IMG/VR virus record: IMGVR_UViG_2838247499_000001
Span: 10,120 to 74,119 of that record
DNA from: a virus
Taxonomy: Duplodnaviria > Caudoviricetes
DNA: 64,000 nucleotides
Direction: 5' to 3' (one strand)
Position numbers and translations under genes: made by a program. Positions 1 to 64,000 of the stretch are shown here, piece after piece; positions within the stretch are counted from its first letter, which is position 1; each line of letters begins with the position of its first letter. Under the pieces are notes generated by a model that saw nothing but the letters and a program-made list of their open reading frames with translations, was not told where the DNA came from and did no database searches.

Positions 1-925
1 AGGGCTTGACCTTGTCGGGACCGGTCTTGCCGATCCAGAAGCTGTCGACATCGAAGCCAGCAGCAACAGTGGTCCCATCGTTCCAGACCCCGAAGCCACC
101 GGCCAGGCCGTTGGAGTTCAGCCGCACCGTGTAGAGCGTCTTGGCCACGCCCACATCGTCCACCGCGGCCTGGACATCCAACTGCACCTGGGCGATGTCG
201 TCATTCACCCTGGCTTCGAGCTGGGTCATGTCCGTCGCCAGGGCGCTGTCCGCCGACACCCGGGCCGTCTGCTCGTTCAGGATCGCCGCGGCGTTGTTGC
301 TGCCAGCCACCGCCACCAGGTTCACCTGGTCGACGAGAGCTCCATCGGCAGCCTGGCGCTGCGCCACCTCGTTGGCCACCAGCGTCTTGTAGGTGTCCAG
401 GTCCCCCTGGGTCGCTTCGAGCAGCTCTTGTAGCGCCTGCAAGGCCGCAGCACGGGCTGCCGTCTCGTTGGAGAGATCCGCACCCAGCGTCGTGATGCTG
501 TCGATCTTCTCCTTCAGGGCCAGCGCCAGCGCGCTGTCGTCGATCTGCCCCGTCAGCTCCTCGATGATCTGAGAAACCAGCGGCTGGGCCATGGCTGAGG
601 CCGGCCCGATCGGATCGCCAGCGAAGCCGGTGTTCTTGGACACCAGCTTGATCCAGTAGTAGTACAGCTGGCTCGTGTTGCGCTTGTCGAAGTAGTTGTC
701 CCCGCCTGCGCGGGCAACCAGCAGCGCCTGGTTGAAGTCGGCATTGATGCCGCGGTAGATCTCGACGTAGGCCACCGCCTGGGGATTGATCCCGGGCATG
801 GTCCAGCTCAGCTCGATGCCACCCCAAGCGGTGGTGGCAGTCAGCACTACGTTGTTGTCCGGATCTCCCGGCAGGGGACCGGCCCAACCGCCCGTCCCGC
901 AGGTATCACCACTACAGGTCGTCAT
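1..925 (-). CDS. Tail / host-specificity protein (central tail fiber J-like), truncated at window edge
   Basis: Read manually: ATG at 925, MTTCSGDTCGTGGWAGPLPGDPDNNVVLTATTAWGGIELSWTMPGINPQAVAYVEIYRG..., open to position 1; FN3-like N-terminus followed by coiled-coil, as in N4-like tail proteins. Confidence 0.7.
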   Translation of the reverse strand, partial: MTTCSGDTCGTGGWAGPLPGDPDNNVVLTATTAWGGIELSWTMPGINPQAVAYVEIYRGINADFNQALLVARAGGDNYFDKRNTSQLYYYWIKLVSKNTGFAGDPIGPASAMAQPLVSQIIEELTGQIDDSALALALKEKIDSITTLGADLSNETAARAAALQALQELLEATQGDLDTYKTLVANEVAQRQAADGALVDQVNLVAVAGSNNAAAILNEQTARVSADSALATDMTQLEARVNDDIAQVQLDVQAAVDDVGVAKTLYTVRLNSNGLAGGFGVWNDGTTVAAGFDVDSFWIGKTGPDKVKP

Positions 926-1015
926 CCCATCCCCTTGAATCTTGAATTCTTCAGGAGGCTCCGCCTCTGTAATGGATTCTGAGTATCCCCAAACCCCTCA
1001 CTGAGAAAGAAACCC

Positions 1016-1789
1016 TTGAAAGCACAGTATCTGAACCATTATCTCACCGACCAGGATGTGGCGAATTTCGCCCGTCAGTCGTTCGCCAAGCTGGCCGAGA
1101 ATTTCACCCCGGAGCAGAACCACAACCTGATTCGATTCCTGGCCCGTGGCATGCAGTCCGGTGACTGGGAGAAACTCATCGACGAGCTGCAGGAACAGGC
1201 TCAGGGTTTCAACCACAACCAGCAAGCGGCCGACGCCAGGCGGCAGTCCTTGAAAGACCTGGCGGTCTACCTGCGCAAGATTCCCGAGCACTGGGTTCCC
1301 TTCGGTCACCCCCACATCAGCCTGCGTATGCAGGCGCCGATTCCCATCCGGGTGCAGTGCTTCAAGCACAAGATCGGTTTCGTGGAATCCGAGGAGAGCC
1401 GGCGCTACATCTCCAGCCGGCCAGAGGTGTTCATGCTCCCGTACTTCCGCGCCAAGGCGGCGAACGTGAAGCAGGGCAGCGGCGACATGCACCCGAACTC
1501 GGACTTCTGGCTCGACGAGTACGCCATGTCGACCCGCAAGGCGGTGCAGCTCTACGAGGACATGATCCTGGCCGGCGTCTGCCCCGAACAGGCGAGATTC
1601 GTCCTGCCCCAGGGCTGCGAGGTCAACTGGGTTTGGACTGGCTCGCTGTACGCCTACGCCAACGCCTACAACCAGCGCAGCGATTCCCATGCGCAACGTG
1701 AAATCCAAGACCTTTTCAAGCAGATCGACGAAATCATCGCGCCGCTGTACCCGGTTTCCTGGGCAGCCCTCACACGCGGGGAATACTGA
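1016..1789 (+). CDS. thyX: Flavin-dependent thymidylate synthase
   Basis: HWVPFGH, KHKIGFVESEESRRY, GVCPEQARFVLPQ and HAQREI motifs. Confidence 0.9.
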   Translation: MKAQYLNHYLTDQDVANFARQSFAKLAENFTPEQNHNLIRFLARGMQSGDWEKLIDELQEQAQGFNHNQQAADARRQSLKDLAVYLRKIPEHWVPFGHPHISLRMQAPIPIRVQCFKHKIGFVESEESRRYISSRPEVFMLPYFRAKAANVKQGSGDMHPNSDFWLDEYAMSTRKAVQLYEDMILAGVCPEQARFVLPQGCEVNWVWTGSLYAYANAYNQRSDSHAQREIQDLFKQIDEIIAPLYPVSWAALTRGEY

Positions 1790-1872
1790 AATCCCAGTAG
1801 TACTGCAGTAGTACTACACTCTGTCCCCCATTTGATTCTCAGCAGCCCTCCGGGCTGCCTGATGAATCTGTC

Positions 1873-1914
1873 AGCTGACGCTCATTCCATCTCCTGGGAG
1901 CGTCGGCTTTTTTT
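1873..1914 (+). terminator. Rho-independent terminator upstream of nrdJ
   Basis: agctgacgctc / gagcgtcggct stem followed by a T7 run. Confidence 0.65.
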
Positions 1915-1958
1915 GTCCCCAGGAGAGCTGAAACCCCCGAGACGAAACCAGCCCCCAA

Positions 1959-3890
1959 ATGCCCACTCCCCACCTCCCCACTCCGCTGCAGGAGTATGTC
2001 CACAAAAGCCGCTACGCCCGTTGGCGTGACGCCGAACAGCGCCGGGAAACCTGGCCGGAGACGGTGCAGCGGTACGTGGACTACTTCGGCAGCAAGTTTC
2101 CCCACTACCCCATCGGCGAGATCTACCAGGCCATCCTGAACCTGGAAGCCATGCCCAGCATGCGCGCGCTGATGACCGCCGGCCCGGCGCTCGAACGCGA
2201 CCCGATGGCCGGCTTCAACTGCAGCTTCGTGGCCGTGGACGACGTCCGCGCCTTCGACGAGATCCTCTACATCCTGATGTGCGGCACCGGTGTCGGCTTC
2301 AGCGTGGAGCGCCAGTTCATCGCCAAGCTGCCCGTCGTGGGCGCCGGCGTGAAGCTGGGTGCCGACAACAAGGTCGTGGTCGACGTCGCCGAGCAGCTGA
2401 CCCCCATCGACCACACGATCGTCGTGCGCGACTCCAAGGGCGGCTGGGCCAGTGCGCTCAAGGAGCTCCTGGCTCACCTGTACGCCGGCCGGATTCCCAA
2501 GTGGGACACGAGCCGCATCCGCCCCGCGGGCGCGAAGCTGAAGGTCTTCGGTGGCCGGGCCTCCGGTCCTCAGCCCCTGATCGACCTGTTCGTCTTCTGC
2601 GTCGAAACCTTCAAAGCAGCGGTGGGACGCCGCCTGACCTCGGTCGAGTGCCATGACCTGGTCTGCAAGATCGCTGACATCGTCGTCGTGGGCGGCGTGC
2701 GCCGCAGTGCGCTCATCTCCCTGAGCAACCTGTCGGACGACCGCATGCGCGTGGCCAAGTCCGGCCAGTGGTGGGCCACCGATCCCCATCGCCAGCTGGC
2801 GAACAACTCGGCGGTCTACACCGAGCGCCCCCAGGCCGAGATCTTCATGAAGGAGTGGCTCGCCCTCATCGAGTCCAAGGCCGGCGAGCGTGGCATCTTC
2901 AACCGCAACGCGGCCATGAAGAAGGCACCGGCACGCCGTGACGCCAGCAAGATCGTGGGCACGAACCCGTGCGCCGAGATCAGCCTGCGCTCCATGGGCC
3001 TGTGCAACCTCACCGAGGTGGTGATCCGCGCCGGCGACAGCCTGGAGCAGCTCAAGGAGAAGGTCCGCATCGCGGTGATCATGGGCACCTACCAGTCCAT
3101 GCTCACCAACTTCCGCTACGTCCGTGAGGGCTGGAAGCGGAACCAGGAGGAAGAACGCCTCCTGGGCGTGTCGATGACCGGGATCATGGACCACTATGTC
3201 CTGAGCCATGTGACCCCCACGGCCGTGGCCTGGCTCGAAACGCTGCGCAAGCACGCTGTCGAGGTCAACGCCGAGTGGGCTGCCAAGCTGGGCATCAACC
3301 AGGCGGTGGCCGTCACCACGGTCAAGCCCTCGGGCACGGTGAGCCAGCTGGTCGACGCAGCCAGCGGCAAGCACGAGCGCTACAGCGAGTTCTACATCCG
3401 CACCGTCCGCGGTGACAACAAGGACCCGCTGACCCAGCTGATGATCCAGCAGGGCTTCCCTCACGAGCCGGCCATCGGCAAGGAGGAGAGCACCACGGTC
3501 TTCAGCTTCCCGGTCAAGGCGCCGGAGCACGCCGTGTTCCGCAACGACCGCAAGGCCGTCGAGCAGCTCGAGCACTACCTCATGTTCCAGCGCCACTGGA
3601 GCGAGCACAACGTGTCCAACACGATCTACGTGAAGGACCACGAGTGGCTGGAGGTCGGTGCCTGGGTCTACAAGCACTTCGACGAGCTGGCCGGCGTGAG
3701 CTTCCTGCCTCACAGCGACCACTCCTACAAGCAAGCACCGTACACCGAGTGCTCGCGTGAGGAGTACGAGGCTCTGCTGGCTCGCATGCCCAGCTTCAAC
3801 TGGGACGAGCTGGCGCTGTTCGAAGCGTCGGACGCCACGGTCAACACCAAGGAGCTGGCCTGCTCCGCTGGTGTCTGCGAAATCCTCTGA
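1959..3890 (+). CDS. nrdJ: Class II (B12-dependent) ribonucleotide reductase
   Basis: FNCSF, GTNPCAEI, CNLTE, TTVKPSGTVSQL, C-terminal CSAGVCEI; no small subunit gene nearby. Confidence 0.92.
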   Translation: MPTPHLPTPLQEYVHKSRYARWRDAEQRRETWPETVQRYVDYFGSKFPHYPIGEIYQAILNLEAMPSMRALMTAGPALERDPMAGFNCSFVAVDDVRAFDEILYILMCGTGVGFSVERQFIAKLPVVGAGVKLGADNKVVVDVAEQLTPIDHTIVVRDSKGGWASALKELLAHLYAGRIPKWDTSRIRPAGAKLKVFGGRASGPQPLIDLFVFCVETFKAAVGRRLTSVECHDLVCKIADIVVVGGVRRSALISLSNLSDDRMRVAKSGQWWATDPHRQLANNSAVYTERPQAEIFMKEWLALIESKAGERGIFNRNAAMKKAPARRDASKIVGTNPCAEISLRSMGLCNLTEVVIRAGDSLEQLKEKVRIAVIMGTYQSMLTNFRYVREGWKRNQEEERLLGVSMTGIMDHYVLSHVTPTAVAWLETLRKHAVEVNAEWAAKLGINQAVAVTTVKPSGTVSQLVDAASGKHERYSEFYIRTVRGDNKDPLTQLMIQQGFPHEPAIGKEESTTVFSFPVKAPEHAVFRNDRKAVEQLEHYLMFQRHWSEHNVSNTIYVKDHEWLEVGAWVYKHFDELAGVSFLPHSDHSYKQAPYTECSREEYEALLARMPSFNWDELALFEASDATVNTKELACSAGVCEIL

Positions 3891-4009
3891 CCTGTCATCG
3901 GACAGAGGTGGAGAGGCCCCTCCGGGGGCTTCTCCGGCCAAACAAGCGCGCGGGATTCAGCCCTGACTCTCAAAAGAACAAACGGCGGGGCATCAACACC
4001 ACTCAGTAG

Positions 4010-4372
4010 ATGTTCATGAACCAGCAATGCAAGTCCATCGGCTGCAACACGCAGCTGCCCAAGGGAGGCCCCGACTTCTGCATCACGTGCAGAGAAGGGT
4101 TCAGGCTCCCGAGGGACCCACAGAGCGAGGAGTCTGTGGATGCGATGGCAGAGAAGTACCCCGACCAGTTCCAACCCGTAGGAGAAGCCAAAGAGCTTGA
4201 CGTCTTCGCGGTTCATCACATGTTCCGCATGAACGATCCCTCCGGGTGCCTTCACCACTGCAGCAGATTGCTGCTGATGTCCGGCGCTCAGCCGGACCCC
4301 GACGACATCGAGCAAGCCAGAGACGCACTCACGCGCTGGCTCGAGCTCAACGCCCCTTCAACCTATCTCTGA
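4010..4372 (+). CDS. Hypothetical protein (N-terminal Cys cluster)
   Basis: ORF filling the gap between nrdJ and the nuclease gene. Confidence 0.55.
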   Translation: MFMNQQCKSIGCNTQLPKGGPDFCITCREGFRLPRDPQSEESVDAMAEKYPDQFQPVGEAKELDVFAVHHMFRMNDPSGCLHHCSRLLLMSGAQPDPDDIEQARDALTRWLELNAPSTYL

Positions 4373-4381
4373 GAGAGCCGC

Positions 4382-5401
4382 ATGGCAGCACAGTACGCCA
4401 ATGTCTCCGAGGTCCCGCTGGCTTTGGCCGTGTTCCTGGCCAGCGACTACTACGACCACAACGACGACCCCTTCACGATCAGCGCCACCACGCTGCTCAA
4501 GCCGCTGCGCCAGGTCATCCTGCCCAGCCGCATCCCCGCAGGCGAAGGCCTGCCGGACCTGGCCAGCATGTTCAAGAACCGCATCGGCGCCGCGCTGCAT
4601 GACGGCATCGAGCGCAGCTGGAAGGAGAACCACCAGGCCGCGATGAAGGCCCTGGGCTATCCCCAGCGCGTCATCGACCGCATCCGGATCAATCCGAACA
4701 AGCACGACCTCGAGCTTGCTGCGGCACAGGGCCTGGACATCATTCCGGTGTACCTGGAGCAGCGACTCACGCGCAAGCTGGGCAAGTGGACGATCACCGG
4801 CAAGTTCGACTTCATCGGCGAGGGCAAGGTGCAGGACTTCAAGAGCACCAGCACCTTCACCTACAAGCACCAGGTCAACGCCGCGAAGTACACGCAGCAG
4901 GGCAGCGTCTACCGCTGGCTCGACCCCGAGATCATCACCTCGGACGAGATGGAGATCCACTACCTGTTCACCGACTGGAAGGCCAGCATGGTGCGCAGCG
5001 ATCCCAACTACCCGCCCAAGGCGTTCCACCGCCAGGTATTCCCGCTGCTGGGCCTGGGTGAAACCGAGGCCTTCATCCGCCGCAAGATCGAAGCCATCGA
5101 GGCGTACTGGGACGCTCCCGAGGAGGAGATCCCGGCCTGCGACGACGAGGAGCTGTGGCGCAGCGACCCGGTGTTCAAGTACTACAAGAACGCCGAGAAC
5201 GCCAATCTCCCGGGCAAGCGCAGCACCAAGAACTTCGACACCCGCCAAGAGGCGGTGTTCTACATGAACAACGAAGGCAAGGGCCAGGGCGCCATCAAGG
5301 AAGTGCCTGGCTCCGTCATGGCCTGCAAGTACTGCCCCGCATTCCTGGCCTGCACCCAGAAGGACGCCCTGATCGCATCGGGCGACCTGTTGATGGGCTG
5401 A
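4382..5401 (+). CDS. PD-(D/E)XK Cas4-like exonuclease (N4 gp42-like)
   Basis: ITGKFDFI...VQDFK nuclease motif, C...CKYCPAFLAC cluster, position before primase. Confidence 0.85.
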   Translation: MAAQYANVSEVPLALAVFLASDYYDHNDDPFTISATTLLKPLRQVILPSRIPAGEGLPDLASMFKNRIGAALHDGIERSWKENHQAAMKALGYPQRVIDRIRINPNKHDLELAAAQGLDIIPVYLEQRLTRKLGKWTITGKFDFIGEGKVQDFKSTSTFTYKHQVNAAKYTQQGSVYRWLDPEIITSDEMEIHYLFTDWKASMVRSDPNYPPKAFHRQVFPLLGLGETEAFIRRKIEAIEAYWDAPEEEIPACDDEELWRSDPVFKYYKNAENANLPGKRSTKNFDTRQEAVFYMNNEGKGQGAIKEVPGSVMACKYCPAFLACTQKDALIASGDLLMG

Positions 5402-5444
5402 AGCCAGATCACCTCCAACACCTCCCACCACTCCAAGGAGCTCC

Positions 5445-7583
5445 ATGAAATCCTTCGACGACATGGCGTATCACCCGACCTCGGAAAAGCTCGTGCAGAT
5501 CCTGCTCGATCGCTCCCAGGCCGGTGAGCCGCTGTTCTTCCGCATCCTCATCGGCTACTACTTCAGCATGGCCGCGGCACAGATGCGCTGCACCATCGAC
5601 TCGCCCCAGCATGGCGAGATCCCGGTCAACATGTACGCGCTCAACCTGGCGCCCTCGGGCTTCGGCAAGACGATGTCGTGCAACCTGCTGGAAAGCGAAG
5701 TGCTGGGCCAGTTCCGCACCCGCTTCCTGGAGGAGACGTTCGGCCTGCTGGCCGAGCAGAACCTGCCGAAGATCTCGCTCAAGCGAGCCAACCGCAAGGG
5801 CACGGATCCCGACGAGGAGCTCGTGCGCGTGCAGAAGGAGTTCGACTCCAGCGGCCCGATGCTGTTCAGCTTCGACTCCGGCACCAGCCCTGCTGTGAAG
5901 CAGATGCGCCACAAGCTGCTGATGGCCTGCGCCGGCTCCATGAACCTCATCATGGACGAGGTGGGTGCCAACCTGGCGGCCAACACCGAGGTGTTCGACA
6001 CCTTCATCGAGCTGTACGACCGCGGCATCATCAAGTCCAAGCTGATCAAGGAGTCGGCCGACAACAAGCGCAGCGAGGAGATCCTCGGCCAGACGCCCGC
6101 CAACCTACTGATGTTCGGCGTGCCGAACCGACTGCTGGACGGTGCCAAGACCGAGGAGCAGCTGATGCAGATGCTCGAGATGGGCTACGCCCGTCGCTGC
6201 TTCTTCGGCTACGTGCGTGGCTCCACCAAGCCGCAGCTCACGGCCGAGCAGATGTTCCTGGCTCGAACCAACAAGGCCAACGACCAGGTCATCGAGGAGC
6301 TGGCCGACCGGCTGGACAACCTCTCCGACCTGATCAACGCCAACAAGAAGCTCGTGCTCAGCAAGGAGAACTGCATTCTCCTGAACGAGTACCAGCTCGA
6401 CTGCGAGGCGCGGGCATCCAAGATGCCTGAGCACCAGGAGGTGCAGAAGTCCGAGATGAGTAACCGCTTCTTCAAGGTGCTCAAGCTGGCCGGCGCCTAC
6501 GCCTTCATCGACGATCTCCCCGAGATCACGCAGGACCACCTGTACGCTGCGATGAAGCTGGCCGAGGACAGCGGCAAGGCCTTCGAGATGCTGCTCAGCC
6601 GTGACAAGCCCTGGGTGAAGCTGGCCAAGTACATCGGCAGCGTCGGCCAGGACATCACGCAGGCGGACCTCGCCGAGGACCTGCCGTTCTACAAGGGCGG
6701 CACCAGCGCCAAGTCAGAGATGCTGACCCAGGCCACCGCGTGGGGCTACAAGAACAACATCATCATCAAGAAGTCGTTCTCTGACGGCATCGAGTTCCTC
6801 CGGGGCGAGACGCTGAAGGTGACCGACCTGGCGAAGATGGTGGTGAGCTACTCCACCGACATCGTCACCGACTACCAGAACGAGCTCGCACCGTTCGACC
6901 AGCTGCACAAGCTGACGCAGGCGCAAGGCCTGCACTGGGTGGCTCACCACCTGACCGGTGGCTACCGCAACGAGGAGAACGCCATGCCTGGCTTCAACCT
7001 CGCGGTGCTGGACGTCGACGGCGGCGTCAACATGTCGACGGTCAAGCTGCTGCTCAAGGACCACAAGTTCTTGATCTACACGACCAAGCGACACACCGAT
7101 GACGAACACCGGTTCCGCATCATCCTGCCCATGAGCCATGAGCTCAAGCTGGATGCCAAGGACTACAAGGAGTTCATGACCAACATCGCCCAGTGGCTGC
7201 CGTTCCCGGTGGACACCGCGGCGATGCAGCGTGCGCGCAAGTGGCTGTCCCACGACGGCCACTACGAGTACAACGACGGCGTGCTGCTCGACGTTCTGCC
7301 CTTCATCCCGAAGACCAGCAAGAACGAGGAGCGTAAGCAGCTGCTGGACTCGCAGCAATCCATGGACAACCTGGAGCGCTGGGTCATCAACAACATCGGT
7401 GACGGCAACCGCAACAACATGCTGCTGCGCTACGCCATGATCCTGATGGACGCCGGCTTTGACTTCGAAGGCATCCGCGTGCGGGTGCTGGGCTTGAACG
7501 ACAAGATCGTCGACAAGCTCGAGGAAGCCGAGGTCATGGGCACCATCATGGTGACCGTGGCCCGGCAGCTGGCCAAGCGCTGA
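5445..7583 (+). CDS. DNA primase (N4 gp43-like)
   Basis: APSGFGKT P-loop, LDVD, HRFRIILP, C-terminal GNRNNMLLRY (PriCT-like); N4 synteny. Confidence 0.88.
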   Translation: MKSFDDMAYHPTSEKLVQILLDRSQAGEPLFFRILIGYYFSMAAAQMRCTIDSPQHGEIPVNMYALNLAPSGFGKTMSCNLLESEVLGQFRTRFLEETFGLLAEQNLPKISLKRANRKGTDPDEELVRVQKEFDSSGPMLFSFDSGTSPAVKQMRHKLLMACAGSMNLIMDEVGANLAANTEVFDTFIELYDRGIIKSKLIKESADNKRSEEILGQTPANLLMFGVPNRLLDGAKTEEQLMQMLEMGYARRCFFGYVRGSTKPQLTAEQMFLARTNKANDQVIEELADRLDNLSDLINANKKLVLSKENCILLNEYQLDCEARASKMPEHQEVQKSEMSNRFFKVLKLAGAYAFIDDLPEITQDHLYAAMKLAEDSGKAFEMLLSRDKPWVKLAKYIGSVGQDITQADLAEDLPFYKGGTSAKSEMLTQATAWGYKNNIIIKKSFSDGIEFLRGETLKVTDLAKMVVSYSTDIVTDYQNELAPFDQLHKLTQAQGLHWVAHHLTGGYRNEENAMPGFNLAVLDVDGGVNMSTVKLLLKDHKFLIYTTKRHTDDEHRFRIILPMSHELKLDAKDYKEFMTNIAQWLPFPVDTAAMQRARKWLSHDGHYEYNDGVLLDVLPFIPKTSKNEERKQLLDSQQSMDNLERWVINNIGDGNRNNMLLRYAMILMDAGFDFEGIRVRVLGLNDKIVDKLEEAEVMGTIMVTVARQLAKR

Positions 7584-7594
7584 AGGGGGACGAC

Positions 7595-7951
7595 ATGGGA
7601 TTCAACACCACCATCGTCGTCTGCAACGACGCGCTCGGCTCCATCGAGCGGGACCCGCACTTCGGGCGCAGCCTGAGCATCGGCATCAGTGAGCTCTTTG
7701 GAGCTCGCCGCGAGGGCCGTACCACAGTGGACATCCCCTCGGGTGGCCACTGCAACGCAGCCATGGTCGTGGAGACGCATCACGCGGACAACACGGCCCT
7801 GATCACCGTTGGCGGCAACCTGGGCATCAAGCACCTGGAAACCTACGGCTGGTCCCACCACGAGCCCGGCATGCAGGCCCGCCTCCTCGCGGAGTGGGCC
7901 GACCGGCTCGGCTTCAAGCTCGTGGCCAAGACCAAGAAGGACAAGCGATGA
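7595..7951 (+). CDS. Hypothetical protein
   Basis: ORF with G-rich RBS and typical codon use. Confidence 0.65.
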   Translation: MGFNTTIVVCNDALGSIERDPHFGRSLSIGISELFGARREGRTTVDIPSGGHCNAAMVVETHHADNTALITVGGNLGIKHLETYGWSHHEPGMQARLLAEWADRLGFKLVAKTKKDKR

Positions 7952-8163
7952 CCGACAGCGACATCATCGCCCGGCTGACCAGCCGCAAGTTCATCGTCGT
8001 CGTCCTGAGCATGGTGGTCAACGCCGTGCTCAGGGTCACCGACGTCATCGACAACGACGTCTACCGGCAGCTGTCGATCGCACTGGTCGGCGGATACCTG
8101 ATGGCCAACGTGGCCCAGAAGGTCGTCGCCAAGGACTCCACCTCGGGAGAGGCCAAGTCCTGA
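7948..8163 (+). CDS. Small two-TM membrane protein (holin-like)
   Basis: ATGA overlap; MTDSDIIARLTSRKFIVVVLSM..., two hydrophobic segments. Confidence 0.6.
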   Translation: MTDSDIIARLTSRKFIVVVLSMVVNAVLRVTDVIDNDVYRQLSIALVGGYLMANVAQKVVAKDSTSGEAKS

Positions 8164-8184
8164 CCCGCCACAGCATCACCAACC

Positions 8185-8209
8185 ACGGGGACCTTCGGGT
8201 CCCCGTTTT
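8185..8209 (+). terminator. Rho-independent terminator
   Basis: acggggacc-ttcg-ggtccccgt followed by T run. Confidence 0.75.
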
Positions 8210-8222
8210 CATTCCACCTCCC

Positions 8223-8774
8223 ATGAATCACACCACCGAGAGCGACCCCAGCGGCCGCAATCCGCACGAGCCCGGCGCCAAGCTGGACAACGGCAAGACC
8301 TTGGCCTGGCTGTTCCATTCCGGCTTCGCTCGTGCCCTAGAGCACGTGGCCGAGATCACCACCGTGGGTGCACGCAAGTACACCCCTGGTGGCTGGGCCG
8401 AAGTGCCCAACGGCGTCGAACGCTACATGGAGGCCTTCGGGCGCCACCAGTTCGACCTGGCCAAGGGCATCGTCTTCGACGACGGCCCCAACGGCACCGG
8501 CAAGCGCCACAAGGGCCAGATGATCTGGAACCTGCTGGCTTCGCTGGAGCTCGAGCTGCGCGCCGAGGAAGACGCCGCGAGGGCCAAGGAGATCCAGGCC
8601 ACGCTCGCCGGCGCCATGCACATCCGCGGCCCGATCACCGACCAGCTGGCGCGTGATCCGTTGCCCGCCCGTGCCCGTGACTGGCTCACGGCGCAGGCTA
8701 CCCAAGAGGCCGGGATGCTCCCCAAGCACCAGGCCGTCGAGCGGCTGCTGTCCACGGTCGACACCGGCTCCTGA
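8223..8774 (+). CDS. dATP/dGTP diphosphohydrolase-domain protein (DUF5664-like)
   Basis: GAKLDNGK...GARKY..GGW...RY.EAF.RH...H...WN pattern; start at ATG 8223. Confidence 0.75.
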   Translation: MNHTTESDPSGRNPHEPGAKLDNGKTLAWLFHSGFARALEHVAEITTVGARKYTPGGWAEVPNGVERYMEAFGRHQFDLAKGIVFDDGPNGTGKRHKGQMIWNLLASLELELRAEEDAARAKEIQATLAGAMHIRGPITDQLARDPLPARARDWLTAQATQEAGMLPKHQAVERLLSTVDTGS

Positions 8775-8869
8775 GCGAGCAGTAGAGCAGGCGGCCTCCG
8801 GCCGCTCTCACGAACAACCAAGGAAGCGCCCCTCGCGGGCGCTTTCCTCATTCCAAACCACAAGGAACC

Positions 8870-9598
8870 ATGACCCAACAAGTCAACGACAACCTCGTGC
8901 TGGTCGTCGGCAAGTCCGCGACTGGCAAGTCCGCCTCCCTGATGGGGCTGACCAATCCGGAGGGCGTGATGTACCTGAACTGCGAGGCCGGCAAGAAGCT
9001 GCCGTTCCGCAGCAAGTTCAAGCAGTACGTCATCACCGACCCGCTGCAGGTCAACGAGGCTATGCAAGTGGCCGAGACGAAGCCGGAGATCCACACGATC
9101 GTGACCGACACGCTCACGTACCTGATGGACATGTACGAGAGCCTGTACGTGCTCGGCGCCGCGGACGGTCAGAAGGCCTGGGGCGCATTCGCCCAGTACT
9201 TCAAGACCCTGATGCAGCAGGACGTCGCCCGTTCCACCAAAAACGTGGTGTTCCTGGCCCACACCGCCGACCAGCTCAACGCCGGCGAGATGGTGATGGA
9301 GACGAAGGTCCCCATCAAGGGCGCCACCAAGAACAACGGCGTCGAGAGCTACTTCAGCCAGGTCATCGCGGCCAAGAAGAAGACGCTCAAGGAGCTGGAG
9401 GCCTACAAGTCTCCGCTGCTGACGATCACGCCGGAAGAAGAAGCGCTGGGCTTCAAGCACGTGTTCCAGACGCGCATCACCAAGGAAACGGTGAACGAGC
9501 GCATCCGCAGCCCCCTGGGCATGTGGGACACGAAGGAGACGTTCATCGACAACAACCTGCAGCTGGTCTTCGACCGCCTGCGCGAGTACTACGCCTGA
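8870..9598 (+). CDS. AAA ATPase (N4 gp44 / Sak4-like)
   Basis: GKSATGKS Walker A, IVTDT, FLAH; synteny. Confidence 0.85.
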   Translation: MTQQVNDNLVLVVGKSATGKSASLMGLTNPEGVMYLNCEAGKKLPFRSKFKQYVITDPLQVNEAMQVAETKPEIHTIVTDTLTYLMDMYESLYVLGAADGQKAWGAFAQYFKTLMQQDVARSTKNVVFLAHTADQLNAGEMVMETKVPIKGATKNNGVESYFSQVIAAKKKTLKELEAYKSPLLTITPEEEALGFKHVFQTRITKETVNERIRSPLGMWDTKETFIDNNLQLVFDRLREYYA

Positions 9599-9663
9599 CG
9601 AGCGCAGCACTCCCCCAAGCATTTCCCCCGTCACACCACACCTCAACTTCACAAGGAAACAAC

Positions 9664-10416
9664 ATGGGTATCCTCGGTTCCCTCAAGAGCGACGACAGCA
9701 TTGCCAACGAACGCGACAGCGTCGGTGGCGGCGGCCCGCTCGACTCCAACGCCTACAAGTTCAACATCGCCCTGGCCTACGTGGTCAAGGCCGCCAGCGA
9801 CGCGCTGGGCTTGTTCGTCTCCCTGAAGGGCGACGACGGCCGCGAGCTGCGCCAGACCTTCTGGATGACCTCCGGCAAGGAGAAGGGCTGCAAGAACTAC
9901 TACGAGAAGGACGGCGAGAAGCACTACCTGCCGGGCTACCTGCTGGCCAACTCGCTGGCGCTGCTCACCGTGGGCAAGGAGATCGGCGAGCTCGACACCG
10001 AGCAGAAGGTCGTCAACGTCTACAACAAGGAAGCCAAGGCCGAGACGCCGACCAAGGTCGACATGGTCATGGACCTGGTGGGCAAGGACATCGTCGCCGG
10101 CGTGATCAAGCAGATCGTCGACAAGACGAAGAAGAACGACGCCACCGGCCAGTACGAGCCCACGGGTGAAACCCGTGAGGAGAACGAGGTCGACAAGTTC
10201 TTCCGCGCCCGCGACAACATGACCACGGCCGAGATCCGTGCCCAGGCCGAGGCCGCCGCCTTCTACGACACCTGGGTCAAGAAGTGGGCCGGCAACGTGA
10301 AGAACCGCGCCAGCAAGGCCGGCAGCAACGGCACCGCCGGTGCGCCCCGTGCCGCCGCTGGTGCTCCGGCCGCGGCCCAGGGCACCAAGAAGCCGACCCA
10401 GTCGCTGTTCGCCTGA
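9664..10416 (+). CDS. Single-stranded DNA-binding protein (N4 gp45-like)
   Basis: AAGGA RBS, C-terminal KKPTQSLFA, position after gp44-like gene. Confidence 0.85.
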   Translation: MGILGSLKSDDSIANERDSVGGGGPLDSNAYKFNIALAYVVKAASDALGLFVSLKGDDGRELRQTFWMTSGKEKGCKNYYEKDGEKHYLPGYLLANSLALLTVGKEIGELDTEQKVVNVYNKEAKAETPTKVDMVMDLVGKDIVAGVIKQIVDKTKKNDATGQYEPTGETREENEVDKFFRARDNMTTAEIRAQAEAAAFYDTWVKKWAGNVKNRASKAGSNGTAGAPRAAAGAPAAAQGTKKPTQSLFA

Positions 10417-10425
10417 TCACCAGGC

Positions 10426-10893
10426 ATGCAGCGCTACCTCGGCACCAAGGTCGTCGAGGGTCAGCCCATGACCCGCGGGGAATACAACTCCCTGCGGGGC
10501 TGGACGAACCCGTCCGACGAGAACCCCAACGACGCCGGCTACCTGGTCGGCTATCTCGGTGGGGGCAAGCCCAACCATTCGGACTTCCCGTACTACATCA
10601 GCTGGTCCCCGGCTGAAGTCTTCGAGAAGGCCTACCGGCCGACCCAGGGCATGAGCTTCGGCCAGGCCCTCGACGCCCTGAAGACTGGGCACCGGGTCGC
10701 ACGTGCAGGCTGGAACGGCAAGGGTATGTGGCTCGACATGCAGCTTCAGGACGGCCGCTCCTACCCGGCCGGCGAGCTGGGGCTTCTGCCCCACCTGGCC
10801 TGGATCGGCATGAAGACGGCTGACAACAAGTTCGTCCCCTGGCTCGCCAGCCAGACGGACGTTCTCTCCGAAGACTGGACCATCCTCCCCTGA
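10426..10893 (+). CDS. DUF2829-domain protein
   Basis: SWSPAEVFEKAY, FGQALDALKTGHRVARAGWNGKGMW, WLASQTDVLSEDW. Confidence 0.85.
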   Translation: MQRYLGTKVVEGQPMTRGEYNSLRGWTNPSDENPNDAGYLVGYLGGGKPNHSDFPYYISWSPAEVFEKAYRPTQGMSFGQALDALKTGHRVARAGWNGKGMWLDMQLQDGRSYPAGELGLLPHLAWIGMKTADNKFVPWLASQTDVLSEDWTILP

Positions 10894-10897
10894 CTCC

Positions 10898-11278
10898 ATG
10901 ACCACCAACACTCCCGATCCCATCGAGCAGCTGATCCAGGACAAGGGCGCCGATGTCGCACCGCGCATCACGCCGGCCGACGTCGAGGCCAACATCGCCA
11001 GCGAGCACTACTTCACCGCTGGCGACGGTGTGGCGGGCGCCGACATGGCCGTGGGCCAGTCGACCAGCGTCTATCCGCAAGTGCTGGGCCTCCTGACGTT
11101 CTGCGTCCTCACCCTTCGAAACGGATTCACCGTGACGGGCGAGTCGGCCTGCGCCTCGCCGGAGAACTTCAACGCCGAGATCGGCCAGAAGATCGCCCGG
11201 CAGAACGCGGTGGCCAAGATCTGGCCGCTCATGGGCTACGAGCTCCGCTCCCGCCTCTCCAACTACTCCAAGGCATGA
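10898..11278 (+). CDS. N4 gp49 / Sf6 gp66 family protein
   Basis: LTFCVLTLRNGFTVTGESACASPENFNAEIG signature. Confidence 0.85.
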   Translation: MTTNTPDPIEQLIQDKGADVAPRITPADVEANIASEHYFTAGDGVAGADMAVGQSTSVYPQVLGLLTFCVLTLRNGFTVTGESACASPENFNAEIGQKIARQNAVAKIWPLMGYELRSRLSNYSKA

Positions 11279-11607
11279 CCCAAGACACCACTCCCGAGAA
11301 CCAACAGGCCAAGCCCGACACCGTCCCGGTGGAGGACCTGGACTCGTTCGTCCGCCACCTGGCGGCCTGGCACTCCCGCAAGGTCGCCATGCTCAACCAC
11401 ATGCAGACGATCCCCGAAGGGTCGAAGATGCAGGTGGGCAAGGACGGCGCCGAGGTCGAGCTCACGGGCGACATGCTCGCCGGCTTCAAGGCTGGCATCG
11501 AGCTGGCGCTCATCGAGCTGGGCAGCCTGCCCTTCGTGGCCGAGATGGAAGCCGACGAGGCCTCCACCGAAGCCCCGGTGAGCAGCGATGCTCCCGCGGC
11601 AGCTTAA
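11275..11607 (+). CDS. Hypothetical protein (N4 gp46-like position)
   Basis: Coupled ORF, codon use, synteny. Confidence 0.65.
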   Translation: MTQDTTPENQQAKPDTVPVEDLDSFVRHLAAWHSRKVAMLNHMQTIPEGSKMQVGKDGAEVELTGDMLAGFKAGIELALIELGSLPFVAEMEADEASTEAPVSSDAPAAA

Positions 11608-12163
11608 GGTCGTCGGCTGCGACCCCAGCCTCCGTAACTGGGGGCTGGCCGCTGGCCTGTACGACCTGGCCACCCAGAGGCTCCAGATCCTCAAGCTGGG
11701 CAGCCTGCATCCTGTCCTCCCCACCGGGAAGCAGGTCAGGCAGAACAGCCTGGATCTGGAGTCGGCCAAGCAGCTGTGTGAGGGCACCCTCGCCACGGTG
11801 AAGGACGCCCACGTGGTGTTCGTGGAAGTCCCGGTCGGCAGCCAGTCTGCCCGTGCCATGGCTTCCTACGGCATCTGCGTGGGTGTCCTGGGCGCTCTGC
11901 GCGCCATGGGCACCCCGTTCATCGAGGTGACCCCCACCGAGGTGAAGCTGGCCGGCCACGGCAAGAAGGACGCCACCAAGGCCCAGATGATCTCCTGGGC
12001 CATGAAGGCGCACCCTGAAGCCAACTGGCCCACCTACGTCAAGCACGGTGTGACGGAGGTCAGCGAGGCCAAGGCTGAGCACCAGGCCGACGCGGTGGCG
12101 GCGATCTACGCCGGCATCCGGACCAGCACGTTCCAACAGCTCCTGCCGCTCATGGCGGCCTGA
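11588..12163 (+). CDS. RuvC-like Holliday junction resolvase
   Basis: VVGCDPSLRNWG, VFVE, P.EVK, EHQADAVAA. Confidence 0.85.
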   Translation: MLPRQLKVVGCDPSLRNWGLAAGLYDLATQRLQILKLGSLHPVLPTGKQVRQNSLDLESAKQLCEGTLATVKDAHVVFVEVPVGSQSARAMASYGICVGVLGALRAMGTPFIEVTPTEVKLAGHGKKDATKAQMISWAMKAHPEANWPTYVKHGVTEVSEAKAEHQADAVAAIYAGIRTSTFQQLLPLMAA

Positions 12164-12197
12164 GCACCCACAACAACCCCCAACCTACAAGGATCCC

Positions 12198-12632
12198 ATG
12201 CAGATCAACCTGAAGCAGCGCGAGATCGAAGCCGCCCTGCGCATGTACGTGTCCCACCAGGGCATCAACCTGAACGGCAAGGAGGTGGCGATCACCTTCA
12301 CGGCCGGTCGCAAGGAAGGCGGCCTGACCGCCGACGTGTCCATCGAGGACATCACCATCCCCGGCTTCACGGACGCCGAGGTCGGCGAGCAGACCGGCAC
12401 CGCCAACGTGGTGCAGCTGGCTGCCGCCACCATCGCGGCCGCTGCGTCGACGCCTGCGGTGAACGCCGAGAAGCCGGCCGTGCAGACGACCGCTCCCGAG
12501 GCCACCGAAGCCAAGGCTCCGGCCGCGGCCAAGGAAGACCCGCCGTTCGAGCCGGACGCCCCCAAGGCGGAAGGCGAGGGCGCGAAGGCCGAGGACAAGC
12601 CCAAGACCAAGGTCGCCAGCCTGTTCGGCTGA
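12198..12632 (+). CDS. Hypothetical protein
   Basis: AAGGA RBS; Ala/Pro-rich tail ending SLFG. Confidence 0.75.
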   Translation: MQINLKQREIEAALRMYVSHQGINLNGKEVAITFTAGRKEGGLTADVSIEDITIPGFTDAEVGEQTGTANVVQLAAATIAAAASTPAVNAEKPAVQTTAPEATEAKAPAAAKEDPPFEPDAPKAEGEGAKAEDKPKTKVASLFG

Positions 12633-12646
12633 TCGAGTAGTCCGCA

Positions 12647-12829
12647 GTGAGCTGGCTCAAGACCTTCGGCTACATCGTGGCCGCCATCGTCGTCCTCGCG
12701 CTCCTGGTAGCTGGCTTGCTGGCTGCCGTGGTGGTGGCCGGGTTCATGGTGATCGTCACGGTCATCCTGGTCCTGGCCCAGGCACTGCGCGAGTACTTCG
12801 AGACGCGGCCGCGCAAGCGTCCAACCTGA
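12647..12829 (+). CDS. Small membrane protein
   Basis: Long hydrophobic stretch, basic C-terminus. Confidence 0.65.
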   Translation: MSWLKTFGYIVAAIVVLALLVAGLLAAVVVAGFMVIVTVILVLAQALREYFETRPRKRPT

Positions 12830-12841
12830 TCACCGCCTGAT

Positions 12842-12878
12842 CTGACACCCCGGAAAGACGGGGACCATCATTGAAGCC
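12842..12878 (+). repeat. Array repeat copy 1
   Basis: ctgacaccccggaaagacggggaccatcattgaagcc; complementary arm at 12945-12959. Confidence 0.95.
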
Positions 12879-13192
12879 TCTTGAGTCTCTGCTCAACATG
12901 CCTGCGGGGTCCACCGGTAACCGACCGTGGGCGCAAGCCCAGGGGGCTTCAATGATGGTGAAGGCGAAAGCCTGACGGAGTTCCAGCCCGAGCAGACCAC
13001 TCGACCGAAGCGGCGAAAGCCTGGCAGGGCGGCTGGCACCATCAACGAATTGTTCGGAGCACCACCTCAGCGACGGAAGGCGTAGGCCCCGGAGCCAAGG
13101 AAAGATGCGAAGGCCCTGGTGCGGGGTCTAGCCTGAAGACGGACCAGCCATCGAACTGCTGTGGTAAGCAGGAGCACCGTCCTTGAAATCGC

Positions 13193-13229
13193 CTGACACC
13201 CGGGAAAGACCGGGACCATCATTGAAGCC
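13193..13229 (+). repeat. Array repeat copy 2
   Basis: ctgacacccgggaaagaccgggaccatcattgaagcc; complementary arm at 13289-13308. Confidence 0.95.
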
Positions 13230-13661
13230 CTCGGCCTCCCCTGCCAGGGATGAAAGGGATCGGCAGAGCAGGTTCGAGTCCTGCACCTCCGAGGGTTTCA
13301 ATGATGGTGCCGAGGCCGCAAGGCTACAGGCGCGCGTAAGGGTAGACGAGCGATGGGTGTCCAGCTGTAGCGGCTGGAACAGGATGGCCCATCCCAGGAC
13401 GACAAGGGCGTCAACTGGAGTGATGCGTCTGCGACAAGGATGGCCTCCCGGTTCACGGCCTCCAAAGCAAACCCTCAAGGCACTATCAACAGCGACCGGT
13501 CGCCCCACGGGACCACGCCACTGAGCTTTTCCGAACCCTGCCACTTCAGGGGGACGTCGCAAGAAGTGGTGAAAGACTGTGGCTGCTACTACGCACGGCA
13601 GAGGAACCAAAGCGTGACGTTCCGGAGAGACGGAAGTAGGCCTGGCTCTCGCCCGATGAGC

Positions 13662-13699
13662 CTGACACCCCGGAACAGACGGGGACCATCATTGAAGCC
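13662..13699 (+). repeat. Array repeat copy 3
   Basis: ctgacaccccggaacagacggggaccatcattgaagcc; complementary arm at 13808-13828. Confidence 0.95.
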
Positions 13700-13928
13700 A
13701 CCTGCCCTTCCTGCGTAAGCGGAGAGACGCAGGCCCAGCCCCTGGTGCTCCGGTAAGGGTAAGGGGTACAGGCGGACACTGATCAACCGCACTGCTCGGA
13801 TCGGCCAGCAGGTGGCTTCAATGATGGTGCTGACTGCCCGCAGGACAATGCCTGTGTCAGCCCTGGTAACCACGTGCTCCCCGTGGGGGCGGGCATGGAG
13901 CCAGCACCATCTTCAACAACACACCACC

Positions 13929-14087
13929 ATGCCCTTCTTCCCCAAACCCCAACCAGTCGATCCCTTCGAACTGTTCATGGCCAAGCTCATTGGCGTGAAG
14001 TTCGAGCGTAGAGAAGCCAACACTGTCCTCGTTGGCTATCTCTACAAGGGCTGCATCTACGTCACCGAGCTCTACAGCGTCACTTGA
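13929..14087 (+). CDS. Small hypothetical protein
   Basis: MPFFPKPQPVDPFELF...; converges on vRNAP stop. Confidence 0.5.
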   Translation: MPFFPKPQPVDPFELFMAKLIGVKFERREANTVLVGYLYKGCIYVTELYSVT

Positions 14088-17000
14088 TGAGCGACATCGG
14101 CACCGACACCGTGGCCAGGCGATCCAGAGCGCCGGGGTACTGCAAGGCACCCCAGCTCCACGGGTTGTTGCCCAGGTGGTGCAGGAACGAACCATCCAGC
14201 ACGTTGGGGCCGATGCTCATGTAGTGATCCAGGGCCATCAGGCCCAGCACTCGACCAGGGTTCTCACGCATCGTGCGAGTCAGAACTCGCTGGATGCGCA
14301 GGAAGTACTTGGTGAACATGAACAGACCCATGTTGTCCAGGTACTGCATGCCGCGGTGCATCGGGACGTCGTAGTTGATGAACGTCTCGCTGGCGCGCTG
14401 CAGGGCCTGCTCCTTGGTCATCGGGTCCTTCTTGGTCACCAGGTGCTGGTACAGCGCATAGCGGGCCATGAAGTCCGACAGCCGGGTCATCCGGCTCATG
14501 GCCTGGTAGGTCTTGGTGTCGTGCGTCATGTAGACCTGCTTGGCCGCGGCCACCACGCCCGGGTTCAGGGCCTTGGTGAAGCGCTCGGTGCGACGAGCCC
14601 ACTCGGTCTTGTACGAGTAGGGGTCGTTTTCCTGGGCGACGTCTTCCACGATCGTGGGCATCAGGCCGGCCTCCATCAGCTCCTTGACCGGGTTGCGCGC
14701 CAGCGCATCCTTCAGGCGGGCCACCTGGCGCTCGATGTCCGAACGGGTGCCATTGCCTGCCGGCAGGTAGCCAGTGTCCAGCATCTGCTGCAAACGCTGC
14801 AGCTCGTTGCTGTCGCGCTCGAAGGCCACGGCGCCGCGCATGGCCACCAGGTGATGACGCACGAAGTCGCGCAGAGGCACCCCGGACAGAGCCAGTTGGG
14901 TGAAGTTCGACAGCACGTTGTCGATCAGCACCACCCCCGACTTGACCACGATGATGTCCTTCGTCTCCTTGACGATCTCCTTCCAGGCCTCCTCACCGCG
15001 GGCCAGATACCAGCCCAGCTTCTTGGCGTAGTTGTCGGCCTCGCGGTCGTCCATGCCCTGGCTGCGCGCATACAGGTCGAACCAGCCTCGAACGATGGCT
15101 TGCACGCCCTTGAGCGTGTCCTTGTCCTTGCGCAGGAACTCAGCAGCAGAAGCCGCCCGATAGCCGAACATGACGTCCAGCATGTCGTTGTGGACGTACA
15201 TGCCCTTGAAGCCCCAGACCCGGTTTACCTCCTGCTTGGTCTTCTCCGGCAGCAAGCGCCAGATCTCCTTGAGCTGGGGATCCGTGCTGTCCACCCCGAC
15301 CAGGAAGTAGCCCTTCTGGCGGTTGACGTCACGATCAGCGTCGAACTGCGCCTTCAATGCCTGCACGGCCTCGGAGTTCTGCGCCGGCGTGGTTTGCTTG
15401 TCGAACACCGAGCCGGCCAGGGTGCCGAGAACTGCATCGAAGTCGTTGTTGCGCTGCAGGATGTCGTCCTTGGTCTGCTCCTCCATCAGATGGCGCCAGT
15501 TCACCACCTTTCCGTGCTCGTTGTAGACGGGCGCCATGTGGTGGGTGCGATCGAGCTCGAGGTCCCGATGCGGGTCCAGGCGACGATCCAGCAGCGACAG
15601 CTTGCCGGCAGTCACCGCGGCCTGGCGCTGGGCATTGCGCCGGCCATCGTCGAACCCGGTGTGCAGGAAGCCGTTGTGCAGCTGCGAGCCCTTGGCCGCG
15701 GTGTCGGTCAGCGACATGATCCCGGAGTCCCAACGGGCACGGGCAGCACCGCGGCGCACGTAGATGCGCTGCTTCTGGCTCACCGGGTCGTGCAGGTCGT
15801 CCTGCACCTTGGCTCCCTCGGAGAAACCCTGAGCCAGCAGATCCTTGCCCCGCTCCTCGCCGGCGACTTCGAAGGCGGTGTGCGGGTTGAAGATCTCGGG
15901 CGTGTAGCCGTGCTGCATCAGCACCGGGTTGCCCCCGAACAGGCGCTCCAGGGCGTCAGCCTCCAGCTTCTTCAGCGTGCGCAGCAGGAAGTCCACCCCG
16001 TTGCCGCCATCCTGGCGAGCCGTCTCGGCAGACAGCACCGCGGCCGCGCGGGTCTTGTCAGCCACATCGGTCGACTTCAGGGCGAACAGCGAAGCCAGCA
16101 CCTTGATGCTGTCCTCGTGCTCCTCAGCCACTGCGCTGGCATGGGCCTCGTACCGGGTGTCGAGCATGCGCGCGATCACGTGGGCGTTGGGCATCAGGAA
16201 GCCCTTGACCTGGCCGGTGGCCTTGAAGTGCCCCAGGATGCGAGCCTGCTCGACGTACAGCCGGCGCAGCCGGGCTGGCAGTCGAGCCTCGAACTGGGCG
16301 ATGGCCTGGTCGAGCGCCGGCTGGCTGGTCAGCAGCTGCTCCATCTCGTTGAAACCGAAGTGGTCCAGCAGGTTATGCAGGCCCGTCCGCATGAACACCC
16401 GCGTCACGCTGGCCTTGGCTTCCGAGCTCAGGTCCTTGCCCTCGTTGACGAACGACTCCAGGGCGAACTTGGCCGAGTTGCTGATCAGGCTCTTGCGCTG
16501 GGCTTCCCGGTGCTTGACCAGGCGCAGGGACTTCTCGGCCCACTCCTTCACGCCGGCGACTTCGCGCAGCAGCGACGACAGGATGCCGCCTCGCTCGTTC
16601 ATCGTGCGATCGCGGAACTGCTGCAGCGCGTCATAGAACTGCTGCTGGCGGTGGCCGGCGACGGTGCGGACCACCGCGGCACTGCCCTTGACGATGCCGC
16701 TCTTGCTCTTGCGGAAGAAGTCCGAGCCAGCGACCTGCTCGACCTTTTTCATGGTCGCCTCGCTCGCCTTGGTGACCGCGTTCTCCAGTGGCTCCAGGTA
16801 GTTCACCCGCGCCTTGCCGTCCTTGATGGCTTCGCGGTTCTTGGCTTCGATGTCCACCAGCTGGCCAACCAGGGTCTGCAGCTTCTCGTCCAGGTTCTGG
16901 CCGTCGTAGGTGTGCGTGGCCATCCGGGCGAAGAAAGCCAGGATGTTCTCGAACACGATCTGCACCTTGTCGGCGAAGGTCTTGCCCTCGCTGACCGTGC

Positions 17001-20000
17001 GCCGATCCTTGCTCGGCACCTGCAGCAGCTTGTTCACGCCCTGGTGAGCGAGCGCCAGCGCAGCGAACCGGGCGAGGTACTCGCTCTTGTCGCCGTTGTC
17101 GGCTTCCACCTTGAAGATGAAGTCGTAGTGCGCCGGCGAGGCGAAGTCCGAGGGCTTCAGCGTCTGCTGGGCCTCGGTGAACAGGTCCGACAGCTCCTGG
17201 TAGGCCAGCTTGGTGTGGCCGGAGTTGTCCTTCAGCGCCGCTCGCACCGTGGCTTCCACCTGCTCGATGGCGAACGCTTCCTGGTCCGACACCGGCAGGT
17301 TGGCCAGGACCCGGCTGGCGAAGGGCGCCAGGCCGGTCTGCTGGGCCTTCAGCCAGGCTTCCCGGGGGGAAGTCGGGGCGTAGGGCTTCAGGGCCTCTGC
17401 GAACGCGCCAAACGGGCCGTGGAGCGCGTCGACGATGCCGGACAGGAGTTCGGACAGGTGCGCCTCGAATCGCGGCTCCAGGGGCCGATTCGCGTCGGCC
17501 AGGGCCTCATGGATCGCCTGGGTCGTGAACGCATCCACGGCAGCCATCGACCGGTTGATCGAGGCAGCCTCCGTCTGCTCCTGCGGATTCTGCAAGCCCT
17601 GGGTCTGAGCCACAGCCTGAACCAGGCCCGACACGTTGGCCACCAGGAGTGCGAGCCCCGTCTCCGCTTCGTGGAACAGCGGGTTGCCCACTGCCTTGCC
17701 CAGCAGGCCGGTCAGCGCCTTGATGAACTTCTGCAGCCCGTTGAGCAGGCGGTTGCCACCCGACTTCGACGGGGCATACATGCTGGCCAGGATGTCACGC
17801 TGGAACGCTTCGTTGGTCATCCCCCAGGAGATGAACTCGTCCAGGTTCTCGGTGGCCGCGGCATAGCGGCCATCCTTGTCCATCGCCTTGGCCTGCTCGC
17901 GCAAGGCCTCGAGCTCGTCGATGAGCTGCTTGGCAGCCGGGTCCGGCTGCTTGCTGGTGCGCTGCTCCCACAGGTAGCGAGCCAGGACACCGTGCAGCAT
18001 CTCGTGCAGCACCGTCTCCGCGGTCAAGCCAGAGGCCTTGAAGGCCGGGCTCAGGAAGTTCACCTCGTGGCGACCCTGACCGGCCACGTACCAGCCACGC
18101 GACGGGGTCTGCGCCGGCGCGATCACCGCATCCACCGCGGTGTCAGGCTTGACCAGGCGGAACGCCAGGTCGTTGGGCAGGACCCGGGCCACCAGGGCCA
18201 GTAGCTTCTGGTTGGCCGGCGACAGGCCGGCACCCTTCAGGTACGCCACCATCTCGGTGCCCGACTTGTCACCACCGTCCAGGAAGGCCACCAAGCCCGT
18301 GTCGCTGGCCACCGCCGACCGGCCCAGCTCACCGAACGGCGAGGTCTTCGGGGCAGGCACGGCAACAGGCGCAGCCTGGATCGCCGGCGCCGGCTTGGCG
18401 AACACCGCCAGGTGCAGCAGCCCCAGGGCCTCCATGTGGGACGGGTCCATCATCTGCGGCACAGCGGCCAGCTTCTCGGCCGCGGCCTTGCGGTCAGCGT
18501 CGGTCACCTCGTAGCTGCCGCCGTCGAAGGCGTACTGGTCCACCACCGCCCACTGGCTCATGGCCTGCAGCTTGGTCGTGTCCGCCTGGCGGGCCAGGTC
18601 GAAGGCCTTGCCCATCGCGTCGGCCAGCACCTGCTCGGGAGACTGCTTCTTGGAAGCCAGCGCCTCGAACACCTGGCGCAAGTTGGCCACCGCGGCCGGG
18701 GTCAGCGTTCCGGCGTCCTGCATGGCGGCGATCCCGCTCACCACCCGAGCCAGCGCATCGTAGGCCGCGGTCATGGGCGAGTAGCCCAGCAGCGACTCCC
18801 AGGTGCTCTGGTTGAACGCCTGGGCGGTCTTGGCCAGCGTGCCGACTCCGTCACCCACGGCGTCGTGGATGTTCAGGATGTTGCGGCCCAGCTGGGTCAG
18901 GTGGGAGATCTTGCTGTCCAGCGAGTGCGTCGAGGCCGACACCGCCAGCACGCCGGGACCGGTCTGCTGCACGGCCTGGCCACGGGCCGTCAGCTGCTTG
19001 GCGCCGTTGCCCAGGGGTTGGGCAAAGCCCACCGCCGTCTCGTAGGCAGGCGAGTCCACCGGGCCACGCTCGCGTCGAGCCAGCAGGATCCCGTGCGCCA
19101 GGTTGCCATCGTCCTGGCTCATGGCCGTGTGCATCACCGGCAGGATGCCGGCCAGCTTCTCTTTCAGCTGGGCTTCCTGCTCGGCCGACAGGTCGTGCAG
19201 CGGCACGCCGGCCTTGTTGCGCTCGATGCCCAGCTCGTCCATGAATTCACCGCGGGCCGCCTGGTACACCGCGTTGTAGAGCTCGTAGGCCAGGCTGGTC
19301 GTGGTCGTCAGCGCCTTGCGCTTCTCGATGAAGGGGGCAAACGCCTTCTCCACCACGCTCGCCGTGGCCTCACCCATCGTGTCACCGTAGGCCTTGCGCA
19401 GCGCCTTGAGCTGTCGATCCGACAGTACCCGGGCGTCCATGTACTTGGCGATCGGCTGGCCCACTTTCAGGGTCGGCGCACCACCGTGCTGCAGCAGCGT
19501 GTTCAGGTTGGCGATGAAGTCGTCGACCCTCTCCTGGCTGGCTTGCTTGACCGAGAACTGCTCGAGCTGGGCGTAGACCCCCTCGATGAAGGTCTGGGCC
19601 ATGCCGCGGCGGATGCTCTTGAAGCCAGAACCGAAGTTCAGCGGGTTCAGCGCACCCTTGACCAGGTCACGCCCGGCCTTCGTCACCACACCAGCGTCGT
19701 CGGCCACCCGGCCGGCCACGTTCCAGATCGCCGAGATCACGCCGGCAGGGACCTTGCCCTCGCCCAGCATGCCGCGCATACGACGGTCGATGTCCTTGGC
19801 GGTGTGCTCGTAGATGTCCGCGTTGCCCGCGGTGCCACGCCAGATGTTGTACTGGCGGAACTCGCTGTCCTCGGTGAAGAAGCCGCCGCGCTCGAGCAGC
19901 GCCTGCAGGTCTTCCACCGTCTCGCCGGCGCCGTAGAGCACGTGGTTCAGCATCGTGCCGTTGGCTACGCCGTCCACCTCACCCATCAGGTCGGTGGTGA

Positions 20001-23000
20001 ATTCCTTGGCACCGGTGGCCAGCGCCTGCTGGTAGTGCGCCCAAGCGATCAGCGCCGCCAGGGTGTGCAGCTTCTCCTTGCCGGCCAGCACCGCATTGAC
20101 GATCGCGCGCTGCTGCTTGGCGTCCAGCTCGGTGGCGCCGTACAGGGCTTGCTGCAGGGCCTGCACGCCGGCGACGAACACCGGCTCCTGGAGCTGGGCT
20201 TCGACCGCGGCCACCGACTTCTGGCTGGCACCCTTCTCGGTCTTGATGCCCAGGCCCTCGGCCACGCGCAGCTTGAAACCAGTCAGCAAGGGACCGCCCT
20301 CGACCGGCACCGTGGTCTTCCAGTCCGGATGCACGGTCAGCCAGCGGTGGATCTTGCTGGTCTGCGGGTTCACGGCCGTCGTCTCGATGCCGACCCGCTG
20401 CTGCTTCCACATGTTGTACGTGAGGAAGAAGGGCTGCTCGACACCACCGTTCGGCACCAGGACCTCGCTCACGAAGTCCATGAAGCTCTTGAACTCGCGG
20501 CGGTAGCCATCGTTCTTGGCTTCCTTGCCCTTGCGGTTCACGCCGTGCGTGTTCTCCGCGGTGACTTCCACCACACCGGCCATCTCCAGGGCCATCTCCT
20601 CGGTGAGGGCGCTCAGCACCTTCATCGGGTCCTTGGCCACCACTCGACCGTTGTCGGTCTGGTTCTGCTTGATGACCTTGCGGATCAGGTCCGGCACACC
20701 CATGTCGGTGTCCGACTTCTGCTGCACCTGCTTGACGGGCTCGACGCTCGGCAGCTTGGCGGCCGACTCGATGCCGAACAGGCTGCCGATGATGTTCTGC
20801 GAACCCTTCAGGGTGTCGGCGATCTCCTTGGCCTGGCCGGTCAGCTGGCGCTGCCCGTCCCGGGCCAAGCGGAAGAAGTGGTGGGGCTGCTTGTTGGCCA
20901 GCGCCGGGGGGTTGTCCACACCCTCGTAGCGCAGGTCATGGATCAGCTGGGCGTCGATGTCCGTGCGGATCACGATGCCCTGGTCCTCCAGCAGCTTCAG
21001 CGCATGGGCACCCAGCGACACCCGCAGCTTGGCGATCATGTCCTGGGGAGCGTCCTTGCGCGCCTTCAGGCCCAGGGCGTCGAGCACCCGCGAGCCAAGG
21101 GAGTCCACCAGCATCGACTGGTAGCTGCCCACCTGGCCCAGCGTCTCACGCGCCAGCTGCGACACCACATCGTCTTCGCTGTGACCCAGGATGCTGTTGA
21201 TGTCGGCATCCAGGTTCACATCCAGCCGGCCGGCCTGGTCACCGATCCAGGCGAACACCGCCGCGGTGATGCCGGTCTTGACGTTCTCCTCGACGTCGCC
21301 GTCGACGATCAGGTAGCGGATCGGGTCCTCGAAGTTGAACGCCTCGTTGTGCGAGGGCTTCAGGTTCTTCTGGATCTCGCCGGCCCAGGCCTTGGCCTTG
21401 AGGGCGAACATGCGCAGCGCGCTCTGTTGCTCCTCGGTCAGGCCGTCCTTGTCCTTCAGGTACTCGCGCAGCTGGATGGCCTTGGCCGCCCACTTGCTCA
21501 TGAAGTCCTTGACCGCCACCAGCGGACGGAGGGACCCGTCCTTGATGGATCCCTTCACCTGGGTGAAGAAGTCCCCGAACTTCTTGGTCCGGTGCGTCGC
21601 ACCTTCGCCAGCGCTGTCGCGCGTGGCTCGGAGCTCACCCGACTCCACAGTCTGAGCTTGAGCTTCAGTCGACTGAGATTCAGCCTGCAGAGCACTCTGC
21701 TCAGAGTTCGTGACAGACTCCGCGAGATCAGCTTTGCTAACCTCGACTGGGGCTGCAGGCGCATCCTGCGCTGCAGAGAGGCTGGTATCCTTCGGATTAG
21801 ACTGGTTTTGACCCTCAGCTCGACTGTCAACTGCAGTCGACTCAGGGGACTGAGACACAGTGTTCTCAGTCTCCACAGTAGAGCCGGAGGCTACTACAGC
21901 AGCCCCGGCCTCGGACTTCAGCCCAGCGGACTCCACCGCGTTCGAAGCTCCGGCAGCGGCAGGTCCAGCATCTTGGACTGCAGCACCGCCTGCTCCATCT
22001 TTTGCCGGCGCTCGTTGCGCTGCTTGACCTTGAGTGCCCGCTCCTGCAGCGGAACCTTGCGGTGCGTTCTGGACATTCGTCCCTCCAGTGGTGGTAGTGG
22101 TCTTCGGTTGAGAGAACTTCAGGTCGTAGCCAGCCTTGAGCTCGGCCAGCGCCTTGTTGATCGCCTCGGCTTCCCGGGGCAGCTGCGTCAGCCACTTGTC
22201 CGTGCTGATCGTCAGGCCGCCGTTCTGGGCCATCTGCTTGTCCGACAGGCGGGGGCCGTTGTTCACGACCCACTCGCCGGCCTTGGTGCGGACGATCTGG
22301 CCGCCCACATCCGCGTCTTCCGCGGCACGGGCCTTGGCCTGGTGGTCGGCGGCGAACTTGGCCAGCAGGGCGAGCACCCGGCCGGCTTCCTTCTGGTCTC
22401 CGGAAGCCAGGGCAGCAGCCACCCGCGTGCGGTACTGGTCGATGCCCTGGTAGCCCTTGCCGCCCACGTAGATCTCGGCCTCGACGCCACCCAGGGTCTT
22501 GGCGCGGTTCTCGGCCACCCGGGAATCGGCGAAGGCACGCAGGTAGTTGCGCTGCTCGTCCGTCAGGGCGTTGGTCGCGTTGTCGGCCAGGCTCAGGGCC
22601 TGCTGCGGATCCAGGCGGCCAGGGCTGGCCATGGACAGCGTGATGAGGGCATCGGCCGCATCCCGGGCTGCCTTGGTCGCCACGGCATCGTCCGGCGTCA
22701 CCGTCGCGGTGACCTTCTCGATGTGCGACTGCACCTCGGCGGCCGGGCTCGCCACGACGCCCAGCTGGTCATAGGCCGACTTCGCCTTGGCCAGCTTCTC
22801 GTCCATCCTGGCCACCCGGGCCTGCATCTCGGCCAGGACCTTGGCTTCGGGCTGGTTGTCCAGGCTCTCCTGCAGCCCTTGAATCAGGTCCAGCGTCGAG
22901 CTGTGCGCCGGCGTGCCCGGTTGCAGGATGGCCAGCTGTTGCTGGGCGCTCTGCAGCTGCTGCTTCTGGTCAGTCAGCACCTCGGGCGACACGGCATCCA

Positions 23001-24474
23001 GGACCTCCTGGGCCTTGTCGCGGCTGGCTTGCAGCTCGCTGACCACCTTCTGGGCCTTGGCCAGGTTGGCCTGCTTCTGCGCCGGCGTGGTGGTCTCCTG
23101 CTTGGCATGAGCCAGCAGTGCGATCACGGCGTCGTCCGGGGCATAGCCCTGCTTCTTCGGGTCGATCAGCGCGTCGACGTTGCCCGTCTGGGCAGCATCA
23201 GCCACCACCTTGGCCGCAGCTTGCTTCTCCTCCCGAACCTGGGCCTGCTCAGGCGTGGCGCCGGTGGCTTCAGCCACAAGGCGTCCGCCGCCAGACAGGC
23301 CAGCACCTGCAATGCCACCGATCGCCGCACCGGCGTAGATGTCCTTGGCCGAGGCCGGCTTGCCCGTGACCTCACCTTCCATGTACGTCTGGAAGCCTTC
23401 GGTCGGCGCCTCGGTCAGCAGGCCTTCACCGGCTGCCTTGCCGGCGTTCTTGAGCGACTGCTTGAAGCCAGCAGTGACAGCGTCCTTGCCCTTGCCTGCG
23501 AAGGCGAGAGCGGCCGTGTCGCCTGCGTGCTCGGCGATGGCCAGGGACGCGGCTTGCAGCGCCATCTTCTGGCGCACATCCTCGGGTGGCAGCTCGCCGC
23601 CGTGCTGCGCCTGGTAGTTCTGGATGCCCTGGTTGTAGTTGTCCAGGGCATAGCCGACGTTCGAAGCACCCAGAGCCACCTTGCCCGCCTTGCCAGCCAC
23701 ACCACCCACCGCCAGCTGCGGCAGGTTCTGCACGACGTACTCGAGCGAAGCCTGCGGATTCCCCGCGGCGACAGCACCGGCGTTGTAGATCAGCTTGGCC
23801 AGGCCGGCCGTGACGTTGGCCACCCCACCTTCCTTGACCTGGCTCCATGCCGGGTCGAAGCCAGCGCCCAGCTCCTCGTTGAAGGCCGTCTGCTTGGACT
23901 GCAGCACCGTGTCCTTGTAATCGGTGGACTCGACGATGTTGCGGGCCGATTCCCGCTTGACGTTCATGTCCTTCCAGATCGACAGCGGCGTCGGCGCGTT
24001 CGGGTTCTGATCGGTCATGGCCTGCGCACGGGCCTGCACCTGCGCGCGCATCTCCGGATCGGTGATACCGCCCGGGATGACCACCGGAGGCGCAACCTTG
24101 CGGTTGATCTGTGCCATGTCGGCCGGCGACGCCTGGCCCTTGTGGAAGCGATCCAGTGCAGCCAGGTCCTGCTCGGTCAGGTTGGCCTGGTCGGCCGCGG
24201 CGATCGTGCCGGGAATCAGGCTGGCCAGCTGGCCGGCCAAAGTGCCCAGGCCCTGGTATGCGCTGGCGCCCAGGTTCACCGCCCGGCCGAGAATGTTGTC
24301 CTCGTTCAGGCCGAGTTTCCGGACCCAGGAATCCTGATCGTTCACCACCGGCGTTGCCGGGGTTTGCGGAGCCAGCTCGGCCTTTTTCTGTTCCGATGCC
24401 GCGGCGAGATTCAGCCGTTTCTGCTCAGCCTCCAGACGGGCATTGAGAAGGGCATCGAGATCGAATGGGGACAT
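14080..24474 (-). CDS. Virion-encapsidated RNA polymerase (N4 gp50-like)
   Basis: About 3464 aa from ATG 24474; no Cys seen from this start; motif A EVDGVANG, motif B RDLVKGALNPLNFG, motif C NIHDA. Confidence 0.95.
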   Translation of the reverse strand: MSPFDLDALLNARLEAEQKRLNLAAASEQKKAELAPQTPATPVVNDQDSWVRKLGLNEDNILGRAVNLGASAYQGLGTLAGQLASLIPGTIAAADQANLTEQDLAALDRFHKGQASPADMAQINRKVAPPVVIPGGITDPEMRAQVQARAQAMTDQNPNAPTPLSIWKDMNVKRESARNIVESTDYKDTVLQSKQTAFNEELGAGFDPAWSQVKEGGVANVTAGLAKLIYNAGAVAAGNPQASLEYVVQNLPQLAVGGVAGKAGKVALGASNVGYALDNYNQGIQNYQAQHGGELPPEDVRQKMALQAASLAIAEHAGDTAALAFAGKGKDAVTAGFKQSLKNAGKAAGEGLLTEAPTEGFQTYMEGEVTGKPASAKDIYAGAAIGGIAGAGLSGGGRLVAEATGATPEQAQVREEKQAAAKVVADAAQTGNVDALIDPKKQGYAPDDAVIALLAHAKQETTTPAQKQANLAKAQKVVSELQASRDKAQEVLDAVSPEVLTDQKQQLQSAQQQLAILQPGTPAHSSTLDLIQGLQESLDNQPEAKVLAEMQARVARMDEKLAKAKSAYDQLGVVASPAAEVQSHIEKVTATVTPDDAVATKAARDAADALITLSMASPGRLDPQQALSLADNATNALTDEQRNYLRAFADSRVAENRAKTLGGVEAEIYVGGKGYQGIDQYRTRVAAALASGDQKEAGRVLALLAKFAADHQAKARAAEDADVGGQIVRTKAGEWVVNNGPRLSDKQMAQNGGLTISTDKWLTQLPREAEAINKALAELKAGYDLKFSQPKTTTTTGGTNVQNAPQGSAAGAGTQGQAAQRAPAKDGAGGAAVQDAGPAAAGASNAVESAGLKSEAGAAVVASGSTVETENTVSQSPESTAVDSRAEGQNQSNPKDTSLSAAQDAPAAPVEVSKADLAESVTNSEQSALQAESQSTEAQAQTVESGELRATRDSAGEGATHRTKKFGDFFTQVKGSIKDGSLRPLVAVKDFMSKWAAKAIQLREYLKDKDGLTEEQQSALRMFALKAKAWAGEIQKNLKPSHNEAFNFEDPIRYLIVDGDVEENVKTGITAAVFAWIGDQAGRLDVNLDADINSILGHSEDDVVSQLARETLGQVGSYQSMLVDSLGSRVLDALGLKARKDAPQDMIAKLRVSLGAHALKLLEDQGIVIRTDIDAQLIHDLRYEGVDNPPALANKQPHHFFRLARDGQRQLTGQAKEIADTLKGSQNIIGSLFGIESAAKLPSVEPVKQVQQKSDTDMGVPDLIRKVIKQNQTDNGRVVAKDPMKVLSALTEEMALEMAGVVEVTAENTHGVNRKGKEAKNDGYRREFKSFMDFVSEVLVPNGGVEQPFFLTYNMWKQQRVGIETTAVNPQTSKIHRWLTVHPDWKTTVPVEGGPLLTGFKLRVAEGLGIKTEKGASQKSVAAVEAQLQEPVFVAGVQALQQALYGATELDAKQQRAIVNAVLAGKEKLHTLAALIAWAHYQQALATGAKEFTTDLMGEVDGVANGTMLNHVLYGAGETVEDLQALLERGGFFTEDSEFRQYNIWRGTAGNADIYEHTAKDIDRRMRGMLGEGKVPAGVISAIWNVAGRVADDAGVVTKAGRDLVKGALNPLNFGSGFKSIRRGMAQTFIEGVYAQLEQFSVKQASQERVDDFIANLNTLLQHGGAPTLKVGQPIAKYMDARVLSDRQLKALRKAYGDTMGEATASVVEKAFAPFIEKRKALTTTTSLAYELYNAVYQAARGEFMDELGIERNKAGVPLHDLSAEQEAQLKEKLAGILPVMHTAMSQDDGNLAHGILLARRERGPVDSPAYETAVGFAQPLGNGAKQLTARGQAVQQTGPGVLAVSASTHSLDSKISHLTQLGRNILNIHDAVGDGVGTLAKTAQAFNQSTWESLLGYSPMTAAYDALARVVSGIAAMQDAGTLTPAAVANLRQVFEALASKKQSPEQVLADAMGKAFDLARQADTTKLQAMSQWAVVDQYAFDGGSYEVTDADRKAAAEKLAAVPQMMDPSHMEALGLLHLAVFAKPAPAIQAAPVAVPAPKTSPFGELGRSAVASDTGLVAFLDGGDKSGTEMVAYLKGAGLSPANQKLLALVARVLPNDLAFRLVKPDTAVDAVIAPAQTPSRGWYVAGQGRHEVNFLSPAFKASGLTAETVLHEMLHGVLARYLWEQRTSKQPDPAAKQLIDELEALREQAKAMDKDGRYAAATENLDEFISWGMTNEAFQRDILASMYAPSKSGGNRLLNGLQKFIKALTGLLGKAVGNPLFHEAETGLALLVANVSGLVQAVAQTQGLQNPQEQTEAASINRSMAAVDAFTTQAIHEALADANRPLEPRFEAHLSELLSGIVDALHGPFGAFAEALKPYAPTSPREAWLKAQQTGLAPFASRVLANLPVSDQEAFAIEQVEATVRAALKDNSGHTKLAYQELSDLFTEAQQTLKPSDFASPAHYDFIFKVEADNGDKSEYLARFAALALAHQGVNKLLQVPSKDRRTVSEGKTFADKVQIVFENILAFFARMATHTYDGQNLDEKLQTLVGQLVDIEAKNREAIKDGKARVNYLEPLENAVTKASEATMKKVEQVAGSDFFRKSKSGIVKGSAAVVRTVAGHRQQQFYDALQQFRDRTMNERGGILSSLLREVAGVKEWAEKSLRLVKHREAQRKSLISNSAKFALESFVNEGKDLSSEAKASVTRVFMRTGLHNLLDHFGFNEMEQLLTSQPALDQAIAQFEARLPARLRRLYVEQARILGHFKATGQVKGFLMPNAHVIARMLDTRYEAHASAVAEEHEDSIKVLASLFALKSTDVADKTRAAAVLSAETARQDGGNGVDFLLRTLKKLEADALERLFGGNPVLMQHGYTPEIFNPHTAFEVAGEERGKDLLAQGFSEGAKVQDDLHDPVSQKQRIYVRRGAARARWDSGIMSLTDTAAKGSQLHNGFLHTGFDDGRRNAQRQAAVTAGKLSLLDRRLDPHRDLELDRTHHMAPVYNEHGKVVNWRHLMEEQTKDDILQRNNDFDAVLGTLAGSVFDKQTTPAQNSEAVQALKAQFDADRDVNRQKGYFLVGVDSTDPQLKEIWRLLPEKTKQEVNRVWGFKGMYVHNDMLDVMFGYRAASAAEFLRKDKDTLKGVQAIVRGWFDLYARSQGMDDREADNYAKKLGWYLARGEEAWKEIVKETKDIIVVKSGVVLIDNVLSNFTQLALSGVPLRDFVRHHLVAMRGAVAFERDSNELQRLQQMLDTGYLPAGNGTRSDIERQVARLKDALARNPVKELMEAGLMPTIVEDVAQENDPYSYKTEWARRTERFTKALNPGVVAAAKQVYMTHDTKTYQAMSRMTRLSDFMARYALYQHLVTKKDPMTKEQALQRASETFINYDVPMHRGMQYLDNMGLFMFTKYFLRIQRVLTRTMRENPGRVLGLMALDHYMSIGPNVLDGSFLHHLGNNPWSWGALQYPGALDRLATVSVPMSLIK
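21918..22076 (-). CDS. Candidate nested 52-aa basic protein in an alternative frame of vRNAP
   Basis: GGAGGG RBS then ATG; codons match genome preference while the vRNAP frame is atypical here. Confidence 0.5.
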   Translation of the reverse strand: MSRTHRKVPLQERALKVKQRNERRQKMEQAVLQSKMLDLPLPELRTRWSPLG

Positions 24475-24535
24475 AGGTATTCCGGAGGGCTCGGGTAATT
24501 GGGGACAGAGTGTACCCAATACCCGCCCCGGAATA

Positions 24536-25291
24536 TCAGCGCCCGTACTCTTGCATTCTCCGGAAACTCTCCGGATTCACCGGTTTCGGGTCTGCCCACA
24601 AACCCCTCTTGGCGGCCCGCGCTTCATTTTCCGCAGCCACCAGGTCGGGGTTGTTCACATACCGGCGATACAGCCAGGCCATGCCGTCCTTGATCATCGC
24701 CTTGTCGATGTTGGCGCCGGAGATCTCGATCTGGCACAGCGACCGGTCGTAGTTCTTGCCCGCCACGGCCGGCCGGGAGATCTTCAGGGTGACCTCCTTG
24801 TTGAGCACCATCTCCTCCAGCCGGCGCTTGCTCTCCTCCCCGAACGGCTGGCCGGCCTTGCCCACCTTGGAGTGGGCCACTTCCGGCGCGTCGATCGAGT
24901 CGATGCGGCAGTTCACCGTGGAGCCGTCGCCCCGCTTGGCGCTCAGGCTGTCGCCGTCGCCCACGTAGGTGATGACGGCCTTCTCCCCACCGGCGCTGGA
25001 GGGCTTGCCCTGCACCGCGGTCACCGGCTGCTGCCACTGCACATCCTTCGGGATTGCCACAGGCTTGCTGGCTTCCGTGGTCGTGCCGCTGCCCACGTTC
25101 AGTGCCACGTGATCGGTCGCCGGCTTGGCCTGGGCAGAGCTCGGGCTCGAACCAGGAACAGCAGCAGGCTTGGGCGCCTCGAAGGCACCCAGCGACTTGG
25201 CTGGTTGCGGCGACTTGCCCAGCCCGTCCATCGGCAGTGACCCCGCCCCACCAGCTGCCGGAGCAGCTGGCGTGGACGTCGGGGAGGTCAC
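24536..25291 (-). CDS. Thermonuclease (SNase-fold), probably a frameshift extension of the upstream ejection protein
   Basis: GDGDS, RIDSIDAPE, QPFGEES, YDR, GMAW, AR..KRGLW; Pro/Ala linker at N-terminus. Confidence 0.85.
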   Translation of the reverse strand: MTSPTSTPAAPAAGGAGSLPMDGLGKSPQPAKSLGAFEAPKPAAVPGSSPSSAQAKPATDHVALNVGSGTTTEASKPVAIPKDVQWQQPVTAVQGKPSSAGGEKAVITYVGDGDSLSAKRGDGSTVNCRIDSIDAPEVAHSKVGKAGQPFGEESKRRLEEMVLNKEVTLKISRPAVAGKNYDRSLCQIEISGANIDKAMIKDGMAWLYRRYVNNPDLVAAENEARAAKRGLWADPKPVNPESFRRMQEYGR

Positions 25292-26466
25292 CGGGCTTTT
25301 TTTGCCGCGTTGTCGAAGATGGTCTGGGCGTCCTTCAGCGCGATGGCCTGGCGATCCCGCAGGTTCACCAGCTCGTCACGCAGGTTCTGCGTGCGTGCCC
25401 GGCGATCAGCGAAGTCGCTGCCTTCCACGATCTTCTTCATGTCGGCCTTCAGCAGCCCGACGATCGTGTCGTCCATCTTGTTGGAGCCAATCAGCTTGGC
25501 GACGTTGCCCACCAGGCCCGTACCCACGTTCGAGGCGTACTGCTGAACCAGGGCCTGAAGCCGTGCCTCGGGAATGTGGGCGAATCGCGGGTCAGAGGTC
25601 ACCGCCTGGCCCACCAGCGCCATGTACTTCTCGCGGTTGTCCTTGTCCGGGATCTGATCCGAGATCGACTTGACGATCCGGTCGTAGGCCTCGGCGTTGC
25701 CCTTGTCCAGCGCAGCGATGCGCGCCGTCGTCTCACCCAGGCCCCGTTCCATGCGATCCAGGCTCTGCAGGAACACCTGCTTCTCGTTGGTGTTGGCGTT
25801 CTTCACGGATGCCTGGGCCTGCGTGGCCGAGGCGTTGGCCTGGATCCGAGTGGAGTCGGCGTTCTTGTCCGCGGTGGCACGAGCCAGCGGGATGTCCGCA
25901 GTCTGGGCCGTCGACAGGGCGATGTCGGCCGTGGCCTTGTCCGCGGCTCGCTTGTCGACGTAGGCCTTCTGCACCAGCTCACCCACGCCAGGCATGCCCT
26001 TGGCGGCGAGCTCACGCAGCATCGCCTCGGCGCCGGCGACATCGCCATGGGCAGCCATGAGGCGGGCCTGTTCGAGCACCGGCCGGGCAGCGACTTCCGC
26101 CTGCTTGTCGGTGAATGCCTGGTTCTGCAGGACCTGCTGCTGCACCGCCGCGTTGCGGGCATCCTCGGCACCGATCAGTTCGGCCCGGCTCTTGGGGTCC
26201 AGGGCAGCGCGGATCTGCTCCAGCTGGCCGGACTGCTGCAGGGCCGCCAGCTGCTCGGGCGTCTTGGCGTTGGCCAGGGCCTCCTTGAAGGCCACCGTGT
26301 CGCTCAGGCGCTGGCGATCCAGGACACCCTGGTTCACATCGCGCTGGTCCGTGAGCACCTTGCCCACGCCATCGAAGGCGCCGGCGATCGAACCCTGGGC
26401 CGCCAGGAGCGCACGAGACGCTTCAGCGATCGAGGGGGCGTTGACGTTCTGCCAGGTGATCGGCAT
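25288..26466 (-). CDS. Internal virion / ejection protein (N4 gp51-like)
   Basis: MPITWQNV N-terminus, Ala/Gln-rich helical, synteny with vRNAP. Confidence 0.75.
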   Translation of the reverse strand: MPITWQNVNAPSIAEASRALLAAQGSIAGAFDGVGKVLTDQRDVNQGVLDRQRLSDTVAFKEALANAKTPEQLAALQQSGQLEQIRAALDPKSRAELIGAEDARNAAVQQQVLQNQAFTDKQAEVAARPVLEQARLMAAHGDVAGAEAMLRELAAKGMPGVGELVQKAYVDKRAADKATADIALSTAQTADIPLARATADKNADSTRIQANASATQAQASVKNANTNEKQVFLQSLDRMERGLGETTARIAALDKGNAEAYDRIVKSISDQIPDKDNREKYMALVGQAVTSDPRFAHIPEARLQALVQQYASNVGTGLVGNVAKLIGSNKMDDTIVGLLKADMKKIVEGSDFADRRARTQNLRDELVNLRDRQAIALKDAQTIFDNAAKKAR

Positions 26467-26987
26467 TACTTCACCCCGTACTGGTTCATGTACTCACCCA
26501 CCGACTGGTAGGCCCCGGGGTTCGATGCGACCCGGGCGCGCTGGCGATCCGACAGCTGCGAATTCACCATGTTCTTCTGCGCGCCGAAGTTCAGGTCGAA
26601 CTGGCGCTTGCCTTCTGCCAGCTGCTGCTTGGCCAGGCCGTACTGCTGCATGCCGAAGTAGGCGCTGGCCAGGCCCGAAGCCAGACCCAGAGCCGTACCG
26701 CCCCAGCCAGGCGCTTCCTTGGTGCCGACCGCGCCCTTCATGAAGTCGCCGAAGCCAGACATCCAGTTGCCACCGCCCGCGGTGCCGGTGCCCGACGCCA
26801 ACAGCGGCAGCGAGTCGCTGATCGAGTTCGCCCCGAAGGCGTTCGTGCCGTCGAGCTCGGCCTTGCTGAGCTGCGGCAGAACGACCGGGTTGCTGTAAAC
26901 CTCACCGAAATTCCCGGTGAAACCATTGCCGCCGCCCTGGGGCATATAGCCGAAGTTCGTCAGCGCAGTCAGGTAATCATTGCCCAT
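26466..26987 (-). CDS. Internal virion protein (N4 gp52-like)
   Basis: Gly-rich with hydrophobic segment; synteny. Confidence 0.75.
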   Translation of the reverse strand: MGNDYLTALTNFGYMPQGGGNGFTGNFGEVYSNPVVLPQLSKAELDGTNAFGANSISDSLPLLASGTGTAGGGNWMSGFGDFMKGAVGTKEAPGWGGTALGLASGLASAYFGMQQYGLAKQQLAEGKRQFDLNFGAQKNMVNSQLSDRQRARVASNPGAYQSVGEYMNQYGVK

Positions 26988-29271
26988 TTAGTTCCCCTCC
27001 TACGGAGTCATCCAAAGTTGGAAGTCTGAGAGCGGTATCCACGTAGGAGGAAATTGCGCTGTATCCAAGAGCGCCGATATTCCCGGCGTGGACCGTTCGA
27101 TTATAGAAGTCATCGGGTTTCTCACCCCAAATCACCATCGGCTGGAGTAAATGGCTCCGGCCGTCAAGCAGATCCTTGGCGTCCTCGAGCAGCTTGGTCT
27201 GCTCCTTGACCCAGGCCTGCCAGTCATTGGCGTCCTGAACCAGGTCGCCCATCAGGTCCCGTGCATAGGAAGCGGCCGCGCTCACCAGCGTGCTGGCAGC
27301 CTTGAGCATCTGCTGCGCCTCGGGAACTGCGAAGTTGCCGGCATCGAAGCCCTTGGCTGCACCGTAGGCCGCCAGGATCACGGCGATGATCAGCGCGACG
27401 TCGATGCCCACCAGCTTGACGAACAGCTTCACCGCCCAGCTGATGATGAAGTTCAGGACGATGCGCTTGACGATGATGATCACCAGCTGCACCAGGGCGG
27501 CGTCCAAGGCCGCTACCGCGGCCAGGCCGGCGCCCAGGTCCTGGCCCAGCGTGTAGACCGTGATGGCCATGGCCACGATCTCAAGGAACGTGATGAACCA
27601 GTCCTGCTGATACCACTTCAGCTTGGTCACCACCGCGCTGTGGAACAGGAAGTGCAACGACCTGGCGTACAGCTGCTCTCGCTCGGCCATCGTGTAGTCG
27701 CCGGCGATCGAGCGGTCGATCGGGATCAGCAGCACCTGCTTGTCGTCTCCGTCGAGCAGGCTGGTGTAGTCTCCGTCGATGAAGTGCTGCATCCGCAGGT
27801 TGACGACCTGGATCTCCTCGTACAGGTTGGCGCTCACCTGGTGCCGGTACAGGTGCAGGTGTGTCTCCACCACACCGACGAGCACCTCGGCACTGTTCTC
27901 CGGGTTCACATCCCGGTAGGTGTACGTCGCCGGGTGTGTGCTGAGCTCCGCGGTGTGCGTGCCCACCGGGCCGATGGAGCCAGCCACCAGGCGCTTGTAG
28001 AGCCCGTCGTTGCTCAGCGCCATCTTGAACCTGGCGTCTTGGATCACGATCGCATTGGCGCTCGGAGGCGGGTAGAACAGCGCCGAGTCCAGCAGCGTCT
28101 TCTCCGGCGTCCACTGGATGGGCGTGCCGGCGCTGGCGTAGAGGTTGTCGAAGAACTGGAACAGGTAGCGGCACTCCAGCGGGTCGGTGCTCACCGCGGG
28201 CACAGCCAGCTGCAGCATGGCCGTCTTGACCTGGCCGATGTCCGGGTTCTCGTTGATGGCGTCAGCCACCGCATCGAAGTCCATGCCCAGGTAGCGACAG
28301 AACTTGACCGACTGCTTGTACCAGTCGCTCGTCGTGTCATCGAGCGGCGACTGGAAGCCGAAGCGCACGTAGCACATCGGGAAGAAGGCGCCAGCCTCGC
28401 TGTGGGCCGACTCGACGAGTGCATCCAGGGCAGGGTAGGTGCCCGAGCCCAGGCGATACGACCAGTAGGCCGGCACGCCATCGCGCTGGTAGCGCGCGTG
28501 CAGGTAGTCGCCCTCGACCAGGCCGGCCATCGAGATGTCGAAGACCTCCTTCGGCGCCGGCACAGCCTCGGTGATGATCTGGCCGTCACCGGTGTACGTC
28601 GGCCCCACCGACTGGCCCCAGACGTAGCGGACCCGCACGTAGTCCGTCGACACGGAGGTGTCGGTCGCCGGCGCGGTGAAGGGTCGGTAGACCCCCACCG
28701 TCGCACCCAGCGGCCGATCCGGTGTGTAGCCGGCAGACGGAGGCAGGCCCCAGTGAGCCAGTGAACCTGGCGCGCGGGCATTGAGGTTCGAGCCAGCGAC
28801 CACGACGAACATGTCGTCCAGGTAGACCGGCTGGCCCTTCACCGCGGTGAGATTGCCCAGCTGGTTCGTGGCCGGGTTGTAGCCGTGCTCGGCGATCAGC
28901 TTCTCCCAGGCCATGTGCAGCTCGTTGGCCGGCCCCAGCTGGGCGTAGTCGATCGTGATCGTGCCGCCCAGCGTGGTGGTCAGGTGCACCTGGATCGCAT
29001 CGCGGATGTCCTGCGTGTCCTTGAACTCGCCCGAGGGCAGGCCATAGGCGTAGCTGCGGCCAGCCCACTCGTACAGGCGCTCGGCCTTGACGCCGATGCT
29101 GCCGATGAGCTCCTCCATGATGAAGCCAGAGATGGTGTCATCCTGGCTCGGCTCGCCCAAGATCGCGTTGAACGTGCCAGTCTTGATGGCGTTCGGGAGC
29201 AGCTTGTCCTCGATCACCCGAGAGGCCGAGGTGCCCACCGTCGTCACGTACTTGCTGCTGAACAGACCCAT
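26977..29271 (-). CDS. Virion-associated protein (N4 gp53-like) with C-terminal TM segments
   Basis: MGLFSSK start, KWYQ motif, hydrophobic C-terminal region; synteny. Confidence 0.8.
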   Translation of the reverse strand: MGLFSSKYVTTVGTSASRVIEDKLLPNAIKTGTFNAILGEPSQDDTISGFIMEELIGSIGVKAERLYEWAGRSYAYGLPSGEFKDTQDIRDAIQVHLTTTLGGTITIDYAQLGPANELHMAWEKLIAEHGYNPATNQLGNLTAVKGQPVYLDDMFVVVAGSNLNARAPGSLAHWGLPPSAGYTPDRPLGATVGVYRPFTAPATDTSVSTDYVRVRYVWGQSVGPTYTGDGQIITEAVPAPKEVFDISMAGLVEGDYLHARYQRDGVPAYWSYRLGSGTYPALDALVESAHSEAGAFFPMCYVRFGFQSPLDDTTSDWYKQSVKFCRYLGMDFDAVADAINENPDIGQVKTAMLQLAVPAVSTDPLECRYLFQFFDNLYASAGTPIQWTPEKTLLDSALFYPPPSANAIVIQDARFKMALSNDGLYKRLVAGSIGPVGTHTAELSTHPATYTYRDVNPENSAEVLVGVVETHLHLYRHQVSANLYEEIQVVNLRMQHFIDGDYTSLLDGDDKQVLLIPIDRSIAGDYTMAEREQLYARSLHFLFHSAVVTKLKWYQQDWFITFLEIVAMAITVYTLGQDLGAGLAAVAALDAALVQLVIIIVKRIVLNFIISWAVKLFVKLVGIDVALIIAVILAAYGAAKGFDAGNFAVPEAQQMLKAASTLVSAAASYARDLMGDLVQDANDWQAWVKEQTKLLEDAKDLLDGRSHLLQPMVIWGEKPDDFYNRTVHAGNIGALGYSAISSYVDTALRLPTLDDSVGGELNGQ

Positions 29272-29284
29272 CCCTCACCCCCAG

Positions 29285-29310
29285 AAAAAAAAGGGGAGCC
29301 GAAGCTCCCC
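29285..29310 (-). terminator. Rho-independent terminator
   Basis: Minus strand ggggagc-ttcg-gctcccc followed by T run. Confidence 0.8.
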
Positions 29311-29329
29311 AACCCTCGCGTCAACTTGT

Positions 29330-30052
29330 TCAGGCGGCCCCGATGCCGTCGAGGAGCTTCTGCACCGCCTTGCCCACGTACAGGTCGCTGAGCTTGTTGG
29401 TTCCGTCCGCCACCGTCGCTTCGTCGGTGGTGCGCCGCACGTTCCAGCTGTCGATCAGCAGCTTGCCGGCTTTCTGCTCGGCATCGCGCTTGAAGCCATC
29501 GGTCTGCGCCTGGTACAGCGTCTTCTGCTTGCCGATCACCGAGTTGTCGTCCACACCGATCGCCTGCGTCTGCGCCTTCTCGGTCAGGACCTTCTGAGCC
29601 AGCAGGTCGGACTCCTTCGTGGTCTTGTCCTTCGTCAGCATCAGGACGTCGTACTCGGCCTGCAGCTTGCACTTCTGCGCCACCAGGACCTCGCCCTCGG
29701 TGATGGCATTCAGGCGTTGCTGCTCCATCAGCTCGGTCTGCTTCTGGATCTGCAGCACCTCGGCATTGGCCTTGGCCACCTGGGCCGTGGCCAGCAGCAC
29801 CTGCTGCTCCAGGACCTGGGCTTCCAGGCCCACCTTCTGGCGTTCCAGCAGGAACTTCAGCGCCGTTTCCAGCGTGGCCTGCATGGAGCCCAGGTAGACC
29901 GTGGCGTACTCACTGCCCTTGATGCGGTTCTTGGAGAACTCGTCCTCGAGGTGCGCCTTGTTGGCCTTCATCAGGACATCGAAGGCCCCGTCGCCCGCCA
30001 GCGTGGCGGTGGTCAGGTCTGCGATGGTCGGGACGACGATCGGTTCGCTCAT
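29330..30052 (-). CDS. Structural protein (N4 gp54-like)
   Basis: GDGAFDVLM...RIKGSEYATVYLG; synteny. Confidence 0.8.
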   Translation of the reverse strand: MSEPIVVPTIADLTTATLAGDGAFDVLMKANKAHLEDEFSKNRIKGSEYATVYLGSMQATLETALKFLLERQKVGLEAQVLEQQVLLATAQVAKANAEVLQIQKQTELMEQQRLNAITEGEVLVAQKCKLQAEYDVLMLTKDKTTKESDLLAQKVLTEKAQTQAIGVDDNSVIGKQKTLYQAQTDGFKRDAEQKAGKLLIDSWNVRRTTDEATVADGTNKLSDLYVGKAVQKLLDGIGAA

Positions 30053-30075
30053 GGTCTACCTGGCTCCGGTCGTGT

Positions 30076-30633
30076 TCAGCCGATGGCGTGCGTGGCTGCC
30101 TGGCGGGCGGCCAGCTCGGCCAGCTCCTCCTTGGTCAGCGGCGGCAGGATCTCGACGGCGAACTCCTTGATGAGCTTGCCCTTGCGGACCTTGTTGCCGC
30201 GGTCGTCCTTGGCCGTCACGAAGACCTGGCACTGGCGGTCCTGGATCTGCTGCAGGATCATCCGCGGCACGTGCCAGCCCTCGTCGGCGTTGAAGGGCAC
30301 GTACTTCTTGATGGTGCCCACCGCCCGGTTGCCGGCCGTGAAGATCTCGCCCTGCCATTCCTTCTTGGCCGGGTTCATGCAGGTGATGCGCACGCGCACC
30401 AGCTCGTTGGCTTCACGAACCAGGCGGATGCGCTTGGCCCGCTCGGACTCAGCGGCGCCGGCGTCGACCACCGGAGGCTGCTCGGCCGTGGGATCGGGCG
30501 TGCCTTCGAGCTTGGCGCGGAGCTTCTCACGCAGCTTCTCGACGCCGATCGAAGGGTGGTACGAGACGCCCATCAGGTCGGCTCGGGCCTTCAGAGTGGC
30601 CAGCTCGTCTTGTTGCAGGTCGGTGTTGTCCAT
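30076..30633 (-). CDS. N4 gp55-like protein
   Basis: LKARADLMGVSYHPSIG, VRITCMNPAKKEWQGEIF; synteny. Confidence 0.8.
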   Translation of the reverse strand: MDNTDLQQDELATLKARADLMGVSYHPSIGVEKLREKLRAKLEGTPDPTAEQPPVVDAGAAESERAKRIRLVREANELVRVRITCMNPAKKEWQGEIFTAGNRAVGTIKKYVPFNADEGWHVPRMILQQIQDRQCQVFVTAKDDRGNKVRKGKLIKEFAVEILPPLTKEELAELAARQAATHAIG

Positions 30634-30732
30634 GGCGTAGGGGGGTGTCCTGTTCGTTGTCGGAGAAGGGGAGGGGCCGAAGCCCGCTCCCCGCGCCGAA
30701 AATCAGGGTCTGTCCCTGATTTCGGCTAGGCC

Positions 30733-31908
30733 TTACATCTTGGCGGCGGTCAGCACCAGCGCGATGCGCTCGGGGCGCAGGCACAGGAAGCCGTAGTACC
30801 ACTTGATGGACATGAAGCCCGTCTCGCCATACGGATCGTTGCGATCCGCCGTCTCGTCGCCCGGCTTCTTGTGGGTGATCTTGAACTTCACCGTCTTGCC
30901 ATCGGTCTGGAAGCCGATGGTGGTGAAGCTCTCGTCGCCCACGACCAGGATCGGGAAGACGTCGAACTTGCCGGCCGTGGCGTAGTAGTCCGGCGAGGCG
31001 GAAGCGTCGGCGCCGGCGCCGGCCCACTTCATCATCTCGGGGACCACGACGATGCGCAGCGCGTCGATCGCGCCTTGCTCACCACGCACCGGCGTGCCAC
31101 CCGCGGCGTACTTCTCGACGGGGATCCAGGCCGGCTGGTCGTGCAGGTCCTTCATCGCCTTGAAGGTCGGCAGGAGCTCGGAGCCGCAGTAGGCGATGCG
31201 GGCGCTGGGCACCGTGCGGGTGTCCACCAGGCGCGAGCCGGTGATCACCGTGGTCTGCTTCGGCGTGCGGTTGTTGTCGAGGTCGATCGACACGCGCATC
31301 AGGTCGCCGTAGTCCACGACGTCGTCGGCGCCCACGGTCACCTTGCTGACCGCGTTGCCCGCGTACTTGAGCACGCCGGCCGAGTTCAGCAGGTCGATCT
31401 GCAGGGCGTCTTCGGTGATCTCGTTGGCGCCGCGCAGCATCTCACGGGTCACGTGCATCTGCAGGTCGGCGTCCGAGTCGAAGTCCAGGCTCTCCTGGGT
31501 GTACTCGTCGAAGAAGCCGAACTTCTCCAGCGTGCCTTCGATCTCGACGCGCTTGAAGCCCACGCGGTTCACGCGGCCGCCGTTCTCGCTCAGCGCCGGC
31601 AGCTTGCCGGAGATGGTGCCGACGTCCTTGCTGGAGCCGTACAGGTTGCCGTTGGCGATGGTCGCACCGGCGGCGTCGATGCCCTGGTCGTTGACGTTGC
31701 GGTCGTCGAGCAGCGGCAGGTAGTGGTACTTCTTGATCTTCTTGCCCATGTTCTTGGGCATGGAGGTCGCGTCAGCCAGCTGGCTGAAGTACTGCTCCTT
31801 GACGATCTCGATGAGCGCCTTCTTCTCGTAGTAGAAGGTGTTCATCTGCGAGCCGACGCTCGACGGGGTGCCCCCTGCGGGGTCTTGGTAACGCTGCATA
31901 CCGGACAT
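30733..31908 (-). CDS. Major capsid protein (N4 gp56-like)
   Basis: MPKNMGKKIK, PLLDDRNVNDQGIDA, DPYGETGFMSIKWYYG. Confidence 0.95.
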   Translation of the reverse strand: MSGMQRYQDPAGGTPSSVGSQMNTFYYEKKALIEIVKEQYFSQLADATSMPKNMGKKIKKYHYLPLLDDRNVNDQGIDAAGATIANGNLYGSSKDVGTISGKLPALSENGGRVNRVGFKRVEIEGTLEKFGFFDEYTQESLDFDSDADLQMHVTREMLRGANEITEDALQIDLLNSAGVLKYAGNAVSKVTVGADDVVDYGDLMRVSIDLDNNRTPKQTTVITGSRLVDTRTVPSARIAYCGSELLPTFKAMKDLHDQPAWIPVEKYAAGGTPVRGEQGAIDALRIVVVPEMMKWAGAGADASASPDYYATAGKFDVFPILVVGDESFTTIGFQTDGKTVKFKITHKKPGDETADRNDPYGETGFMSIKWYYGFLCLRPERIALVLTAAKM

Positions 31909-31937
31909 GGTGTTTCCTCCTCAGAGTTGGGATTGGG

Positions 31938-33188
31938 TTATCGGTACTTCGGGTCCGCCAACTTGGCGAACTCCTCGTCCGACAGTGCGAGCGGATTGAA
32001 GTCCGCCTTCACAGAGCTCGGAGCGGCACCCCTGGCAGGGGCAGCAGCTCGCCTTTTGTCGTTCAGCTTGCCGTCATCGGCCGGCTTCGCTTTCGGGGCC
32101 ACGACCACGGGCTTGTCGTCGGCGGGCTTCTTCTGGGCTGCAGCTGCAGGAGCCAGGTGGTTGAAACCGCCACGGGCCTGGATCGCGTCGCCGACGCGCT
32201 TGTAGGCTTCGATGTCGGACACGCCATCCAAGCGGCCAAACATGCGTTCGCGCTCGATCTCCTTGCTGATCAGGTCGTACACGCCACTGGCCACGTGGTC
32301 GTGCAGGACCTTCAACAGTTGGGGTTCGGCGGCGATCACCTGCTTGCTCTGACCGTCCCACTCCTTGCTGACGACCTGGAGGGTCCGGGCATACGCGGGA
32401 GAATCCTGGAGATCCTCCAACACAGTATCCAGAGCCAACTGTCGGTCGTCGACAGTGTGAATTTTCGGTTGATACTCGCCTGCTTTGTCGGCATCCAAAT
32501 CCAGGGGATTGATGCCGGCGTCCTTCACGAGTTTGTTGATCGCCTGGGGATTCTTCTTCTCCAGGTCGATCAAGAAACTCAGTTTCCCTTCGTCCAGAAG
32601 CCCGTTGTTCTCCAACAGCTTCATGAGCTTGAGGTTCGGCTTGAGAGCCGCCATCTTCTTGTTGTAGTTGGCGCCCATCTGCATCAGCGCGATGGCGTCA
32701 TCCACGCTGTCGACCTTCACTTCGCGGCCGTTGGCCTTGAAGGGGGCGAGCAGCTTCTTGTACTCGGCCTCGAAGTCGACCGTCTTGTCCTCGGTCGTCG
32801 GCTTCTCGGTCGGCTTCTCCTCCTGCTTGTCCTTTTTCTCGGCGCCGGCGTCCGTTTCAGGGGTCTGACCCTGTTTTTCGGCGGATTCAGCCGCGCCTTG
32901 CTCGCCTTCCTCCTTGGCCGCCTTGCCGGCGTCCGCGTCGGCGGCAGCTGCGGCGCTGGGATCGGTGTTCTCACCGCCCTCGCCCTCGTTTTCGCCCTCG
33001 CCGGCCTCGTTCTGGGCCGTGGCTGCAGCGCCAGCTGCCTTGGCCGCCTCGTCTTCGCCTTCCGGCTCACCTTCGGCCTGGCTGCCAGGGGTGCCGGACA
33101 CCGGAGGAGCTGTGTTGAGCATCTCCTCGTCCGACATCGACAGGTAATCCGGCTCGTTGCCGGTGTCGGGGGTGTTCTGGTCAGCCAT
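31938..33188 (-). CDS. N4 gp57-like protein (scaffold / 'tape measure')
   Basis: Acidic N-terminus, PFKANG, LMQMGANY; start at ATG 33188. Confidence 0.85.
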   Translation of the reverse strand: MADQNTPDTGNEPDYLSMSDEEMLNTAPPVSGTPGSQAEGEPEGEDEAAKAAGAAATAQNEAGEGENEGEGGENTDPSAAAAADADAGKAAKEEGEQGAAESAEKQGQTPETDAGAEKKDKQEEKPTEKPTTEDKTVDFEAEYKKLLAPFKANGREVKVDSVDDAIALMQMGANYNKKMAALKPNLKLMKLLENNGLLDEGKLSFLIDLEKKNPQAINKLVKDAGINPLDLDADKAGEYQPKIHTVDDRQLALDTVLEDLQDSPAYARTLQVVSKEWDGQSKQVIAAEPQLLKVLHDHVASGVYDLISKEIERERMFGRLDGVSDIEAYKRVGDAIQARGGFNHLAPAAAAQKKPADDKPVVVAPKAKPADDGKLNDKRRAAAPARGAAPSSVKADFNPLALSDEEFAKLADPKYR

Positions 33189-33528
33189 TGCGCACCTCCT
33201 CCGCACGAATCTCCTCGAGCATCGCCTCGTCGCCCTCGATGGAGCGGGCGGCCATGCCAGCCAGCTGGCGCACAGTCACGAAGTACTGGCTCAGCGAGCC
33301 GATGGCGTCCATTTGCTGGACGATCGAGCGCTGGCTTTCCTCGGTTTGCATGTTCGGGTCCGCTTTCAGGTGGACCAGGCGCACTGCTTCGTCGCGGAAA
33401 TACCCTTCCTCGATTACTCGGCGGAAATCTCGGTTGGATTGCAGACGTTCCAGCGCAGCTCCGAACTCCAGACGGGTCTTGGCCGCCTGGATGTTCTGTT
33501 CGATCGCTTGGATTTCTTGGCTACTCAT
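33181..33528 (-). CDS. N4 gp58-like protein
   Basis: Synteny between portal and gp57-like genes. Confidence 0.8.
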   Translation of the reverse strand: MSSQEIQAIEQNIQAAKTRLEFGAALERLQSNRDFRRVIEEGYFRDEAVRLVHLKADPNMQTEESQRSIVQQMDAIGSLSQYFVTVRQLAGMAARSIEGDEAMLEEIRAEEVRNG

Positions 33529-33607
33529 GTTTCAGGAGGGTGTATGTGTAGTTGATCGGGGGAATCGGGGAGTTACCTCCCCGATGGGCCGGGAATATAC
33601 ACGAAAT

Positions 33608-35785
33608 TCAGGCTGCAACTGCCGACTGAGTACCTTTCACATACTCCTTCAGCAAATCTCGCTGCTGAGTTTCACGGTCGAAGGCGTGATCCAGCGACTT
33701 CATACCGGCCTGATTCTGAGTTTGCCGGTCGATTTTCTGGAGCTCGCGCTCCTGATGCACGCCGGACTCCTGCTCGACAAACTCCAGGTTCTTCAGGTCG
33801 GTATCGGCCTTGATATGGTCCTTCTTGACCACCTCGGTTTCGGACTTCGCACCGGCCAGGTTGGCTGCGGCATTGCGCTGGTTGCCCTGAGCACGCTCGT
33901 TGGCCACTTGGGCTTCGAGAAGCTCGATCTCCAGCAGGCGCTTGCGCTGTTCCAGCGGGTCCGGCTGGGGCTGGTACGCCTCGATGCGGTGCGCCAGGTC
34001 CGGCATCTTGCGCAGACGCGCGATGTCGGCCAGCAGCATGCGGCTCATGCCCGGGTCCATGTTGTTGCCCATGGTCTGGAGCATGAAAGCCAGCTCCTGA
34101 GCCTTGTTGTTGTCCTCCTCGGCCGTGCTGATGGTCAGCTCGAGGTCGAAGTTGCCCGCCAGGTCATCACGGCGCACCGTCACGAACTGCTCGTTGGTGA
34201 CCCGGATCACCTCCTCGTCGCTCAGGAACTCGGCGTTCATGGCCAGGAACTTGCGGCCGATGTTGATGACCCCGTTCTTCAGGCGCCGCAGGATGCCCAG
34301 CTCGCGCTTGGAAGCGGCGTCGAGCGCTCCGCGCACGCCGGCCGCCACATCGCCCAGGGCTGCACCGCTGATGCCCTGGCTGAAAGCCTTCACGCCGGTC
34401 ATCGACTCGGCTTCCTGGCTCTGCTGTAGCAGCATGAACTGCGCGCTCTGCGGGATCTCGGGGAAGGTGTGCATGTGGATGCCCTGGCGGGGATCCACGT
34501 TCTGGTTGAACTCGTAGTCCAGGCCGCGCTCGTACTTGCGCCGGTTGGTCGCGTCGAGCATGTCCTTGCGCATGCCGGTCTGACCGTTGGCCGACTTGGC
34601 CAGGACGTCGACCATGCCGCGGGTGACCGCGCCGATGATCCGCTGGTTGTCCTCCAGGAGGTGCCCATCGGGCTCGCCGTGGTTGTTCTTGCGCACCGGC
34701 AGGTAGTGCTCGACCACGATCGGGATCTTCTTGTCCGGATACGGGTTCTCCTCCAGCCGGATCATGACGTCGTTGACCCAGGCGGCCACGAACGGCTTCA
34801 CCTTGCCGGTGCCGTCGATGTCCCACAGGCCCCAGTACTCGTGGACGACGAACTTCTTGCGCGGCTCGTCGTTGAAGTTGAACTGCGAGACGCCGGTCGA
34901 GGCCTGGTGGTCGGGCACCGACAGAGGGTTGGCCTGGGTGACGTTGATCTTGTCCAGGTTCTTGTAGCGCTTGTCCTTGCGCAGCGTGGCCAGGTTCGAC
35001 TCGAACGTGCGAATGGCGAAGCCAGCACGCTCGAGATCACCCTCGGCGGTCGGGTCGATCACCACGTTGCGCGGATCGAGCACCTCGACGGTCGGGTGGT
35101 TCTTCACCACCCGGGTCTTGGTGACCCACTTGGTGCCGATCTGCACCGGCCGCACAGGCACACCGTTCTCCTCGGTCAGCTCCAGCGCCTGCTTGAGCTC
35201 GTCGGGCACATCGGTGGCGTACTGGCTGGGCGACTCCTGGCGTAGCAGGGCCACCTGCTGCAGGAGCTCGGTCGCGGTGGGGTCGACACGGAACTCGAAG
35301 TCCCCGACCTCCTCCTGATACTCCTCCTCCTCGAAGCACCAGCCGGTCATCACGATCACGGTGCCGTCATCGACGGCTGCGCGCACGTACTCGTCGATGA
35401 ACTTCTGCTTGCCCACCTTGGTGTTGAACTGATGGTTCAGCACCAGCTGGTTTTGTCGGGCGGCATCACGGTCTTCCCAGGTGACTGGTTTGACCTTGAA
35501 GATGTCGCTCGTGCTGAGAAACGGTTCGCTCAGCGCCGGGTATCGCCACTCGGCCTGCTTGCGAATCAGTTTCGGCTGAATCTTCGAATTCCCCTGCGGG
35601 GTTTTCACTTCAGCCGTACCGGTACAGGTCAGGTTGTCGCGCCAGCGATTCAACTTCTGAACCTGTGCCTGGTGAATGGGAGTTGCCTCCTCGAGATCCT
35701 GTTTAAGATCGCGCACCGTGGGCGCATTCTTCCAGTCAGTCAACGGAGGGAGAGTTTCTCCCACCGTTTGAGTTTGTTCGTTCAT
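33608..35785 (-). CDS. Portal protein (N4 gp59-like)
   Basis: PKLIRKQAEWRYPALSEPFL, 725 aa, synteny. Confidence 0.93.
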   Translation of the reverse strand: MNEQTQTVGETLPPLTDWKNAPTVRDLKQDLEEATPIHQAQVQKLNRWRDNLTCTGTAEVKTPQGNSKIQPKLIRKQAEWRYPALSEPFLSTSDIFKVKPVTWEDRDAARQNQLVLNHQFNTKVGKQKFIDEYVRAAVDDGTVIVMTGWCFEEEEYQEEVGDFEFRVDPTATELLQQVALLRQESPSQYATDVPDELKQALELTEENGVPVRPVQIGTKWVTKTRVVKNHPTVEVLDPRNVVIDPTAEGDLERAGFAIRTFESNLATLRKDKRYKNLDKINVTQANPLSVPDHQASTGVSQFNFNDEPRKKFVVHEYWGLWDIDGTGKVKPFVAAWVNDVMIRLEENPYPDKKIPIVVEHYLPVRKNNHGEPDGHLLEDNQRIIGAVTRGMVDVLAKSANGQTGMRKDMLDATNRRKYERGLDYEFNQNVDPRQGIHMHTFPEIPQSAQFMLLQQSQEAESMTGVKAFSQGISGAALGDVAAGVRGALDAASKRELGILRRLKNGVINIGRKFLAMNAEFLSDEEVIRVTNEQFVTVRRDDLAGNFDLELTISTAEEDNNKAQELAFMLQTMGNNMDPGMSRMLLADIARLRKMPDLAHRIEAYQPQPDPLEQRKRLLEIELLEAQVANERAQGNQRNAAANLAGAKSETEVVKKDHIKADTDLKNLEFVEQESGVHQERELQKIDRQTQNQAGMKSLDHAFDRETQQRDLLKEYVKGTQSAVAA

Positions 35786-35837
35786 AGGCTGCCCTCGCTC
35801 CGCGTCGTTGCAGTCAAACCATCACCACTAGAAAGGA

Positions 35838-36260
35838 ATGAGTATGCAAATCAAACCCCTCCATACTGGCTTCATTATGCCAACAAAGGGTACTGCCCAG
35901 TCCGGCGCCATCGACCTGTATATGCCGGAGGACGGTATTGCCTCCCGGGTATCTCAGCTTTTCGGCCTGGGTTTCGCTGCGGCGGTGCCCCCGGGCCACG
36001 TGGCTTTGCTGGTGCCACGGTCGAGCACCGGCGCCAAGCACGGCCTGGAGCTGAACAACACCTGCGGCGTGATCGACGAGGACTACCGCGGTGAGTGGAA
36101 GGCCGCTCTGCGCACCAAGTCCGGGCTGCCGTTCCGCTGGAAGGCCGGTGAGCGTGTCATCCAGGCGCTGATCGTCCCCGTGACCAGCGTGCAGCTGGAG
36201 CAAGTCGACGAGCTGCCGGCCAGCGACCGCCAGGGTGGCTTCGGCTCCACCGGCAAGTAG
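35838..36260 (+). CDS. dut: dUTPase
   Basis: AIDL, PRSS, GVIDEDYRGE, Q, R.GGFGSTG motifs. Confidence 0.93.
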   Translation: MSMQIKPLHTGFIMPTKGTAQSGAIDLYMPEDGIASRVSQLFGLGFAAAVPPGHVALLVPRSSTGAKHGLELNNTCGVIDEDYRGEWKAALRTKSGLPFRWKAGERVIQALIVPVTSVQLEQVDELPASDRQGGFGSTGK

Positions 36261-36282
36261 GCGCGACTCCCGTCCGCCCATG

Positions 36283-36309
36283 AAAAAAGCCCCCAGCGAT
36301 GGGGGCTTT
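36283..36309. terminator. Bidirectional terminator
   Basis: aaaaaagccccca-gcga-tgggggcttt between convergent genes. Confidence 0.75.
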
Positions 36310-36329
36310 GTTGTTTCTGCAGGCCTTGT

Positions 36330-36593
36330 TCAGGTAGCCGGTCGGGTCAGCGCGATTCGAAGCCAGAACACCAGCAGGGCCACGGCTCCTGTGAAGGCCA
36401 GCGCTGCCAGGGACGCTCCCAGGTTGGCGCCCAGCAAGGCGTTGGATGTCGGGATCAGGGCCAGGCCCGTGACCACCGCGGCCCACACGGCGGCCGCCTT
36501 CATGGCCTGGCGACCAGTCTTGTGGCGCCGGCGCTGGATCAGCTCCACCACCACCCACAGAACCACGAACAACGCGACGAGATCGACACCCAT
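36330..36593 (-). CDS. Small three-TM membrane protein
   Basis: AAGGGAG RBS, MGVDLVALFVVLW..., three hydrophobic stretches. Confidence 0.65.
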   Translation of the reverse strand: MGVDLVALFVVLWVVVELIQRRRHKTGRQAMKAAAVWAAVVTGLALIPTSNALLGANLGASLAALAFTGAVALLVFWLRIALTRPAT

Positions 36594-36627
36594 GATTGCT
36601 CCCTTGTGATGAGGGTGCCGATTGTGC

Positions 36628-37374
36628 CTACACCCAGCCGTTGCGCTCCAGCCGCGTGTTGTCGGCCACACGATCCACCCGCAGATTGGTGCCCTCGAGC
36701 TCCTTGCAGGCGGCCTCGTAGCGCGCCGACCACGACATGCCCACCTGGCCCTCGTTGCTCGGTCCCACCGTGCCGATCGGGTTGTGGACCCGGGCGGCGA
36801 CGTAGTAGAGCAGGGGCTCCAGGTGGCTGTCCGGCAGGTCGATCGTGCTGTCCTCGATGTCGAAGTCCTCGACGTCGATCTTCGGGTGGTTGTCCCGGAA
36901 GACCAGCACCAGCTTCTCCGTCTTCAGCCAGTCAGGGATGTCGCTGCCCTGAGCCACCAGCTCGTCGGGCAGGCGCAGGAAGTTCAGCCGAGGCGTGAAG
37001 GCCGACCACTGGTTGCCCTCCTGGTTCAGCGGCAGGTCGCGGCCGGAGTCCAGGATGATCCGTTCTAGCTTCAGCATGGTGTCGCGGAAGGGCTCGGCCG
37101 TGTCGTCCAGGTACTTCACCGGCATGCGCGCGTAGCGGTTCGTCAGCGCGTAGTCCGCGGTCAGCTTGTACTCGGCCTGGCCGGGCTGCAGGGTCAGCGT
37201 CACGCGGCCCTCGCGCAGCGGGAATCGCTTGTGCAACGCCGTCAGCCCGAGCTGGATGTGCGACAGCAGCATCGGGTACTTGCTCTCGGGAATGTCCCCG
37301 TCGTCGGCCGTGGCCAGGCTGAGCTGGCTCAGCTCGCCGAAACGCAGCGCGTCGAATACCTCATTGATTTTCAT
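36628..37374 (-). CDS. Head-tail adaptor (N4 gp67-like)
   Basis: GELSQL, LTALHKRF, LERNGWV; adjacent to terminase. Confidence 0.85.
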   Translation of the reverse strand: MKINEVFDALRFGELSQLSLATADDGDIPESKYPMLLSHIQLGLTALHKRFPLREGRVTLTLQPGQAEYKLTADYALTNRYARMPVKYLDDTAEPFRDTMLKLERIILDSGRDLPLNQEGNQWSAFTPRLNFLRLPDELVAQGSDIPDWLKTEKLVLVFRDNHPKIDVEDFDIEDSTIDLPDSHLEPLLYYVAARVHNPIGTVGPSNEGQVGMSWSARYEAACKELEGTNLRVDRVADNTRLERNGWV

Positions 37375-37383
37375 GAATCCTCC

Positions 37384-39039
37384 TCAGACGATGTAGGACG
37401 CCATCCGGTCGACGGTGTCCTCGTGAACATCCAGATCCCACATGCCATCCCCTCCACTGGACGGCGACATGGGCGCTTCCTCGCTGGGTTTCCAAGGCCG
37501 CAGCGAAGCCAGCATGGAAATGGTGTCGGCGAAGTCGTCGTGTTTGCTCCGGAAACCCGAGGCAGATACCAGACTCAACTCGTTGACGGCCTCCACGATT
37601 GTAGGTTCGGCCTTCTTCTCCACCGGGAAGAAAACCTTGCGCATCTTGAACCAGGGCACCACCAGGTTGAAGCGCTGGAGTTTGTTGGTATTGGGCCGCA
37701 AACCCAGCTCGGAACTACCTTCTTCCTGGGCCAGGGGGAAATAGATGTTGCGCTCCAACATCTTCTCCTGGATCCAGCTGATGAATCCCTTCTGCTGACC
37801 GCTGATCTCGATGCCTACAGCCTGCGGCTTGTAGAGCTGAGCCAGCCTGAACAGGTCGTCGACGTTCTTGTTCATCAGCTGGCGCTTGCAGATCCCATCG
37901 ACCCACAGCCAGTCACCCACGTTGTTGTAGGCCCAGACGCTGATCACGCTGAAGTCCGACTTCTGCTTCTCAGAGGTGGCGAAGTCCGTGGTGATGTAGA
38001 AGTTGAAGCGGCTCTTGTTGCGCAGGACCGCGTCGATCTTGTACCAGCCGATGTCACCGTCCAGGATCAGGCGGTCTTCCTCGGACATGATGCGCAGCAT
38101 CAGCTCCTGGTTGAACGTCTCGACCTTGCCCAGCTTCACCGCGTTGTCGTACTGCTCCTTGACGTACTCGTAGGTGAAGCGATCCGGCCAGCTGCCGCGG
38201 AACTCCTCCTTCGTGCAGGGGAACTGCTCGCACACCGGGAACACGTTGACCCCCCAGGCGCCGGACTCCACCGCCTTGTAGAGCGGGTCCTTCGCATTGA
38301 AGGGGGTGCCGGACCAGATGATCAGGTTCTTGCGCGGGTGCAGCGCGTAGTTCACGGCCTTGTAGACCGTGTCCTCCACCGCGGCGATCACCGTTGTCGA
38401 CCGGGCATCCTCGTCGGAGATCAGGTCGTCGAGCACCGCCAGCTGCGGCCGCTTGCCCATCTCCTTGGCGCCCCGCACGCCGGTCTTGGCGCCGTAGCCC
38501 TTGACGATGAACGTCTTGCCATCAGCGTTCTTGAACTCCCAGCGGATGTCGGTGAAGTGGATCTCGGGGACGTATTCCTTCAGGAAGTCGCTGTTCTCCC
38601 AGCGGAACTCCAGGTTCTTGCGCATGTTCTTGACGCCGTTCTCGATGGAGTCCGAGACGTAGAGCGCCAGGTCCACCGGCCCGAAGCCAGGGAGCTCACC
38701 GTAGGTGGCGATGTAGAGGAACAGGTACTCGCCCATCACCGTGGTCTTGGCGATGCCGCGGTGACAGAGGTTGATGACCCGCCGACCACCGTGGGTGATC
38801 GTGTCGAGCATCTTGTAGTGGACGACGGGGGTCTTGTTCTCCTCGCCCTGCGCCCCGTTGACCAGCTTGATGAAGGTGACGAACTCGAGCGCGAACTCGC
38901 TCGGCACGTAGCTCGGGTCGTCGGCGTAGTTGGTGTTGTTGAGGTAGTCCTCGACCTTCCACGGCGCCAGGGCCGCGGCCACAGCGTCACCGCCATGGGC
39001 CACGACCGAAGCGGCATGGGCAATGGATGGGTGACTCAC
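37384..39039 (-). CDS. Terminase large subunit (N4 gp68-like)
   Basis: CHRGIAKTT, VLDDL, GTP, TTDFA, HDDFAD; GTG start inferred from GTGA overlap. Confidence 0.93.
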   Translation of the reverse strand: MSHPSIAHAASVVAHGGDAVAAALAPWKVEDYLNNTNYADDPSYVPSEFALEFVTFIKLVNGAQGEENKTPVVHYKMLDTITHGGRRVINLCHRGIAKTTVMGEYLFLYIATYGELPGFGPVDLALYVSDSIENGVKNMRKNLEFRWENSDFLKEYVPEIHFTDIRWEFKNADGKTFIVKGYGAKTGVRGAKEMGKRPQLAVLDDLISDEDARSTTVIAAVEDTVYKAVNYALHPRKNLIIWSGTPFNAKDPLYKAVESGAWGVNVFPVCEQFPCTKEEFRGSWPDRFTYEYVKEQYDNAVKLGKVETFNQELMLRIMSEEDRLILDGDIGWYKIDAVLRNKSRFNFYITTDFATSEKQKSDFSVISVWAYNNVGDWLWVDGICKRQLMNKNVDDLFRLAQLYKPQAVGIEISGQQKGFISWIQEKMLERNIYFPLAQEEGSSELGLRPNTNKLQRFNLVVPWFKMRKVFFPVEKKAEPTIVEAVNELSLVSASGFRSKHDDFADTISMLASLRPWKPSEEAPMSPSSGGDGMWDLDVHEDTVDRMASYIV

Positions 39040-39146
39040 TTGCGCCACCCCCGGCTCGTCAGCTTCCAGAACACCCAGGCCCCGAAAGCCAGGGCACCAG
39101 CGACAGCGCCCCCCATGACCAGCAGTGCAATGGTCACCGGGCTCAT
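39036..39146 (-). CDS. 36-aa single-TM protein
   Basis: MSPVTIALLVMGGAVAGALAFGAWVFWKLTSRGWRK; 4-bp overlaps on both sides. Confidence 0.6.
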   Translation of the reverse strand: MSPVTIALLVMGGAVAGALAFGAWVFWKLTSRGWRK

Positions 39147-39391
39147 GCCGATCCGCCCTCGGCGCGGGGGCCGCCCCCCGGGGTGTCATCGTCATCGCTG
39201 TAGCGGACCAGCTGCACACGCCGCAGCGTGGTCACGAAGTCCCAGACGAAGACCGCGGCCGCAGCATAGGGGGCCGCCGGGGGGTAGGTGAGCCAGGTCA
39301 CGAAGTACGTGATGACGGCCGGCCAGATGGCGTTGTAGGCCAGGAAGCCAGCCAGCTGCAGGACGTTGACCAGCATGTACGCCGGCTTCAC
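39143..39391 (-). CDS. Small membrane protein
   Basis: Coupled ORF, hydrophobic. Confidence 0.6.
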   Translation of the reverse strand: MKPAYMLVNVLQLAGFLAYNAIWPAVITYFVTWLTYPPAAPYAAAAVFVWDFVTTLRRVQLVRYSDDDDTPGGGPRAEGGSA

Positions 39392-39615
39392 TTGAGCACC
39401 TCGAAGTCGACCACCTGGCCATGCTTGGACACCAGGGCCACGACGGTGAAGTCGTCGCCCGGCGTCGGGTCGCTGACGAACAGGGTCTGACCCTCATTTC
39501 GGCGAAGGGAAAGCTGCTCGGCCTCCGCGGCCTGCATGCGACGGATCTCGTCGTCGAGCGTCTCGACGGGGCGGCGGGAAAGGGCGGCCTTGTGGGCGGG
39601 GGTGTGGAACATCAC
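39388..39615 (-). CDS. Hypothetical protein
   Basis: Coupled ORF. Confidence 0.55.
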   Translation of the reverse strand: MMFHTPAHKAALSRRPVETLDDEIRRMQAAEAEQLSLRRNEGQTLFVSDPTPGDDFTVVALVSKHGQVVDFEVLK

Positions 39616-40394
39616 GGAATCTCCTTGGCTTGAACGTCGACCACCTCGGCGGCCATCACGCGGCTGTGCGCCGCTTCCTTCGCAGTGATCTGCCCGGCCT
39701 CCATGGCCAGGCGCTGTTGCCGAGCCAGCTCAAGAGTGGCGGCCCGCAGGGCACCGATCGAGCTGTCCTCCTTCATGCCGATGTCGAGCTCGACCTTCTT
39801 CACCTCCGGCTGCTTCAGCTGGGTGAGCAGGGAGCTCGCGGCCTCGCAGCGGACCTTCTCGCTCTTGGCGTTCATCATCAGGTCCGCCTGCACGTTGAGC
39901 GCGCGCTGGTACAGGTCCTGGTTCAGCACGTAGCTGGGGATCAGGGTCTGCTCGAAGATCAGGTTGACCAGCTTGGACTTGTTGAACGCGGTGACGTAGG
40001 AGGCAATGTCCTTGCTGGACACGCCGGCCGAGACGAAGCGCTGGTACTTGTCCGGGAACGTCTTGGTGTAGGCCTCGATGTTGGTGCAGCCCATGAGCTT
40101 GAAGCTCACGTAGCGCACAGCGTTGAGGTACTCGGAGATCTTCCACCGGCCATCGGTCATGACCTTGGTGTAGCTGAGCAGGTTGTCCCGGTACGCCTCG
40201 TACTGGTCGGGGTCCGACAGGGTGGCATTGATCTGGTCGATCAGCTCCTGGTTGATGGACTTCTTCACCTTGTCGGGCAGTGCCTGGCGGAACTGCTCCA
40301 GCGTCAATGCCGGAACTACTCCACCGATAAGCGCAGGACCCACATTTGTCACAGCTTGACTGTGCTCAGCCGGTACATCAGCAGTACTGGACAT
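39612..40394 (-). CDS. N4 gp69-like protein (probable terminase small subunit)
   Basis: GGAGG RBS; YLNAVRYVSFKLMG, AY.KTFPD.Y, SEKVRCEAA; synteny. Confidence 0.85.
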   Translation of the reverse strand: MSSTADVPAEHSQAVTNVGPALIGGVVPALTLEQFRQALPDKVKKSINQELIDQINATLSDPDQYEAYRDNLLSYTKVMTDGRWKISEYLNAVRYVSFKLMGCTNIEAYTKTFPDKYQRFVSAGVSSKDIASYVTAFNKSKLVNLIFEQTLIPSYVLNQDLYQRALNVQADLMMNAKSEKVRCEAASSLLTQLKQPEVKKVELDIGMKEDSSIGALRAATLELARQQRLAMEAGQITAKEAAHSRVMAAEVVDVQAKEIP

Positions 40395-40605
40395 TCATCC
40401 TCCCGAGTAATGGTCTAGTTCAGGTTGGGTTATAGGGGACATATAGTACCTGAAACCCGGGACCAGCCATTTTCTGGAAAGGGGAGGGCGAATATGTAAC
40501 CGCGGGGTTGGGGGAATTTTCATAGCGGGGTACGAGTGCAGGACTCCCACCACGTTCCGCAAACTCCAAATCACCCCCCCCCCCACTCCTCGCGTAGGGA
40601 CTCCA

Positions 40606-40627
40606 AAGGCCTCCGGCCTTGACGCGG
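40606..40627 (+). promoter_or_regulatory. Candidate vRNAP hairpin promoter (canonical 3-nt loop)
   Basis: aaggcc-tcc-ggcctt; template strand C-GGA-G triloop as in N4 early promoters; precedes first early gene. Confidence 0.65.
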
Positions 40628-40675
40628 GTGGCGTAGCTATCCACCTGTTCATCAACCTACGTAGGAGATTCCACC

Positions 40676-40930
40676 ATGTTCAAGATGCTCGCCCAACTGT
40701 GGGCTGCCCTGTCTGTGTTCTTCACCGCTCTGGAAAAGGGAGGCAACGCCGTCAATCACCTGGCTGACTGGGCCGAGGAGAGTGCTGCCAAGTTCGCTGA
40801 TGAAGCTCGCCTGGATCGCCAGCGCAACCTCATCAAGATGCAGCGCAAGCACGCAGAAGAACTGGCCAAGCTCAATGCAGCTCATCCCGAGCAGGCATCG
40901 GCCACCGCATCCACCACCACTGTGCAGTAA
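40676..40930 (+). CDS. First early protein
   Basis: AGGAG RBS, followed by a terminator-like hairpin at about 40936-40956. Confidence 0.8.
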   Translation: MFKMLAQLWAALSVFFTALEKGGNAVNHLADWAEESAAKFADEARLDRQRNLIKMQRKHAEELAKLNAAHPEQASATASTTTVQ

Positions 40931-41165
40931 CAGCATCGCCTCCTTCGGGAGGCTTTGCCTTTCTACACAACTACACACTACACATGAAGACAGATATTCA
41001 GCAAGAGGAGAGTCCAGCCCACCTGGGCATATAGTCCTCTGCATACTGTTGATCATCTGCAGGGTTATGGAGATAGGGGACAGCGACCTGTGGTTGCTGG
41101 GTAATCCCTTCCACCTCTATACCCTGACCACCCTCACCCTCATTCCGATACCCAGCCTATATCTC

Positions 41166-41187
41166 TGGCCTTCCGGCCAAGCGATGG
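41166..41187 (+). promoter_or_regulatory. Early hairpin motif TGGCC-TNCC-GGCCA, copy 1
   Basis: tggccttccggccaagcgatgg, intergenic. Confidence 0.65.
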
Positions 41188-41232
41188 CCTCGACACATGT
41201 CGAGTACTTCTCACCCATCTGGAGGACTTCTC

Positions 41233-41717
41233 ATGGACTACTACGAACTCGCTGACATGGCAGACCTGGAGCGCCAGTGGCACCTCGATTACCTGCTGTC
41301 GCTGGAGTCCGATCTCCTGGCCTGGCTGGAGAGCTGACATGCACCGCACTCTCCTGCGCATCCTTCGCATGATCAGCCGTCACCCGGACCTCATGCGTCC
41401 CATCCTGCGTGCCCATCCCAACCTGCTCAACCACGGAGCCTGACCATGTCCCGTCTCAAGCGACGCATCCAACAGGCTCGCCGGCGCGGCTGCTACGTGA
41501 TTCAGTGGCCAGGTCACCTCTCGTTCGACGTCTACGTCGAAGGGGAATGGTGCCCACGGAACCTGGTCGCCACCAAGCGCCAAGCTGTGGCCCTGGCCTA
41601 CCGCATCAGCGTGGCCAAGCGGCAGAAGCTGGTCATCACCGCACACCCTGCCTGACCATGCTGCGCCTCATCGCCTTCGCCATCGTGTGCCTGGTCATGC
41701 GCCTGGCCACGCTCTAG
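41233..41717 (+). CDS. Cluster of four tiny early ORFs (41233-41337, 41339-41443, 41446-41655, 41658-41717)
   Basis: Tightly packed ATG ORFs, first with GGAGG RBS; terminator at about 41741-41768. Confidence 0.55.
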
Positions 41718-41782
41718 GCCCTTCCTCGCTCCACCACGCACAGCCACCTTCGGGTGGCTTTGCTTTTTGTGCATCTCCCATC

Positions 41783-41804
41783 TGGCCTACCGGCCAGGCA
41801 GTGG
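41783..41804 (+). promoter_or_regulatory. Early hairpin motif copy 2
   Basis: tggcctaccggccaggcagtgg, just after a terminator. Confidence 0.65.
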
Positions 41805-41835
41805 ACCTCACCAACCACTCACAGGAGATCACACC

Positions 41836-42210
41836 ATGTCCCGTCACGACCGTTCCGAGTTCTCTGCCAACCTCGCCATGGCCGCTGCCACCGACCATCA
41901 AGCCAGCCACACCAGCCGTGCCCTGCATCGTCAGCACTGCCCTGCGCCGGCCTCCAAGCTCTACGACCAGGCCGAAGCCAACGTGGCCATGCCCTGCCGC
42001 ATCGCCGACTTCATCACCACGATCTACGTGCTGGGCTGCCTGGCCATGATCCTGGGCTACGGCTCGCTGGCCATCTCCTACCTGGAGGAAGGCCACGGCC
42101 TGCACCCCTACATCGCCGGCGCTGTCATGTGCTTCATGGCCGTCGCTGCGACCAAGTTCCGTCTGATCCACCGCTGCGTCGTCAGCCTCATCAACCTGAT
42201 CCGGAGCTGA
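41836..42210 (+). CDS. Early membrane protein
   Basis: AGGAG RBS, two TM segments. Confidence 0.7.
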   Translation: MSRHDRSEFSANLAMAAATDHQASHTSRALHRQHCPAPASKLYDQAEANVAMPCRIADFITTIYVLGCLAMILGYGSLAISYLEEGHGLHPYIAGAVMCFMAVAATKFRLIHRCVVSLINLIRS

Positions 42211-42707
42211 AAGCAGCCTGAACAAACCATTCACTCTCTTTGAATCATTGCCCTGGCCCTTATACGGCTAGGGCATGAATTTCCACAACTTGCAGTCGGA
42301 TTTGCACCTTTTCAGGCGCTGTTTTTACGTCCAGAGCACGGCTTCTTTGCCGAACCCCGATTGCACAAATGCAGAGGAACCCAAAACCGAGGACAAGACG
42401 CTGCCCACTCGTCAATCGGCTGGACACCATACGTGGCCGCTGCTTGCAGTGGCAAACCACACATTTAGTGGCATGTCCCCAACGCGACATGTACCCATCC
42501 TGACATGTGGGACATCCCACATTCCACTTTGTAGGATTTACTCATTCAATCCGGCTGAATGGGAACCTGCCAAATCGCTGCCATCGCAGTAAAGTCCGGC
42601 TCCCATTCGAGGGTTCACCCTAACTCTCGAACGGGCAAAACAAACAAACCCCGGTTGGGGTGTGTCGGCTATGCGGTAAGTCTTGCCGGTCCTGAAGACC
42701 GAATACC

Positions 42708-42729
42708 TGGCCTGCCGGCCATGTGAAGG
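42708..42729 (+). promoter_or_regulatory. Early hairpin motif copy 3
   Basis: tggcctgccggccatgtgaagg, upstream of gp2-like gene. Confidence 0.65.
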
Positions 42730-42778
42730 CATAGGCAAGTCCGCCTGCCGAACTCACCTCAACTCTCGAAAGCACACC

Positions 42779-43057
42779 ATGGCATCTCTCATCTCCAACG
42801 CTCCCTCCAACAACGGCTCGAACAACGAAGCCCGCTGGAAGTCCGACGCCTTCCTGAACCTGTACCTGCCCAGCTCGGACGGCAAGGGCCGCAAGAAGCT
42901 CGGCGCCATCGGCCTGAAGGCTGGCAAGGCGGCCGAGAAGAAGCTCATCGAATGGCTGAAGGCCGACCCGACCCGCGTGCAGGCCATCCTCGGCAAGCTG
43001 CAGCTGGAGTTCCAGGTGGCCCAGGGCGACGACGCTCCCGGCTTCGCGCTCGACTGA
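42779..43057 (+). CDS. N4 gp2-like ssDNA-binding RNAP II coactivator
   Basis: WKSDAFLNLYLP...RKKLGAIGL motif, early location. Confidence 0.75.
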   Translation: MASLISNAPSNNGSNNEARWKSDAFLNLYLPSSDGKGRKKLGAIGLKAGKAAEKKLIEWLKADPTRVQAILGKLQLEFQVAQGDDAPGFALD

Positions 43058-43162
43058 TCCAGCGCACCTCCACCACTGCCCATCTTCGGATGCGGCGGTG
43101 GTGTGTTTTCCCCTGCTGATCCATGGCCCGCCAGTCGTCAAGACCGCGGGCCTTGTTCCTCA

Positions 43163-43184
43163 TGGCCTGCCGGCCGAGTGCTGG
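43163..43184 (+). promoter_or_regulatory. Early hairpin motif copy 4
   Basis: tggcctgccggccgagtgctgg. Confidence 0.6.
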
Positions 43185-43222
43185 CAGTCATGTCGACAAG
43201 CCAAGCACTCAAGGAATCTCTC

Positions 43223-43786
43223 ATGTTCACCAACGACAACGGAGCCCGCATCGCCATCATCGGCACCGCTGGCCGTGACCGCACCAAGCCCATGACCCCT
43301 GCGCTGTGGGGTTGGATGGTGGCCGATGCCTTGGCCCGCATCCCCAAGGGCGCCCATGTGGTGTCCGGTGGCGCTGCCTGGGCTGATCACCTGGCCGTCC
43401 ACCTGTTCCTCACCGGTGTGGCCCACGAGATCACGCTGTACCTGCCGGCGCCCATCAGCAGCACCCACAACTACTTCATGGGGCCGCCCAAGAGCGCTGG
43501 CACTGCCGCCACGTTCTATCACCACCGTTTCAGCGAGACGTTGCAGCTGGACACCATCGGCGAGATCCGCACCGCGGCGAGCTGCGATGGCTGTCATGGC
43601 GAGGCCGAGCCAGTTGCTGAGGGCTACGAGGCCATGTTCGCCCGCAACCGCAAGGTGGCCAAGGCCGAGCAGATGCTGGCCTACACCTTCGGTCAGGGTG
43701 ATGCGCCCGATGACGGTGGCACCAAGCACACCTGGGAGCTGTGCCGCGGCGTGAAGCATCACGTGTCGCTGCCGTTGATGCCCTGA
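43223..43786 (+). CDS. SLOG-superfamily (YspA-like) protein
   Basis: IAIIGTAGR, VVSGGAAWAD, FARN, GGT..T. Confidence 0.7.
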   Translation: MFTNDNGARIAIIGTAGRDRTKPMTPALWGWMVADALARIPKGAHVVSGGAAWADHLAVHLFLTGVAHEITLYLPAPISSTHNYFMGPPKSAGTAATFYHHRFSETLQLDTIGEIRTAASCDGCHGEAEPVAEGYEAMFARNRKVAKAEQMLAYTFGQGDAPDDGGTKHTWELCRGVKHHVSLPLMP

Positions 43787-43804
43787 TCCGATCACGCAGG
43801 GGGA

Positions 43805-43826
43805 TGGCCTACCGGCCATGGCATGG
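43805..43826 (+). promoter_or_regulatory. Early hairpin motif copy 5
   Basis: tggcctaccggccatggcatgg. Confidence 0.65.
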
Positions 43827-43864
43827 GCGCCTTGCCCGTGCCCTTCCTTTTCCCGGAGGACCCC

Positions 43865-44209
43865 ATGCAAACCCCTCTCGACCTCACCATCTTCAACGCC
43901 TTCGTGCAGCGCCTGGCCGCACACGACTGGCACTACGACTACAGCGACGACGGCAACGTCTGGCGCAGGGGCAAAGCCAACCAGGCCCAGCTCGTCGAGG
44001 TGGCCAACAGCCACCCGCTGCTCAAGCAGGCCTTCGACGCGCACCAGAACGCGGCCTTCCACAACCTGTACCGAGCCAAGCTGGACAGCGTCATCGCCAC
44101 CCTGCGTGCGCAGCTGCAGCCCGAGCCGCTGACCGTCGACCACCTGCCCAACACCACTGGCGATTCGCTTGAAGGCGCCATGACCTGGGCGGCCGCTCAA
44201 GCGGCCTGA
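43865..44209 (+). CDS. Hypothetical protein (HDWHYDYSDD motif)
   Basis: GGAGG RBS. Confidence 0.7.
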   Translation: MQTPLDLTIFNAFVQRLAAHDWHYDYSDDGNVWRRGKANQAQLVEVANSHPLLKQAFDAHQNAAFHNLYRAKLDSVIATLRAQLQPEPLTVDHLPNTTGDSLEGAMTWAAAQAA

Positions 44210-44237
44210 TCCACCCACTTCAACCACAGGAGCTCTC

Positions 44238-44432
44238 ATGTCCCTGAAGCGCATCGCCATCAAGTCGAACTTCGACCTGGAGATGTTCACCGAGGCCTTC
44301 CTCAACGTGCCTGCCATGCCGGAGGAGCAAGCCAAGCAGGTGTGCGAAGCACTCAACCAGGTCTACCCGCAAGGGCCGAACTACTACGCGCCGGTGGACC
44401 CCGACTACCAGCTCTACAAGTTCGAGCCCTGA
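44238..44432 (+). CDS. Hypothetical protein
   Basis: AGGAG RBS. Confidence 0.7.
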   Translation: MSLKRIAIKSNFDLEMFTEAFLNVPAMPEEQAKQVCEALNQVYPQGPNYYAPVDPDYQLYKFEP

Positions 44433-44433
44433 C

Positions 44434-44613
44434 ATGCCCCTCAACAAGAACGACCTCACCACCATGGCCAGCCTCCTCGACGAAGCTGCAGCCATCCTGC
44501 AGCAGCTTCCCGAGGACCTGGCCGAGCGGCTGCAAGTCCGGCACTTCTTGCCTGACGAGCTGATTGGCAGCGCGCTGATGCTGCGCGACCAGGCCAACGA
44601 ACAAGCCACCTAA
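44434..44613 (+). CDS. Hypothetical protein
   Basis: MPLNKNDLTTMASLL..., packed ORF. Confidence 0.55.
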   Translation: MPLNKNDLTTMASLLDEAAAILQQLPEDLAERLQVRHFLPDELIGSALMLRDQANEQAT

Positions 44614-44641
44614 CCCATCCATCAACCACGGAGAACCATCC

Positions 44642-45577
44642 ATGACAGACGACAACGAACCCCACGTTGAAACCATGCGCGAGATCGTTCTCCAGGAGAT
44701 GAACGAGGAGCGCTTCAACCGCAAGCACATCGACGCCAAGATCCGCAAGGCCATCGAGTCCGACCCGGGCATGGTGGCCAAGGTGGAGCAGGGCGCAGAC
44801 CTGGTCCACGCCTACCTCAACGGCGAGTACTACGCCTCCAAGATGAAGCGCCTGGCCCAGCTCAAGGCCATGGACATCCCGGCCCTCGTGATGGACATGT
44901 TCGTGGGCATCGCCTACTGCCTGCGCCCGGAGCTGTTCACCTCGGTGACGGCTCAGCTGGCCGCTCGCCTGAAGTTCTCGGACAAGACCGAGGCCATCAC
45001 CACGGTGGCCGAGCTCATGGCCGTGCTGTGCCAGACCGATGCGTTCGACATCACGAAGGAAAGCCGGGAGGCTTCCCTGATGGTGGTGTCCCGTGTCCCG
45101 CTGTCCGACCTCCTGGTCGACTTCATCGAGAACAGCCAGTACCTGCCTCCGATGGTGTGCGAGCCGCTGGAGCTGACTCACAACTTCAGCTCCGGCTACC
45201 TCACGCACAACGACAGCCTGATCCTCGGCAGTGGCAACCACCACGACGGCGATCTGTGTCTGGACACGCTGAACCTGCAGAACAAGGTGGCCCTCAGCCT
45301 GGACCTGGAGTTCCTCTGCCAGGTCGAGGAGGAGCCCACCTTCGAGCTCGACTCGCAGGACAAGCGCGACAACTGGGAGCGCTTCAAGAAGCAGAGCTAC
45401 CAGTTCTACAGCCTCATGCAGCAGCAGGGCAACCGCTTCCACCTGACCCACAAGGTCGACAAGCGCGGCCGCTCCTACGCCTGCGGGTATCACATCAACA
45501 CCCAGGGCGCTGCGTTCAAGAAGGCCATGATCGAGTTCGCTGACAAGGAGCTCGTCGAAGGAGTGCCGGCGTGCTGA
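44642..45577 (+). CDS. RNA polymerase II subunit 1 (N4 gp15-like)
   Basis: LPPMVCEP, SGYL, DKRGRSY (DxRGR motif), QG..FKKA. Confidence 0.92.
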   Translation: MTDDNEPHVETMREIVLQEMNEERFNRKHIDAKIRKAIESDPGMVAKVEQGADLVHAYLNGEYYASKMKRLAQLKAMDIPALVMDMFVGIAYCLRPELFTSVTAQLAARLKFSDKTEAITTVAELMAVLCQTDAFDITKESREASLMVVSRVPLSDLLVDFIENSQYLPPMVCEPLELTHNFSSGYLTHNDSLILGSGNHHDGDLCLDTLNLQNKVALSLDLEFLCQVEEEPTFELDSQDKRDNWERFKKQSYQFYSLMQQQGNRFHLTHKVDKRGRSYACGYHINTQGAAFKKAMIEFADKELVEGVPAC

Positions 45578-45786
45578 TGTGGGTGCCAGGTGAGACGGTG
45601 ATCCTGGAGGGCGATCGCATCAACCGCGATGTCCCTCTGGGCACCTACTCGCGCACCACCCATGGGCGCTGGTGCGTGCGCAAAGTCCTCACGGGCGGCT
45701 GGCATGTCTGGGAGCAGTTGCCTGTCGGCGCTGATCTCCCCAAAGAACTCAAGACCCTCGCCCTCTTGCAGGGCATCACCTTGTAG
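45571..45786 (+). CDS. Small hypothetical protein (cassette 1)
   Basis: Ends LPKELKTLALLQGITL. Confidence 0.65.
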   Translation: MLMWVPGETVILEGDRINRDVPLGTYSRTTHGRWCVRKVLTGGWHVWEQLPVGADLPKELKTLALLQGITL

Positions 45787-45795
45787 GAGATCCAC

Positions 45796-46056
45796 ATGAC
45801 TACCTGGCGATCCACCCTGCTGTCCTGGCGGCCCGGCCAGCCAGTGATCGAGGAAGTGGGCCTCGACCACACCTTCGATCCCCGGATCGGCGACCACATG
45901 CGCGGGACCATGGGTGACTGGCACGTTTACCGGCGCTTCGCTCCCGACAAGAAGAAGCCGTTCACCACCATCGAGGCATGGGTCCGCGTGCCCTTCGTCG
46001 AGCAGCTGTCCGACCAACTCAAGACCATCGCCCTGATCCAGGGCATCAACCTCTAG
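45796..46056 (+). CDS. Small hypothetical protein (cassette 2)
   Basis: AGGAG RBS; ends LSDQLKTIALIQGINL. Confidence 0.7.
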   Translation: MTTWRSTLLSWRPGQPVIEEVGLDHTFDPRIGDHMRGTMGDWHVYRRFAPDKKKPFTTIEAWVRVPFVEQLSDQLKTIALIQGINL

Positions 46057-46066
46057 GAGATCCACC

Positions 46067-46297
46067 ATGTCCAGTCTGCTGACCTGGCACCGCGACCACG
46101 GCATGAAGGAAGTGCCCCAGTCGATGGCCAGCATCCTGCCCAGGGGCACCTACGTCCGCTTCGGCGACTCAACCTCGTCCCCCTGGAAGCTGCGCACCAA
46201 GCGTCGCACCGCCGGCCACAAGTGGACCCACATCCCCAAGAAGAACCTGCCCAAGCAGGTCCATGTGGATGCCCTGCTGTTGGAAATCCGGGTGTGA
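46067..46297 (+). CDS. Small hypothetical protein (cassette 3)
   Basis: AGGAG RBS; ends LPKQVHVDALLLEIRV. Confidence 0.7.
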   Translation: MSSLLTWHRDHGMKEVPQSMASILPRGTYVRFGDSTSSPWKLRTKRRTAGHKWTHIPKKNLPKQVHVDALLLEIRV

Positions 46298-46542
46298 CCT
46301 ACGCCACCATCTTCTACGCCGGCCTTCCGTATGAGTCCTACCCGGATGAAGACACGCTGAACGCCGTTCGGTTGGCCTGTGACCAGGAGCTCTACAACGG
46401 CGCCTTCATCTACTACCACCATGGCAAGTCCAGGTGGGAACCACGCCGCTGGTATCGCATGGACCTGACCCCGGTGCTCGACACCGAGGCCCAAAGCGAC
46501 GTTCCACCCGAACTCAAGGCCTACGTGCTGCTGCTCAGTTGA
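46294..46542 (+). CDS. Small hypothetical protein (cassette 4)
   Basis: GTGA overlap; ends VPPELKAYVLLLS. Confidence 0.6.
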   Translation: MTYATIFYAGLPYESYPDEDTLNAVRLACDQELYNGAFIYYHHGKSRWEPRRWYRMDLTPVLDTEAQSDVPPELKAYVLLLS

Positions 46543-46583
46543 ACTGAGCGGTGGCCCACATCCATTCAATCCAAGGAGATCAC

Positions 46584-47834
46584 ATGTTCAAGACCTACAC
46601 CGGTTGGCAGTGGCTGCTCATCGACGCGGCCAACAACTTTGGCCACGACAAGATGCTCTTTGAGGAGCGCATCGACTGGGCCACCAACAACCTCACCCAG
46701 CTGGAGGCCATCGCCGACCAGGCTGAAACCCAGCCGCTGTACCGCAAGGCGGTGCTGGCCATCCGCAAGGCCATGCGTCACGAGCCCACCGGCCACATGG
46801 TGGGCGTGGATGCGACCTGCTCGGGCATCCAGATCATGTCGGTGCTCACCGGCTGCATCGCCGGCGCGGAGTCCACTGGCCTGGTCAACCCCAACGAGCG
46901 GGCCGACGCCTACTCCAAGACCACCCGCGTGATGAACGAGCTGCTGGCCACCCAGGGCCTGTCCGTCGACGTTCCCCGCGGGGATGCCAAGACGGCCCTC
47001 ATGACGAGCTTCTACGGCTCCAAGCGCCAGCCGAAGGACATCTTCGGCGAGGACACGCCCGAGCTGGAGGCCTTCTACCAGGCCGCCATGGTCGTGGCAC
47101 CGGGCGCCTGGACGCTGCTGCAGGACCTGCTGGCCAGCTGGCAGCCCTTCGCCCTGCAGCACGCCTGGAAGCTGCCTGATGGCTACGACGCCCGCGTCCG
47201 GGTCATGAAGAAGCGCGAGGTTCGCATCGAGGTCGACGAGCTCGATCACGCCAGCTTCACCTACGAGTTCTACGAGAACGAAGGTGAGCGCAAGGGCCTG
47301 GCCAACGCCGCCAACGTCACGCACAGCATGGACGCCTACGTCCTGCGCGAGATGCACCGGCGCTGTAACTACGACCGGGAGGTCGTCAACCGCGCCAGCG
47401 TGCTGATCGACACCGAGCTGGCCGTGCGCTCCATGGGCGTGACCCGCGACGAGCGGATCCCCGATGGCAAGGCCGGCTACTACGTGCAGCAGTACCTGCG
47501 CAGCACGCACGCCAGCGCCGTGATCCTGCCTCACCTGAACGCCGACAACGTGCAGGTGCTGAGCCAGGACCACCTGGAGGCACTGCAGCACATGTGCAAC
47601 GGCATGCTCCAGTACCGCCCGTTCCCGCTGGTGACGGTTCACGATGAGTTCAAGGCTCACGCGAACAACATCAACTGGGTGCGCTGGCAGTACCGCGAGA
47701 TCCTCGCCGAGATCGCTGACTCCAACGTCCTGGAAGACCTGCTGGGTCAGATCCATGGCTGCCCGATCAGCATCAACAAGCTGTCGTTCAACCTGGCTGA
47801 CCTCATCCGCCAATCCAACTACGCACTCTGCTAG
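46584..47834 (+). CDS. RNA polymerase II subunit 2 (N4 gp16-like)
   Basis: DATCSGIQ (A), RGDAKTALMTSFYG (B), ANVTHSMDA, VHDEF (C). Confidence 0.93.
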   Translation: MFKTYTGWQWLLIDAANNFGHDKMLFEERIDWATNNLTQLEAIADQAETQPLYRKAVLAIRKAMRHEPTGHMVGVDATCSGIQIMSVLTGCIAGAESTGLVNPNERADAYSKTTRVMNELLATQGLSVDVPRGDAKTALMTSFYGSKRQPKDIFGEDTPELEAFYQAAMVVAPGAWTLLQDLLASWQPFALQHAWKLPDGYDARVRVMKKREVRIEVDELDHASFTYEFYENEGERKGLANAANVTHSMDAYVLREMHRRCNYDREVVNRASVLIDTELAVRSMGVTRDERIPDGKAGYYVQQYLRSTHASAVILPHLNADNVQVLSQDHLEALQHMCNGMLQYRPFPLVTVHDEFKAHANNINWVRWQYREILAEIADSNVLEDLLGQIHGCPISINKLSFNLADLIRQSNYALC

Positions 47835-48007
47835 GAGAACCAGTGAACCCGATCGACTACCTCAAGAGCCTGATCGCAGGCCAACAAGGCAGCAGCACTC
47901 CAGTGCAGCTGTCCGAGCTGCAGCTGCTGCTGAGGCTCATGGAAGCACAGCAGAACAGCCGACAGTAGAACCACACGCGCCCTCCGGGCGCCCCCACGAG
48001 TGGGGAG

Positions 48008-48050
48008 AGCCGACAGATCCATCCAACAGGGTGGGCCTGTCGGCTTTTTT
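48008..48050 (+). terminator. Rho-independent terminator
   Basis: agccgacag / ctgtcggct stem followed by T run. Confidence 0.65.
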
Positions 48051-48088
48051 CATTCGGCCCCACCAACCCACACCCCTCGAACCAGACC

Positions 48089-48478
48089 ATGCTGACCACC
48101 ATCGTCAAGAACCTCACCGCCCTGCAGAAGGACCAGATCGTCCAGATCTACCGCAGCAAGCAGAAGACCATCAAGGACATCGCCAAGGACTTCGACACCA
48201 GCCCCCGCACCATCGGCCGCGTGCTCGAAGAACGTGGCCTGGCCACCCCGGTGCCGCGCCTGAAGGGCGAGGCCTACCGCGTGATGAAGGTGCTCGAAGG
48301 CGCCGGCATCGGCGTCGACGACCTCATCAAGATCATCGCCCAGTGCAAGCCCGGCGAGGCCCCGATGCCCATCAGCGGCCACTTCTCCCGGGACCTGGCC
48401 GAGCTGTACCGCCGTCACCCGGTCATCAAGCCCCACCCGAGCCAGCCCTTCCTGCGCAACCCGGCACTCGCAGCCTGA
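48089..48478 (+). CDS. HTH DNA-binding protein
   Basis: TIKDIAKDFDTSPRTIGRVL helix-turn-helix. Confidence 0.75.
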   Translation: MLTTIVKNLTALQKDQIVQIYRSKQKTIKDIAKDFDTSPRTIGRVLEERGLATPVPRLKGEAYRVMKVLEGAGIGVDDLIKIIAQCKPGEAPMPISGHFSRDLAELYRRHPVIKPHPSQPFLRNPALAA

Positions 48479-48484
48479 ACCAGC

Positions 48485-48670
48485 ATGCACCAACCCCTCC
48501 CGCCGATGCCCATGGCGCTGTTCCCCACCATGGGCAGCTTGCAGGAGGTGCTGGATCTCGCCGAGTCGCGCCTGCCCCTCACCTCCAAGAACGACGTCAC
48601 CACCCTGCTGATGACGTACCACAACACCCTGCTCAGCGAGCTGGCGAAGCACCAGTGCATGTCGGCCTGA
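48485..48670 (+). CDS. Small conserved-looking hypothetical protein
   Basis: LFPTMGSL...LMTYHNTLL. Confidence 0.65.
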   Translation: MHQPLPPMPMALFPTMGSLQEVLDLAESRLPLTSKNDVTTLLMTYHNTLLSELAKHQCMSA

Positions 48671-48711
48671 GCTGAACCAAGACAGACAACCTCTCCGAGG
48701 ACACAACCACC

Positions 48712-49728
48712 ATGCAAGTGAAGATCAGCCAGGCGGTCAAGATGATCACCGCCATCATCAAGGCCAAGCTCGTGGCCATGCTCAAGAGCTCACCCGGCCT
48801 GGGCAAGAGCAGCGTCGTCCGCCAGATCGCCGCCATGTACGGCCTGAAGGTCATCGACCTGCGTCTCTCGCAGTGCGATCCGACCGACCTGCTGGGCTTC
48901 CCGACCATCAACAAGGACGGCCGCGCCGGCTACGCCCCCATGGACACGTTCCCCATCGAGGGCGACGAGATCCCCAAGGGCTACAACGGCTGGCTGCTGT
49001 TCCTGGACGAGTTCAATTCGGCCAGTCCGGCAGTCCAGGCCGCGGCCTACAAGGTCGTGCTCGACCGCATGGTGGGCATCCACAACCTGCACCCCAACCT
49101 GGCCATCGTGTGCGCCGGCAACCTGGAGAGCGACGGCGCCATCGTCAACCCGATGTCCACCGCGCTGCAGTCGCGCATCGTCCACCTCGAGCTCGTGCTC
49201 GACAACGAGGAGTGGCTGGCCTGGGCCGCATCGGAGAAGCTGGATCACCGCATCCTCGACTTCATCCGCTTCAAGCCGGGCGACCTCTACAACTTCACGC
49301 CGGACCACACGGACGTCACCTACGCCTGCCCGCGCACCTGGGAGTTCGCCAACCGCATCGTCGGCGTGTCCGACATCACCGACCACGACACGCTGCCCAT
49401 GCTGGCCGGTGCCCTGGGTGAAGGCGTGGCCCGCGAGTTCATCACGTTCTGCAAGATCTACGAGCACGTGCCCAAGCCCGCGCAGATCATGGCCAACCCG
49501 GAAGGTGTGCCGGTGCCGGCCGAACCCAGCTACCTGTACGCGCTGACGGGCACCCTGAGCCACAACGCCAACGAGTCGAACTTCGGCCAGCTGATGAAGT
49601 TCATCAAGCGCATGCCGGCCGAGTTCCAGGTGGTCACCCTGAAGGACACCGTCCGCCGCAACAAGACGATGCTCCAGCACTCGTCGATGCGTGAGTGGGT
49701 AGCCACCTCCGCGGTCGAGCTGTTCTAA
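48712..49728 (+). CDS. MoxR-like AAA+ ATPase (N4 gp24-like)
   Basis: SSPGLGKS, LLFLDE, AGN, ALQSR, PRTW. Confidence 0.88.
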   Translation: MQVKISQAVKMITAIIKAKLVAMLKSSPGLGKSSVVRQIAAMYGLKVIDLRLSQCDPTDLLGFPTINKDGRAGYAPMDTFPIEGDEIPKGYNGWLLFLDEFNSASPAVQAAAYKVVLDRMVGIHNLHPNLAIVCAGNLESDGAIVNPMSTALQSRIVHLELVLDNEEWLAWAASEKLDHRILDFIRFKPGDLYNFTPDHTDVTYACPRTWEFANRIVGVSDITDHDTLPMLAGALGEGVAREFITFCKIYEHVPKPAQIMANPEGVPVPAEPSYLYALTGTLSHNANESNFGQLMKFIKRMPAEFQVVTLKDTVRRNKTMLQHSSMREWVATSAVELF

Positions 49729-49841
49729 GCCCCCACCGCTACCACCACCGTTCCCTCCATCACCCAAGCACCACCCCGGAGGTTCCCTTGATCCAGATCC
49801 ATGGGACCTCCCGGTCCCGCTTCACCATCCCCCTGCCCACC

Positions 49842-51022
49842 ATGAAATTCCTCCGCAAACCCACCGCCGAAGACCTGGCCGCCAAGCAGCTGGCCGAGCA
49901 CAAGCGTCGCCTGCTGGAAGCCAAGGCCAACGCCACCTGGGCCTCCAAGATGGTCGAGTACCACGAGGAGTGCATCGCCGAGCTGGAACAGTCGGCCAGC
50001 AAGGCCTGACATGGGTGACCGCACCTACGTCAACCTGTACGTGCCACGGGAGCTTGGGCCTCAAGCCAGGGACCTGCTCGACGGCTTCAGCGAAGACGAC
50101 GAGCGGGATACCAACCTGTGGTGGTTCAGCTTCGAGGAAGTCAACTACGGCGAGCTCGACAGAGGCGATCAGCAAGCCCTCATCGACGCCGGCATCGCCT
50201 ACGACATGGGGTGGGAAGCCGGCAGTGAGTACGGTGCAGGCACCAAGTCCGTTCGCTTCACCCCCGATGGCGAGCTCGAGGTCAAGGAGGTCTACGACGA
50301 GAACCTCGGCGTGTACCTGGATGACCTGCTCAAGGTCATCGACGACCACGAGCAGCTCAAGGCCGTGATCCTCAAGCACAAGGAACGCACCGTGCCCCGA
50401 GATTGGGAGAACCAAGTCGAGTACGGGAAGCTGTACCTGGCTCGCCAGCTCATCGCACCGAAAGGAGCAACCACACCATGACCGTCAAGACCACAGGCCT
50501 GCAGTACAAGGCCTTCATCAAGTCCCAGGACCCCGCGTTCTGGCCCGAAGGTGCCTGGATGGACGACGCCGAGGTCGTCGTCGATGGCCGGCCCTGGAAC
50601 GGCGATGTCGACGAAGACCAGATCAGCGACACCGCCGAGGTGAGAGTCACCGGTGGCGTCGTCTTCCTGTCGGAGGACGCCGATGACGGCCCCTCCGTGG
50701 AGGCCCACCTCAAGCGCTGGCTCAAGGCCCAGACCACCATGGTCGTGATGGTCGAGATCGACAAGGTCCACAAGCAGGCGCTGTGCGAGTGCCTGGCCAA
50801 GATGCCCTTCAAGGCCAAGGTGCTCACATGAGCAACACCCGCTCCATCCCCCGCCTGCTGACCGCGGCCGCGACCGCACTGGCTGCCCTGGCCACGCCGG
50901 CCGTCGCCGAAGTCCCCCGGGCTGCGCCGCGCAAGCTGCCTGCCCTGGTCACCGCCAACCCCTGGTTCGGCAAGGGCGGGAAGAAGCGCGCGCAGTGGAA
51001 GTCCGAGGTGGGCCGGCGCTGA
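49842..51022 (+). CDS. Four small hypothetical ORFs (49842-50009, 50011-50481, 50478-50831, 50828-51022)
   Basis: Coupled ORFs with phage codon use. Confidence 0.65.
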
Positions 51023-51386
51023 GCAGTAGCTGAGCTCAGGCGCAGTCCCTGCGCGCCCACGACTCCCGAGAGTCCAGACCACAGATCGACCATGGAGAAC
51101 CCCATGAACAGCATATAGCTGCGGCCCGCTCAGGGCCAACGCAACCCGACCAGCAAACCCTCGCGCACCTGTCGCATATGAGGGTCGAACCAGGCGCCGC
51201 ACTGAGCTCTTAGAGCACCAACCACCGCGCCGTTGACCTCGCACCTGGCTGCCCACATCGCAGCAGTCCAGGAGCCGTCCGGGCGCCATCTGAGACACGA
51301 GCAGTCGCTGCAGCACTGCCTTGATCTTGATGCCGACCCGGACGTAAAGCTCCCCCCACTGAACCAGCTGCATACAACGATCACAC

Positions 51387-51408
51387 AGAGGCCATGGGCC
51401 TCTTTTTT
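51387..51408 (+). terminator. Rho-independent terminator
   Basis: agaggcc-atg-ggcctct followed by T run. Confidence 0.6.
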
Positions 51409-51428
51409 CATTGCGGAGAAGGAATCCC

Positions 51429-52604
51429 ATGACCAGCACCACGGCCATCAACAAGGCCACCAACGCAGCTGCCAGCACGCAGCGCGCACGGGCCTACCAG
51501 CCCACTCCCGAGGAGTCCAAGGCGCTGTCGAAGGCCAAGATCCAGCTGATGCGCAAGCCCGACAGCGTGTTCTTCACCACGCTGTGCTTCAGCCTGCGCC
51601 ACGTCTTCGACCCGACAGTCCCCACGGCCTGCACCAACGGCCGGCAGATCCGCATCAGCCCCCGCTACTTCATGGGGCTGAGCCTGGAGCTGCAGATCAG
51701 CCTGCTGATCCACGAGACGATGCACTGCGCCTACATGCACATGGGGCGCCTGGCCGGCCGGGACCCGCTTCGCTGGAACTACGCCACGGACTACGTCATC
51801 AACCTGCAGCTGCACGAGCGCGGCTTCCACATCGGCCCCGGCTGGCTGCTCGACACGAAGTACGCCGGCATGAGCGCCGACGAGGTCTACAAGCTCCTGG
51901 AGGACGAAGACCTCGAGATGCTGGGCAACCCCATCGGGGGCGACCTCGAGGAGCCCACCGAGGACCCGGACCTGGAGAAGGACATCACCGACATCGTGGT
52001 GCGTGCGCGCATCCAGTCCAAGATGTCCAACGACAAGCCGGGCACCATCCCCGGCGACATCGAGCTCCTGCTCGACAAGATCCTCAACCCCAAGCTGCCC
52101 TGGCAGCGCATCCTGCAGAAGTACCTGCAGAAATTCAACAAGTCGGACTACTCGTTCCGCCGCCCCAACCGCAGGTTTTTCCCGAAACACCACCTGCCGA
52201 GTTTGTGGGGTGAATCTCTCATCGACCTGGCCGTTGCCGTGGATATTTCCGGATCAGTTTCGGACGAAGAATTCAACCGCTTCGTTTCCGAGATTGCCGG
52301 GATTCTCCGCATGATGATGCCGGAGAAAATCACGCTGATTCAGTTCGACACCAATCTCAAATCGGTGGACGTCGTCAAGAACGTATTGGAACTGGTCAAC
52401 GTGCCATTTACCGGCCGCGGCGGCACCAAGATTCAGCCGGTGATGGAGTGGTGCGAGAAGAATAACCCGCAGTGCCTGATGGTATTCACCGATGGGGAAT
52501 TCCGATTCCCACTCAATACCCTGCGCACGGATACCGTCTGGCTCATCCACAACAACCCCGGCTGGAAAGCCCCCTGGGGCAAGACCATCCACTACCAGGT
52601 CTAA
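51429..52604 (+). CDS. HExxH metallopeptidase-like plus VWA protein (N4 gp25 / DUF2201-like)
   Basis: HETMH, DISGS MIDAS motif, GRGGT, FTDG. Confidence 0.88.
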   Translation: MTSTTAINKATNAAASTQRARAYQPTPEESKALSKAKIQLMRKPDSVFFTTLCFSLRHVFDPTVPTACTNGRQIRISPRYFMGLSLELQISLLIHETMHCAYMHMGRLAGRDPLRWNYATDYVINLQLHERGFHIGPGWLLDTKYAGMSADEVYKLLEDEDLEMLGNPIGGDLEEPTEDPDLEKDITDIVVRARIQSKMSNDKPGTIPGDIELLLDKILNPKLPWQRILQKYLQKFNKSDYSFRRPNRRFFPKHHLPSLWGESLIDLAVAVDISGSVSDEEFNRFVSEIAGILRMMMPEKITLIQFDTNLKSVDVVKNVLELVNVPFTGRGGTKIQPVMEWCEKNNPQCLMVFTDGEFRFPLNTLRTDTVWLIHNNPGWKAPWGKTIHYQV

Positions 52605-52623
52605 ACCTGCGCCGAGATACTCC

Positions 52624-52974
52624 ATGAATTACCAGGACGCCAAGAAACTCGTGAAGGCCCACAAGGCCCGGGAGAATTACATGCTGATCCAGCTGGAGAG
52701 TATGACCAGCTGCGAGAAGCTGGTTCTCCCCTATAAGGCGGGCCTGGCGTTCATCGAGGCTTTAGGCCAGGTGGAGCAATGGTCCCACAACTATGGCACC
52801 GACCATAGGCTGGAGGGTATCTCGCCGAATTTCGCCAAGTTCTCGGTAATGCCCGCCGAGGAGTATGACCGCCTGCGAATGGCGATTCTCCTAGGAGTTA
52901 CTCCCCAAGAACTCAAGGATGCCGAGACAGCCGGCAGAACCGACCAACTCGGAAACCAAATCAATACCCCATGA
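52624..52974 (+). CDS. Hypothetical protein
   Basis: ORF coupled to helicase. Confidence 0.65.
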   Translation: MNYQDAKKLVKAHKARENYMLIQLESMTSCEKLVLPYKAGLAFIEALGQVEQWSHNYGTDHRLEGISPNFAKFSVMPAEEYDRLRMAILLGVTPQELKDAETAGRTDQLGNQINTP

Positions 52975-54227
52975 CCGCCGTCGCAGAACTCACTCTGACC
53001 CAGGACCAGCAATCCGCCCTGGACGCCTTCTTCAAGTTTCTCAGCGACCCGCTGGAAACTGTGTTCGTGCTGTCCGGATATTCCGGCTGCGGCAAGAGCA
53101 CCCTCGTCCACAATCTCCTGGATCGGCTGCCCGATTACCAGAAGACCCTGCAGCTCATCAGCCCCGATTTCCCCGTGTGGGATATGGCGCTGACGGCCAC
53201 CACCAACAAGGCCGCGGAGAATCTCGCGCTGATCACCGGCCACGAAGTGAAAACCATTCACTCGTACCTGGGCCTGCGCGTGAGCACCAATTTCAAGACG
53301 GGCGAAACCGAGCTGGCCACCTCGCGCAGTACCGTCAAGAAATCCCGCGTCATTCTGTTCATCGACGAGGCGAGCTATATCGACTCGGCCCTCCTGAAAC
53401 TCATTTTCGAGTGGACGGAAAACTGCAAGATCGTTTTCATCGGCGACCCTGCGCAACTCACGCCGGTGAAGGCCACGGGTACTCCGGTATTCGATGCGGG
53501 ATTCAATGGCGCCGCCCTGAAACAGGTGGTCCGCCAGGCCGCGGGAAACCCCATCGTGGATCTCTCCACGAAATTCCGCAATACCGTCGAGACGGGTGAG
53601 TTCTTCAGTTTCAAACCCGATGGCAACGCGGTGGTGTATCTCGATCGAGATGCATTCAACGCCGCGGTGCTGAAGGAATTCACTCGCCCGGACTGGCGTT
53701 ACCGAGATTCCAAGATTCTCGGGTGGACCAACAAGCTCGTGATCGCCTACAACGCCTTCGTGCGTGAGCACGCCAAGGGCGATCCGCAGCTGCAGGCCGG
53801 CGACTACGCCATCGTCAACAGCTTCTGCCAGGTCGGCAAGCAGACCCTCAAGACGGACCAGCTGGTGCAGATCTCCAGCATCAGCGAGGACACCGAGTGC
53901 CACGGCGTCCAGGGCCGCTGGTTCACCTGCGACGGCCGCATCGAGGCCTTCATGCCCAACAGCCTGGAGGCCAAGAACGGCCGCCTGAAGACCGCTCGTG
54001 CCAACGACGAGTACCCGGTCATGCAGGACATCGAACAGTCCTGGATCGACCTGCGCGCCGCCTTCGCCCAGACCATCAACAAGGCCCAGGGCTCCACCTA
54101 CGACGAGGTCTACATCGACCTCGACGACGTCCGCCGCTGCAACAGCGGTGACCAGATCGCCCGAATGCTCTACGTGGGCGTCAGCCGGGCCAGAAACCGG
54201 GTCTATTTGACCGGCGACCTAGCCTGA
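52971..54227 (+). CDS. Dda/RecD-like SF1B DNA helicase
   Basis: GYSGCGKS, IDEAS, GDPAQL, TINKAQGSTY, YVGVSRA. Confidence 0.92.
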   Translation: MTAVAELTLTQDQQSALDAFFKFLSDPLETVFVLSGYSGCGKSTLVHNLLDRLPDYQKTLQLISPDFPVWDMALTATTNKAAENLALITGHEVKTIHSYLGLRVSTNFKTGETELATSRSTVKKSRVILFIDEASYIDSALLKLIFEWTENCKIVFIGDPAQLTPVKATGTPVFDAGFNGAALKQVVRQAAGNPIVDLSTKFRNTVETGEFFSFKPDGNAVVYLDRDAFNAAVLKEFTRPDWRYRDSKILGWTNKLVIAYNAFVREHAKGDPQLQAGDYAIVNSFCQVGKQTLKTDQLVQISSISEDTECHGVQGRWFTCDGRIEAFMPNSLEAKNGRLKTARANDEYPVMQDIEQSWIDLRAAFAQTINKAQGSTYDEVYIDLDDVRRCNSGDQIARMLYVGVSRARNRVYLTGDLA

Positions 54228-54240
54228 TAATCCGGCAGTA

Positions 54241-54774
54241 ATGCCGCGGGAAATCATGTCGGAAACCCTTCAACACGACCCGAGAACCAAGCAGCAAATC
54301 AAGGATGCGCTGTACGAGTATCTCTACGCCCCGATCCAGAAGCGATTCAAGGATCGGCTTGACCAACTCATTGTGAAGAATGCCGTGCTCTGCGGATATT
54401 CCCACAAGAGTTTCATGTACCGGAACATCCTCTACAACTGCGATACCTCGCCGTTGCCCAAGAAGATGAACCGGCTGGCGCCGGCGTTGCAGCCCGACAT
54501 GAACGAGTATCTCCGGGACCTGAAGGAGCTCAATGAAAAGGAGCTCCCTTATGTCCTGGGGTATATCAATCAGGTCCTGAATTCCAGTAATGACCTGTGC
54601 GATTACCTGCGGCTGCTGCCGGCCTCGGTACATTCTCCGGTCGAAGCCCTGATTGCCACCTGCCCCTGCCGCGGGAAGAAACTCCCCGAGGAGGCGGTGC
54701 AGTTACTCCAGAAAAAGAACCAGGCGCCCATCGACTTGATGAAACAGCGCATGGTGACCAACCTCATCATTTGA
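54241..54774 (+). CDS. Hypothetical protein (N4 gp38-like position)
   Basis: Synteny between helicase and polymerase. Confidence 0.7.
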   Translation: MPREIMSETLQHDPRTKQQIKDALYEYLYAPIQKRFKDRLDQLIVKNAVLCGYSHKSFMYRNILYNCDTSPLPKKMNRLAPALQPDMNEYLRDLKELNEKELPYVLGYINQVLNSSNDLCDYLRLLPASVHSPVEALIATCPCRGKKLPEEAVQLLQKKNQAPIDLMKQRMVTNLII

Positions 54775-54782
54775 GCCAGATA

Positions 54783-55451
54783 ATGGACAAAGCCACGATC
54801 GAGAGATTCGAGCGAGATATTGCGAAGCACGAGATTCAGGTATTGCTGGACGACGGCAATACTCGTCGAGTGCTTTTCAAGAAACCCGGCAGCTGGGATA
54901 TGCATTTCCAGCTGGTGACCTGGCCCGGGTATCTCTGCTTCACGGGCGACATGGGCACCTACGTGTTCCAGCGGCTGGACGACATGTTCAAGTTCTTCCG
55001 CAAGGAGCCGCGACCCGGCCGGCACCTGTTCGACTCGATCGACCGGCGCTACTGGGCCGAGAAGTGCGAGGCCGCCGACAAGACCGATGGCATCCGCGAG
55101 TGGAGCCCCGAGCTGTTCCACAAGCACATGACCCGCATGCGCCGGCAGATGGTGGTCGAGCACGGCCGGGACCTCGGCCTGGACAAGGAACAGCGCACCG
55201 ACCTGTGGAACGAGCTGGGCTGGCTGCTCAACAGCCACGACGAGCACGAGGCCTACGAGGCCATGCGCAACTTCTCCTGGCGCCCGCGGGGTGTCTCCCT
55301 GCGCGAGGACGTCGTCCTGCCCCTGTGGGACGGCTTCCCCGACTGCAAGACCTACACCTTCCGCTTCGACTGGTGCTGCATGGCGCTGGCATGGGGCATC
55401 AACGAGTACGACAAGTTCAAGGCACAAGCCAATGCAGCAACGCAACCCTGA
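54783..55451 (+). CDS. Hypothetical phage protein
   Basis: VTWPGYLCFTGDMGTYVF, YWAEK. Confidence 0.7.
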   Translation: MDKATIERFERDIAKHEIQVLLDDGNTRRVLFKKPGSWDMHFQLVTWPGYLCFTGDMGTYVFQRLDDMFKFFRKEPRPGRHLFDSIDRRYWAEKCEAADKTDGIREWSPELFHKHMTRMRRQMVVEHGRDLGLDKEQRTDLWNELGWLLNSHDEHEAYEAMRNFSWRPRGVSLREDVVLPLWDGFPDCKTYTFRFDWCCMALAWGINEYDKFKAQANAATQP

Positions 55452-56380
55452 TCTCCAGCCCTGCCGCAGCCCCTACTGCGAGTGCAGCCAAGACCAGTGC
55501 GCCCGCACCGGCTTCTACGACGCGCGCAGCGAGCCGCGGCCCAGCGACGTCATCACCCCGGGCGGCGGCCTCCCCGGTGACCACAACGGCGTGAAGGCCG
55601 CCCAGCGCTGCGACTGGGACGACTGGAAGCCCTCCAAGGACCTGACATGAGTCTCCTCCCTATCGAGCAGATCAACGCACTGCCTGAAGCCGCGGGCTGG
55701 TGGCCCACTGGACTGAACGATCGCATCGTCCGGCTCATCCGGGCTGTCGAGCGCAAGCACCTCGAAGCCGAAGCCTCGTTCCGTGTCGCGGTGATCGACC
55801 AGCTGGTCATCCACCACATCTACAACGCCAGCCACGACAGCGACCCGCGCAAGGCCCTCACGGACCTGCTGCAGATCAACCAGGACATCGCCCTGGATCC
55901 GGCTGTCAGCAGCGCGGCGCAGGCGCTCATCGAGCGCGGCCGCGCAGAAGCCGGCCAGGACTCCCAGCGCCTGGAGAAGCTGACCTCCAAGCTCGACTGG
56001 GATGGCTACGGCTATTGGTTCCCCGACCGGTGCGTCAAGTTCGAGCAGGTCGACCACGTTCCGCCCCCTACGCTCGATGAGCTGCGCGCCTTCATCGACA
56101 AGCTGCCATGAGCCAGGCCCAGGATCTTCAGCTGGGCCAGCAGCTCTACGAGGCCTCCGGCCTCTCTCACGCCCCTCCCTGGGCCATGTTGGGCGACATC
56201 ACCAAGCAGGTGTGGGTCGAGAAGGCGCAGCGCAAGCGCGCCGGCGACCCCGACTGGTACAGCTACCTGCCTCCCGAGACGACCGAGCCCGTGCTCAGTC
56301 CCCTGTTCGAGCCCTGCTGCGCCAACGAACGACGGTCCATGGCAGGCGGTTGCCTCAACTGCGGCGACCCATGTCTGTGA
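55432..56380 (+). CDS. Three small hypothetical ORFs (55432-55650, 55647-56111, 56108-56380)
   Basis: Coupled ORFs; first and third are Cys-rich. Confidence 0.6.
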
Positions 56381-56405
56381 CCTGAACCAAGAAAGACGAT
56401 CCCCC

Positions 56406-59087
56406 ATGACCATGATGCGACACCACGTGTTCGAGCAGTCCGAGGCCTACCCCGTGGCCATCCTGGCCAAGAACGCGGCCTTCAACAAGACAGACCTCCT
56501 GGTGAACTACGTCGACCCCCTGCGGTCGATGGGCGTTCCCGCGGGCGATGTGGTGGCCTTCAACCTGCCGTACAACGACGCCAACAAGGCCCCCGTGCCC
56601 TTCATCAAGGAGTATCTCAACGACCTGATGCCTGCGCTGCAGGCTGTGGGTGCCGAGGTGCTCTACGTCGCCGACGCCAACTACTTCAAGGTCATCGCCG
56701 GCGTGGCCAAGGCCGATCCCCACCACGGCTACGTGTTGCCCTGCAAGCTCAAGGGCCACGAGAACCTGAAGGTGGTCCTGGGCGTCAACCACCAGGCGCT
56801 CATCTACAACCCGGAGATCCAGTCCAAGCTGTTCCTGTCGCTCAAGACCGTGGCCGACATGCGCAAGGACACGTACCAGGCGCCTGGCAGCGGCATCATC
56901 CACAGCGCCAGCTTCCCTGAGGGCGTGCAGCAGATCGGAGAGCAGCTGCAGGCCCTGCACCTGTACCCGGAGCTCTACTGCGACATCGAGGCCTTCAGCC
57001 TGCGCTTCTGGGAAGCCGGCATCGGCACCATCGCCTTCGCGTGGGACCAGCACCACGGCACGGCCTTCAGCTGCGACTACCAGCCGCTGCCCGAGAAGAC
57101 CGAGGACGGCCGCTACGGTGAGTTCGTGCCTAACCCGCTGGTGCGCCGGCTGCTGCTGGAGTTCTTCCTCAGCTACAAGGGCAAGCTCGTCTTCCACAAG
57201 GCGGACTACGACGTCGGCGTGATCATCTACACCCTGTGGATGGCGGACCTGCTGGATCAGCGGGGCCTGCTCACTGGCCTGGACGTCATGACCAGGTCGA
57301 TCGACGACACCAAGATCATCACCTACCTGGCGGTGAACTCCACGGCCGGCAACGAGCTCAGCCTCAAGGTGCAGGCTCAGGAGTTCGCCGGCAACTGGGC
57401 GGTGGAGGTCAAGGACATCCGTCGAGTGTCGCTCACCGACTTGCTGCAGTACAACCTGGTCGATGCGCTGTCCACGTGCTTCGTGAAAGCCAAGCACTAC
57501 CCGACCATGGTGCAGGACTGCCAGCTGGAGCTGTACGAGAAGCTCATGCTTCCGTCGCTCAAGCTGATCATCCAGCTCGAGCTCACCGGCATGCCGATGA
57601 ACGACGAGCGGCTCCAGGAGGTCAAGGCCAAGCTCGAGCAGATCCTGCAAGCCCAGCTCGACGTCATCAACACCCATCCGCTGGCTCAGGAGATGAACCG
57701 GCGGATGCAGGTGAAGGCGATGACCGACGCCAACGAGAAGCTCAAGGTCAAGCAGCACCCGATCGAGCGGTTCAGCGACCCGGCAAGCAAGCACTACGTG
57801 TGCTTCAACCCTGGCTCGGCGCTGCAGCTGCAGGAGCTACTCTACAAGCTGATGAAGCTGCCGGTGATCGACCTCACCGACACCAAGCAGCCGGCCACCG
57901 GTGGCGAGACGCTCGAGAAGCTGATCAACCACTGCCAGGACCAGTCCGGGAAGGACCTGCTCACTGCACTGATGGTCCGAGCCAAGATCGTCAAGATCCT
58001 GGACACCTTCATCCCGGCATTCGAGGCCGGCGTCATGAAGGCGGACGGCATGCGCTACCTGCATGGCAGCTTCAACATCGGCGGCACGGTGTCGGGCCGG
58101 CTGTCCAGCTCGGACCCCAACCTGCAGAACCTCCCGGCCAACGTGGTCGTGGTGGTCGACGGGGTGGAGATCCACCTGGGCAAGCTCATCAAGAGCATCT
58201 TCATGGGACCGGCCGGCTGGCTGTTCTGCGGTGCGGACTTCAACTCGCTGGAGGACTACATCAGTGCTCTGACGACGAAGGACCCGAACAAGCTGAACGT
58301 CTACATCCGTGGCTTCGATGGTCACTGCCTGCGTGCCTGCTACTACTTCCGCGACGAGCTGCCGGACGTCGACCTCGACGACCCGGACTCGGTGAACCAG
58401 CTGAAGAAGAAGGACCACCCCAAGAAGCACCTGCGCCAGGACTCCAAGGCGCCCACCTTCGCGCTCACCTACCAGGGCACGGCCCACACCCTCATGACCA
58501 ACCTCGGCTGGTCGGAGGAGAAGGCCAAGGCCGTGGAGGCCAACTACCACGAGCTCTACAAGGTGAGCGACCAGTACATCCAGTCCCGGCTGAAGCAGGC
58601 CTCCATCGACGGCTACGTCGAGGTGGCATTCGGGTTGCGCCTGCGCACTCCGCTGCTGGCTCAGGTGATGTTCGGTGGCTCGAAGATGCCCTACCAGGCT
58701 GCGGCCGAGGGACGCACTGCCGGCAACGCGATGGGCCAGTCCTACGGGCTGCTCAACAACCGTGCCGCTGTGGCCTTCTGGGAAGCCGTCTGGGCGTCGG
58801 AGTACCGCTACGACATCCTGCCCATCGCTCTGATCCACGATGCGATCTACCCCCTCATTCGGGACAACCCCGAGGTGATGGAGTTCGCCAACCGTGAGCT
58901 GATCAAGGCCATGCGCTGGCAGGAGCTGCCGGAGATCCAGCACGACACCGTCAAGCTGGGCGCCGCACTGGACGTCTTCTGGCCGAGCTGGGCCAACGGC
59001 ATCACGCTGCCCAACGACGCCGGCGTCGAGCAGATCATCGAGGTCTGCACCGAAGCCAAGCAGGAATACCTGAAGAAGGCCGCCTGA
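56406..59087 (+). CDS. Family A DNA polymerase (N4 gp39-like)
   Basis: Exo DIE, GRLSSSDPNLQN, DFNSLE (A), RQDSKAPTFALTY (B), IHDA (C). Confidence 0.95.
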   Translation: MTMMRHHVFEQSEAYPVAILAKNAAFNKTDLLVNYVDPLRSMGVPAGDVVAFNLPYNDANKAPVPFIKEYLNDLMPALQAVGAEVLYVADANYFKVIAGVAKADPHHGYVLPCKLKGHENLKVVLGVNHQALIYNPEIQSKLFLSLKTVADMRKDTYQAPGSGIIHSASFPEGVQQIGEQLQALHLYPELYCDIEAFSLRFWEAGIGTIAFAWDQHHGTAFSCDYQPLPEKTEDGRYGEFVPNPLVRRLLLEFFLSYKGKLVFHKADYDVGVIIYTLWMADLLDQRGLLTGLDVMTRSIDDTKIITYLAVNSTAGNELSLKVQAQEFAGNWAVEVKDIRRVSLTDLLQYNLVDALSTCFVKAKHYPTMVQDCQLELYEKLMLPSLKLIIQLELTGMPMNDERLQEVKAKLEQILQAQLDVINTHPLAQEMNRRMQVKAMTDANEKLKVKQHPIERFSDPASKHYVCFNPGSALQLQELLYKLMKLPVIDLTDTKQPATGGETLEKLINHCQDQSGKDLLTALMVRAKIVKILDTFIPAFEAGVMKADGMRYLHGSFNIGGTVSGRLSSSDPNLQNLPANVVVVVDGVEIHLGKLIKSIFMGPAGWLFCGADFNSLEDYISALTTKDPNKLNVYIRGFDGHCLRACYYFRDELPDVDLDDPDSVNQLKKKDHPKKHLRQDSKAPTFALTYQGTAHTLMTNLGWSEEKAKAVEANYHELYKVSDQYIQSRLKQASIDGYVEVAFGLRLRTPLLAQVMFGGSKMPYQAAAEGRTAGNAMGQSYGLLNNRAAVAFWEAVWASEYRYDILPIALIHDAIYPLIRDNPEVMEFANRELIKAMRWQELPEIQHDTVKLGAALDVFWPSWANGITLPNDAGVEQIIEVCTEAKQEYLKKAA

Positions 59088-59153
59088 GCTTCCATCCCCA
59101 ACCAAGCCCCCGTCTCTGAAAGGAGCGGGGGCTTCTTCATTTCCGGAGTCCAC

Positions 59154-59991
59154 ATGGACGACAACACCTACATCGTCCACCTCGAGTGCGAGGTCCACGA
59201 CAAGGAGCGCCTGTTCGAGGTCGCCCTCGAGCACATGGTCAACGAAGGCATCGACAAGGACGACGCCACCAACACCCTGCGACCTGGCGGTGAGATCTGC
59301 CCGCGGGCCTGCCTGCAGATGCTGCTGGACCGCAGCGAGTTCCTGTTCGACGCCGCAGGGATCCTGCACTCCGAAGTGGAGGCCGTGTAGCCATGGCCAC
59401 CACCCGAACAGTTCTCAACCCGGACTTCACCTGGGAAGTCGCCCTGCCTGACCGCTACGAAACCTTCCGCACCGAGGCAGCCGCCTGCAGCTACCAGGAA
59501 GCGCATGGCGGCAAGGTGCAGCGACACCTGGAAGGTGAGGGCATCTCGATCGAAGGCTGGGCCGAGGTCTGCCGTCTGAACGGCATCGTCGGCCGGGAGA
59601 TCGACTGATGGCCACCAAGTCCTCCCGCCTGCCCAGCAACGCCTGGGGCTGGCACCGCTACTACGTGTCCCGGTTCAACAAGACCGAGCACCCCGACGCC
59701 GCCTACCTGGCGATGCTCAACCTGTTCTTCCACCTGGCGTTCGGCGACGAGCGCACACCGGCCTGAGTCATGAACATCGAGATCACTCCCAAGAGCGCGG
59801 TCGAGCTGCTGAACCAGGCTGACAAGCTCGACACCCCCTATCACTTCGCCCGTGTCAACACCGCGGCGACCCGTGATGGTGAGCAAACCACGATCGCGCT
59901 GGTCCCCGACCACGACGCCAGCTTTCCGCTGCCGCAGATCACCCTCCACCAAGACGGCACCTACCGGGTGCATGTCGAGCTCCACCCCTGA
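59154..59991 (+). CDS. Four small hypothetical ORFs (59154-59390, 59393-59608, 59608-59766, 59770-59991)
   Basis: Packed ORFs after a terminator-like hairpin at about 59104-59136. Confidence 0.6.
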
Positions 59992-59994
59992 GCC

Positions 59995-60474
59995 ATGAAG
60001 ACCACCACCAACCTGCTCACCGGCAAGGCCCTGGACTACGCGGTGTTCACCGCCCTAGGCATGAGCTACTGGCTCTACAAGGACGCCAAGTTCGACAACA
60101 ACGCCGGCTACACCGACTGGGTGCTCAACGACAAAGGCCAGCTCGTCAAGTACCGCTTCGACGAGATGGCCAGCCGCGCCGGCCACTGGTATCAGAACGA
60201 GATCTGGACTCCGTCCACCGATCCGAGCCAGGGCCATCAGCTCATCGACGAGCACCAGATCAGCCTGCGCTACGTCAAGGACAAGCGCAAGGATGGCGGC
60301 TTCGACACGAAGGTGATGGCCGAGCTCTGGGTGCCCTTCAAGTTCCAGAACTACGAGGGCCGCGGCACCCCGTTCTACTCCGATGGCCCCACTGCGCTGG
60401 TGGCAGCCTGTCGCTGCTTCGTGGCTTCCCAACTGGGCTACGACATCGACATCCCCGAGGAGCTGCTGAAGTGA
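59995..60474 (+). CDS. DUF2591 / NinX-like protein
   Basis: LTGKALDYAV, PSTD...G..LID, GPTALVAACRCFV. Confidence 0.7.
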   Translation: MKTTTNLLTGKALDYAVFTALGMSYWLYKDAKFDNNAGYTDWVLNDKGQLVKYRFDEMASRAGHWYQNEIWTPSTDPSQGHQLIDEHQISLRYVKDKRKDGGFDTKVMAELWVPFKFQNYEGRGTPFYSDGPTALVAACRCFVASQLGYDIDIPEELLK

Positions 60475-62258
60475 CCGACAAGACCAACATCAAGGTCCTG
60501 TGGCGCTTCGACGAGCGGCTGTACGCCAGCTGGCCGGATGACGACGGCTGGAGCCGCGGCACACCGACCATCAAGGTCGAGCCGAGTAGCTTCCACGTCA
60601 TCAAGCACACGCCTCGCGGCTGCTGGATCAGCGTCGGCTACCGGGGCAAGAAGCGCTTCATCTGCTGGGACTGGAAGAAGAAGTTCGCCCATGCCACCAA
60701 GGAGGACGCCCTGCAGTCCTTCATCGCGCGCAAGCACCGCCAGGCCGCCATCTACGAAGCCAGGCTCGACACCACACGCCGTGCCTTGGCCATCGCCAAG
60801 TGCATGGTCGCCGAGCCTGGTCCCGTCAACCCTCTCATGGAGTTGCTCCTGTGACCGACCCCATCACCTACGTCTTCGAGCTCGAGACAGAGCGGGGTGA
60901 GCGTATCCAGTGGAAGGGACTCACCAAGGCGCAAGCCAAGGCGATGTACCGCTACACCGAGAAGCTGCTGCCGCGCAACGTCAAGCGCTTCGCTTGGAGA
61001 GAAGCATGAGCGAACCCAAACCCCACCCCTTCATCGCCGACTACATCTACGAGATCAGCAAGCCGGGCATCCCCTACATCAGCAACAGCCACGTGAAGCT
61101 GTGGCAGATGGGCATCCAGCACGGTCACGTGCTGATCCAGGACCTGATCAACCAGTACTTCAAGGCGCTGCGAGCGTTTGCTGGAGTCAAGCCGTGAGAG
61201 ACCGACTGAAGGACTTCGTCCTCGACGCTGTCATCTGTCTGCTTCTTCTTCCGCGGAAGGTGGTGCTGGTGATCGCCCTGCTGATTGTCATTGCACTCGG
61301 CTACTTCATGCACACCTTCCGCGTCGGCTACGACGACACCGACAACACCGTAGCCGGTGAGCGCTCAGGCATGCGCCTCTACACCGACCACGCCACTGGC
61401 TGCCAGTACCTGGCGCCAGGCGTGTTCGGAGGCCTGAGTCCCCGCCTGGATTCCACAGGCAAACAGATCTGCCACAAACCATGACGCACGATCCCATCAA
61501 CGACCCGTTCACCGGGATGGCAGCCGAGGAGGAGAACCCTCTCCCTCGTGCGCCCAGCGGCAAGCAGTTCATCAGCAGCAAGCCCCGTGCAGCGTCGTCG
61601 GCATCCACCGGTCGCCGGCCGGACTTCAACCTCGCCGTGCTGAACAAGCGCACCGGCCAGAAGAACTCCAAGGTCGGCGCCGCCTGGGTCAACGCGGACG
61701 GATCCATCTCGGTGAAGACGGACTACCCGTTCTCCCTCGATCACGACCCGGACGTCATCTACACCCTGTTCCCCACATGAGCCGCTACACCGTCACCGTC
61801 AACGGCCGCCTGCGCTTCACGCGCTACCCCACACTGCAGCAAGCCGGCGATGCGATCCCCAAGCTGGACCTGTATGCAGGCCACCAGTTCGTCATCACCG
61901 ACACCCAGCCCACCGGCCCGCTGAAGTACCACGTGGCCAGCGTGAGCGAGATGCCTCCCGGCATCGTGCTGACTCCTTCCGAGGAGCCGCCGCCACCGCC
62001 CTTCCAGGCCAACCCCTGAGCCCACCACCCGGTGGGCTTTTTTCATTGGAGTCCACCGTGATCTTCCCCGCCCGCCTGAAGGGCATCCGCTGCCTGGTCA
62101 AGGTGACGGAGGCCCCCACGATCAGCTTCCAGCTGCTCCACCCAGACACCAAGCAGCCGTGGCCCCTGGCCGCGCCGCTGCTCACCCCTCACGCCATCAA
62201 GACCCTGCACGAGGACCACCACCTCATGAAGCAGGCTGAGCTGTACCTGCCTGACTGA
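60471..62258 (+). CDS. Run of small hypothetical ORFs (60471-60854, 60851-61009, 61006-61197, 61194-61484, 61481-61780, 61777-62019, 62046-62258)
   Basis: Mostly 4-bp overlaps; terminator at about 62019-62043. Confidence 0.6.
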
Positions 62259-62262
62259 AGCC

Positions 62263-62499
62263 ATGTCCACCTTCCTCGACGACGCCGAGATCATCCAGCT
62301 GACCCACAAGAAGCGCCGGCATGCCCAGGCCACCGTCCTGCGGGCCATGGGCATCCAGCACAAGGTCCGCCCTGATGGATCCCTGGCCATCTCCCGCGAC
62401 CACATCAACAAGGCCTTCGACGGCGCCCAGGGGGCGAAGCCCCCCAGCGCCGGCCGGAAGGCCAAGACCACCACCCCCATCAACTGGGACGCCATCTGA
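62263..62499 (+). CDS. Excisionase-like protein (DUF4224-like)
   Basis: FLDDAEIIQLT.KKR...Q..VLRAMGI....RPDG; upstream of integrase. Confidence 0.8.
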   Translation: MSTFLDDAEIIQLTHKKRRHAQATVLRAMGIQHKVRPDGSLAISRDHINKAFDGAQGAKPPSAGRKAKTTTPINWDAI

Positions 62500-62639
62500 T
62501 GAAGACCTGGATCCTTCGCTGGGGACCGACCGGCGAGGAGCTGGCCACCGTTCGCGCGAGAACGGCCTCAGCTGCACGTCGCAAGGCTCCCTACCCCTAC
62601 CGTACCTACCTGGGTGAGATCGGCGCCCAGGAGGTCTGA
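62499..62639 (+). CDS. Small hypothetical protein
   Basis: MKTWILRWGPTGEELATVRAR..., 46 aa. Confidence 0.5.
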   Translation: MKTWILRWGPTGEELATVRARTASAARRKAPYPYRTYLGEIGAQEV

Positions 62640-62651
62640 AAGCACACCACC

Positions 62652-63752
62652 ATGGCCAAGCCACGCCTCAAAGACCACGAAGGCCTGCCCAAGGGCTGGC
62701 GCCAGAAGGGCAACGCCTTCTACTACCGGGTCCCGAAGGGCCTGGAGGCCCTCTGGGACGGCAAGACCGAGTTCAAGCTAGGGGACAGCCTCCCCGAGGC
62801 CTACAAGAGCTGGGCGGCCCGCCTGGCGGCCTCCGAGCATCGTCCCGAGGTCGGGACTGTCGGCCAGCTCCTGGACCGCTACGCCCTGGAGGTCATCCCC
62901 ACCAAGGCACTGCGGTCGCAGGAGTCCAACCGGAACCAGCTGAAGATGCTGCGTGCCGTGTTCGGCAACACCCCGCTGACCGAGATCGTGCCCAAGACGG
63001 TCTACATCTACGTCGACCGGCGATCCAAGAAGAAGAAGGATCCCGAGACGGGCAAGGTCACCGGGGGCAAGATCGCCGCGCACCGCGAGGTCGAGCTGCT
63101 CAGCCACGCCTTCACCAAGGCCGTGCAGTGGGGCTACATCGAGCGCCACCCATTCAAGGGGGAGATCGAGCTCGAAGGTGAGGACAGCCGGGACCGCTAC
63201 ATCGAGGACGACGAGGTCATCGAGATGCTGAGCCTGCAGCCGCGGCGCAAGTCCGGCTCCGTGCTGATGATCCAGGCCTACATCCGGCTCAAGCTGCTCA
63301 CCGGCCTGGCCCAGGGCGACCTGCTGCGCCTGACCATGGACCAGCTGCAGGACGACGGCATCCACGTGATCCGGCACAAGACCAAGAAGAAGGTTGGCCG
63401 GCGCACGATCTACCGCTGGACTCCCGAGCTCAAGCGCGCTGTCGAGCTGGCCAAGGAAGCCAGGCCCAAGAAGGACAGCGCCTTCCTGTTCTGCACCCGG
63501 GAGGGCAAGGGCTACATCGACCCGGAGAAGGGCAGCCAGGCCGGCTGGAAGTCCATGTGGCAGCGCTTCATGGAGCGCGTGCTGGACGAGACAGCCATCA
63601 AGGAGAAGTTCACCGAGCACGACCTGCGTGCCAAGGTGGGCTCCGACGCCCATTCCCTGGATCACGCCCGCTCGCTGCTGCAGCACGCGGATTCCCGCAC
63701 AACCCAAAGGGTCTACCGCCGCAAGGCAGAGATCGTGGAGCCACTCCGATGA
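62652..63752 (+). CDS. Tyrosine recombinase / integrase
   Basis: Arm-binding-like N-terminus, HDLR, LLQH...TT..VY; box I reads TGLAQGDL. Confidence 0.88.
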   Translation: MAKPRLKDHEGLPKGWRQKGNAFYYRVPKGLEALWDGKTEFKLGDSLPEAYKSWAARLAASEHRPEVGTVGQLLDRYALEVIPTKALRSQESNRNQLKMLRAVFGNTPLTEIVPKTVYIYVDRRSKKKKDPETGKVTGGKIAAHREVELLSHAFTKAVQWGYIERHPFKGEIELEGEDSRDRYIEDDEVIEMLSLQPRRKSGSVLMIQAYIRLKLLTGLAQGDLLRLTMDQLQDDGIHVIRHKTKKKVGRRTIYRWTPELKRAVELAKEARPKKDSAFLFCTREGKGYIDPEKGSQAGWKSMWQRFMERVLDETAIKEKFTEHDLRAKVGSDAHSLDHARSLLQHADSRTTQRVYRRKAEIVEPLR

Positions 63753-64000
63753 ACGTAGGCCGCTACCTACGCGGTGAAGACCGCCATGTCGGCACCGCCA
63801 GGGTGTCCTTCTCCTTCGCCGGCCAGCTCTACCAGCTGCACTCCAGCCGCCACTTGGAGCGGGGCGCCTACGTTGCCGTCAACGGCCCCTGGGACGCCTA
63901 CGGGATTGTTCTGGCCTGCCGACGCCAAGACGACGGCCGCTTCCTCAATGTCATCCGCGGCGTCAAGCGCCGCGACCTCACGCCTGCCTGCCAGTTCTGA
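63749..64000 (+). CDS. Hypothetical protein
   Basis: ATGA overlap with integrase; MNVGRYLRGEDRH... Confidence 0.55.
   Translation: MNVGRYLRGEDRHVGTARVSFSFAGQLYQLHSSRHLERGAYVAVNGPWDAYGIVLACRRQDDGRFLNVIRGVKRRDLTPACQF

What the first reader, a model, noticed from the sequence alone, without database searches (positions are those of the whole stretch)
12842..13911. Three-unit structured RNA array: conserved leader hairpin and long stem enclosing different cargo RNAs
Seen: a 37-38 nt repeat at 12842, 13193 and 13662. Its first half is a hairpin with a compensatory change (ccccg-gaaaga-cgggg, cccgg-gaaaga-ccggg, ccccg-gaacaga-cgggg). Its second half (arm A, accatcattgaagcc) pairs with a downstream arm B (ggYttcaatgatggt). 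The stems extend with unit-specific pairs: 12864-12878/12945-12959 (extendable by about 5 more pairs, two of them G-U), 13215-13234/13289-13308 (20 bp, one G-U) and 13685-13705/13808-13828 (21 bp perfect). The enclosed inserts of about 55-100 nt are unrelated to each other and contain GNRA or other hairpins. There is no credible ORF over 1.1 kb, at the locus where N4-like phages often carry tRNAs. Inference: a polycistronic small-RNA cassette in which a common processing stem (RNase III-sized) releases interchangeable cargos such as decoys, antitoxin mimics or regulators. I do not recognise it as a described family.
Basis: partly seen in the sequence, partly recalled or inferred. Interest (0 to 1): 0.9.

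Follow-up and report, generated by a model that had tools for sequence, protein, structure and literature searches.

The report
Phage RNA cassettes with leader hairpin
Three repeated folded-RNA units in a gene-free stretch of an N4-like phage are copies of a small, uncatalogued RNA cassette that many unrelated phages use to frame tRNAs and tRNA look-alikes; what it does has not been tested.

Summary
Window 12830-13930 is non-coding. It holds three + strand units. Each has CTGACA, a 5-bp hairpin with a GAAAGA loop, and directly after it a 20-21-bp helix enclosing 54-102 nt of unit-specific sequence. These are the longest local helices in the 74-kb genome.

Each part of the unit recurs in other phages:
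- The leader (TGACA, 5 bp, GAAAGA, 5 bp, AC) occurs exactly in at least 120 IMG/VR contigs and in cultured phages Pokken, Medea1 and mEp390. Its stem covaries: 62 of 63 variants stay paired, 32 by a U-G wobble valid only on this strand.
- The closing helix has a conserved outer part (ACYAUCA/UGAUGGU) in 23 further instances, with 3-4 pair types at each of positions 8-16.
- The inner part of the helix corresponds to a tRNA acceptor stem. In four relatives the cargo scores as an anticodon-less tRNA. Here unit 2 keeps a perfect T-arm.

No Rfam family, tRNA model or searched paper matches.

My best reading is a modular stable-RNA cassette, co-transcribed and probably cut out by host nucleases. Processing and function are untested. 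The promoter, CRISPR-mimic, DNA-palindrome and translational readings are weaker. This scan already found the leader hairpin on other genomes. The fused closing helix and the three-unit array are what this window adds.

The parts
12842..12863 (+). Unit 1 leader: CTGACA plus a 5-bp hairpin CCCCG-GAAAGA-CGGGG
   Evidence: It matches the pan-phage pattern exactly (variant seen 23 times).
12864..12883 (+). Unit 1 closing helix, 5' strand (ACCATCATTGAAGCC plus TCTTG)
   Evidence: (I5). The outer ACCATCA is conserved in 26 instances.
12884..12939 (+). Unit 1 cargo, 56 nt. It ends in the GNRA hairpin TGGGC-GCAA-GCCCA, in the position that a T-arm would occupy.
12940..12959 (+). Unit 1 closing helix, 3' strand (CAGGG plus GGCTTCAATGATGGT)
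12962..12973 (+). Small GAAA-capped hairpin directly after unit 1
13037..13049 (+). Degenerate arm-like copy (CACCATCAACGAA) preceded by CCTGGCA. Possibly a decayed fourth unit.
   Evidence: (I4, I14). Its pairing energy is at background level.
13193..13214 (+). Unit 2 leader: CTGACA plus hairpin CCCGG-GAAAGA-CCGGG
13215..13234 (+). Unit 2 closing helix, 5' strand
   Evidence: (I1).
13235..13288 (+). Unit 2 cargo, 54 nt: a tRNA-derived remnant with a perfect T-arm GCAGG-TTCGAGT-CCTGC at 13268-13284
   Evidence: In one search, 21 of 23 bases match the T-arm plus 3' acceptor strand of the tRNA-Leu of relative L130. It is not called as a tRNA.
13289..13308 (+). Unit 2 closing helix, 3' strand (one G-U pair)
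13314..13325 (+). Small GCAA-capped hairpin directly after unit 2
13662..13684 (+). Unit 3 leader: CTGACA plus hairpin CCCCG-GAACAGA-CGGGG (loop one base longer)
13685..13705 (+). Unit 3 closing helix, 5' strand
   Evidence: (I3).
13706..13807 (+). Unit 3 cargo, 102 nt, a multi-hairpin domain
13808..13828 (+). Unit 3 closing helix, 3' strand (21 perfect pairs)
   Evidence: (I3).
13829..13861 (+). Hairpin directly after unit 3 (GCTGAC...GTCAGC)
13929..14087 (+). Probable small gene (52 aa) after the array. Its start context cacaccaccATG resembles that of other genes of this phage.
   Evidence: (GC by codon position 0.53/0.34/0.74). No family match.

Best explanation
The 1.1-kb gene-free island encodes, on the + strand, three copies of a modular stable-RNA cassette that is widespread in phages and not catalogued.

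Each cassette has three parts:
1. A leader: UGACA, a 5-bp stem, the loop GAAAGA, the return strand, then AC.
2. A closing helix fused to the leader without a linker. Its outer 7-9 bp (ACYAUCAU / AUGAUGGU) pair sequence 5' and 3' of the body. Its next 6-7 bp (here GAAGCC / GGCUUC) correspond to a tRNA acceptor stem.
3. A cargo that is a tRNA-derived or other compact fold.

Inferred mechanism:
- The island is co-transcribed with the upstream replication genes.
- Every cassette folds on its own.
- Host RNA-processing nucleases cut at the cassette borders. Candidates are RNase III on the 20-21-bp helices here, and RNase P or RNase E where the cargo is tRNA-shaped.
- The leader hairpin, presumably through a conserved host factor, marks or protects the 5' border.
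- The released small RNAs may act as handles or decoys for host tRNA-binding proteins. One of them is an anticodon-less tRNA look-alike.

Shown: the structure, the RNA strand, the family membership, and the tRNA relationship of the frame.
Inferred: transcription, cutting, the host factor and the decoy role.
For: Structure and strand:
- Three helices of 20-21 pairs, the longest in the genome and longer on the + strand.
- GNRA-capped hairpins: 5 on the + strand against 1 on the - strand of the island; the genome's densest windows for them overlap it.

Leader is a real, widespread RNA hairpin:
- Among 125 instances there are three stem variants, all paired.
- In a scan that forced a different base at stem position 2, 62 of 63 hits kept both variable pairs. 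30 were fully Watson-Crick in five pair combinations. 32 had a U-G wobble that pairs only on the motif strand.
- It also occurs in intergenic DNA of cultured phages Medea1, mEp390 and the N4-like Pokken.
- It was found in only 2 of 401 sampled Pseudomonadota genomes.
- tRNAs within 1.5 kb of the motif: 52 on the same strand, 0 opposite. Six genuine tRNAs start 1-6 nt after it.

Closing helix:
- 26 instances (23 from other contigs plus the 3 units here) share ACYATCA...TGATGGT.
- Positions 8-16 show 3-4 Watson-Crick pair types each.
- Position 3 is U-G in 10 instances and C-G in 16.
- Own partners give a mean of 15.3 contiguous pairs, against 8.2 when partners are swapped.
- L374 carries ACCATCATTGAAGCGG / CCGCTTCAATGATGGT, almost the window's arm.

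tRNA link:
- The cargos of L196, L373, L370 and L355 score 41-48 bits on Rfam tRNA (cut-off 29). They have canonical acceptor, D and T arms; in the one alignment shown (L196) there is a 3-nt 'anticodon loop' and an insert of about 50 nt.
- Unit 2 here keeps a perfect T-arm.

Context:
- Relatives carry tRNAs and long helices at the same place.
- In LUZ7 the intergenic gap orf69-orf70, which lies at the same relative position, yields abundant small RNAs, one apparently made by processing (PMC9163698, passages read; map).
Against: - No RNA data exist for this phage. Both runs that hold it are DNA, so transcription, RNA ends and processing are not shown.
- The helix is only 9 bp in 8 of the 26 instances, and its outer part is conserved in sequence. 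That does not fit a generic RNase III site.
- Genuine tRNAs placed after the leader have no leader-trailer pairing. Leader and closing helix may therefore have separate roles.
- Units 1 and 3 show no tRNA feature, and no unit passes a tRNA model.
- The leader also matches a sigma-70 promoter pattern.
- No partner protein is known. The phage encodes no RNase III, Ro60 or RtcB.
Confidence: 0.55

Rival explanations
1. Each leader is a sigma-70-type promoter (-35 CTGACA, 18-19 bp spacer, -10 CATCAT). Three separate small transcripts would then start near the end of the 5' strand of the helix. Only the unit-specific 8-11 bp would pair in the RNA.
For: - The consensus scan finds CTGACA-N18-CATCAT in units 1 and 2 (2 sites against 0.2 expected).
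- With spacers of 16-19 bp, only 6 such sites exist in the whole genome on both strands, and 3 of them are the units.
- The conserved 37 nt span exactly -35 to about +1.
- The LUZ7 small RNAs in the intergenic gap at the same relative position have their own start site and are late transcripts (PMC9163698, passages).
Against: - Across 107 distinct instances of the leader there is no -10 box. At the spacing used here the key positions are only A 31% and T 35%.
- Genuine tRNAs start 1-6 nt after the leader, which leaves no room for a -10 box and a start site.
- The supposed -10 lies inside a helix whose partner strand is conserved. It covaries at the very position of the -10 T: U-A 14, A-U 6, C-G 6. 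That has no meaning unless the 5' strand is in the RNA.
- The stem in the 'spacer' covaries.
- Unit 3 has a 19-bp spacer.
Confidence: 0.12
2. The leader, alone or with the helix, is a cis-acting transcription or stability element. It might work like a nut boxB or put antiterminator, or as a barrier against Rho or exonucleases, allowing RNA polymerase to read through untranslated, highly folded RNA. The cargos would be secondary.
For: - The shape resembles a boxB hairpin: a 5-bp stem with a purine-rich GNRA-like loop (boxB loop sequences are recalled, not taken from a call).
- The motif sits in front of untranslated RNAs, ORFs and terminators alike.
- In mEp390 it lies just after the repressor operon.
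- Its sequence is conserved across phages of many hosts, which suggests a conserved host partner such as RNA polymerase or Nus factors.
Against: - No boxA-like partner is conserved. Downstream there are only 5-6 G-poor bases of low information.
- put RNAs are about 70 nt with two stem-loops (PMC9378689, passages), unlike this 23-nt hairpin.
- It does not explain the conserved closing helix or the arrays.
Confidence: 0.12
3. The 37-nt repeat mimics a host CRISPR repeat, acting as an RNA anti-CRISPR or as Cas6 bait. The downstream anti-repeat would modulate it.
For: - The repeat is 37 nt, contains a hairpin, and ends in ATTGAAGC, which recalls the ATTGAAAC ends of some repeats (recalled, not from a call).
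- RNA anti-CRISPRs exist as solitary repeat units in phages (PMC10651486, search listing and start of abstract only).
Against: - No Rfam CRISPR-DR family matches the repeat, even in a 56-nt search at E up to 10. The one CRISPR-DR16 hit is on the wrong strand, at 11 bits, E 9.6.
- In the wider family the conserved part is 5' of the hairpin (TGACA), and no 3' handle is conserved.
- The ATTGAAGC part is variable and corresponds to a tRNA acceptor stem.
- The motif abuts tRNA starts.
Confidence: 0.04
4. The inverted repeats act at the DNA level: cruciforms or single-strand hairpins for replication, recombination or N4-type transcription, or MITE-like mobile cassettes with terminal inverted repeats.
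For: - N4-like phages use DNA hairpin promoters. This genome has its own set, with a 6-7-bp GC stem and a TCC loop, at window 1842, 8791, 47977, 51040 and 56150.
- Both strands fold equally well overall, with z about -4.2 each.
- The patchy distribution of near-identical leaders in unrelated phages suggests horizontal spread.
Against: - The wobble pairs are all valid only on one strand: the 3 G-U pairs here, position 3 of the helix in 10 of 26 instances, and 32 of 63 leader variants.
- The strand always agrees with neighbouring tRNAs, 52 to 0.
- GNRA loops are enriched on the + strand only.
- The leader differs from this phage's own hairpin promoters, having a 6-7-nt loop and no CACG.
- The internal sequences of the copies are unrelated, unlike MITE copies.
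Confidence: 0.05
5. The helices are translational control elements. The 3' strand carries a purine-rich Shine-Dalgarno-like run, 5 nt, then AUGAUGGUG, sequestered by the 5' strand. Tiny ORFs or the downstream 52-aa gene would be regulated in this way.
For: - All three 3' strands read (C)AGGGGG, GAGGG or AGGTGG, then cttca or tttca, then ATGATGGTG.
- In unit 3 this ATG is in frame with the ORF ending at 14087.
Against: - The ORFs are 7, 12 and 88 codons.
- The 13821-13928 part has atypical composition (second-position GC 0.58, against 0.34-0.5 in this phage's genes).
- The ATG at 13929 has the start context typical of this phage.
- ATGATG is simply the complement of the conserved CATCAT of the helix. 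It is present in relatives whose cargo is a tRNA-like RNA.
Confidence: 0.04

Closest known systems
Pan-phage GAAAGA-loop leader hairpin. It is uncatalogued. Earlier follow-ups of this scan reported it on other genomes. Not in Rfam, and not found in the papers searched.
   Same: The sequence and shape are identical: UGACA, 5-bp covarying stem, GAAAGA loop, AC. It lies on the sense strand, directly ahead of folded RNAs.
   Different: Here it is fused without a linker to a long closing helix with a conserved outer sequence, and it is repeated three times in one island. Unit 3 has a 7-nt loop. Unit 2 has a stem variant (CCCGG/CCGGG) not seen among the 125 collected instances.
tRNA genes and phage tRNA clusters (Rfam RF00005)
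   Same: Same genomic place and strand as the tRNAs of related N4-like phages. The inner part of the helix corresponds to an acceptor stem. Unit 2 has a canonical T-arm. In four relatives the framed cargo passes the tRNA model.
   Different: No unit passes ARAGORN or the Rfam tRNA model. There is no anticodon arm. The acceptor-like stem is extended to 20-21 bp by leader-trailer pairing. No CCA is encoded.
Small RNAs sRNA1-3 of Pseudomonas phage LUZ7, from the orf69-orf70 intergenic gap (PMC9163698, passages read)
   Same: Both lie at the same relative position in an N4-like phage: after the SSB/gp46-like genes and about 1 kb before the 3' end of the virion RNA polymerase gene. In both, a non-coding stretch contains a long helix that encloses smaller hairpins. 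In LUZ7 the stretch is abundantly transcribed, and one RNA seems to be a processing product.
   Different: No sequence similarity. The LUZ7 gap is about 400 bp, lacks the GAAAGA leader and the ACYAUCA helix, and has an apparent sigma-70 promoter of its own (my reading). The function of the LUZ7 RNAs is also unknown. The paper's supplements, which may list their exact ends, were closed.
Bacterial Y RNAs of the YrlA type (PMC4201824, passages read)
   Same: A module that mimics part of a tRNA (T-arm) is joined to a long helix formed by the 5' and 3' ends. YrlA-type RNAs are also found in phages.
   Different: YrlA is defined by lying within 4 kb of a Ro60 (TROVE) gene on the same strand, and by a GNCGAA motif. 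This phage has no TROVE gene, and no Rfam family matched. In the units here the ends enter through the acceptor-stem side.
Leader-trailer processing helices of rRNA operons and the RNase III sites of phage T7 early RNA (textbook knowledge, recalled)
   Same: Sequences 5' and 3' of a stable RNA pair into a helix of about 20 bp or more, which could be cut by RNase III to release the enclosed RNA.
   Different: The outer base pairs here are conserved in sequence across unrelated phages, and the helix can be as short as 9 bp. Cleavage has not been tested.
Lambda-type nut boxB hairpins and HK022 put RNA
   Same: A short 5-bp hairpin with a purine-rich loop in phage leader RNA, possibly bound by a transcription factor (boxB loop sequences are recalled).
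   Different: There is no boxA partner. put RNA is about 70 nt with two stem-loops. The element here is found in phage types that are not lambdoid.

Membership tests
Pan-phage GAAAGA-loop leader hairpin | UGACA directly 5' of a 5-bp stem, loop GAAAGA, then AC directly 3' | tested here: met
   Unit 1 matches the scanned pattern exactly (the CCCCG/CGGGG variant, seen 23 times). Unit 2 fits it with a new paired stem variant. Unit 3 has a one-base loop insertion.
Pan-phage GAAAGA-loop leader hairpin | The stem is kept by covariation, on the sense strand | tested here: met
   62 of 63 variant hits stay paired, 32 of them by a U-G wobble valid on the motif strand only. Within the window there is a C-G to G-C swap between units.
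Leader plus ACYAUCA/UGAUGGU closing-helix cassette (subfamily defined here) | The helix starts at the A of AC with no linker; the outer 7 bp are conserved; the inner pairs covary | tested here: met
   All three units are among the 26 instances. Positions 8-16 show 3-4 pair types each. Own partners give 15.3 pairs on average, swapped partners 8.2.
tRNA (Rfam RF00005 / ARAGORN) | Cloverleaf with acceptor, D, anticodon and T arms that passes the model cut-off | tested here: not met
   ARAGORN finds only tRNA-Gly at 27830. cmscan finds no tRNA hit at E up to 10 over 12600-14100 or over unit 2 alone. Only the T-arm of unit 2 is canonical.
YrlA / bacterial Y RNA | Encoded within 4 kb of a Ro60 (TROVE) gene on the same strand | tested here: not met
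   No TROVE match in the 74-kb phage genome. The control search found it in 2 of 14 named genomes.
CRISPR repeat mimic (RNA anti-CRISPR) | Sequence similarity to a CRISPR repeat of the host | tested here: inconclusive
   No Rfam CRISPR-DR family matches on the sense strand. The host and its arrays are unknown, so the direct comparison could not be made.
Sigma-70 promoter | -35 and -10 hexamers at 16-19 bp spacing, with a transcription start 5-9 nt downstream | tested here: inconclusive
   The hexamers match 9 of 12 in all three units. The start site cannot be tested here. The -10 is not conserved in the wider family.
RNase III processing site | About two turns (20 bp or more) of double-stranded RNA that is cut by RNase III | not testable with these tools
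   The helix length is met in the predicted fold (20-21 bp). Cleavage is not testable. 8 of the 26 family members have only 9 bp.
MITE / mobile element with terminal inverted repeats | Copies share internal sequence as well as the terminal repeats | tested here: not met
   The internal sequences of the three units are unrelated. The wobble pairs are strand-specific.
N4-type DNA hairpin promoter | GC-rich stem, 3-nt loop, start about 13-15 nt from the loop centre (LUZ7: PMC9163698, passages) | tested here: not met
   The phage's own set has a 6-7-bp stem, a TCC loop and, in four of the five sites, CACG, with a G 14 nt from the loop centre. The leader hairpin has a 6-7-nt loop and no such G.

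The most novel reading that the evidence does not exclude
The leader hairpin plus the sequence-conserved closing helix would be a dedicated RNA 'punctuation' signal. A still unknown, widely conserved host factor or nuclease would read it. Phages of many kinds would use it to cut out and stabilise custom small RNAs. The cargos, anticodon-less tRNA look-alikes and other folds, would be decoys that neutralise host tRNA-directed defences or hijack tRNA-handling enzymes. The three-unit array here would then be a small arsenal of such decoys.
Probability: 0.2. Interest if true: 0.85.

Novelty: new variant of a known kind. Interest (0 to 1): 0.66.

Why it matters
A 23-nt RNA hairpin that is identical in sequence across lambdoid, N4-like and many uncultured phages, yet absent from Rfam and from the literature searched, points to an unrecognised interaction with a conserved host component.

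This window shows the hairpin as part of a larger cassette. A sequence-conserved leader-trailer helix extends a tRNA acceptor stem and frames interchangeable cargos, and the cassette occurs three times in a row.

If the cassette is a processing and stabilising signal, it would explain how phages express folded small RNAs from inside operons. It would also offer a portable tool for RNA expression. If the cargos are tRNA mimics aimed at host defences or tRNA enzymes, it opens a new class of RNA-based counter-defence.

It also gives the unexplained LUZ7 small-RNA cluster a comparative context.

Tried and rejected
Searches that found nothing:
- Known RNA families. Rfam scans of the region found nothing relevant: 1.5 kb at E up to 10, 56 nt and 136 nt. 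The hits were snoRNA and miRNA noise. Rfam on L141-L143 gave only tRNAs.
- Close relatives for covariation. blastn of the island against 'phages' gave no match.
- The virion RNA polymerase C-terminus found only relatives at 34-46% identity, in viral contigs (10 loci), metagenomes (5) and genomes (2). None of them has the arm sequence.

Sequencing runs: no RNA holder is listed. Of the two DNA runs, X1 is probably the source of this DNA. X2, a soil metagenome, holds 99% identical fragments with 3 substitutions, none of them in a stem. This gave no evidence on expression and no covariation.

Readings considered and set aside:
- 'Third arm' conformational switch (notes of other readers). The alternative pairings of the 3' strands score -24 to -30 kcal/mol, against -35 to -46 for the cognate pairing. 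That is no better than matches in the neighbouring coding sequence. Rejected as unsupported.
- Motif TGA as a stop codon, or a recoding signal. There is no frame preference: 15, 6 and 12 of 109.
- Hammerhead, twister, pistol, hatchet and HDV-like ribozymes. I considered these from the CUGA..GAAA letters. None was found by Rfam.
- Integron attC, REP/REPIN and Frpo-type single-strand promoters. I considered these from memory. The layout does not fit: the hairpin is on one side only, the -35 lies outside the helix, and there is no GTTRRRY core.
- Phage-encoded partner proteins. No TROVE, RNase III or RtcB.

Weak or uncontrolled results:
- Overall folding energy does not tell the strands apart, z about -4.2 on both.
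- A hairpin follows the helix within 8 nt in 25 of 26 instances. I ran no control, so I give this little weight.

Literature:
- A search for the motif letters found 0 papers.
- The searches 'LUZ7 sRNA', 'Schitoviridae plus small RNA terms' and 'tRNA-like/anticodon/leader-trailer' gave no description of this element.
- Supplementary files of papers were closed, so the LUZ7 start-site and terminator tables could not be checked.

Not done: I built no covariance model and ran no R-scape-type test. The covariation counts come from my own scripts.
Full report
**What is there.** The window is part of a 74,119-bp virus record. It is a divergent N4-like phage. A 3479-aa virion RNA polymerase gene lies at 14080-24519 on the - strand. 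Its best cultured relatives, the Pseudomonas phages phCDa and LIT1/PEV2-like phages, share 34-41% identity. Upstream of the finding lie + strand replication genes: primase, Sak4-like protein, gp46/48-like proteins and a RuvC-like resolvase. Between the last of them (end 12829) and a small ORF (13929-14087) lies a 1.1-kb stretch without codon periodicity. None of its ORFs matches Pfam or PHROGs.

**The observation.** The three units are exactly as described.
- Each unit has CTGACA, then a 5-bp hairpin. The loop is GAAAGA in units 1 and 2 and GAACAGA in unit 3. One C-G to G-C swap distinguishes unit 2.
- With no linker there follows a helix of 20, 20 and 21 pairs, at 12864-12883/12940-12959, 13215-13234/13289-13308 and 13685-13705/13808-13828.
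- The first 15 pairs of the helix are shared. The next 5-6 are specific to each unit.
- The helices enclose 56, 54 and 102 nt that are unrelated to each other.
- The arm is found nowhere else in the genome.
- These helices are the longest local helices in the whole genome. Because of three G-U pairs they are longer on the + strand.
- GNRA-capped hairpins are concentrated on the + strand of the island: 5 against 1 on the - strand, and the genome's densest windows for them overlap it.
- Overall folding energy does not distinguish the strands.

**The leader is a widespread phage RNA hairpin.** A short-query blastn of the leader against cultured phages hit intergenic spots in very different phages: Pseudomonas phage Medea1, the E. 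coli lambdoid mEp390, and the Stenotrophomonas N4-like phage Pokken, among others. The hits share an almost identical string: TGACA, GCCGG, GAAAGA, CCGGC, AC.
- The 125 instances fall into three stem variants, all of them paired.
- I expect fewer than one chance match for such a pattern in about 10^11 bases. This is my own arithmetic; no tool states the size of the collection.
- To test the stem without circularity I scanned for instances in which stem position 2 is not C and left the partner positions free. In 62 of 63 hits both free pairs are kept. 30 are fully Watson-Crick, in five different combinations. 32 use a U-G wobble that pairs only on the motif strand.
- The flanks carry no information upstream. 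Downstream there are only 5-6 G-poor bases.
- The motif's TGA is not preferentially a stop codon.
- The motif is rare in bacteria: 2 of 401 sampled Pseudomonadota genomes and 6 of 5426 E. coli genomes by a 45-nt blastn.
- tRNA genes within 1.5 kb lie on the same strand 52 times and on the opposite strand never. Six genuine tRNAs begin 1-6 nt after the motif.
- It is therefore a sense-strand RNA element placed directly ahead of folded RNAs, and also ahead of ORFs and terminators.
- Rfam does not know it, and no searched paper contains its letters.
- Earlier follow-ups of this scan reached the same conclusion on other genomes. I found it independently before that look-up.

**The closing helix is a conserved frame built on a tRNA acceptor stem.** A scan for the leader followed by ACYATCA gave 51 contigs.
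- Among 41 distinct instances, 23 have the partner TGATGGT downstream with at least 9 contiguous pairs. With the window's three units that makes 26.
- Positions 1-7 are constant, except position 3, which is C-G in 16 and U-G in 10.
- Positions 8-16 show three or four Watson-Crick pair types each.
- Own partners pair over 15.3 positions on average. Swapped partners pair over 8.2.
- L374 carries ACCATCATTGAAGCGG / CCGCTTCAATGATGGT, almost the window's arm.
- In L196, L373, L370 and L355 the inner seven pairs are the acceptor stem of a cargo that scores 41-48 bits on the Rfam tRNA model. The L196 alignment, the only one shown, has normal acceptor, D and T arms, a 3-nt 'anticodon loop' and an insert of about 50 nt. 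ARAGORN did not call the L196 cargo, the only one of the four it was run on.
- The window's shared 15-bp arm is therefore an 8-9-bp leader-trailer helix (ACCAUCAUU / AAUGAUGGU) plus a 6-7-bp acceptor-type stem (GAAGCC / GGCUUC).
- Unit 2 still holds a perfect T-arm. 21 of 23 bases match the 3' end of a relative's tRNA-Leu. Units 1 and 3 hold other folds.
- No unit passes a tRNA model.
- Genuine tRNAs that follow the leader lack the leader-trailer helix and carry CCA.

**Context in relatives.** All the distant N4-like relatives recovered carry tRNAs, or 16-26-bp helices enclosing 30-235 nt, or both. These lie within about 3 kb past the polymerase gene, on the strand opposite to it. Several have hairpins with a UUGGAYA loop and a covarying stem next to the 3' strand of the helix.

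In LUZ7 the intergenic gap orf69-orf70 lies at the same relative position. It is reported to give three abundant small RNAs late in infection, one of them apparently by processing. Their function is unknown (PMC9163698, passages). An E. coli prophage shows a degenerate leader and a long helix that abuts the 5' end of a tRNA-Arg gene.

**How it probably works.**
- Shown: the structure, the strand, the family membership and the tRNA ancestry of the frame.
- Inferred: the island is read through from the upstream operon. Each cassette folds independently. Host nucleases release the framed RNAs, and the leader hairpin, with its invariant loop, is read by a conserved host component.
- RNase III is plausible for the 20-21-bp helices here. 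It cannot be general, because the helix is 9 bp in 8 of 26 instances and its outer pairs are conserved in sequence.
- The phage has no RNase III, Ro60 or RtcB of its own.
- A decoy or handle role for tRNA-shaped cargos is an attractive idea, but nothing supports it directly.

**Rivals.**
- Sigma-70 promoter. The leader matches CTGACA-N18/19-CATCAT, and 3 of the 6 such sites in the genome are the units. Against this, the -10 is not conserved in the family. tRNAs start too close to the leader. The '-10' lies in a covarying helix.
- CRISPR-repeat mimic. This finds no support in Rfam or in the conservation pattern. It cannot be excluded without the host's arrays.
- DNA-level palindromes. These are contradicted by the strand-specific wobbles and by the tRNA strand agreement.
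- Translational control through the ATGATG in the 3' strand. This is unlikely on coding statistics.
- The 'third arm' switch. It is at background level.

**Verdict.** The finding is real. It belongs to an uncatalogued but widespread kind of phage RNA module. What this window adds is the fused, sequence-conserved closing helix derived from a tRNA acceptor stem, and a three-unit array with mostly non-tRNA cargos. Function remains to be tested.

Noticed in passing
window 1842, 8791, 47977, 51040, 56150 (+ strand); also 40608-40622: A separate family of N4-type hairpin promoters: a 6-7-bp GC stem, a TCC loop, then ..CACG.., with a G exactly 14 nt from the loop centre. These are probably the phage's early or middle promoters. 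The region 40400-41450 looks like the start of the early region.
   Followed up: partly
L122 9573-9360, L126 9897-9642, L138 8282-8065 (- strand of the loci): Distant N4-like relatives have 17-26-bp helices with a shared outer sequence (CATCGGAGGTA.. or GGTTGTATT..). A hairpin with loop TTGGAYA and a covarying stem (GAGGG, GTAGG, GCAGG) lies next to the 3' strand. This may be a second, related family of framed RNAs.
   Followed up: partly
L126 7474-7607 (- strand): An Rfam tRNA hit of 134 nt (48 bits) in a relative, that is, a tRNA with an insertion of about 60 nt.
   Followed up: no
L264 (E. coli NZ_CP136025) 680-790 and 960-1040; L142 (mEp390) 625-710 and 785-865: Lambdoid prophages carry two long helices with shared arms (CAAC(A)TGAAAGCGC.. 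/ ..GCGCTTYCARTTG). One of them ends exactly at the 5' end of a tRNA-Arg gene. The arms resemble the window's arm (ACCATCATTGAAGCC).
   Followed up: partly
L196, L343, L355, L357, L371: the 20 nt after the closing helix: A second recurrent small hairpin, GAAYGCGCA-GGCTGA-TGCGC, follows the closing helix in several unrelated contigs. Another group has GAAGCGCC-TTCG-GGCGCTC.
   Followed up: no
L355 2088-2162: An Rfam Burkholderiales-2 RNA (76.9 bits, above its cut-off) lies in a contig that also carries the cassette.
   Followed up: no
window 12500-14200 in run X2: A 2025 soil metagenome holds fragments of this phage at 99% identity or more, with 3 substitutions in 1.7 kb. The phage therefore exists outside the probable source sample.
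   Followed up: partly
whole genome G000: The gene blocks alternate in strand: 1-11044 on -, 11135-22948 on +, 24199-50513 on -, 51565-73871 on +. IMG/VR classes the record as 'provirus', which is odd for an N4-like phage.
   Followed up: no
window 12827-12847: Three TGA triplets in different frames lie between the end of the 60-aa membrane-protein ORF and the first leader.
   Followed up: no

Follow-up and report, generated by a model that had tools for sequence, protein, structure and literature searches.

A gene for an N4-like ejection protein in the 64,000-nt stretch of viral DNA analysed here (the window) very likely gives rise to two products. Judging from the sequence, programmed -1 ribosomal frameshifting would yield the tunnel protein itself (42 kDa) and, as a minor product, a 68-kDa form to which a nuclease is tethered; many uncultured relatives share the arrangement. 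An initial annotation had proposed such a frameshift, which would fuse a gp51-like protein to a staphylococcal nuclease (SNase) domain. The relatives of this locus support the proposal: they share the slippery heptamer and a covarying hairpin, some of them carry the two parts as a single protein with the same KK-S-P junction, and one (L096) has no start codon over the stop.

Results

The junction of the two reading frames

The ejection protein is encoded by an ORF of 392 aa (25288..26466, minus strand; 42.0 kDa) that ends in ..AAKKAR*. A second ORF of 251 aa with a GTG start follows on the same strand (24536-25291). The junction reads GCG GCA AAA AAA GCC CGG TGA CC on the minus strand and contains the heptamer A_AAA_AAA (25297..25303, minus strand) in the X_XXY_YYZ phase of the 392-aa ORF; this is exactly the ORF end (GCA AAA AAA GCC CGG TGA) and the A7 run (25297-25303) that the initial annotation had described. 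The stop codon TGA (25288..25290, minus strand) comes 6 nt after the end of the run and lies inside the GTGAC at the foot of a predicted hairpin. Since the first codon of the 251-aa ORF, GTG (25289-25291, minus strand), overlaps this TGA, the 251-aa ORF is in the -1 frame. Slipping back by one base on the heptamer would produce ..AAKK|SPVTSPTST.., in frame with the SNase ORF as had been suggested, and the computed product has 390 + 253 = 643 aa (68.2 kDa), the length of about 643 aa given there.

The absence of a clear ribosome binding site for the SNase ORF had also been pointed out, and we find neither a GGAGG-like nor another Shine-Dalgarno-like sequence in the 14 nt before the GTG. No promoter-like sites were called in 24300-26700, and the two terminator-like sites called within the 392-aa ORF are both on the opposite strand.

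Lysine had been described as almost always AAG in this genome. In the 76 ORFs called by GC3 we count 72 AAA and 1095 AAG codons; as AAA makes up 6.2% of the Lys codons, two consecutive AAA codons would occur by chance with a probability of 0.0038. There are only three A/T runs of at least 7 nt across the 74,119-bp record, and A_AAA_AAA occurs once among the 27 in-frame X_XXY_YYZ heptamers found at 21,076 codon positions of this genome.

The downstream hairpin

A predicted stimulatory stem-loop (25235..25293, minus strand), with the base GUGAC../..GUCAC and the apical stem CCAGCUGC-uccg-GCAGCUGG, starts 3-5 nt 3' of the heptamer in the window, close to where a large hairpin had been noticed (about 5 nt downstream). 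The usual spacing between heptamer and structure in -1 frameshift cassettes is about 5-9 nt. The predicted fold is stable: a 65-nt stretch of the window junction has a folding energy of -42.5 kcal/mol (z = -3.96), a value equalled by none of 200 shuffled sequences, and a 96-nt stretch has z = -2.63, with 3 of 200 shuffles equal. Among ten junctions folded, seven have z of -3.9 or lower and no equal in 200 shuffles. The folds are weaker in L015 (z = -2.5) and L096 (z = -2.4), and L006 has no significant hairpin (z = +0.4, or +0.39 unrounded).

In the relatives, the hairpin is found 4-6 nt 3' of the heptamer, and there are compensatory changes in its stems. The structural alignment consists of eight hand-picked and mutually related sequences, from which L006 and L096 were excluded as they would not align; its consensus structure has 19 pairs, 10 of which show compensatory changes. 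In the same alignment 91.4% of the paired cells can form a pair, compared with 77.6% after shuffling (0/500 shuffles) and at most 51.4% when the partners are slid along the sequence. The covariation score is 0.476 versus 0.211 for the shuffled alignments (0/500) and at most 0.165 for the slid controls.

There is no T-run 3' of the hairpin, and none of the terminator-like sites called is on the minus strand. A search of the junction against Rfam returned no frameshift element, only two chance matches below the threshold. A covariance model built from heptamer and hairpin gave 12 matches in 716,576 bases of related loci, and these are only the split junctions. Ten of the 12 are training sequences or close copies of them, and L006 is matched at E=0.89; the model missed L096 and found no new instance beyond the training set and its copies in these bases.

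The ejection protein and its neighbourhood

Sequence comparison places the 392-aa protein among the homologues of DEV gp72 and N4 gp51, which are periplasmic-tunnel ejection proteins. It matches phrog_6467 (E=9e-12) and has 603 homologues in a representative library. A profile made of 26 family members, with the window protein as the first sequence, finds DEV gp72 (PDB 8vxq_R) with E=4.1e-19 over positions 1-311. Directly upstream lies the gene of a gp52-like ejection protein of 173 aa (26466..26987, minus strand; phrog_2646, E=6.7e-28), the stop codon of which shares 1 nt with the start of the gp51-like gene. Directly downstream of the SNase ORF there is an ORF of 3479 aa (14080..24519, minus strand) that is, by its size and position, a candidate virion RNA polymerase (vRNAP). 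The gp51-like gene thus lies between a gp52-like gene and a vRNAP-sized ORF, in the same order as in the phages Ab09 and Littlefix; the homologous upstream neighbour in Ab09 is annotated as 'N4 gp52-like', and both phages have an N4 gp50-like RNA polymerase at the place of the 3479-aa ORF. Homology and gene position therefore both point to a periplasmic-tunnel ejection protein of the Schitoviridae type.

The end of the protein also resembles that of many members of its family: 41 of 150 members end with KK plus 1-3 residues, and the ..KKAR* of the window fits this pattern. Neither blastn of the locus nor tblastn of the 392-aa protein gave a match in 50,697 phage records. A single-protein locus search and a word-index protein search with the window protein returned only the protein itself, and P0002 and P0015, used as single queries for loci of other KK-ending homologues, returned no loci.

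The linker and the nuclease domain

The -1 frame begins with a Pro/Ala/Ser-rich linker of about 100 aa (24986..25297, minus strand; SPVTSPTSTPAAP..), in line with the Pro/Ala linker that had been noted at this place. It contains the conserved motif SLPMDGLGKSPQP..SLGAFEAP, which is common to the window and the fused relatives P0104 and P0130, and its GC content at codon positions 1, 2 and 3 is 0.67, 0.65 and 0.77. It is followed by an SNase-like (thermonuclease, OB-fold) domain (24539..24985, minus strand; ORF residues 103-251) and the stop codon of the 251-aa ORF (24536-24538, minus strand). Pfam family PF00565 is matched at aa 129-234 with E=1e-20 and 74.6 bits, compared with a curated cut-off of 21.

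The nuclease residues DGD, R, D..E and R listed in the initial annotation are present and can be aligned with S. aureus nuclease (1syb_A, E=8e-08). In this alignment D114, D134, R129, E137 and R183 fall on Ca-binding and catalytic positions, which we take to be D21, D40, R35, E43 and R87 of the S. aureus enzyme. DGD, R129, D134, E137 and R183 are kept across 31 relatives with few exceptions (D134N in eight sequences and D134E in P0041; L085 lacks DGD, and L097 ends before R183). Together with a GC3 of 0.90 in the SNase domain, the conservation of the catalytic positions indicates that the SNase ORF is under selection. Two cysteines, C128 and C186, are invariant, and the alignment with S. aureus nuclease shows that the 1syb chain lacks both.

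An AlphaFold2 model of the 251-aa ORF, made with an alignment of eight rows, has a mean pLDDT of 43.8, which is too low for conclusions on the fold of the extension. With tblastn of the SNase ORF against the 50,697 phage records we found five records, none of them N4-like, and no cultured representative. A scan of genome contigs with the SNase returned only cellular homologues of at most 41% identity, which gave no clue to the host.

Split and fused relatives

We sorted the N4-like loci that bear an SNase into 18 clusters at 80% SNase identity. In nine of these clusters the SNase is split off in the -1 frame, eight have a single fused protein, and in one (L097) the SNase is in the +1 frame; no heptamer was found in L097. 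The initial annotation had named conservation of slippery site and hairpin in relatives as a check, and the outcome was favourable: besides the compensatory changes in 10 of 19 pairs, an in-frame X_XXY_YYZ heptamer is located 3-6 nt before the stop in all nine clusters with the -1 split; counted by locus, 12 of the 13 split ones have it. The pattern is constant while its letters vary. The window, L013, L014, L015 and L017 have A_AAA_AAA, so that the A7 run is retained even in the GC-rich L015; L008, L009, L026 and L006 have A_AAA_AAG, and single loci have C_CCA_AAG (L049), G_GGA_AAA (L085) and C_CCA_AAA (L096).

As a control we used 51 non-redundant gp51-like ORFs without an SNase, and in two of them a heptamer lies no more than 12 nt from the stop. 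In a sample picked via the gp52-like gene, four of five split loci have a heptamer, versus the 2/51 controls (Fisher p=2e-4). Site and structure are thus both conserved to a greater degree than the coding function demands, among sequences that are mutually related. In the SNase-domain tree 11 of 18 inner branches are left open, and the split clusters may have a common ancestor; nine clusters out of nine therefore do not equal nine independent events. A search with the exact 17-mer junction pattern gave 10 matches in viral contigs, none adjoining a gp51-like or an SNase gene.

The SNase is found in the same ORF in five of the best 150 gp51-like homologues (SNase was sought by phmmer, and Pfam was run on eight proteins). 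The junctions of the fused proteins P0104 (..LKKKSPVS..) and P0041 (..EKKSPG..) match KKSPVT, the -1 reading of the window. Two family members, P0104 and P0026, have an SLT domain.

For an extension that is made by frameshifting, a start codon of its own is not obligatory. The window itself does have the GTG; the fused relatives and L096 speak for an extension that can do without one. L096 has TAA as its stop, with GTA as the -1 codon across it, and no overlapping ATG, GTG or TTG. In L008, L013, L014, L085 and L096 the -1 frame has stops 3-12 codons 5' of the heptamer. The motif SLPMDGLG, which is conserved in fused relatives, starts before the only internal ATG (M21). A GGAGG-like stretch just 5' of the heptamer site is seen in L096 and L006.

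Alternative explanations

We asked whether the two ORFs could simply be translated as two separate proteins, the SNase being started at the GTG over the TGA by termination-reinitiation coupling, with no fusion and with the A-run encoding nothing but a conserved KK. The window, L006, L008, L013-L015, L017, L049 and L085 all have the GTGA overlap of start and stop, and overlapping stop and start codons are used in the same operon by the gp52-like and gp51-like genes (1 nt). Moreover, KK could be a protein motif, as the 41 of 150 family members ending in KK plus 1-3 residues suggest. On the other hand, the amino acids encoded by the heptamer vary (PK, GK) although the X_XXY_YYZ pattern does not, and codon usage strongly disfavours AAA AAA. 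A disordered Pro/Ala linker of 100 aa has no obvious use at the N-terminus of a free enzyme, whereas in the fused relatives this linker connects both parts. The covarying hairpin would be left without an explanation, and L096, where none of ATG, GTG and TTG overlaps the stop, shows that restarting at the stop cannot be how the SNase is generally made. We therefore regard two separate proteins and no fusion as unlikely. The readings are not exclusive: with the GTGA overlap in the window and most split relatives, coupling at the GTG could make free SNase, alongside the fusion or instead of it, and free SNase could thus be an additional product.

A second possibility is that the recoding is transcriptional, that is, that the RNA polymerase stutters on the A-run and an A is gained or lost in some mRNAs, which brings the SNase in frame. 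Slippage on runs of about nine or more A is well established, and several relatives have such runs. L006, where the hairpin is not significant, has A10, and among the fused forms the L004 type has A9 and L031 has A11. If one A is removed from the runs of the L004 type and L031, a stop follows 2-3 codons later; these long runs thus sit where changes in length switch between a short and a long protein. For the relatives with A9-A11, polymerase stuttering is likely. The A7 of the window, however, is below this length and short for efficient stuttering, the heptamers of L049, L085 and L096 contain only A3-A4, which fits re-pairing of tRNAs and not stuttering, and a hairpin 4-6 nt downstream is a mark of ribosomal rather than transcriptional slippage. 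As the main route in the window, polymerase stuttering is in our view very improbable.

An artefact or a dead gene, i.e. a true A8 with a single fused ORF or a recent frameshift mutation that cut off the SNase, is hardly credible, although fused single-ORF relatives exist and homopolymers are error-prone. We checked the run in assembled contigs: a source-like contig (depth 358) shows no difference from the window, and a soil-metagenome contig of 151 nt from another study spans the run without a gap, reaching only 27 nt past it. The 0-frame end ..KKAR* looks like the natural C-terminus of many family members, and the SNase ORF still has both a GC3 of 0.90 and the catalytic residues. The split form recurs in nine clusters, among them the separate assemblies L008 and L009 (93.5% identical), and with heptamers that are not homopolymers, which makes the assembly error that the initial annotation had named as a refuting case unlikely as a general cause.

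Discussion

Programmed -1 ribosomal frameshifting remains the best explanation. The majority of ribosomes would stop at the TGA and release the 392-aa tunnel protein that ends in ..KKAR. Some ribosomes may pause at the hairpin and slip back by one base on A_AAA_AAA, while both Lys-tRNAs stay paired; they would then translate the linker of about 100 aa and the SNase domain, which gives the 643-aa isoform (68 kDa). In E. coli, A_AAA_AAA is less slippery than A_AAA_AAG, and E. coli may not represent the host here. The two forms have in common the part that is expected to surround the portal and to build the tunnel, so that packaging and ejection would include the long form as well as the short one. 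The tethered nuclease, presumably active and of the Ca-type, would thus reach the end of the ejection channel that lies at the inner membrane. Given the function of DEV gp72 and N4 gp51, the homologues of the ejection protein, we infer that the nuclease may be delivered together with the vRNAP.

The cassette is a further case within the known kinds of recoding. We found no report in the literature of a recoded SNase extension on an ejection protein of Schitoviridae. The published structures have a gap at this point: N4-like ejection proteins have been structurally mapped only in 2024-2026, and a part of the family has a predicted enzyme cargo, mostly SNase and in P0104 and P0026 SLT. That the cargo is added by a conserved predicted -1 frameshift in half of the SNase-bearing clusters suggests that the number of nuclease copies per virion matters. 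For annotation, the SNase ORF should be joined to the ejection-protein gene and not be called a free 'thermonuclease'. Frameshift efficiency in GC-rich hosts could be studied on the heptamers and hairpins that these loci offer as a natural series.

The results also raise the question of what role a nuclease has at the tip of a DNA-delivery channel. Tentatively, one may imagine an uncultured N4-like clade that carries in its capsid a nuclease, tethered to the C-terminus of its tunnel protein, and shoots it into the host when the DNA enters, with the dose per virion set by recoding. Lineages of this clade would have switched among three means of setting the dose: ribosomal slip on a heptamer with a hairpin, runs of A9-A11 that act through polymerase stuttering or through a change of run length in the DNA, and hard fusion. 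We consider this broader picture possible, though rather doubtful. If it is true, the Ca-type active site together with the two invariant cysteines would suggest that the enzyme works in the periplasm, and foreign or host nucleic acid at the site of entry would be one possible target.

Comparison with known systems

The closest known proteins are DEV gp72 (521 aa) and N4 gp51 (644 aa), which are single ORFs according to the accessible parts of PMC11445570 and PMC13434306. The initial annotation had remarked that the fusion is near N4 gp51 in size; this holds for the length given in PMC13434306, but it is a coincidence of length and not evidence. The N-terminal 300 or so residues are homologous, and the gene has the same place between a gp52/gp73-like gene and the vRNAP. 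Unlike these two proteins, the 0-frame protein of the window is shorter (392 aa) and has an SNase extension by predicted recoding; DEV and N4 have no SNase. In the parts of PMC11445570 and PMC13434306 available, N4-like ejection proteins are described as plain tunnel and pore formers, and the words 'nuclease' and 'frameshift' are absent from the main text. The N4 ejection proteins apparently have no peptidoglycan-hydrolysing activity, as far as stated in the accessible part of PMC13434306.

The nuclease domain resembles S. aureus thermonuclease in its match to PF00565 and in the Ca-binding and catalytic positions. It differs from this enzyme in that it is not secreted by means of a signal peptide, has the two invariant cysteines and is, by our reading, tethered to a virion protein. 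An ejection protein with an enzyme domain is known from T7, the gp16 of which has a lytic transglycosylase domain. As in T7 gp16, an ejected internal protein would carry an enzyme here, and the SLT domains of P0104 and P0026 extend the likeness; in contrast to T7 gp16, the enzyme of the window is a nuclease that would be added by recoding and therefore not be present on every copy.

With respect to recoding, T7 gene 10A/10B has a -1 frameshift near the 3' end of the capsid gene, which produces a minor, C-terminally extended isoform that co-assembles. Here, too, a structural gene of a podovirus has the predicted -1 frameshift near its 3' end. Instead of a short tail on the capsid protein as in T7, however, the extension here adds a linker of about 100 aa and an enzyme domain to an ejection protein; unlike the site of T7, that of the window is a classical heptamer followed by a hairpin. 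The E. coli dnaX gene (tau/gamma) combines A_AAA_AAG with a downstream hairpin and an upstream Shine-Dalgarno-like element. The hairpin a few nt downstream, the exact A_AAA_AAG in L008, L009 and L026 and the GGAGG-like stretch upstream in L096 and L006 are similar; while ribosomes that slip in dnaX terminate early, which shortens the protein, the slip proposed here would bypass the stop and lengthen the protein. In the tail assembly chaperones G/GT of lambda-like phages, frameshifting on G_GGA_AAG fixes the ratio of a short and a long form. The predicted -1 frameshift of the present family is likewise conserved in a gene of phage morphogenesis, and G_GGA_AAA (L085) and C_CCA_AAG (L049) are heptamers of the same type. 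Unlike G and GT, which are chaperones and stay outside the virion, both forms of the ejection protein are expected to be cargo of the virion.

Gene order and protein families

In the ejection-gene region, every gene lies on the minus strand of the record (74,119 bp in full, G+C 64.0%; the window is its bases 10120-74119). In transcription order we find a gp53-like gene (26977-29271, 764 aa), a gp52-like gene (26466-26987, 173 aa), an unnamed ORF of 392 aa (25288-26466), an ORF of 251 aa with a GTG start (24536-25291) and an ORF of virion-RNA-polymerase size (14080-24519, 3479 aa). For the gp53-like protein there are matches in 218 phage records, of which the top ones are Pseudomonas N4-like phages (~30% identity). 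Upstream of it, the 58-nt gap to a 240-aa ORF (29330-30052) holds an A8 run (29285-29292; T8 on the coding strand) that follows a G+C-rich stretch and might serve as terminator or spacer element; at 1908-1914, a T7 run also lies between ORFs.

The 392-aa protein has no match in Pfam. It matches phrog_6467 and has 603 homologues in a representative library of 1.84 billion proteins. A profile of 26 homologues, with the window's protein first, matches gp72 of Pseudomonas phage DEV (PDB 8vxq_R, E = 4.1e-19). According to passages of PMC11445570, DEV gp72 surrounds the portal as a 12-mer in the virion and, once ejected, builds the periplasmic tunnel as a 9-mer; its C-terminal part binds the virion RNA polymerase. 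Its counterpart in N4 is gp51 (644 aa), with a T7 gp15-like "leg" fold according to passages of PMC13434306, which also give peptidoglycan hydrolase activity as apparently absent from the N4 ejection proteins. Among the homologues, P0104 (L004:2817-5750, E = 1.8e-11) and P0026 (E = 7e-11) have a Pfam match to an SLT lytic transglycosylase domain midway along the protein.

In the 251-aa ORF, a Pro/Ala/Ser-rich stretch of about 100 residues precedes a staphylococcal nuclease (SNase) domain (Pfam PF00565, E = 1e-20). The nuclease residues listed in the initial annotation all align: D112-G-D114, R129, D134, E137 and R183 stand opposite the S. aureus nuclease residues DGD, R, D, E and R. C128 (24908-24910) and C186 (24734-24736) adjoin the catalytic arginines. 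All 31 relatives have both, apart from L097, which is cut before the second Cys; the S. aureus chain has no Cys at these positions in the alignment. A disulfide may join the two and would be in keeping with periplasmic action.

A slippery run at the end of the 392-aa ORF

On the minus strand the junction reads GCG GCA AAA AAA GCC CGG TGA CC, as had been described for the end of the 392-aa ORF. The A7 run (25297-25303) is in the phase A_AAA_AAA and ends 6 nt ahead of the TGA. Since the GTG of the 251-aa ORF overlaps this TGA, the 251-aa ORF is in the -1 frame. The 0-frame product has 42.0 kDa; a -1 slip gives ..AAKK followed by SPVTSPTST.., and the predicted fusion of about 643 aa comes out at exactly 643 aa and 68.2 kDa.

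The preference for AAG noted earlier is confirmed by 1095 AAG against 72 AAA lysine codons in the 76 ORFs called, and the chance of two consecutive AAA codons is 0.0038. There are only three A/T runs of at least 7 nt in the whole record, and of the 27 in-frame X_XXY_YYZ heptamers found in 21,076 codon positions A_AAA_AAA occurs only at the junction. Half of the eight A/T runs of at least 6 nt are ATG AAA AAA GCC.. or its reverse complement (36283-36288, 48045-48050, 51403-51408 and 62038-62043); these look like ORF starts reading MKKA, and the rare AAA codon seems to be concentrated at gene starts.

The 65 nt after the heptamer form the large hairpin that had been proposed (-42.5 kcal/mol, z = -3.96; none of 200 shuffles is equally stable). 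It is followed by no T-run, no promoter-like or terminator-like site was called at it on this strand, and it matches no Rfam family.

Conservation of the heptamer and the hairpin

We gathered the DNA loci of relatives in three ways that are independent of the junction: by an SNase search of viral contigs (9 loci), by an SNase search of metagenome contigs (14 loci) and by a search of viral contigs for the gp52-like gene (of 114 confirmed loci, 80 were kept). L010, L011 and L012, which are unrelated viral contigs, were set aside, as their SNase belongs to unrelated giant proteins, where it is N-terminal in very long reading frames (525 to over 1800 aa). In phrog_8809, a profile of 2317 positions, an SNase lies in the middle, and giant proteins of virion type may carry nuclease domains more widely.

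The N4-like SNase domains fall into 18 clusters at 80% identity: nine are split from the gp51-like ORF in the -1 frame, one is split in the +1 frame and eight are fused. An in-frame heptamer ending 3-6 nt ahead of the 0-frame stop is found in 12 of the 13 split loci examined. It is A_AAA_AAA in the window, L013, L014, L015 and L017, A_AAA_AAG in L008, L009, L026 and (inside an A10 run) L006, C_CCA_AAG in L049, G_GGA_AAA in L085 and C_CCA_AAA in L096. The encoded residues vary (KK, PK, GK), but the slippery pattern is constant. In the sample selected by gp52, a heptamer is present in 4/5 split loci versus 2/51 non-redundant complete gp51-like ORFs without SNase, where at most 12 nt from the stop were allowed (Fisher p = 2e-4).

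In most relatives the stem-loop begins 4-6 nt past the heptamer. Its fold has a z of -3.9 or lower, with 0/200 shuffles as good, in the window, L008, L013, L014, L017, L049 and L085; it is weaker in L015 (z = -2.5, 3/200) and L096 (z = -2.4, 4/200), and without significance in L006 (z = +0.4, 120/200). For eight junctions, which were hand-chosen and are mutually related (L006 and L096 could not be aligned and were omitted), RNAalifold predicts a consensus of 19 pairs, with compensatory changes at 10; the GUGAC/GUCAC base is conserved and the apical stem varies by lineage. In this alignment 91.4% of the cells are paired; shuffles give 77.6% (0/500), and sliding the partners never gives more than 51.4%. 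In L096, two alternative stems are possible past the heptamer (6129-6185), CUGCAUC/GAUGCAG and GCGGAG/CUCCGC, which together could give an H-type pseudoknot, unlike the simple hairpin of the other lineages.

L097 (5960-6120) is the sole N4-like locus in which the SNase is in the +1 frame relative to the gp51-like ORF. It has a 44-nt overlap of the two, lacks a slippery heptamer and lies on a contig that ends within the SNase. A broken copy, an assembly error and a different arrangement could each account for it. Starting one base before the heptamer, L013 (305-1180) and L014 (302-1177) are 92.6% identical; on the upstream side of the heptamer blastn finds no alignment, and the gp51-like C-termini read ..AAAKKAK and ..KSKKAK. 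Judging by this pair, the slippery site may be a boundary for the exchange of SNase modules between phages. The SNase tree is poorly resolved and does not allow changes between split and fused forms to be counted; the split form could conceivably have a single origin.

Fused relatives and a probable -1 frameshift

A phmmer search with the SNase ORF finds the domain in the same polypeptide in five of the top 150 homologues of the 392-aa protein (P0130, P0104, P0041, P0080 and P0149), and Pfam confirms all five. In 41 of the same 150 the C-terminus is KK plus 1-3 residues, like ..KKAR in the window. The fused junctions read ..LKKKSPVS.. (P0104), ..EKKSPG.. (P0041) and ..GKKKSEN.. (P0080), a reading to which the window comes only through a -1 slip (KKSPVT). 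Fused loci of the L004 type have A9 at the junction and L031 has A11; with one A fewer, either protein would stop 2-3 codons later. The split L006 combines A10 with the lack of a significant hairpin. In these A9-A11 lineages, polymerase stuttering or a change of run length in the DNA may have replaced the ribosomal slip.

We consider programmed -1 ribosomal frameshifting the most likely mechanism in the window, and a probable one. Both the original observation and its interpretation are upheld, the latter by the heptamers, the hairpins and the fused relatives. Frameshifting would yield mostly the 42-kDa tunnel protein, plus a minority of 68-kDa molecules carrying a tethered predicted nuclease.

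Some free nuclease could, in addition, be made by translational coupling at the GTG, as the GTGA overlap is present in most split loci. Several features speak against a separate start. L096 stops at TAA, where the overlapping -1 codon, GTA, is no start codon. The -1 frame of L008, L013, L014, L085 and L096 has a stop 3-12 codons ahead of the heptamer and is open only from there. The internal ATG of the window (M21) is within the motif SLPMDGLG, which starts ahead of the Met and is conserved in the fused P0104 and P0130. Assembly error is unlikely as a general cause, since L008 and L009, which come from different records and share 93.5% identity in a gapless alignment of 1266 nt, are both split. 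At contig level, an assembled contig of 75,149 nt (depth 358), which may derive from the source of this DNA, spans the whole stretch with zero differences from the window, and a 151-nt contig from a soil metagenome of another study covers 25180-25330 with 2 mismatches and no gap, reaching 27 nt beyond the run.

Comparison with known systems

Programmed -1 ribosomal frameshifting is a textbook mechanism. In the main texts of the openly accessible literature, we found no report of a programmed frameshift or of an SNase-bearing ejection protein in Schitoviridae or N4-like phages. The mentions of "frameshift" refer, in the passages concerned, to disrupted prophage genes or host mutations, and the one match to "thermonuclease" was in the gene table of another phage. 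The gene, its appended enzyme and its conservation in a metagenome-only clade appear to be undescribed.

In phage Ab09, where the counterparts of the preceding genes are annotated as "N4 gp53-like" and "N4 gp52-like", and in Littlefix, one ORF (521 and 413 aa, respectively) lies between the gp52-like and RNA polymerase genes; the window has two at this position. The L006 and L096 junctions, with their weak hairpins, have a GGAGG-like stretch directly upstream of the slippery run, which recalls the upstream element of dnaX.
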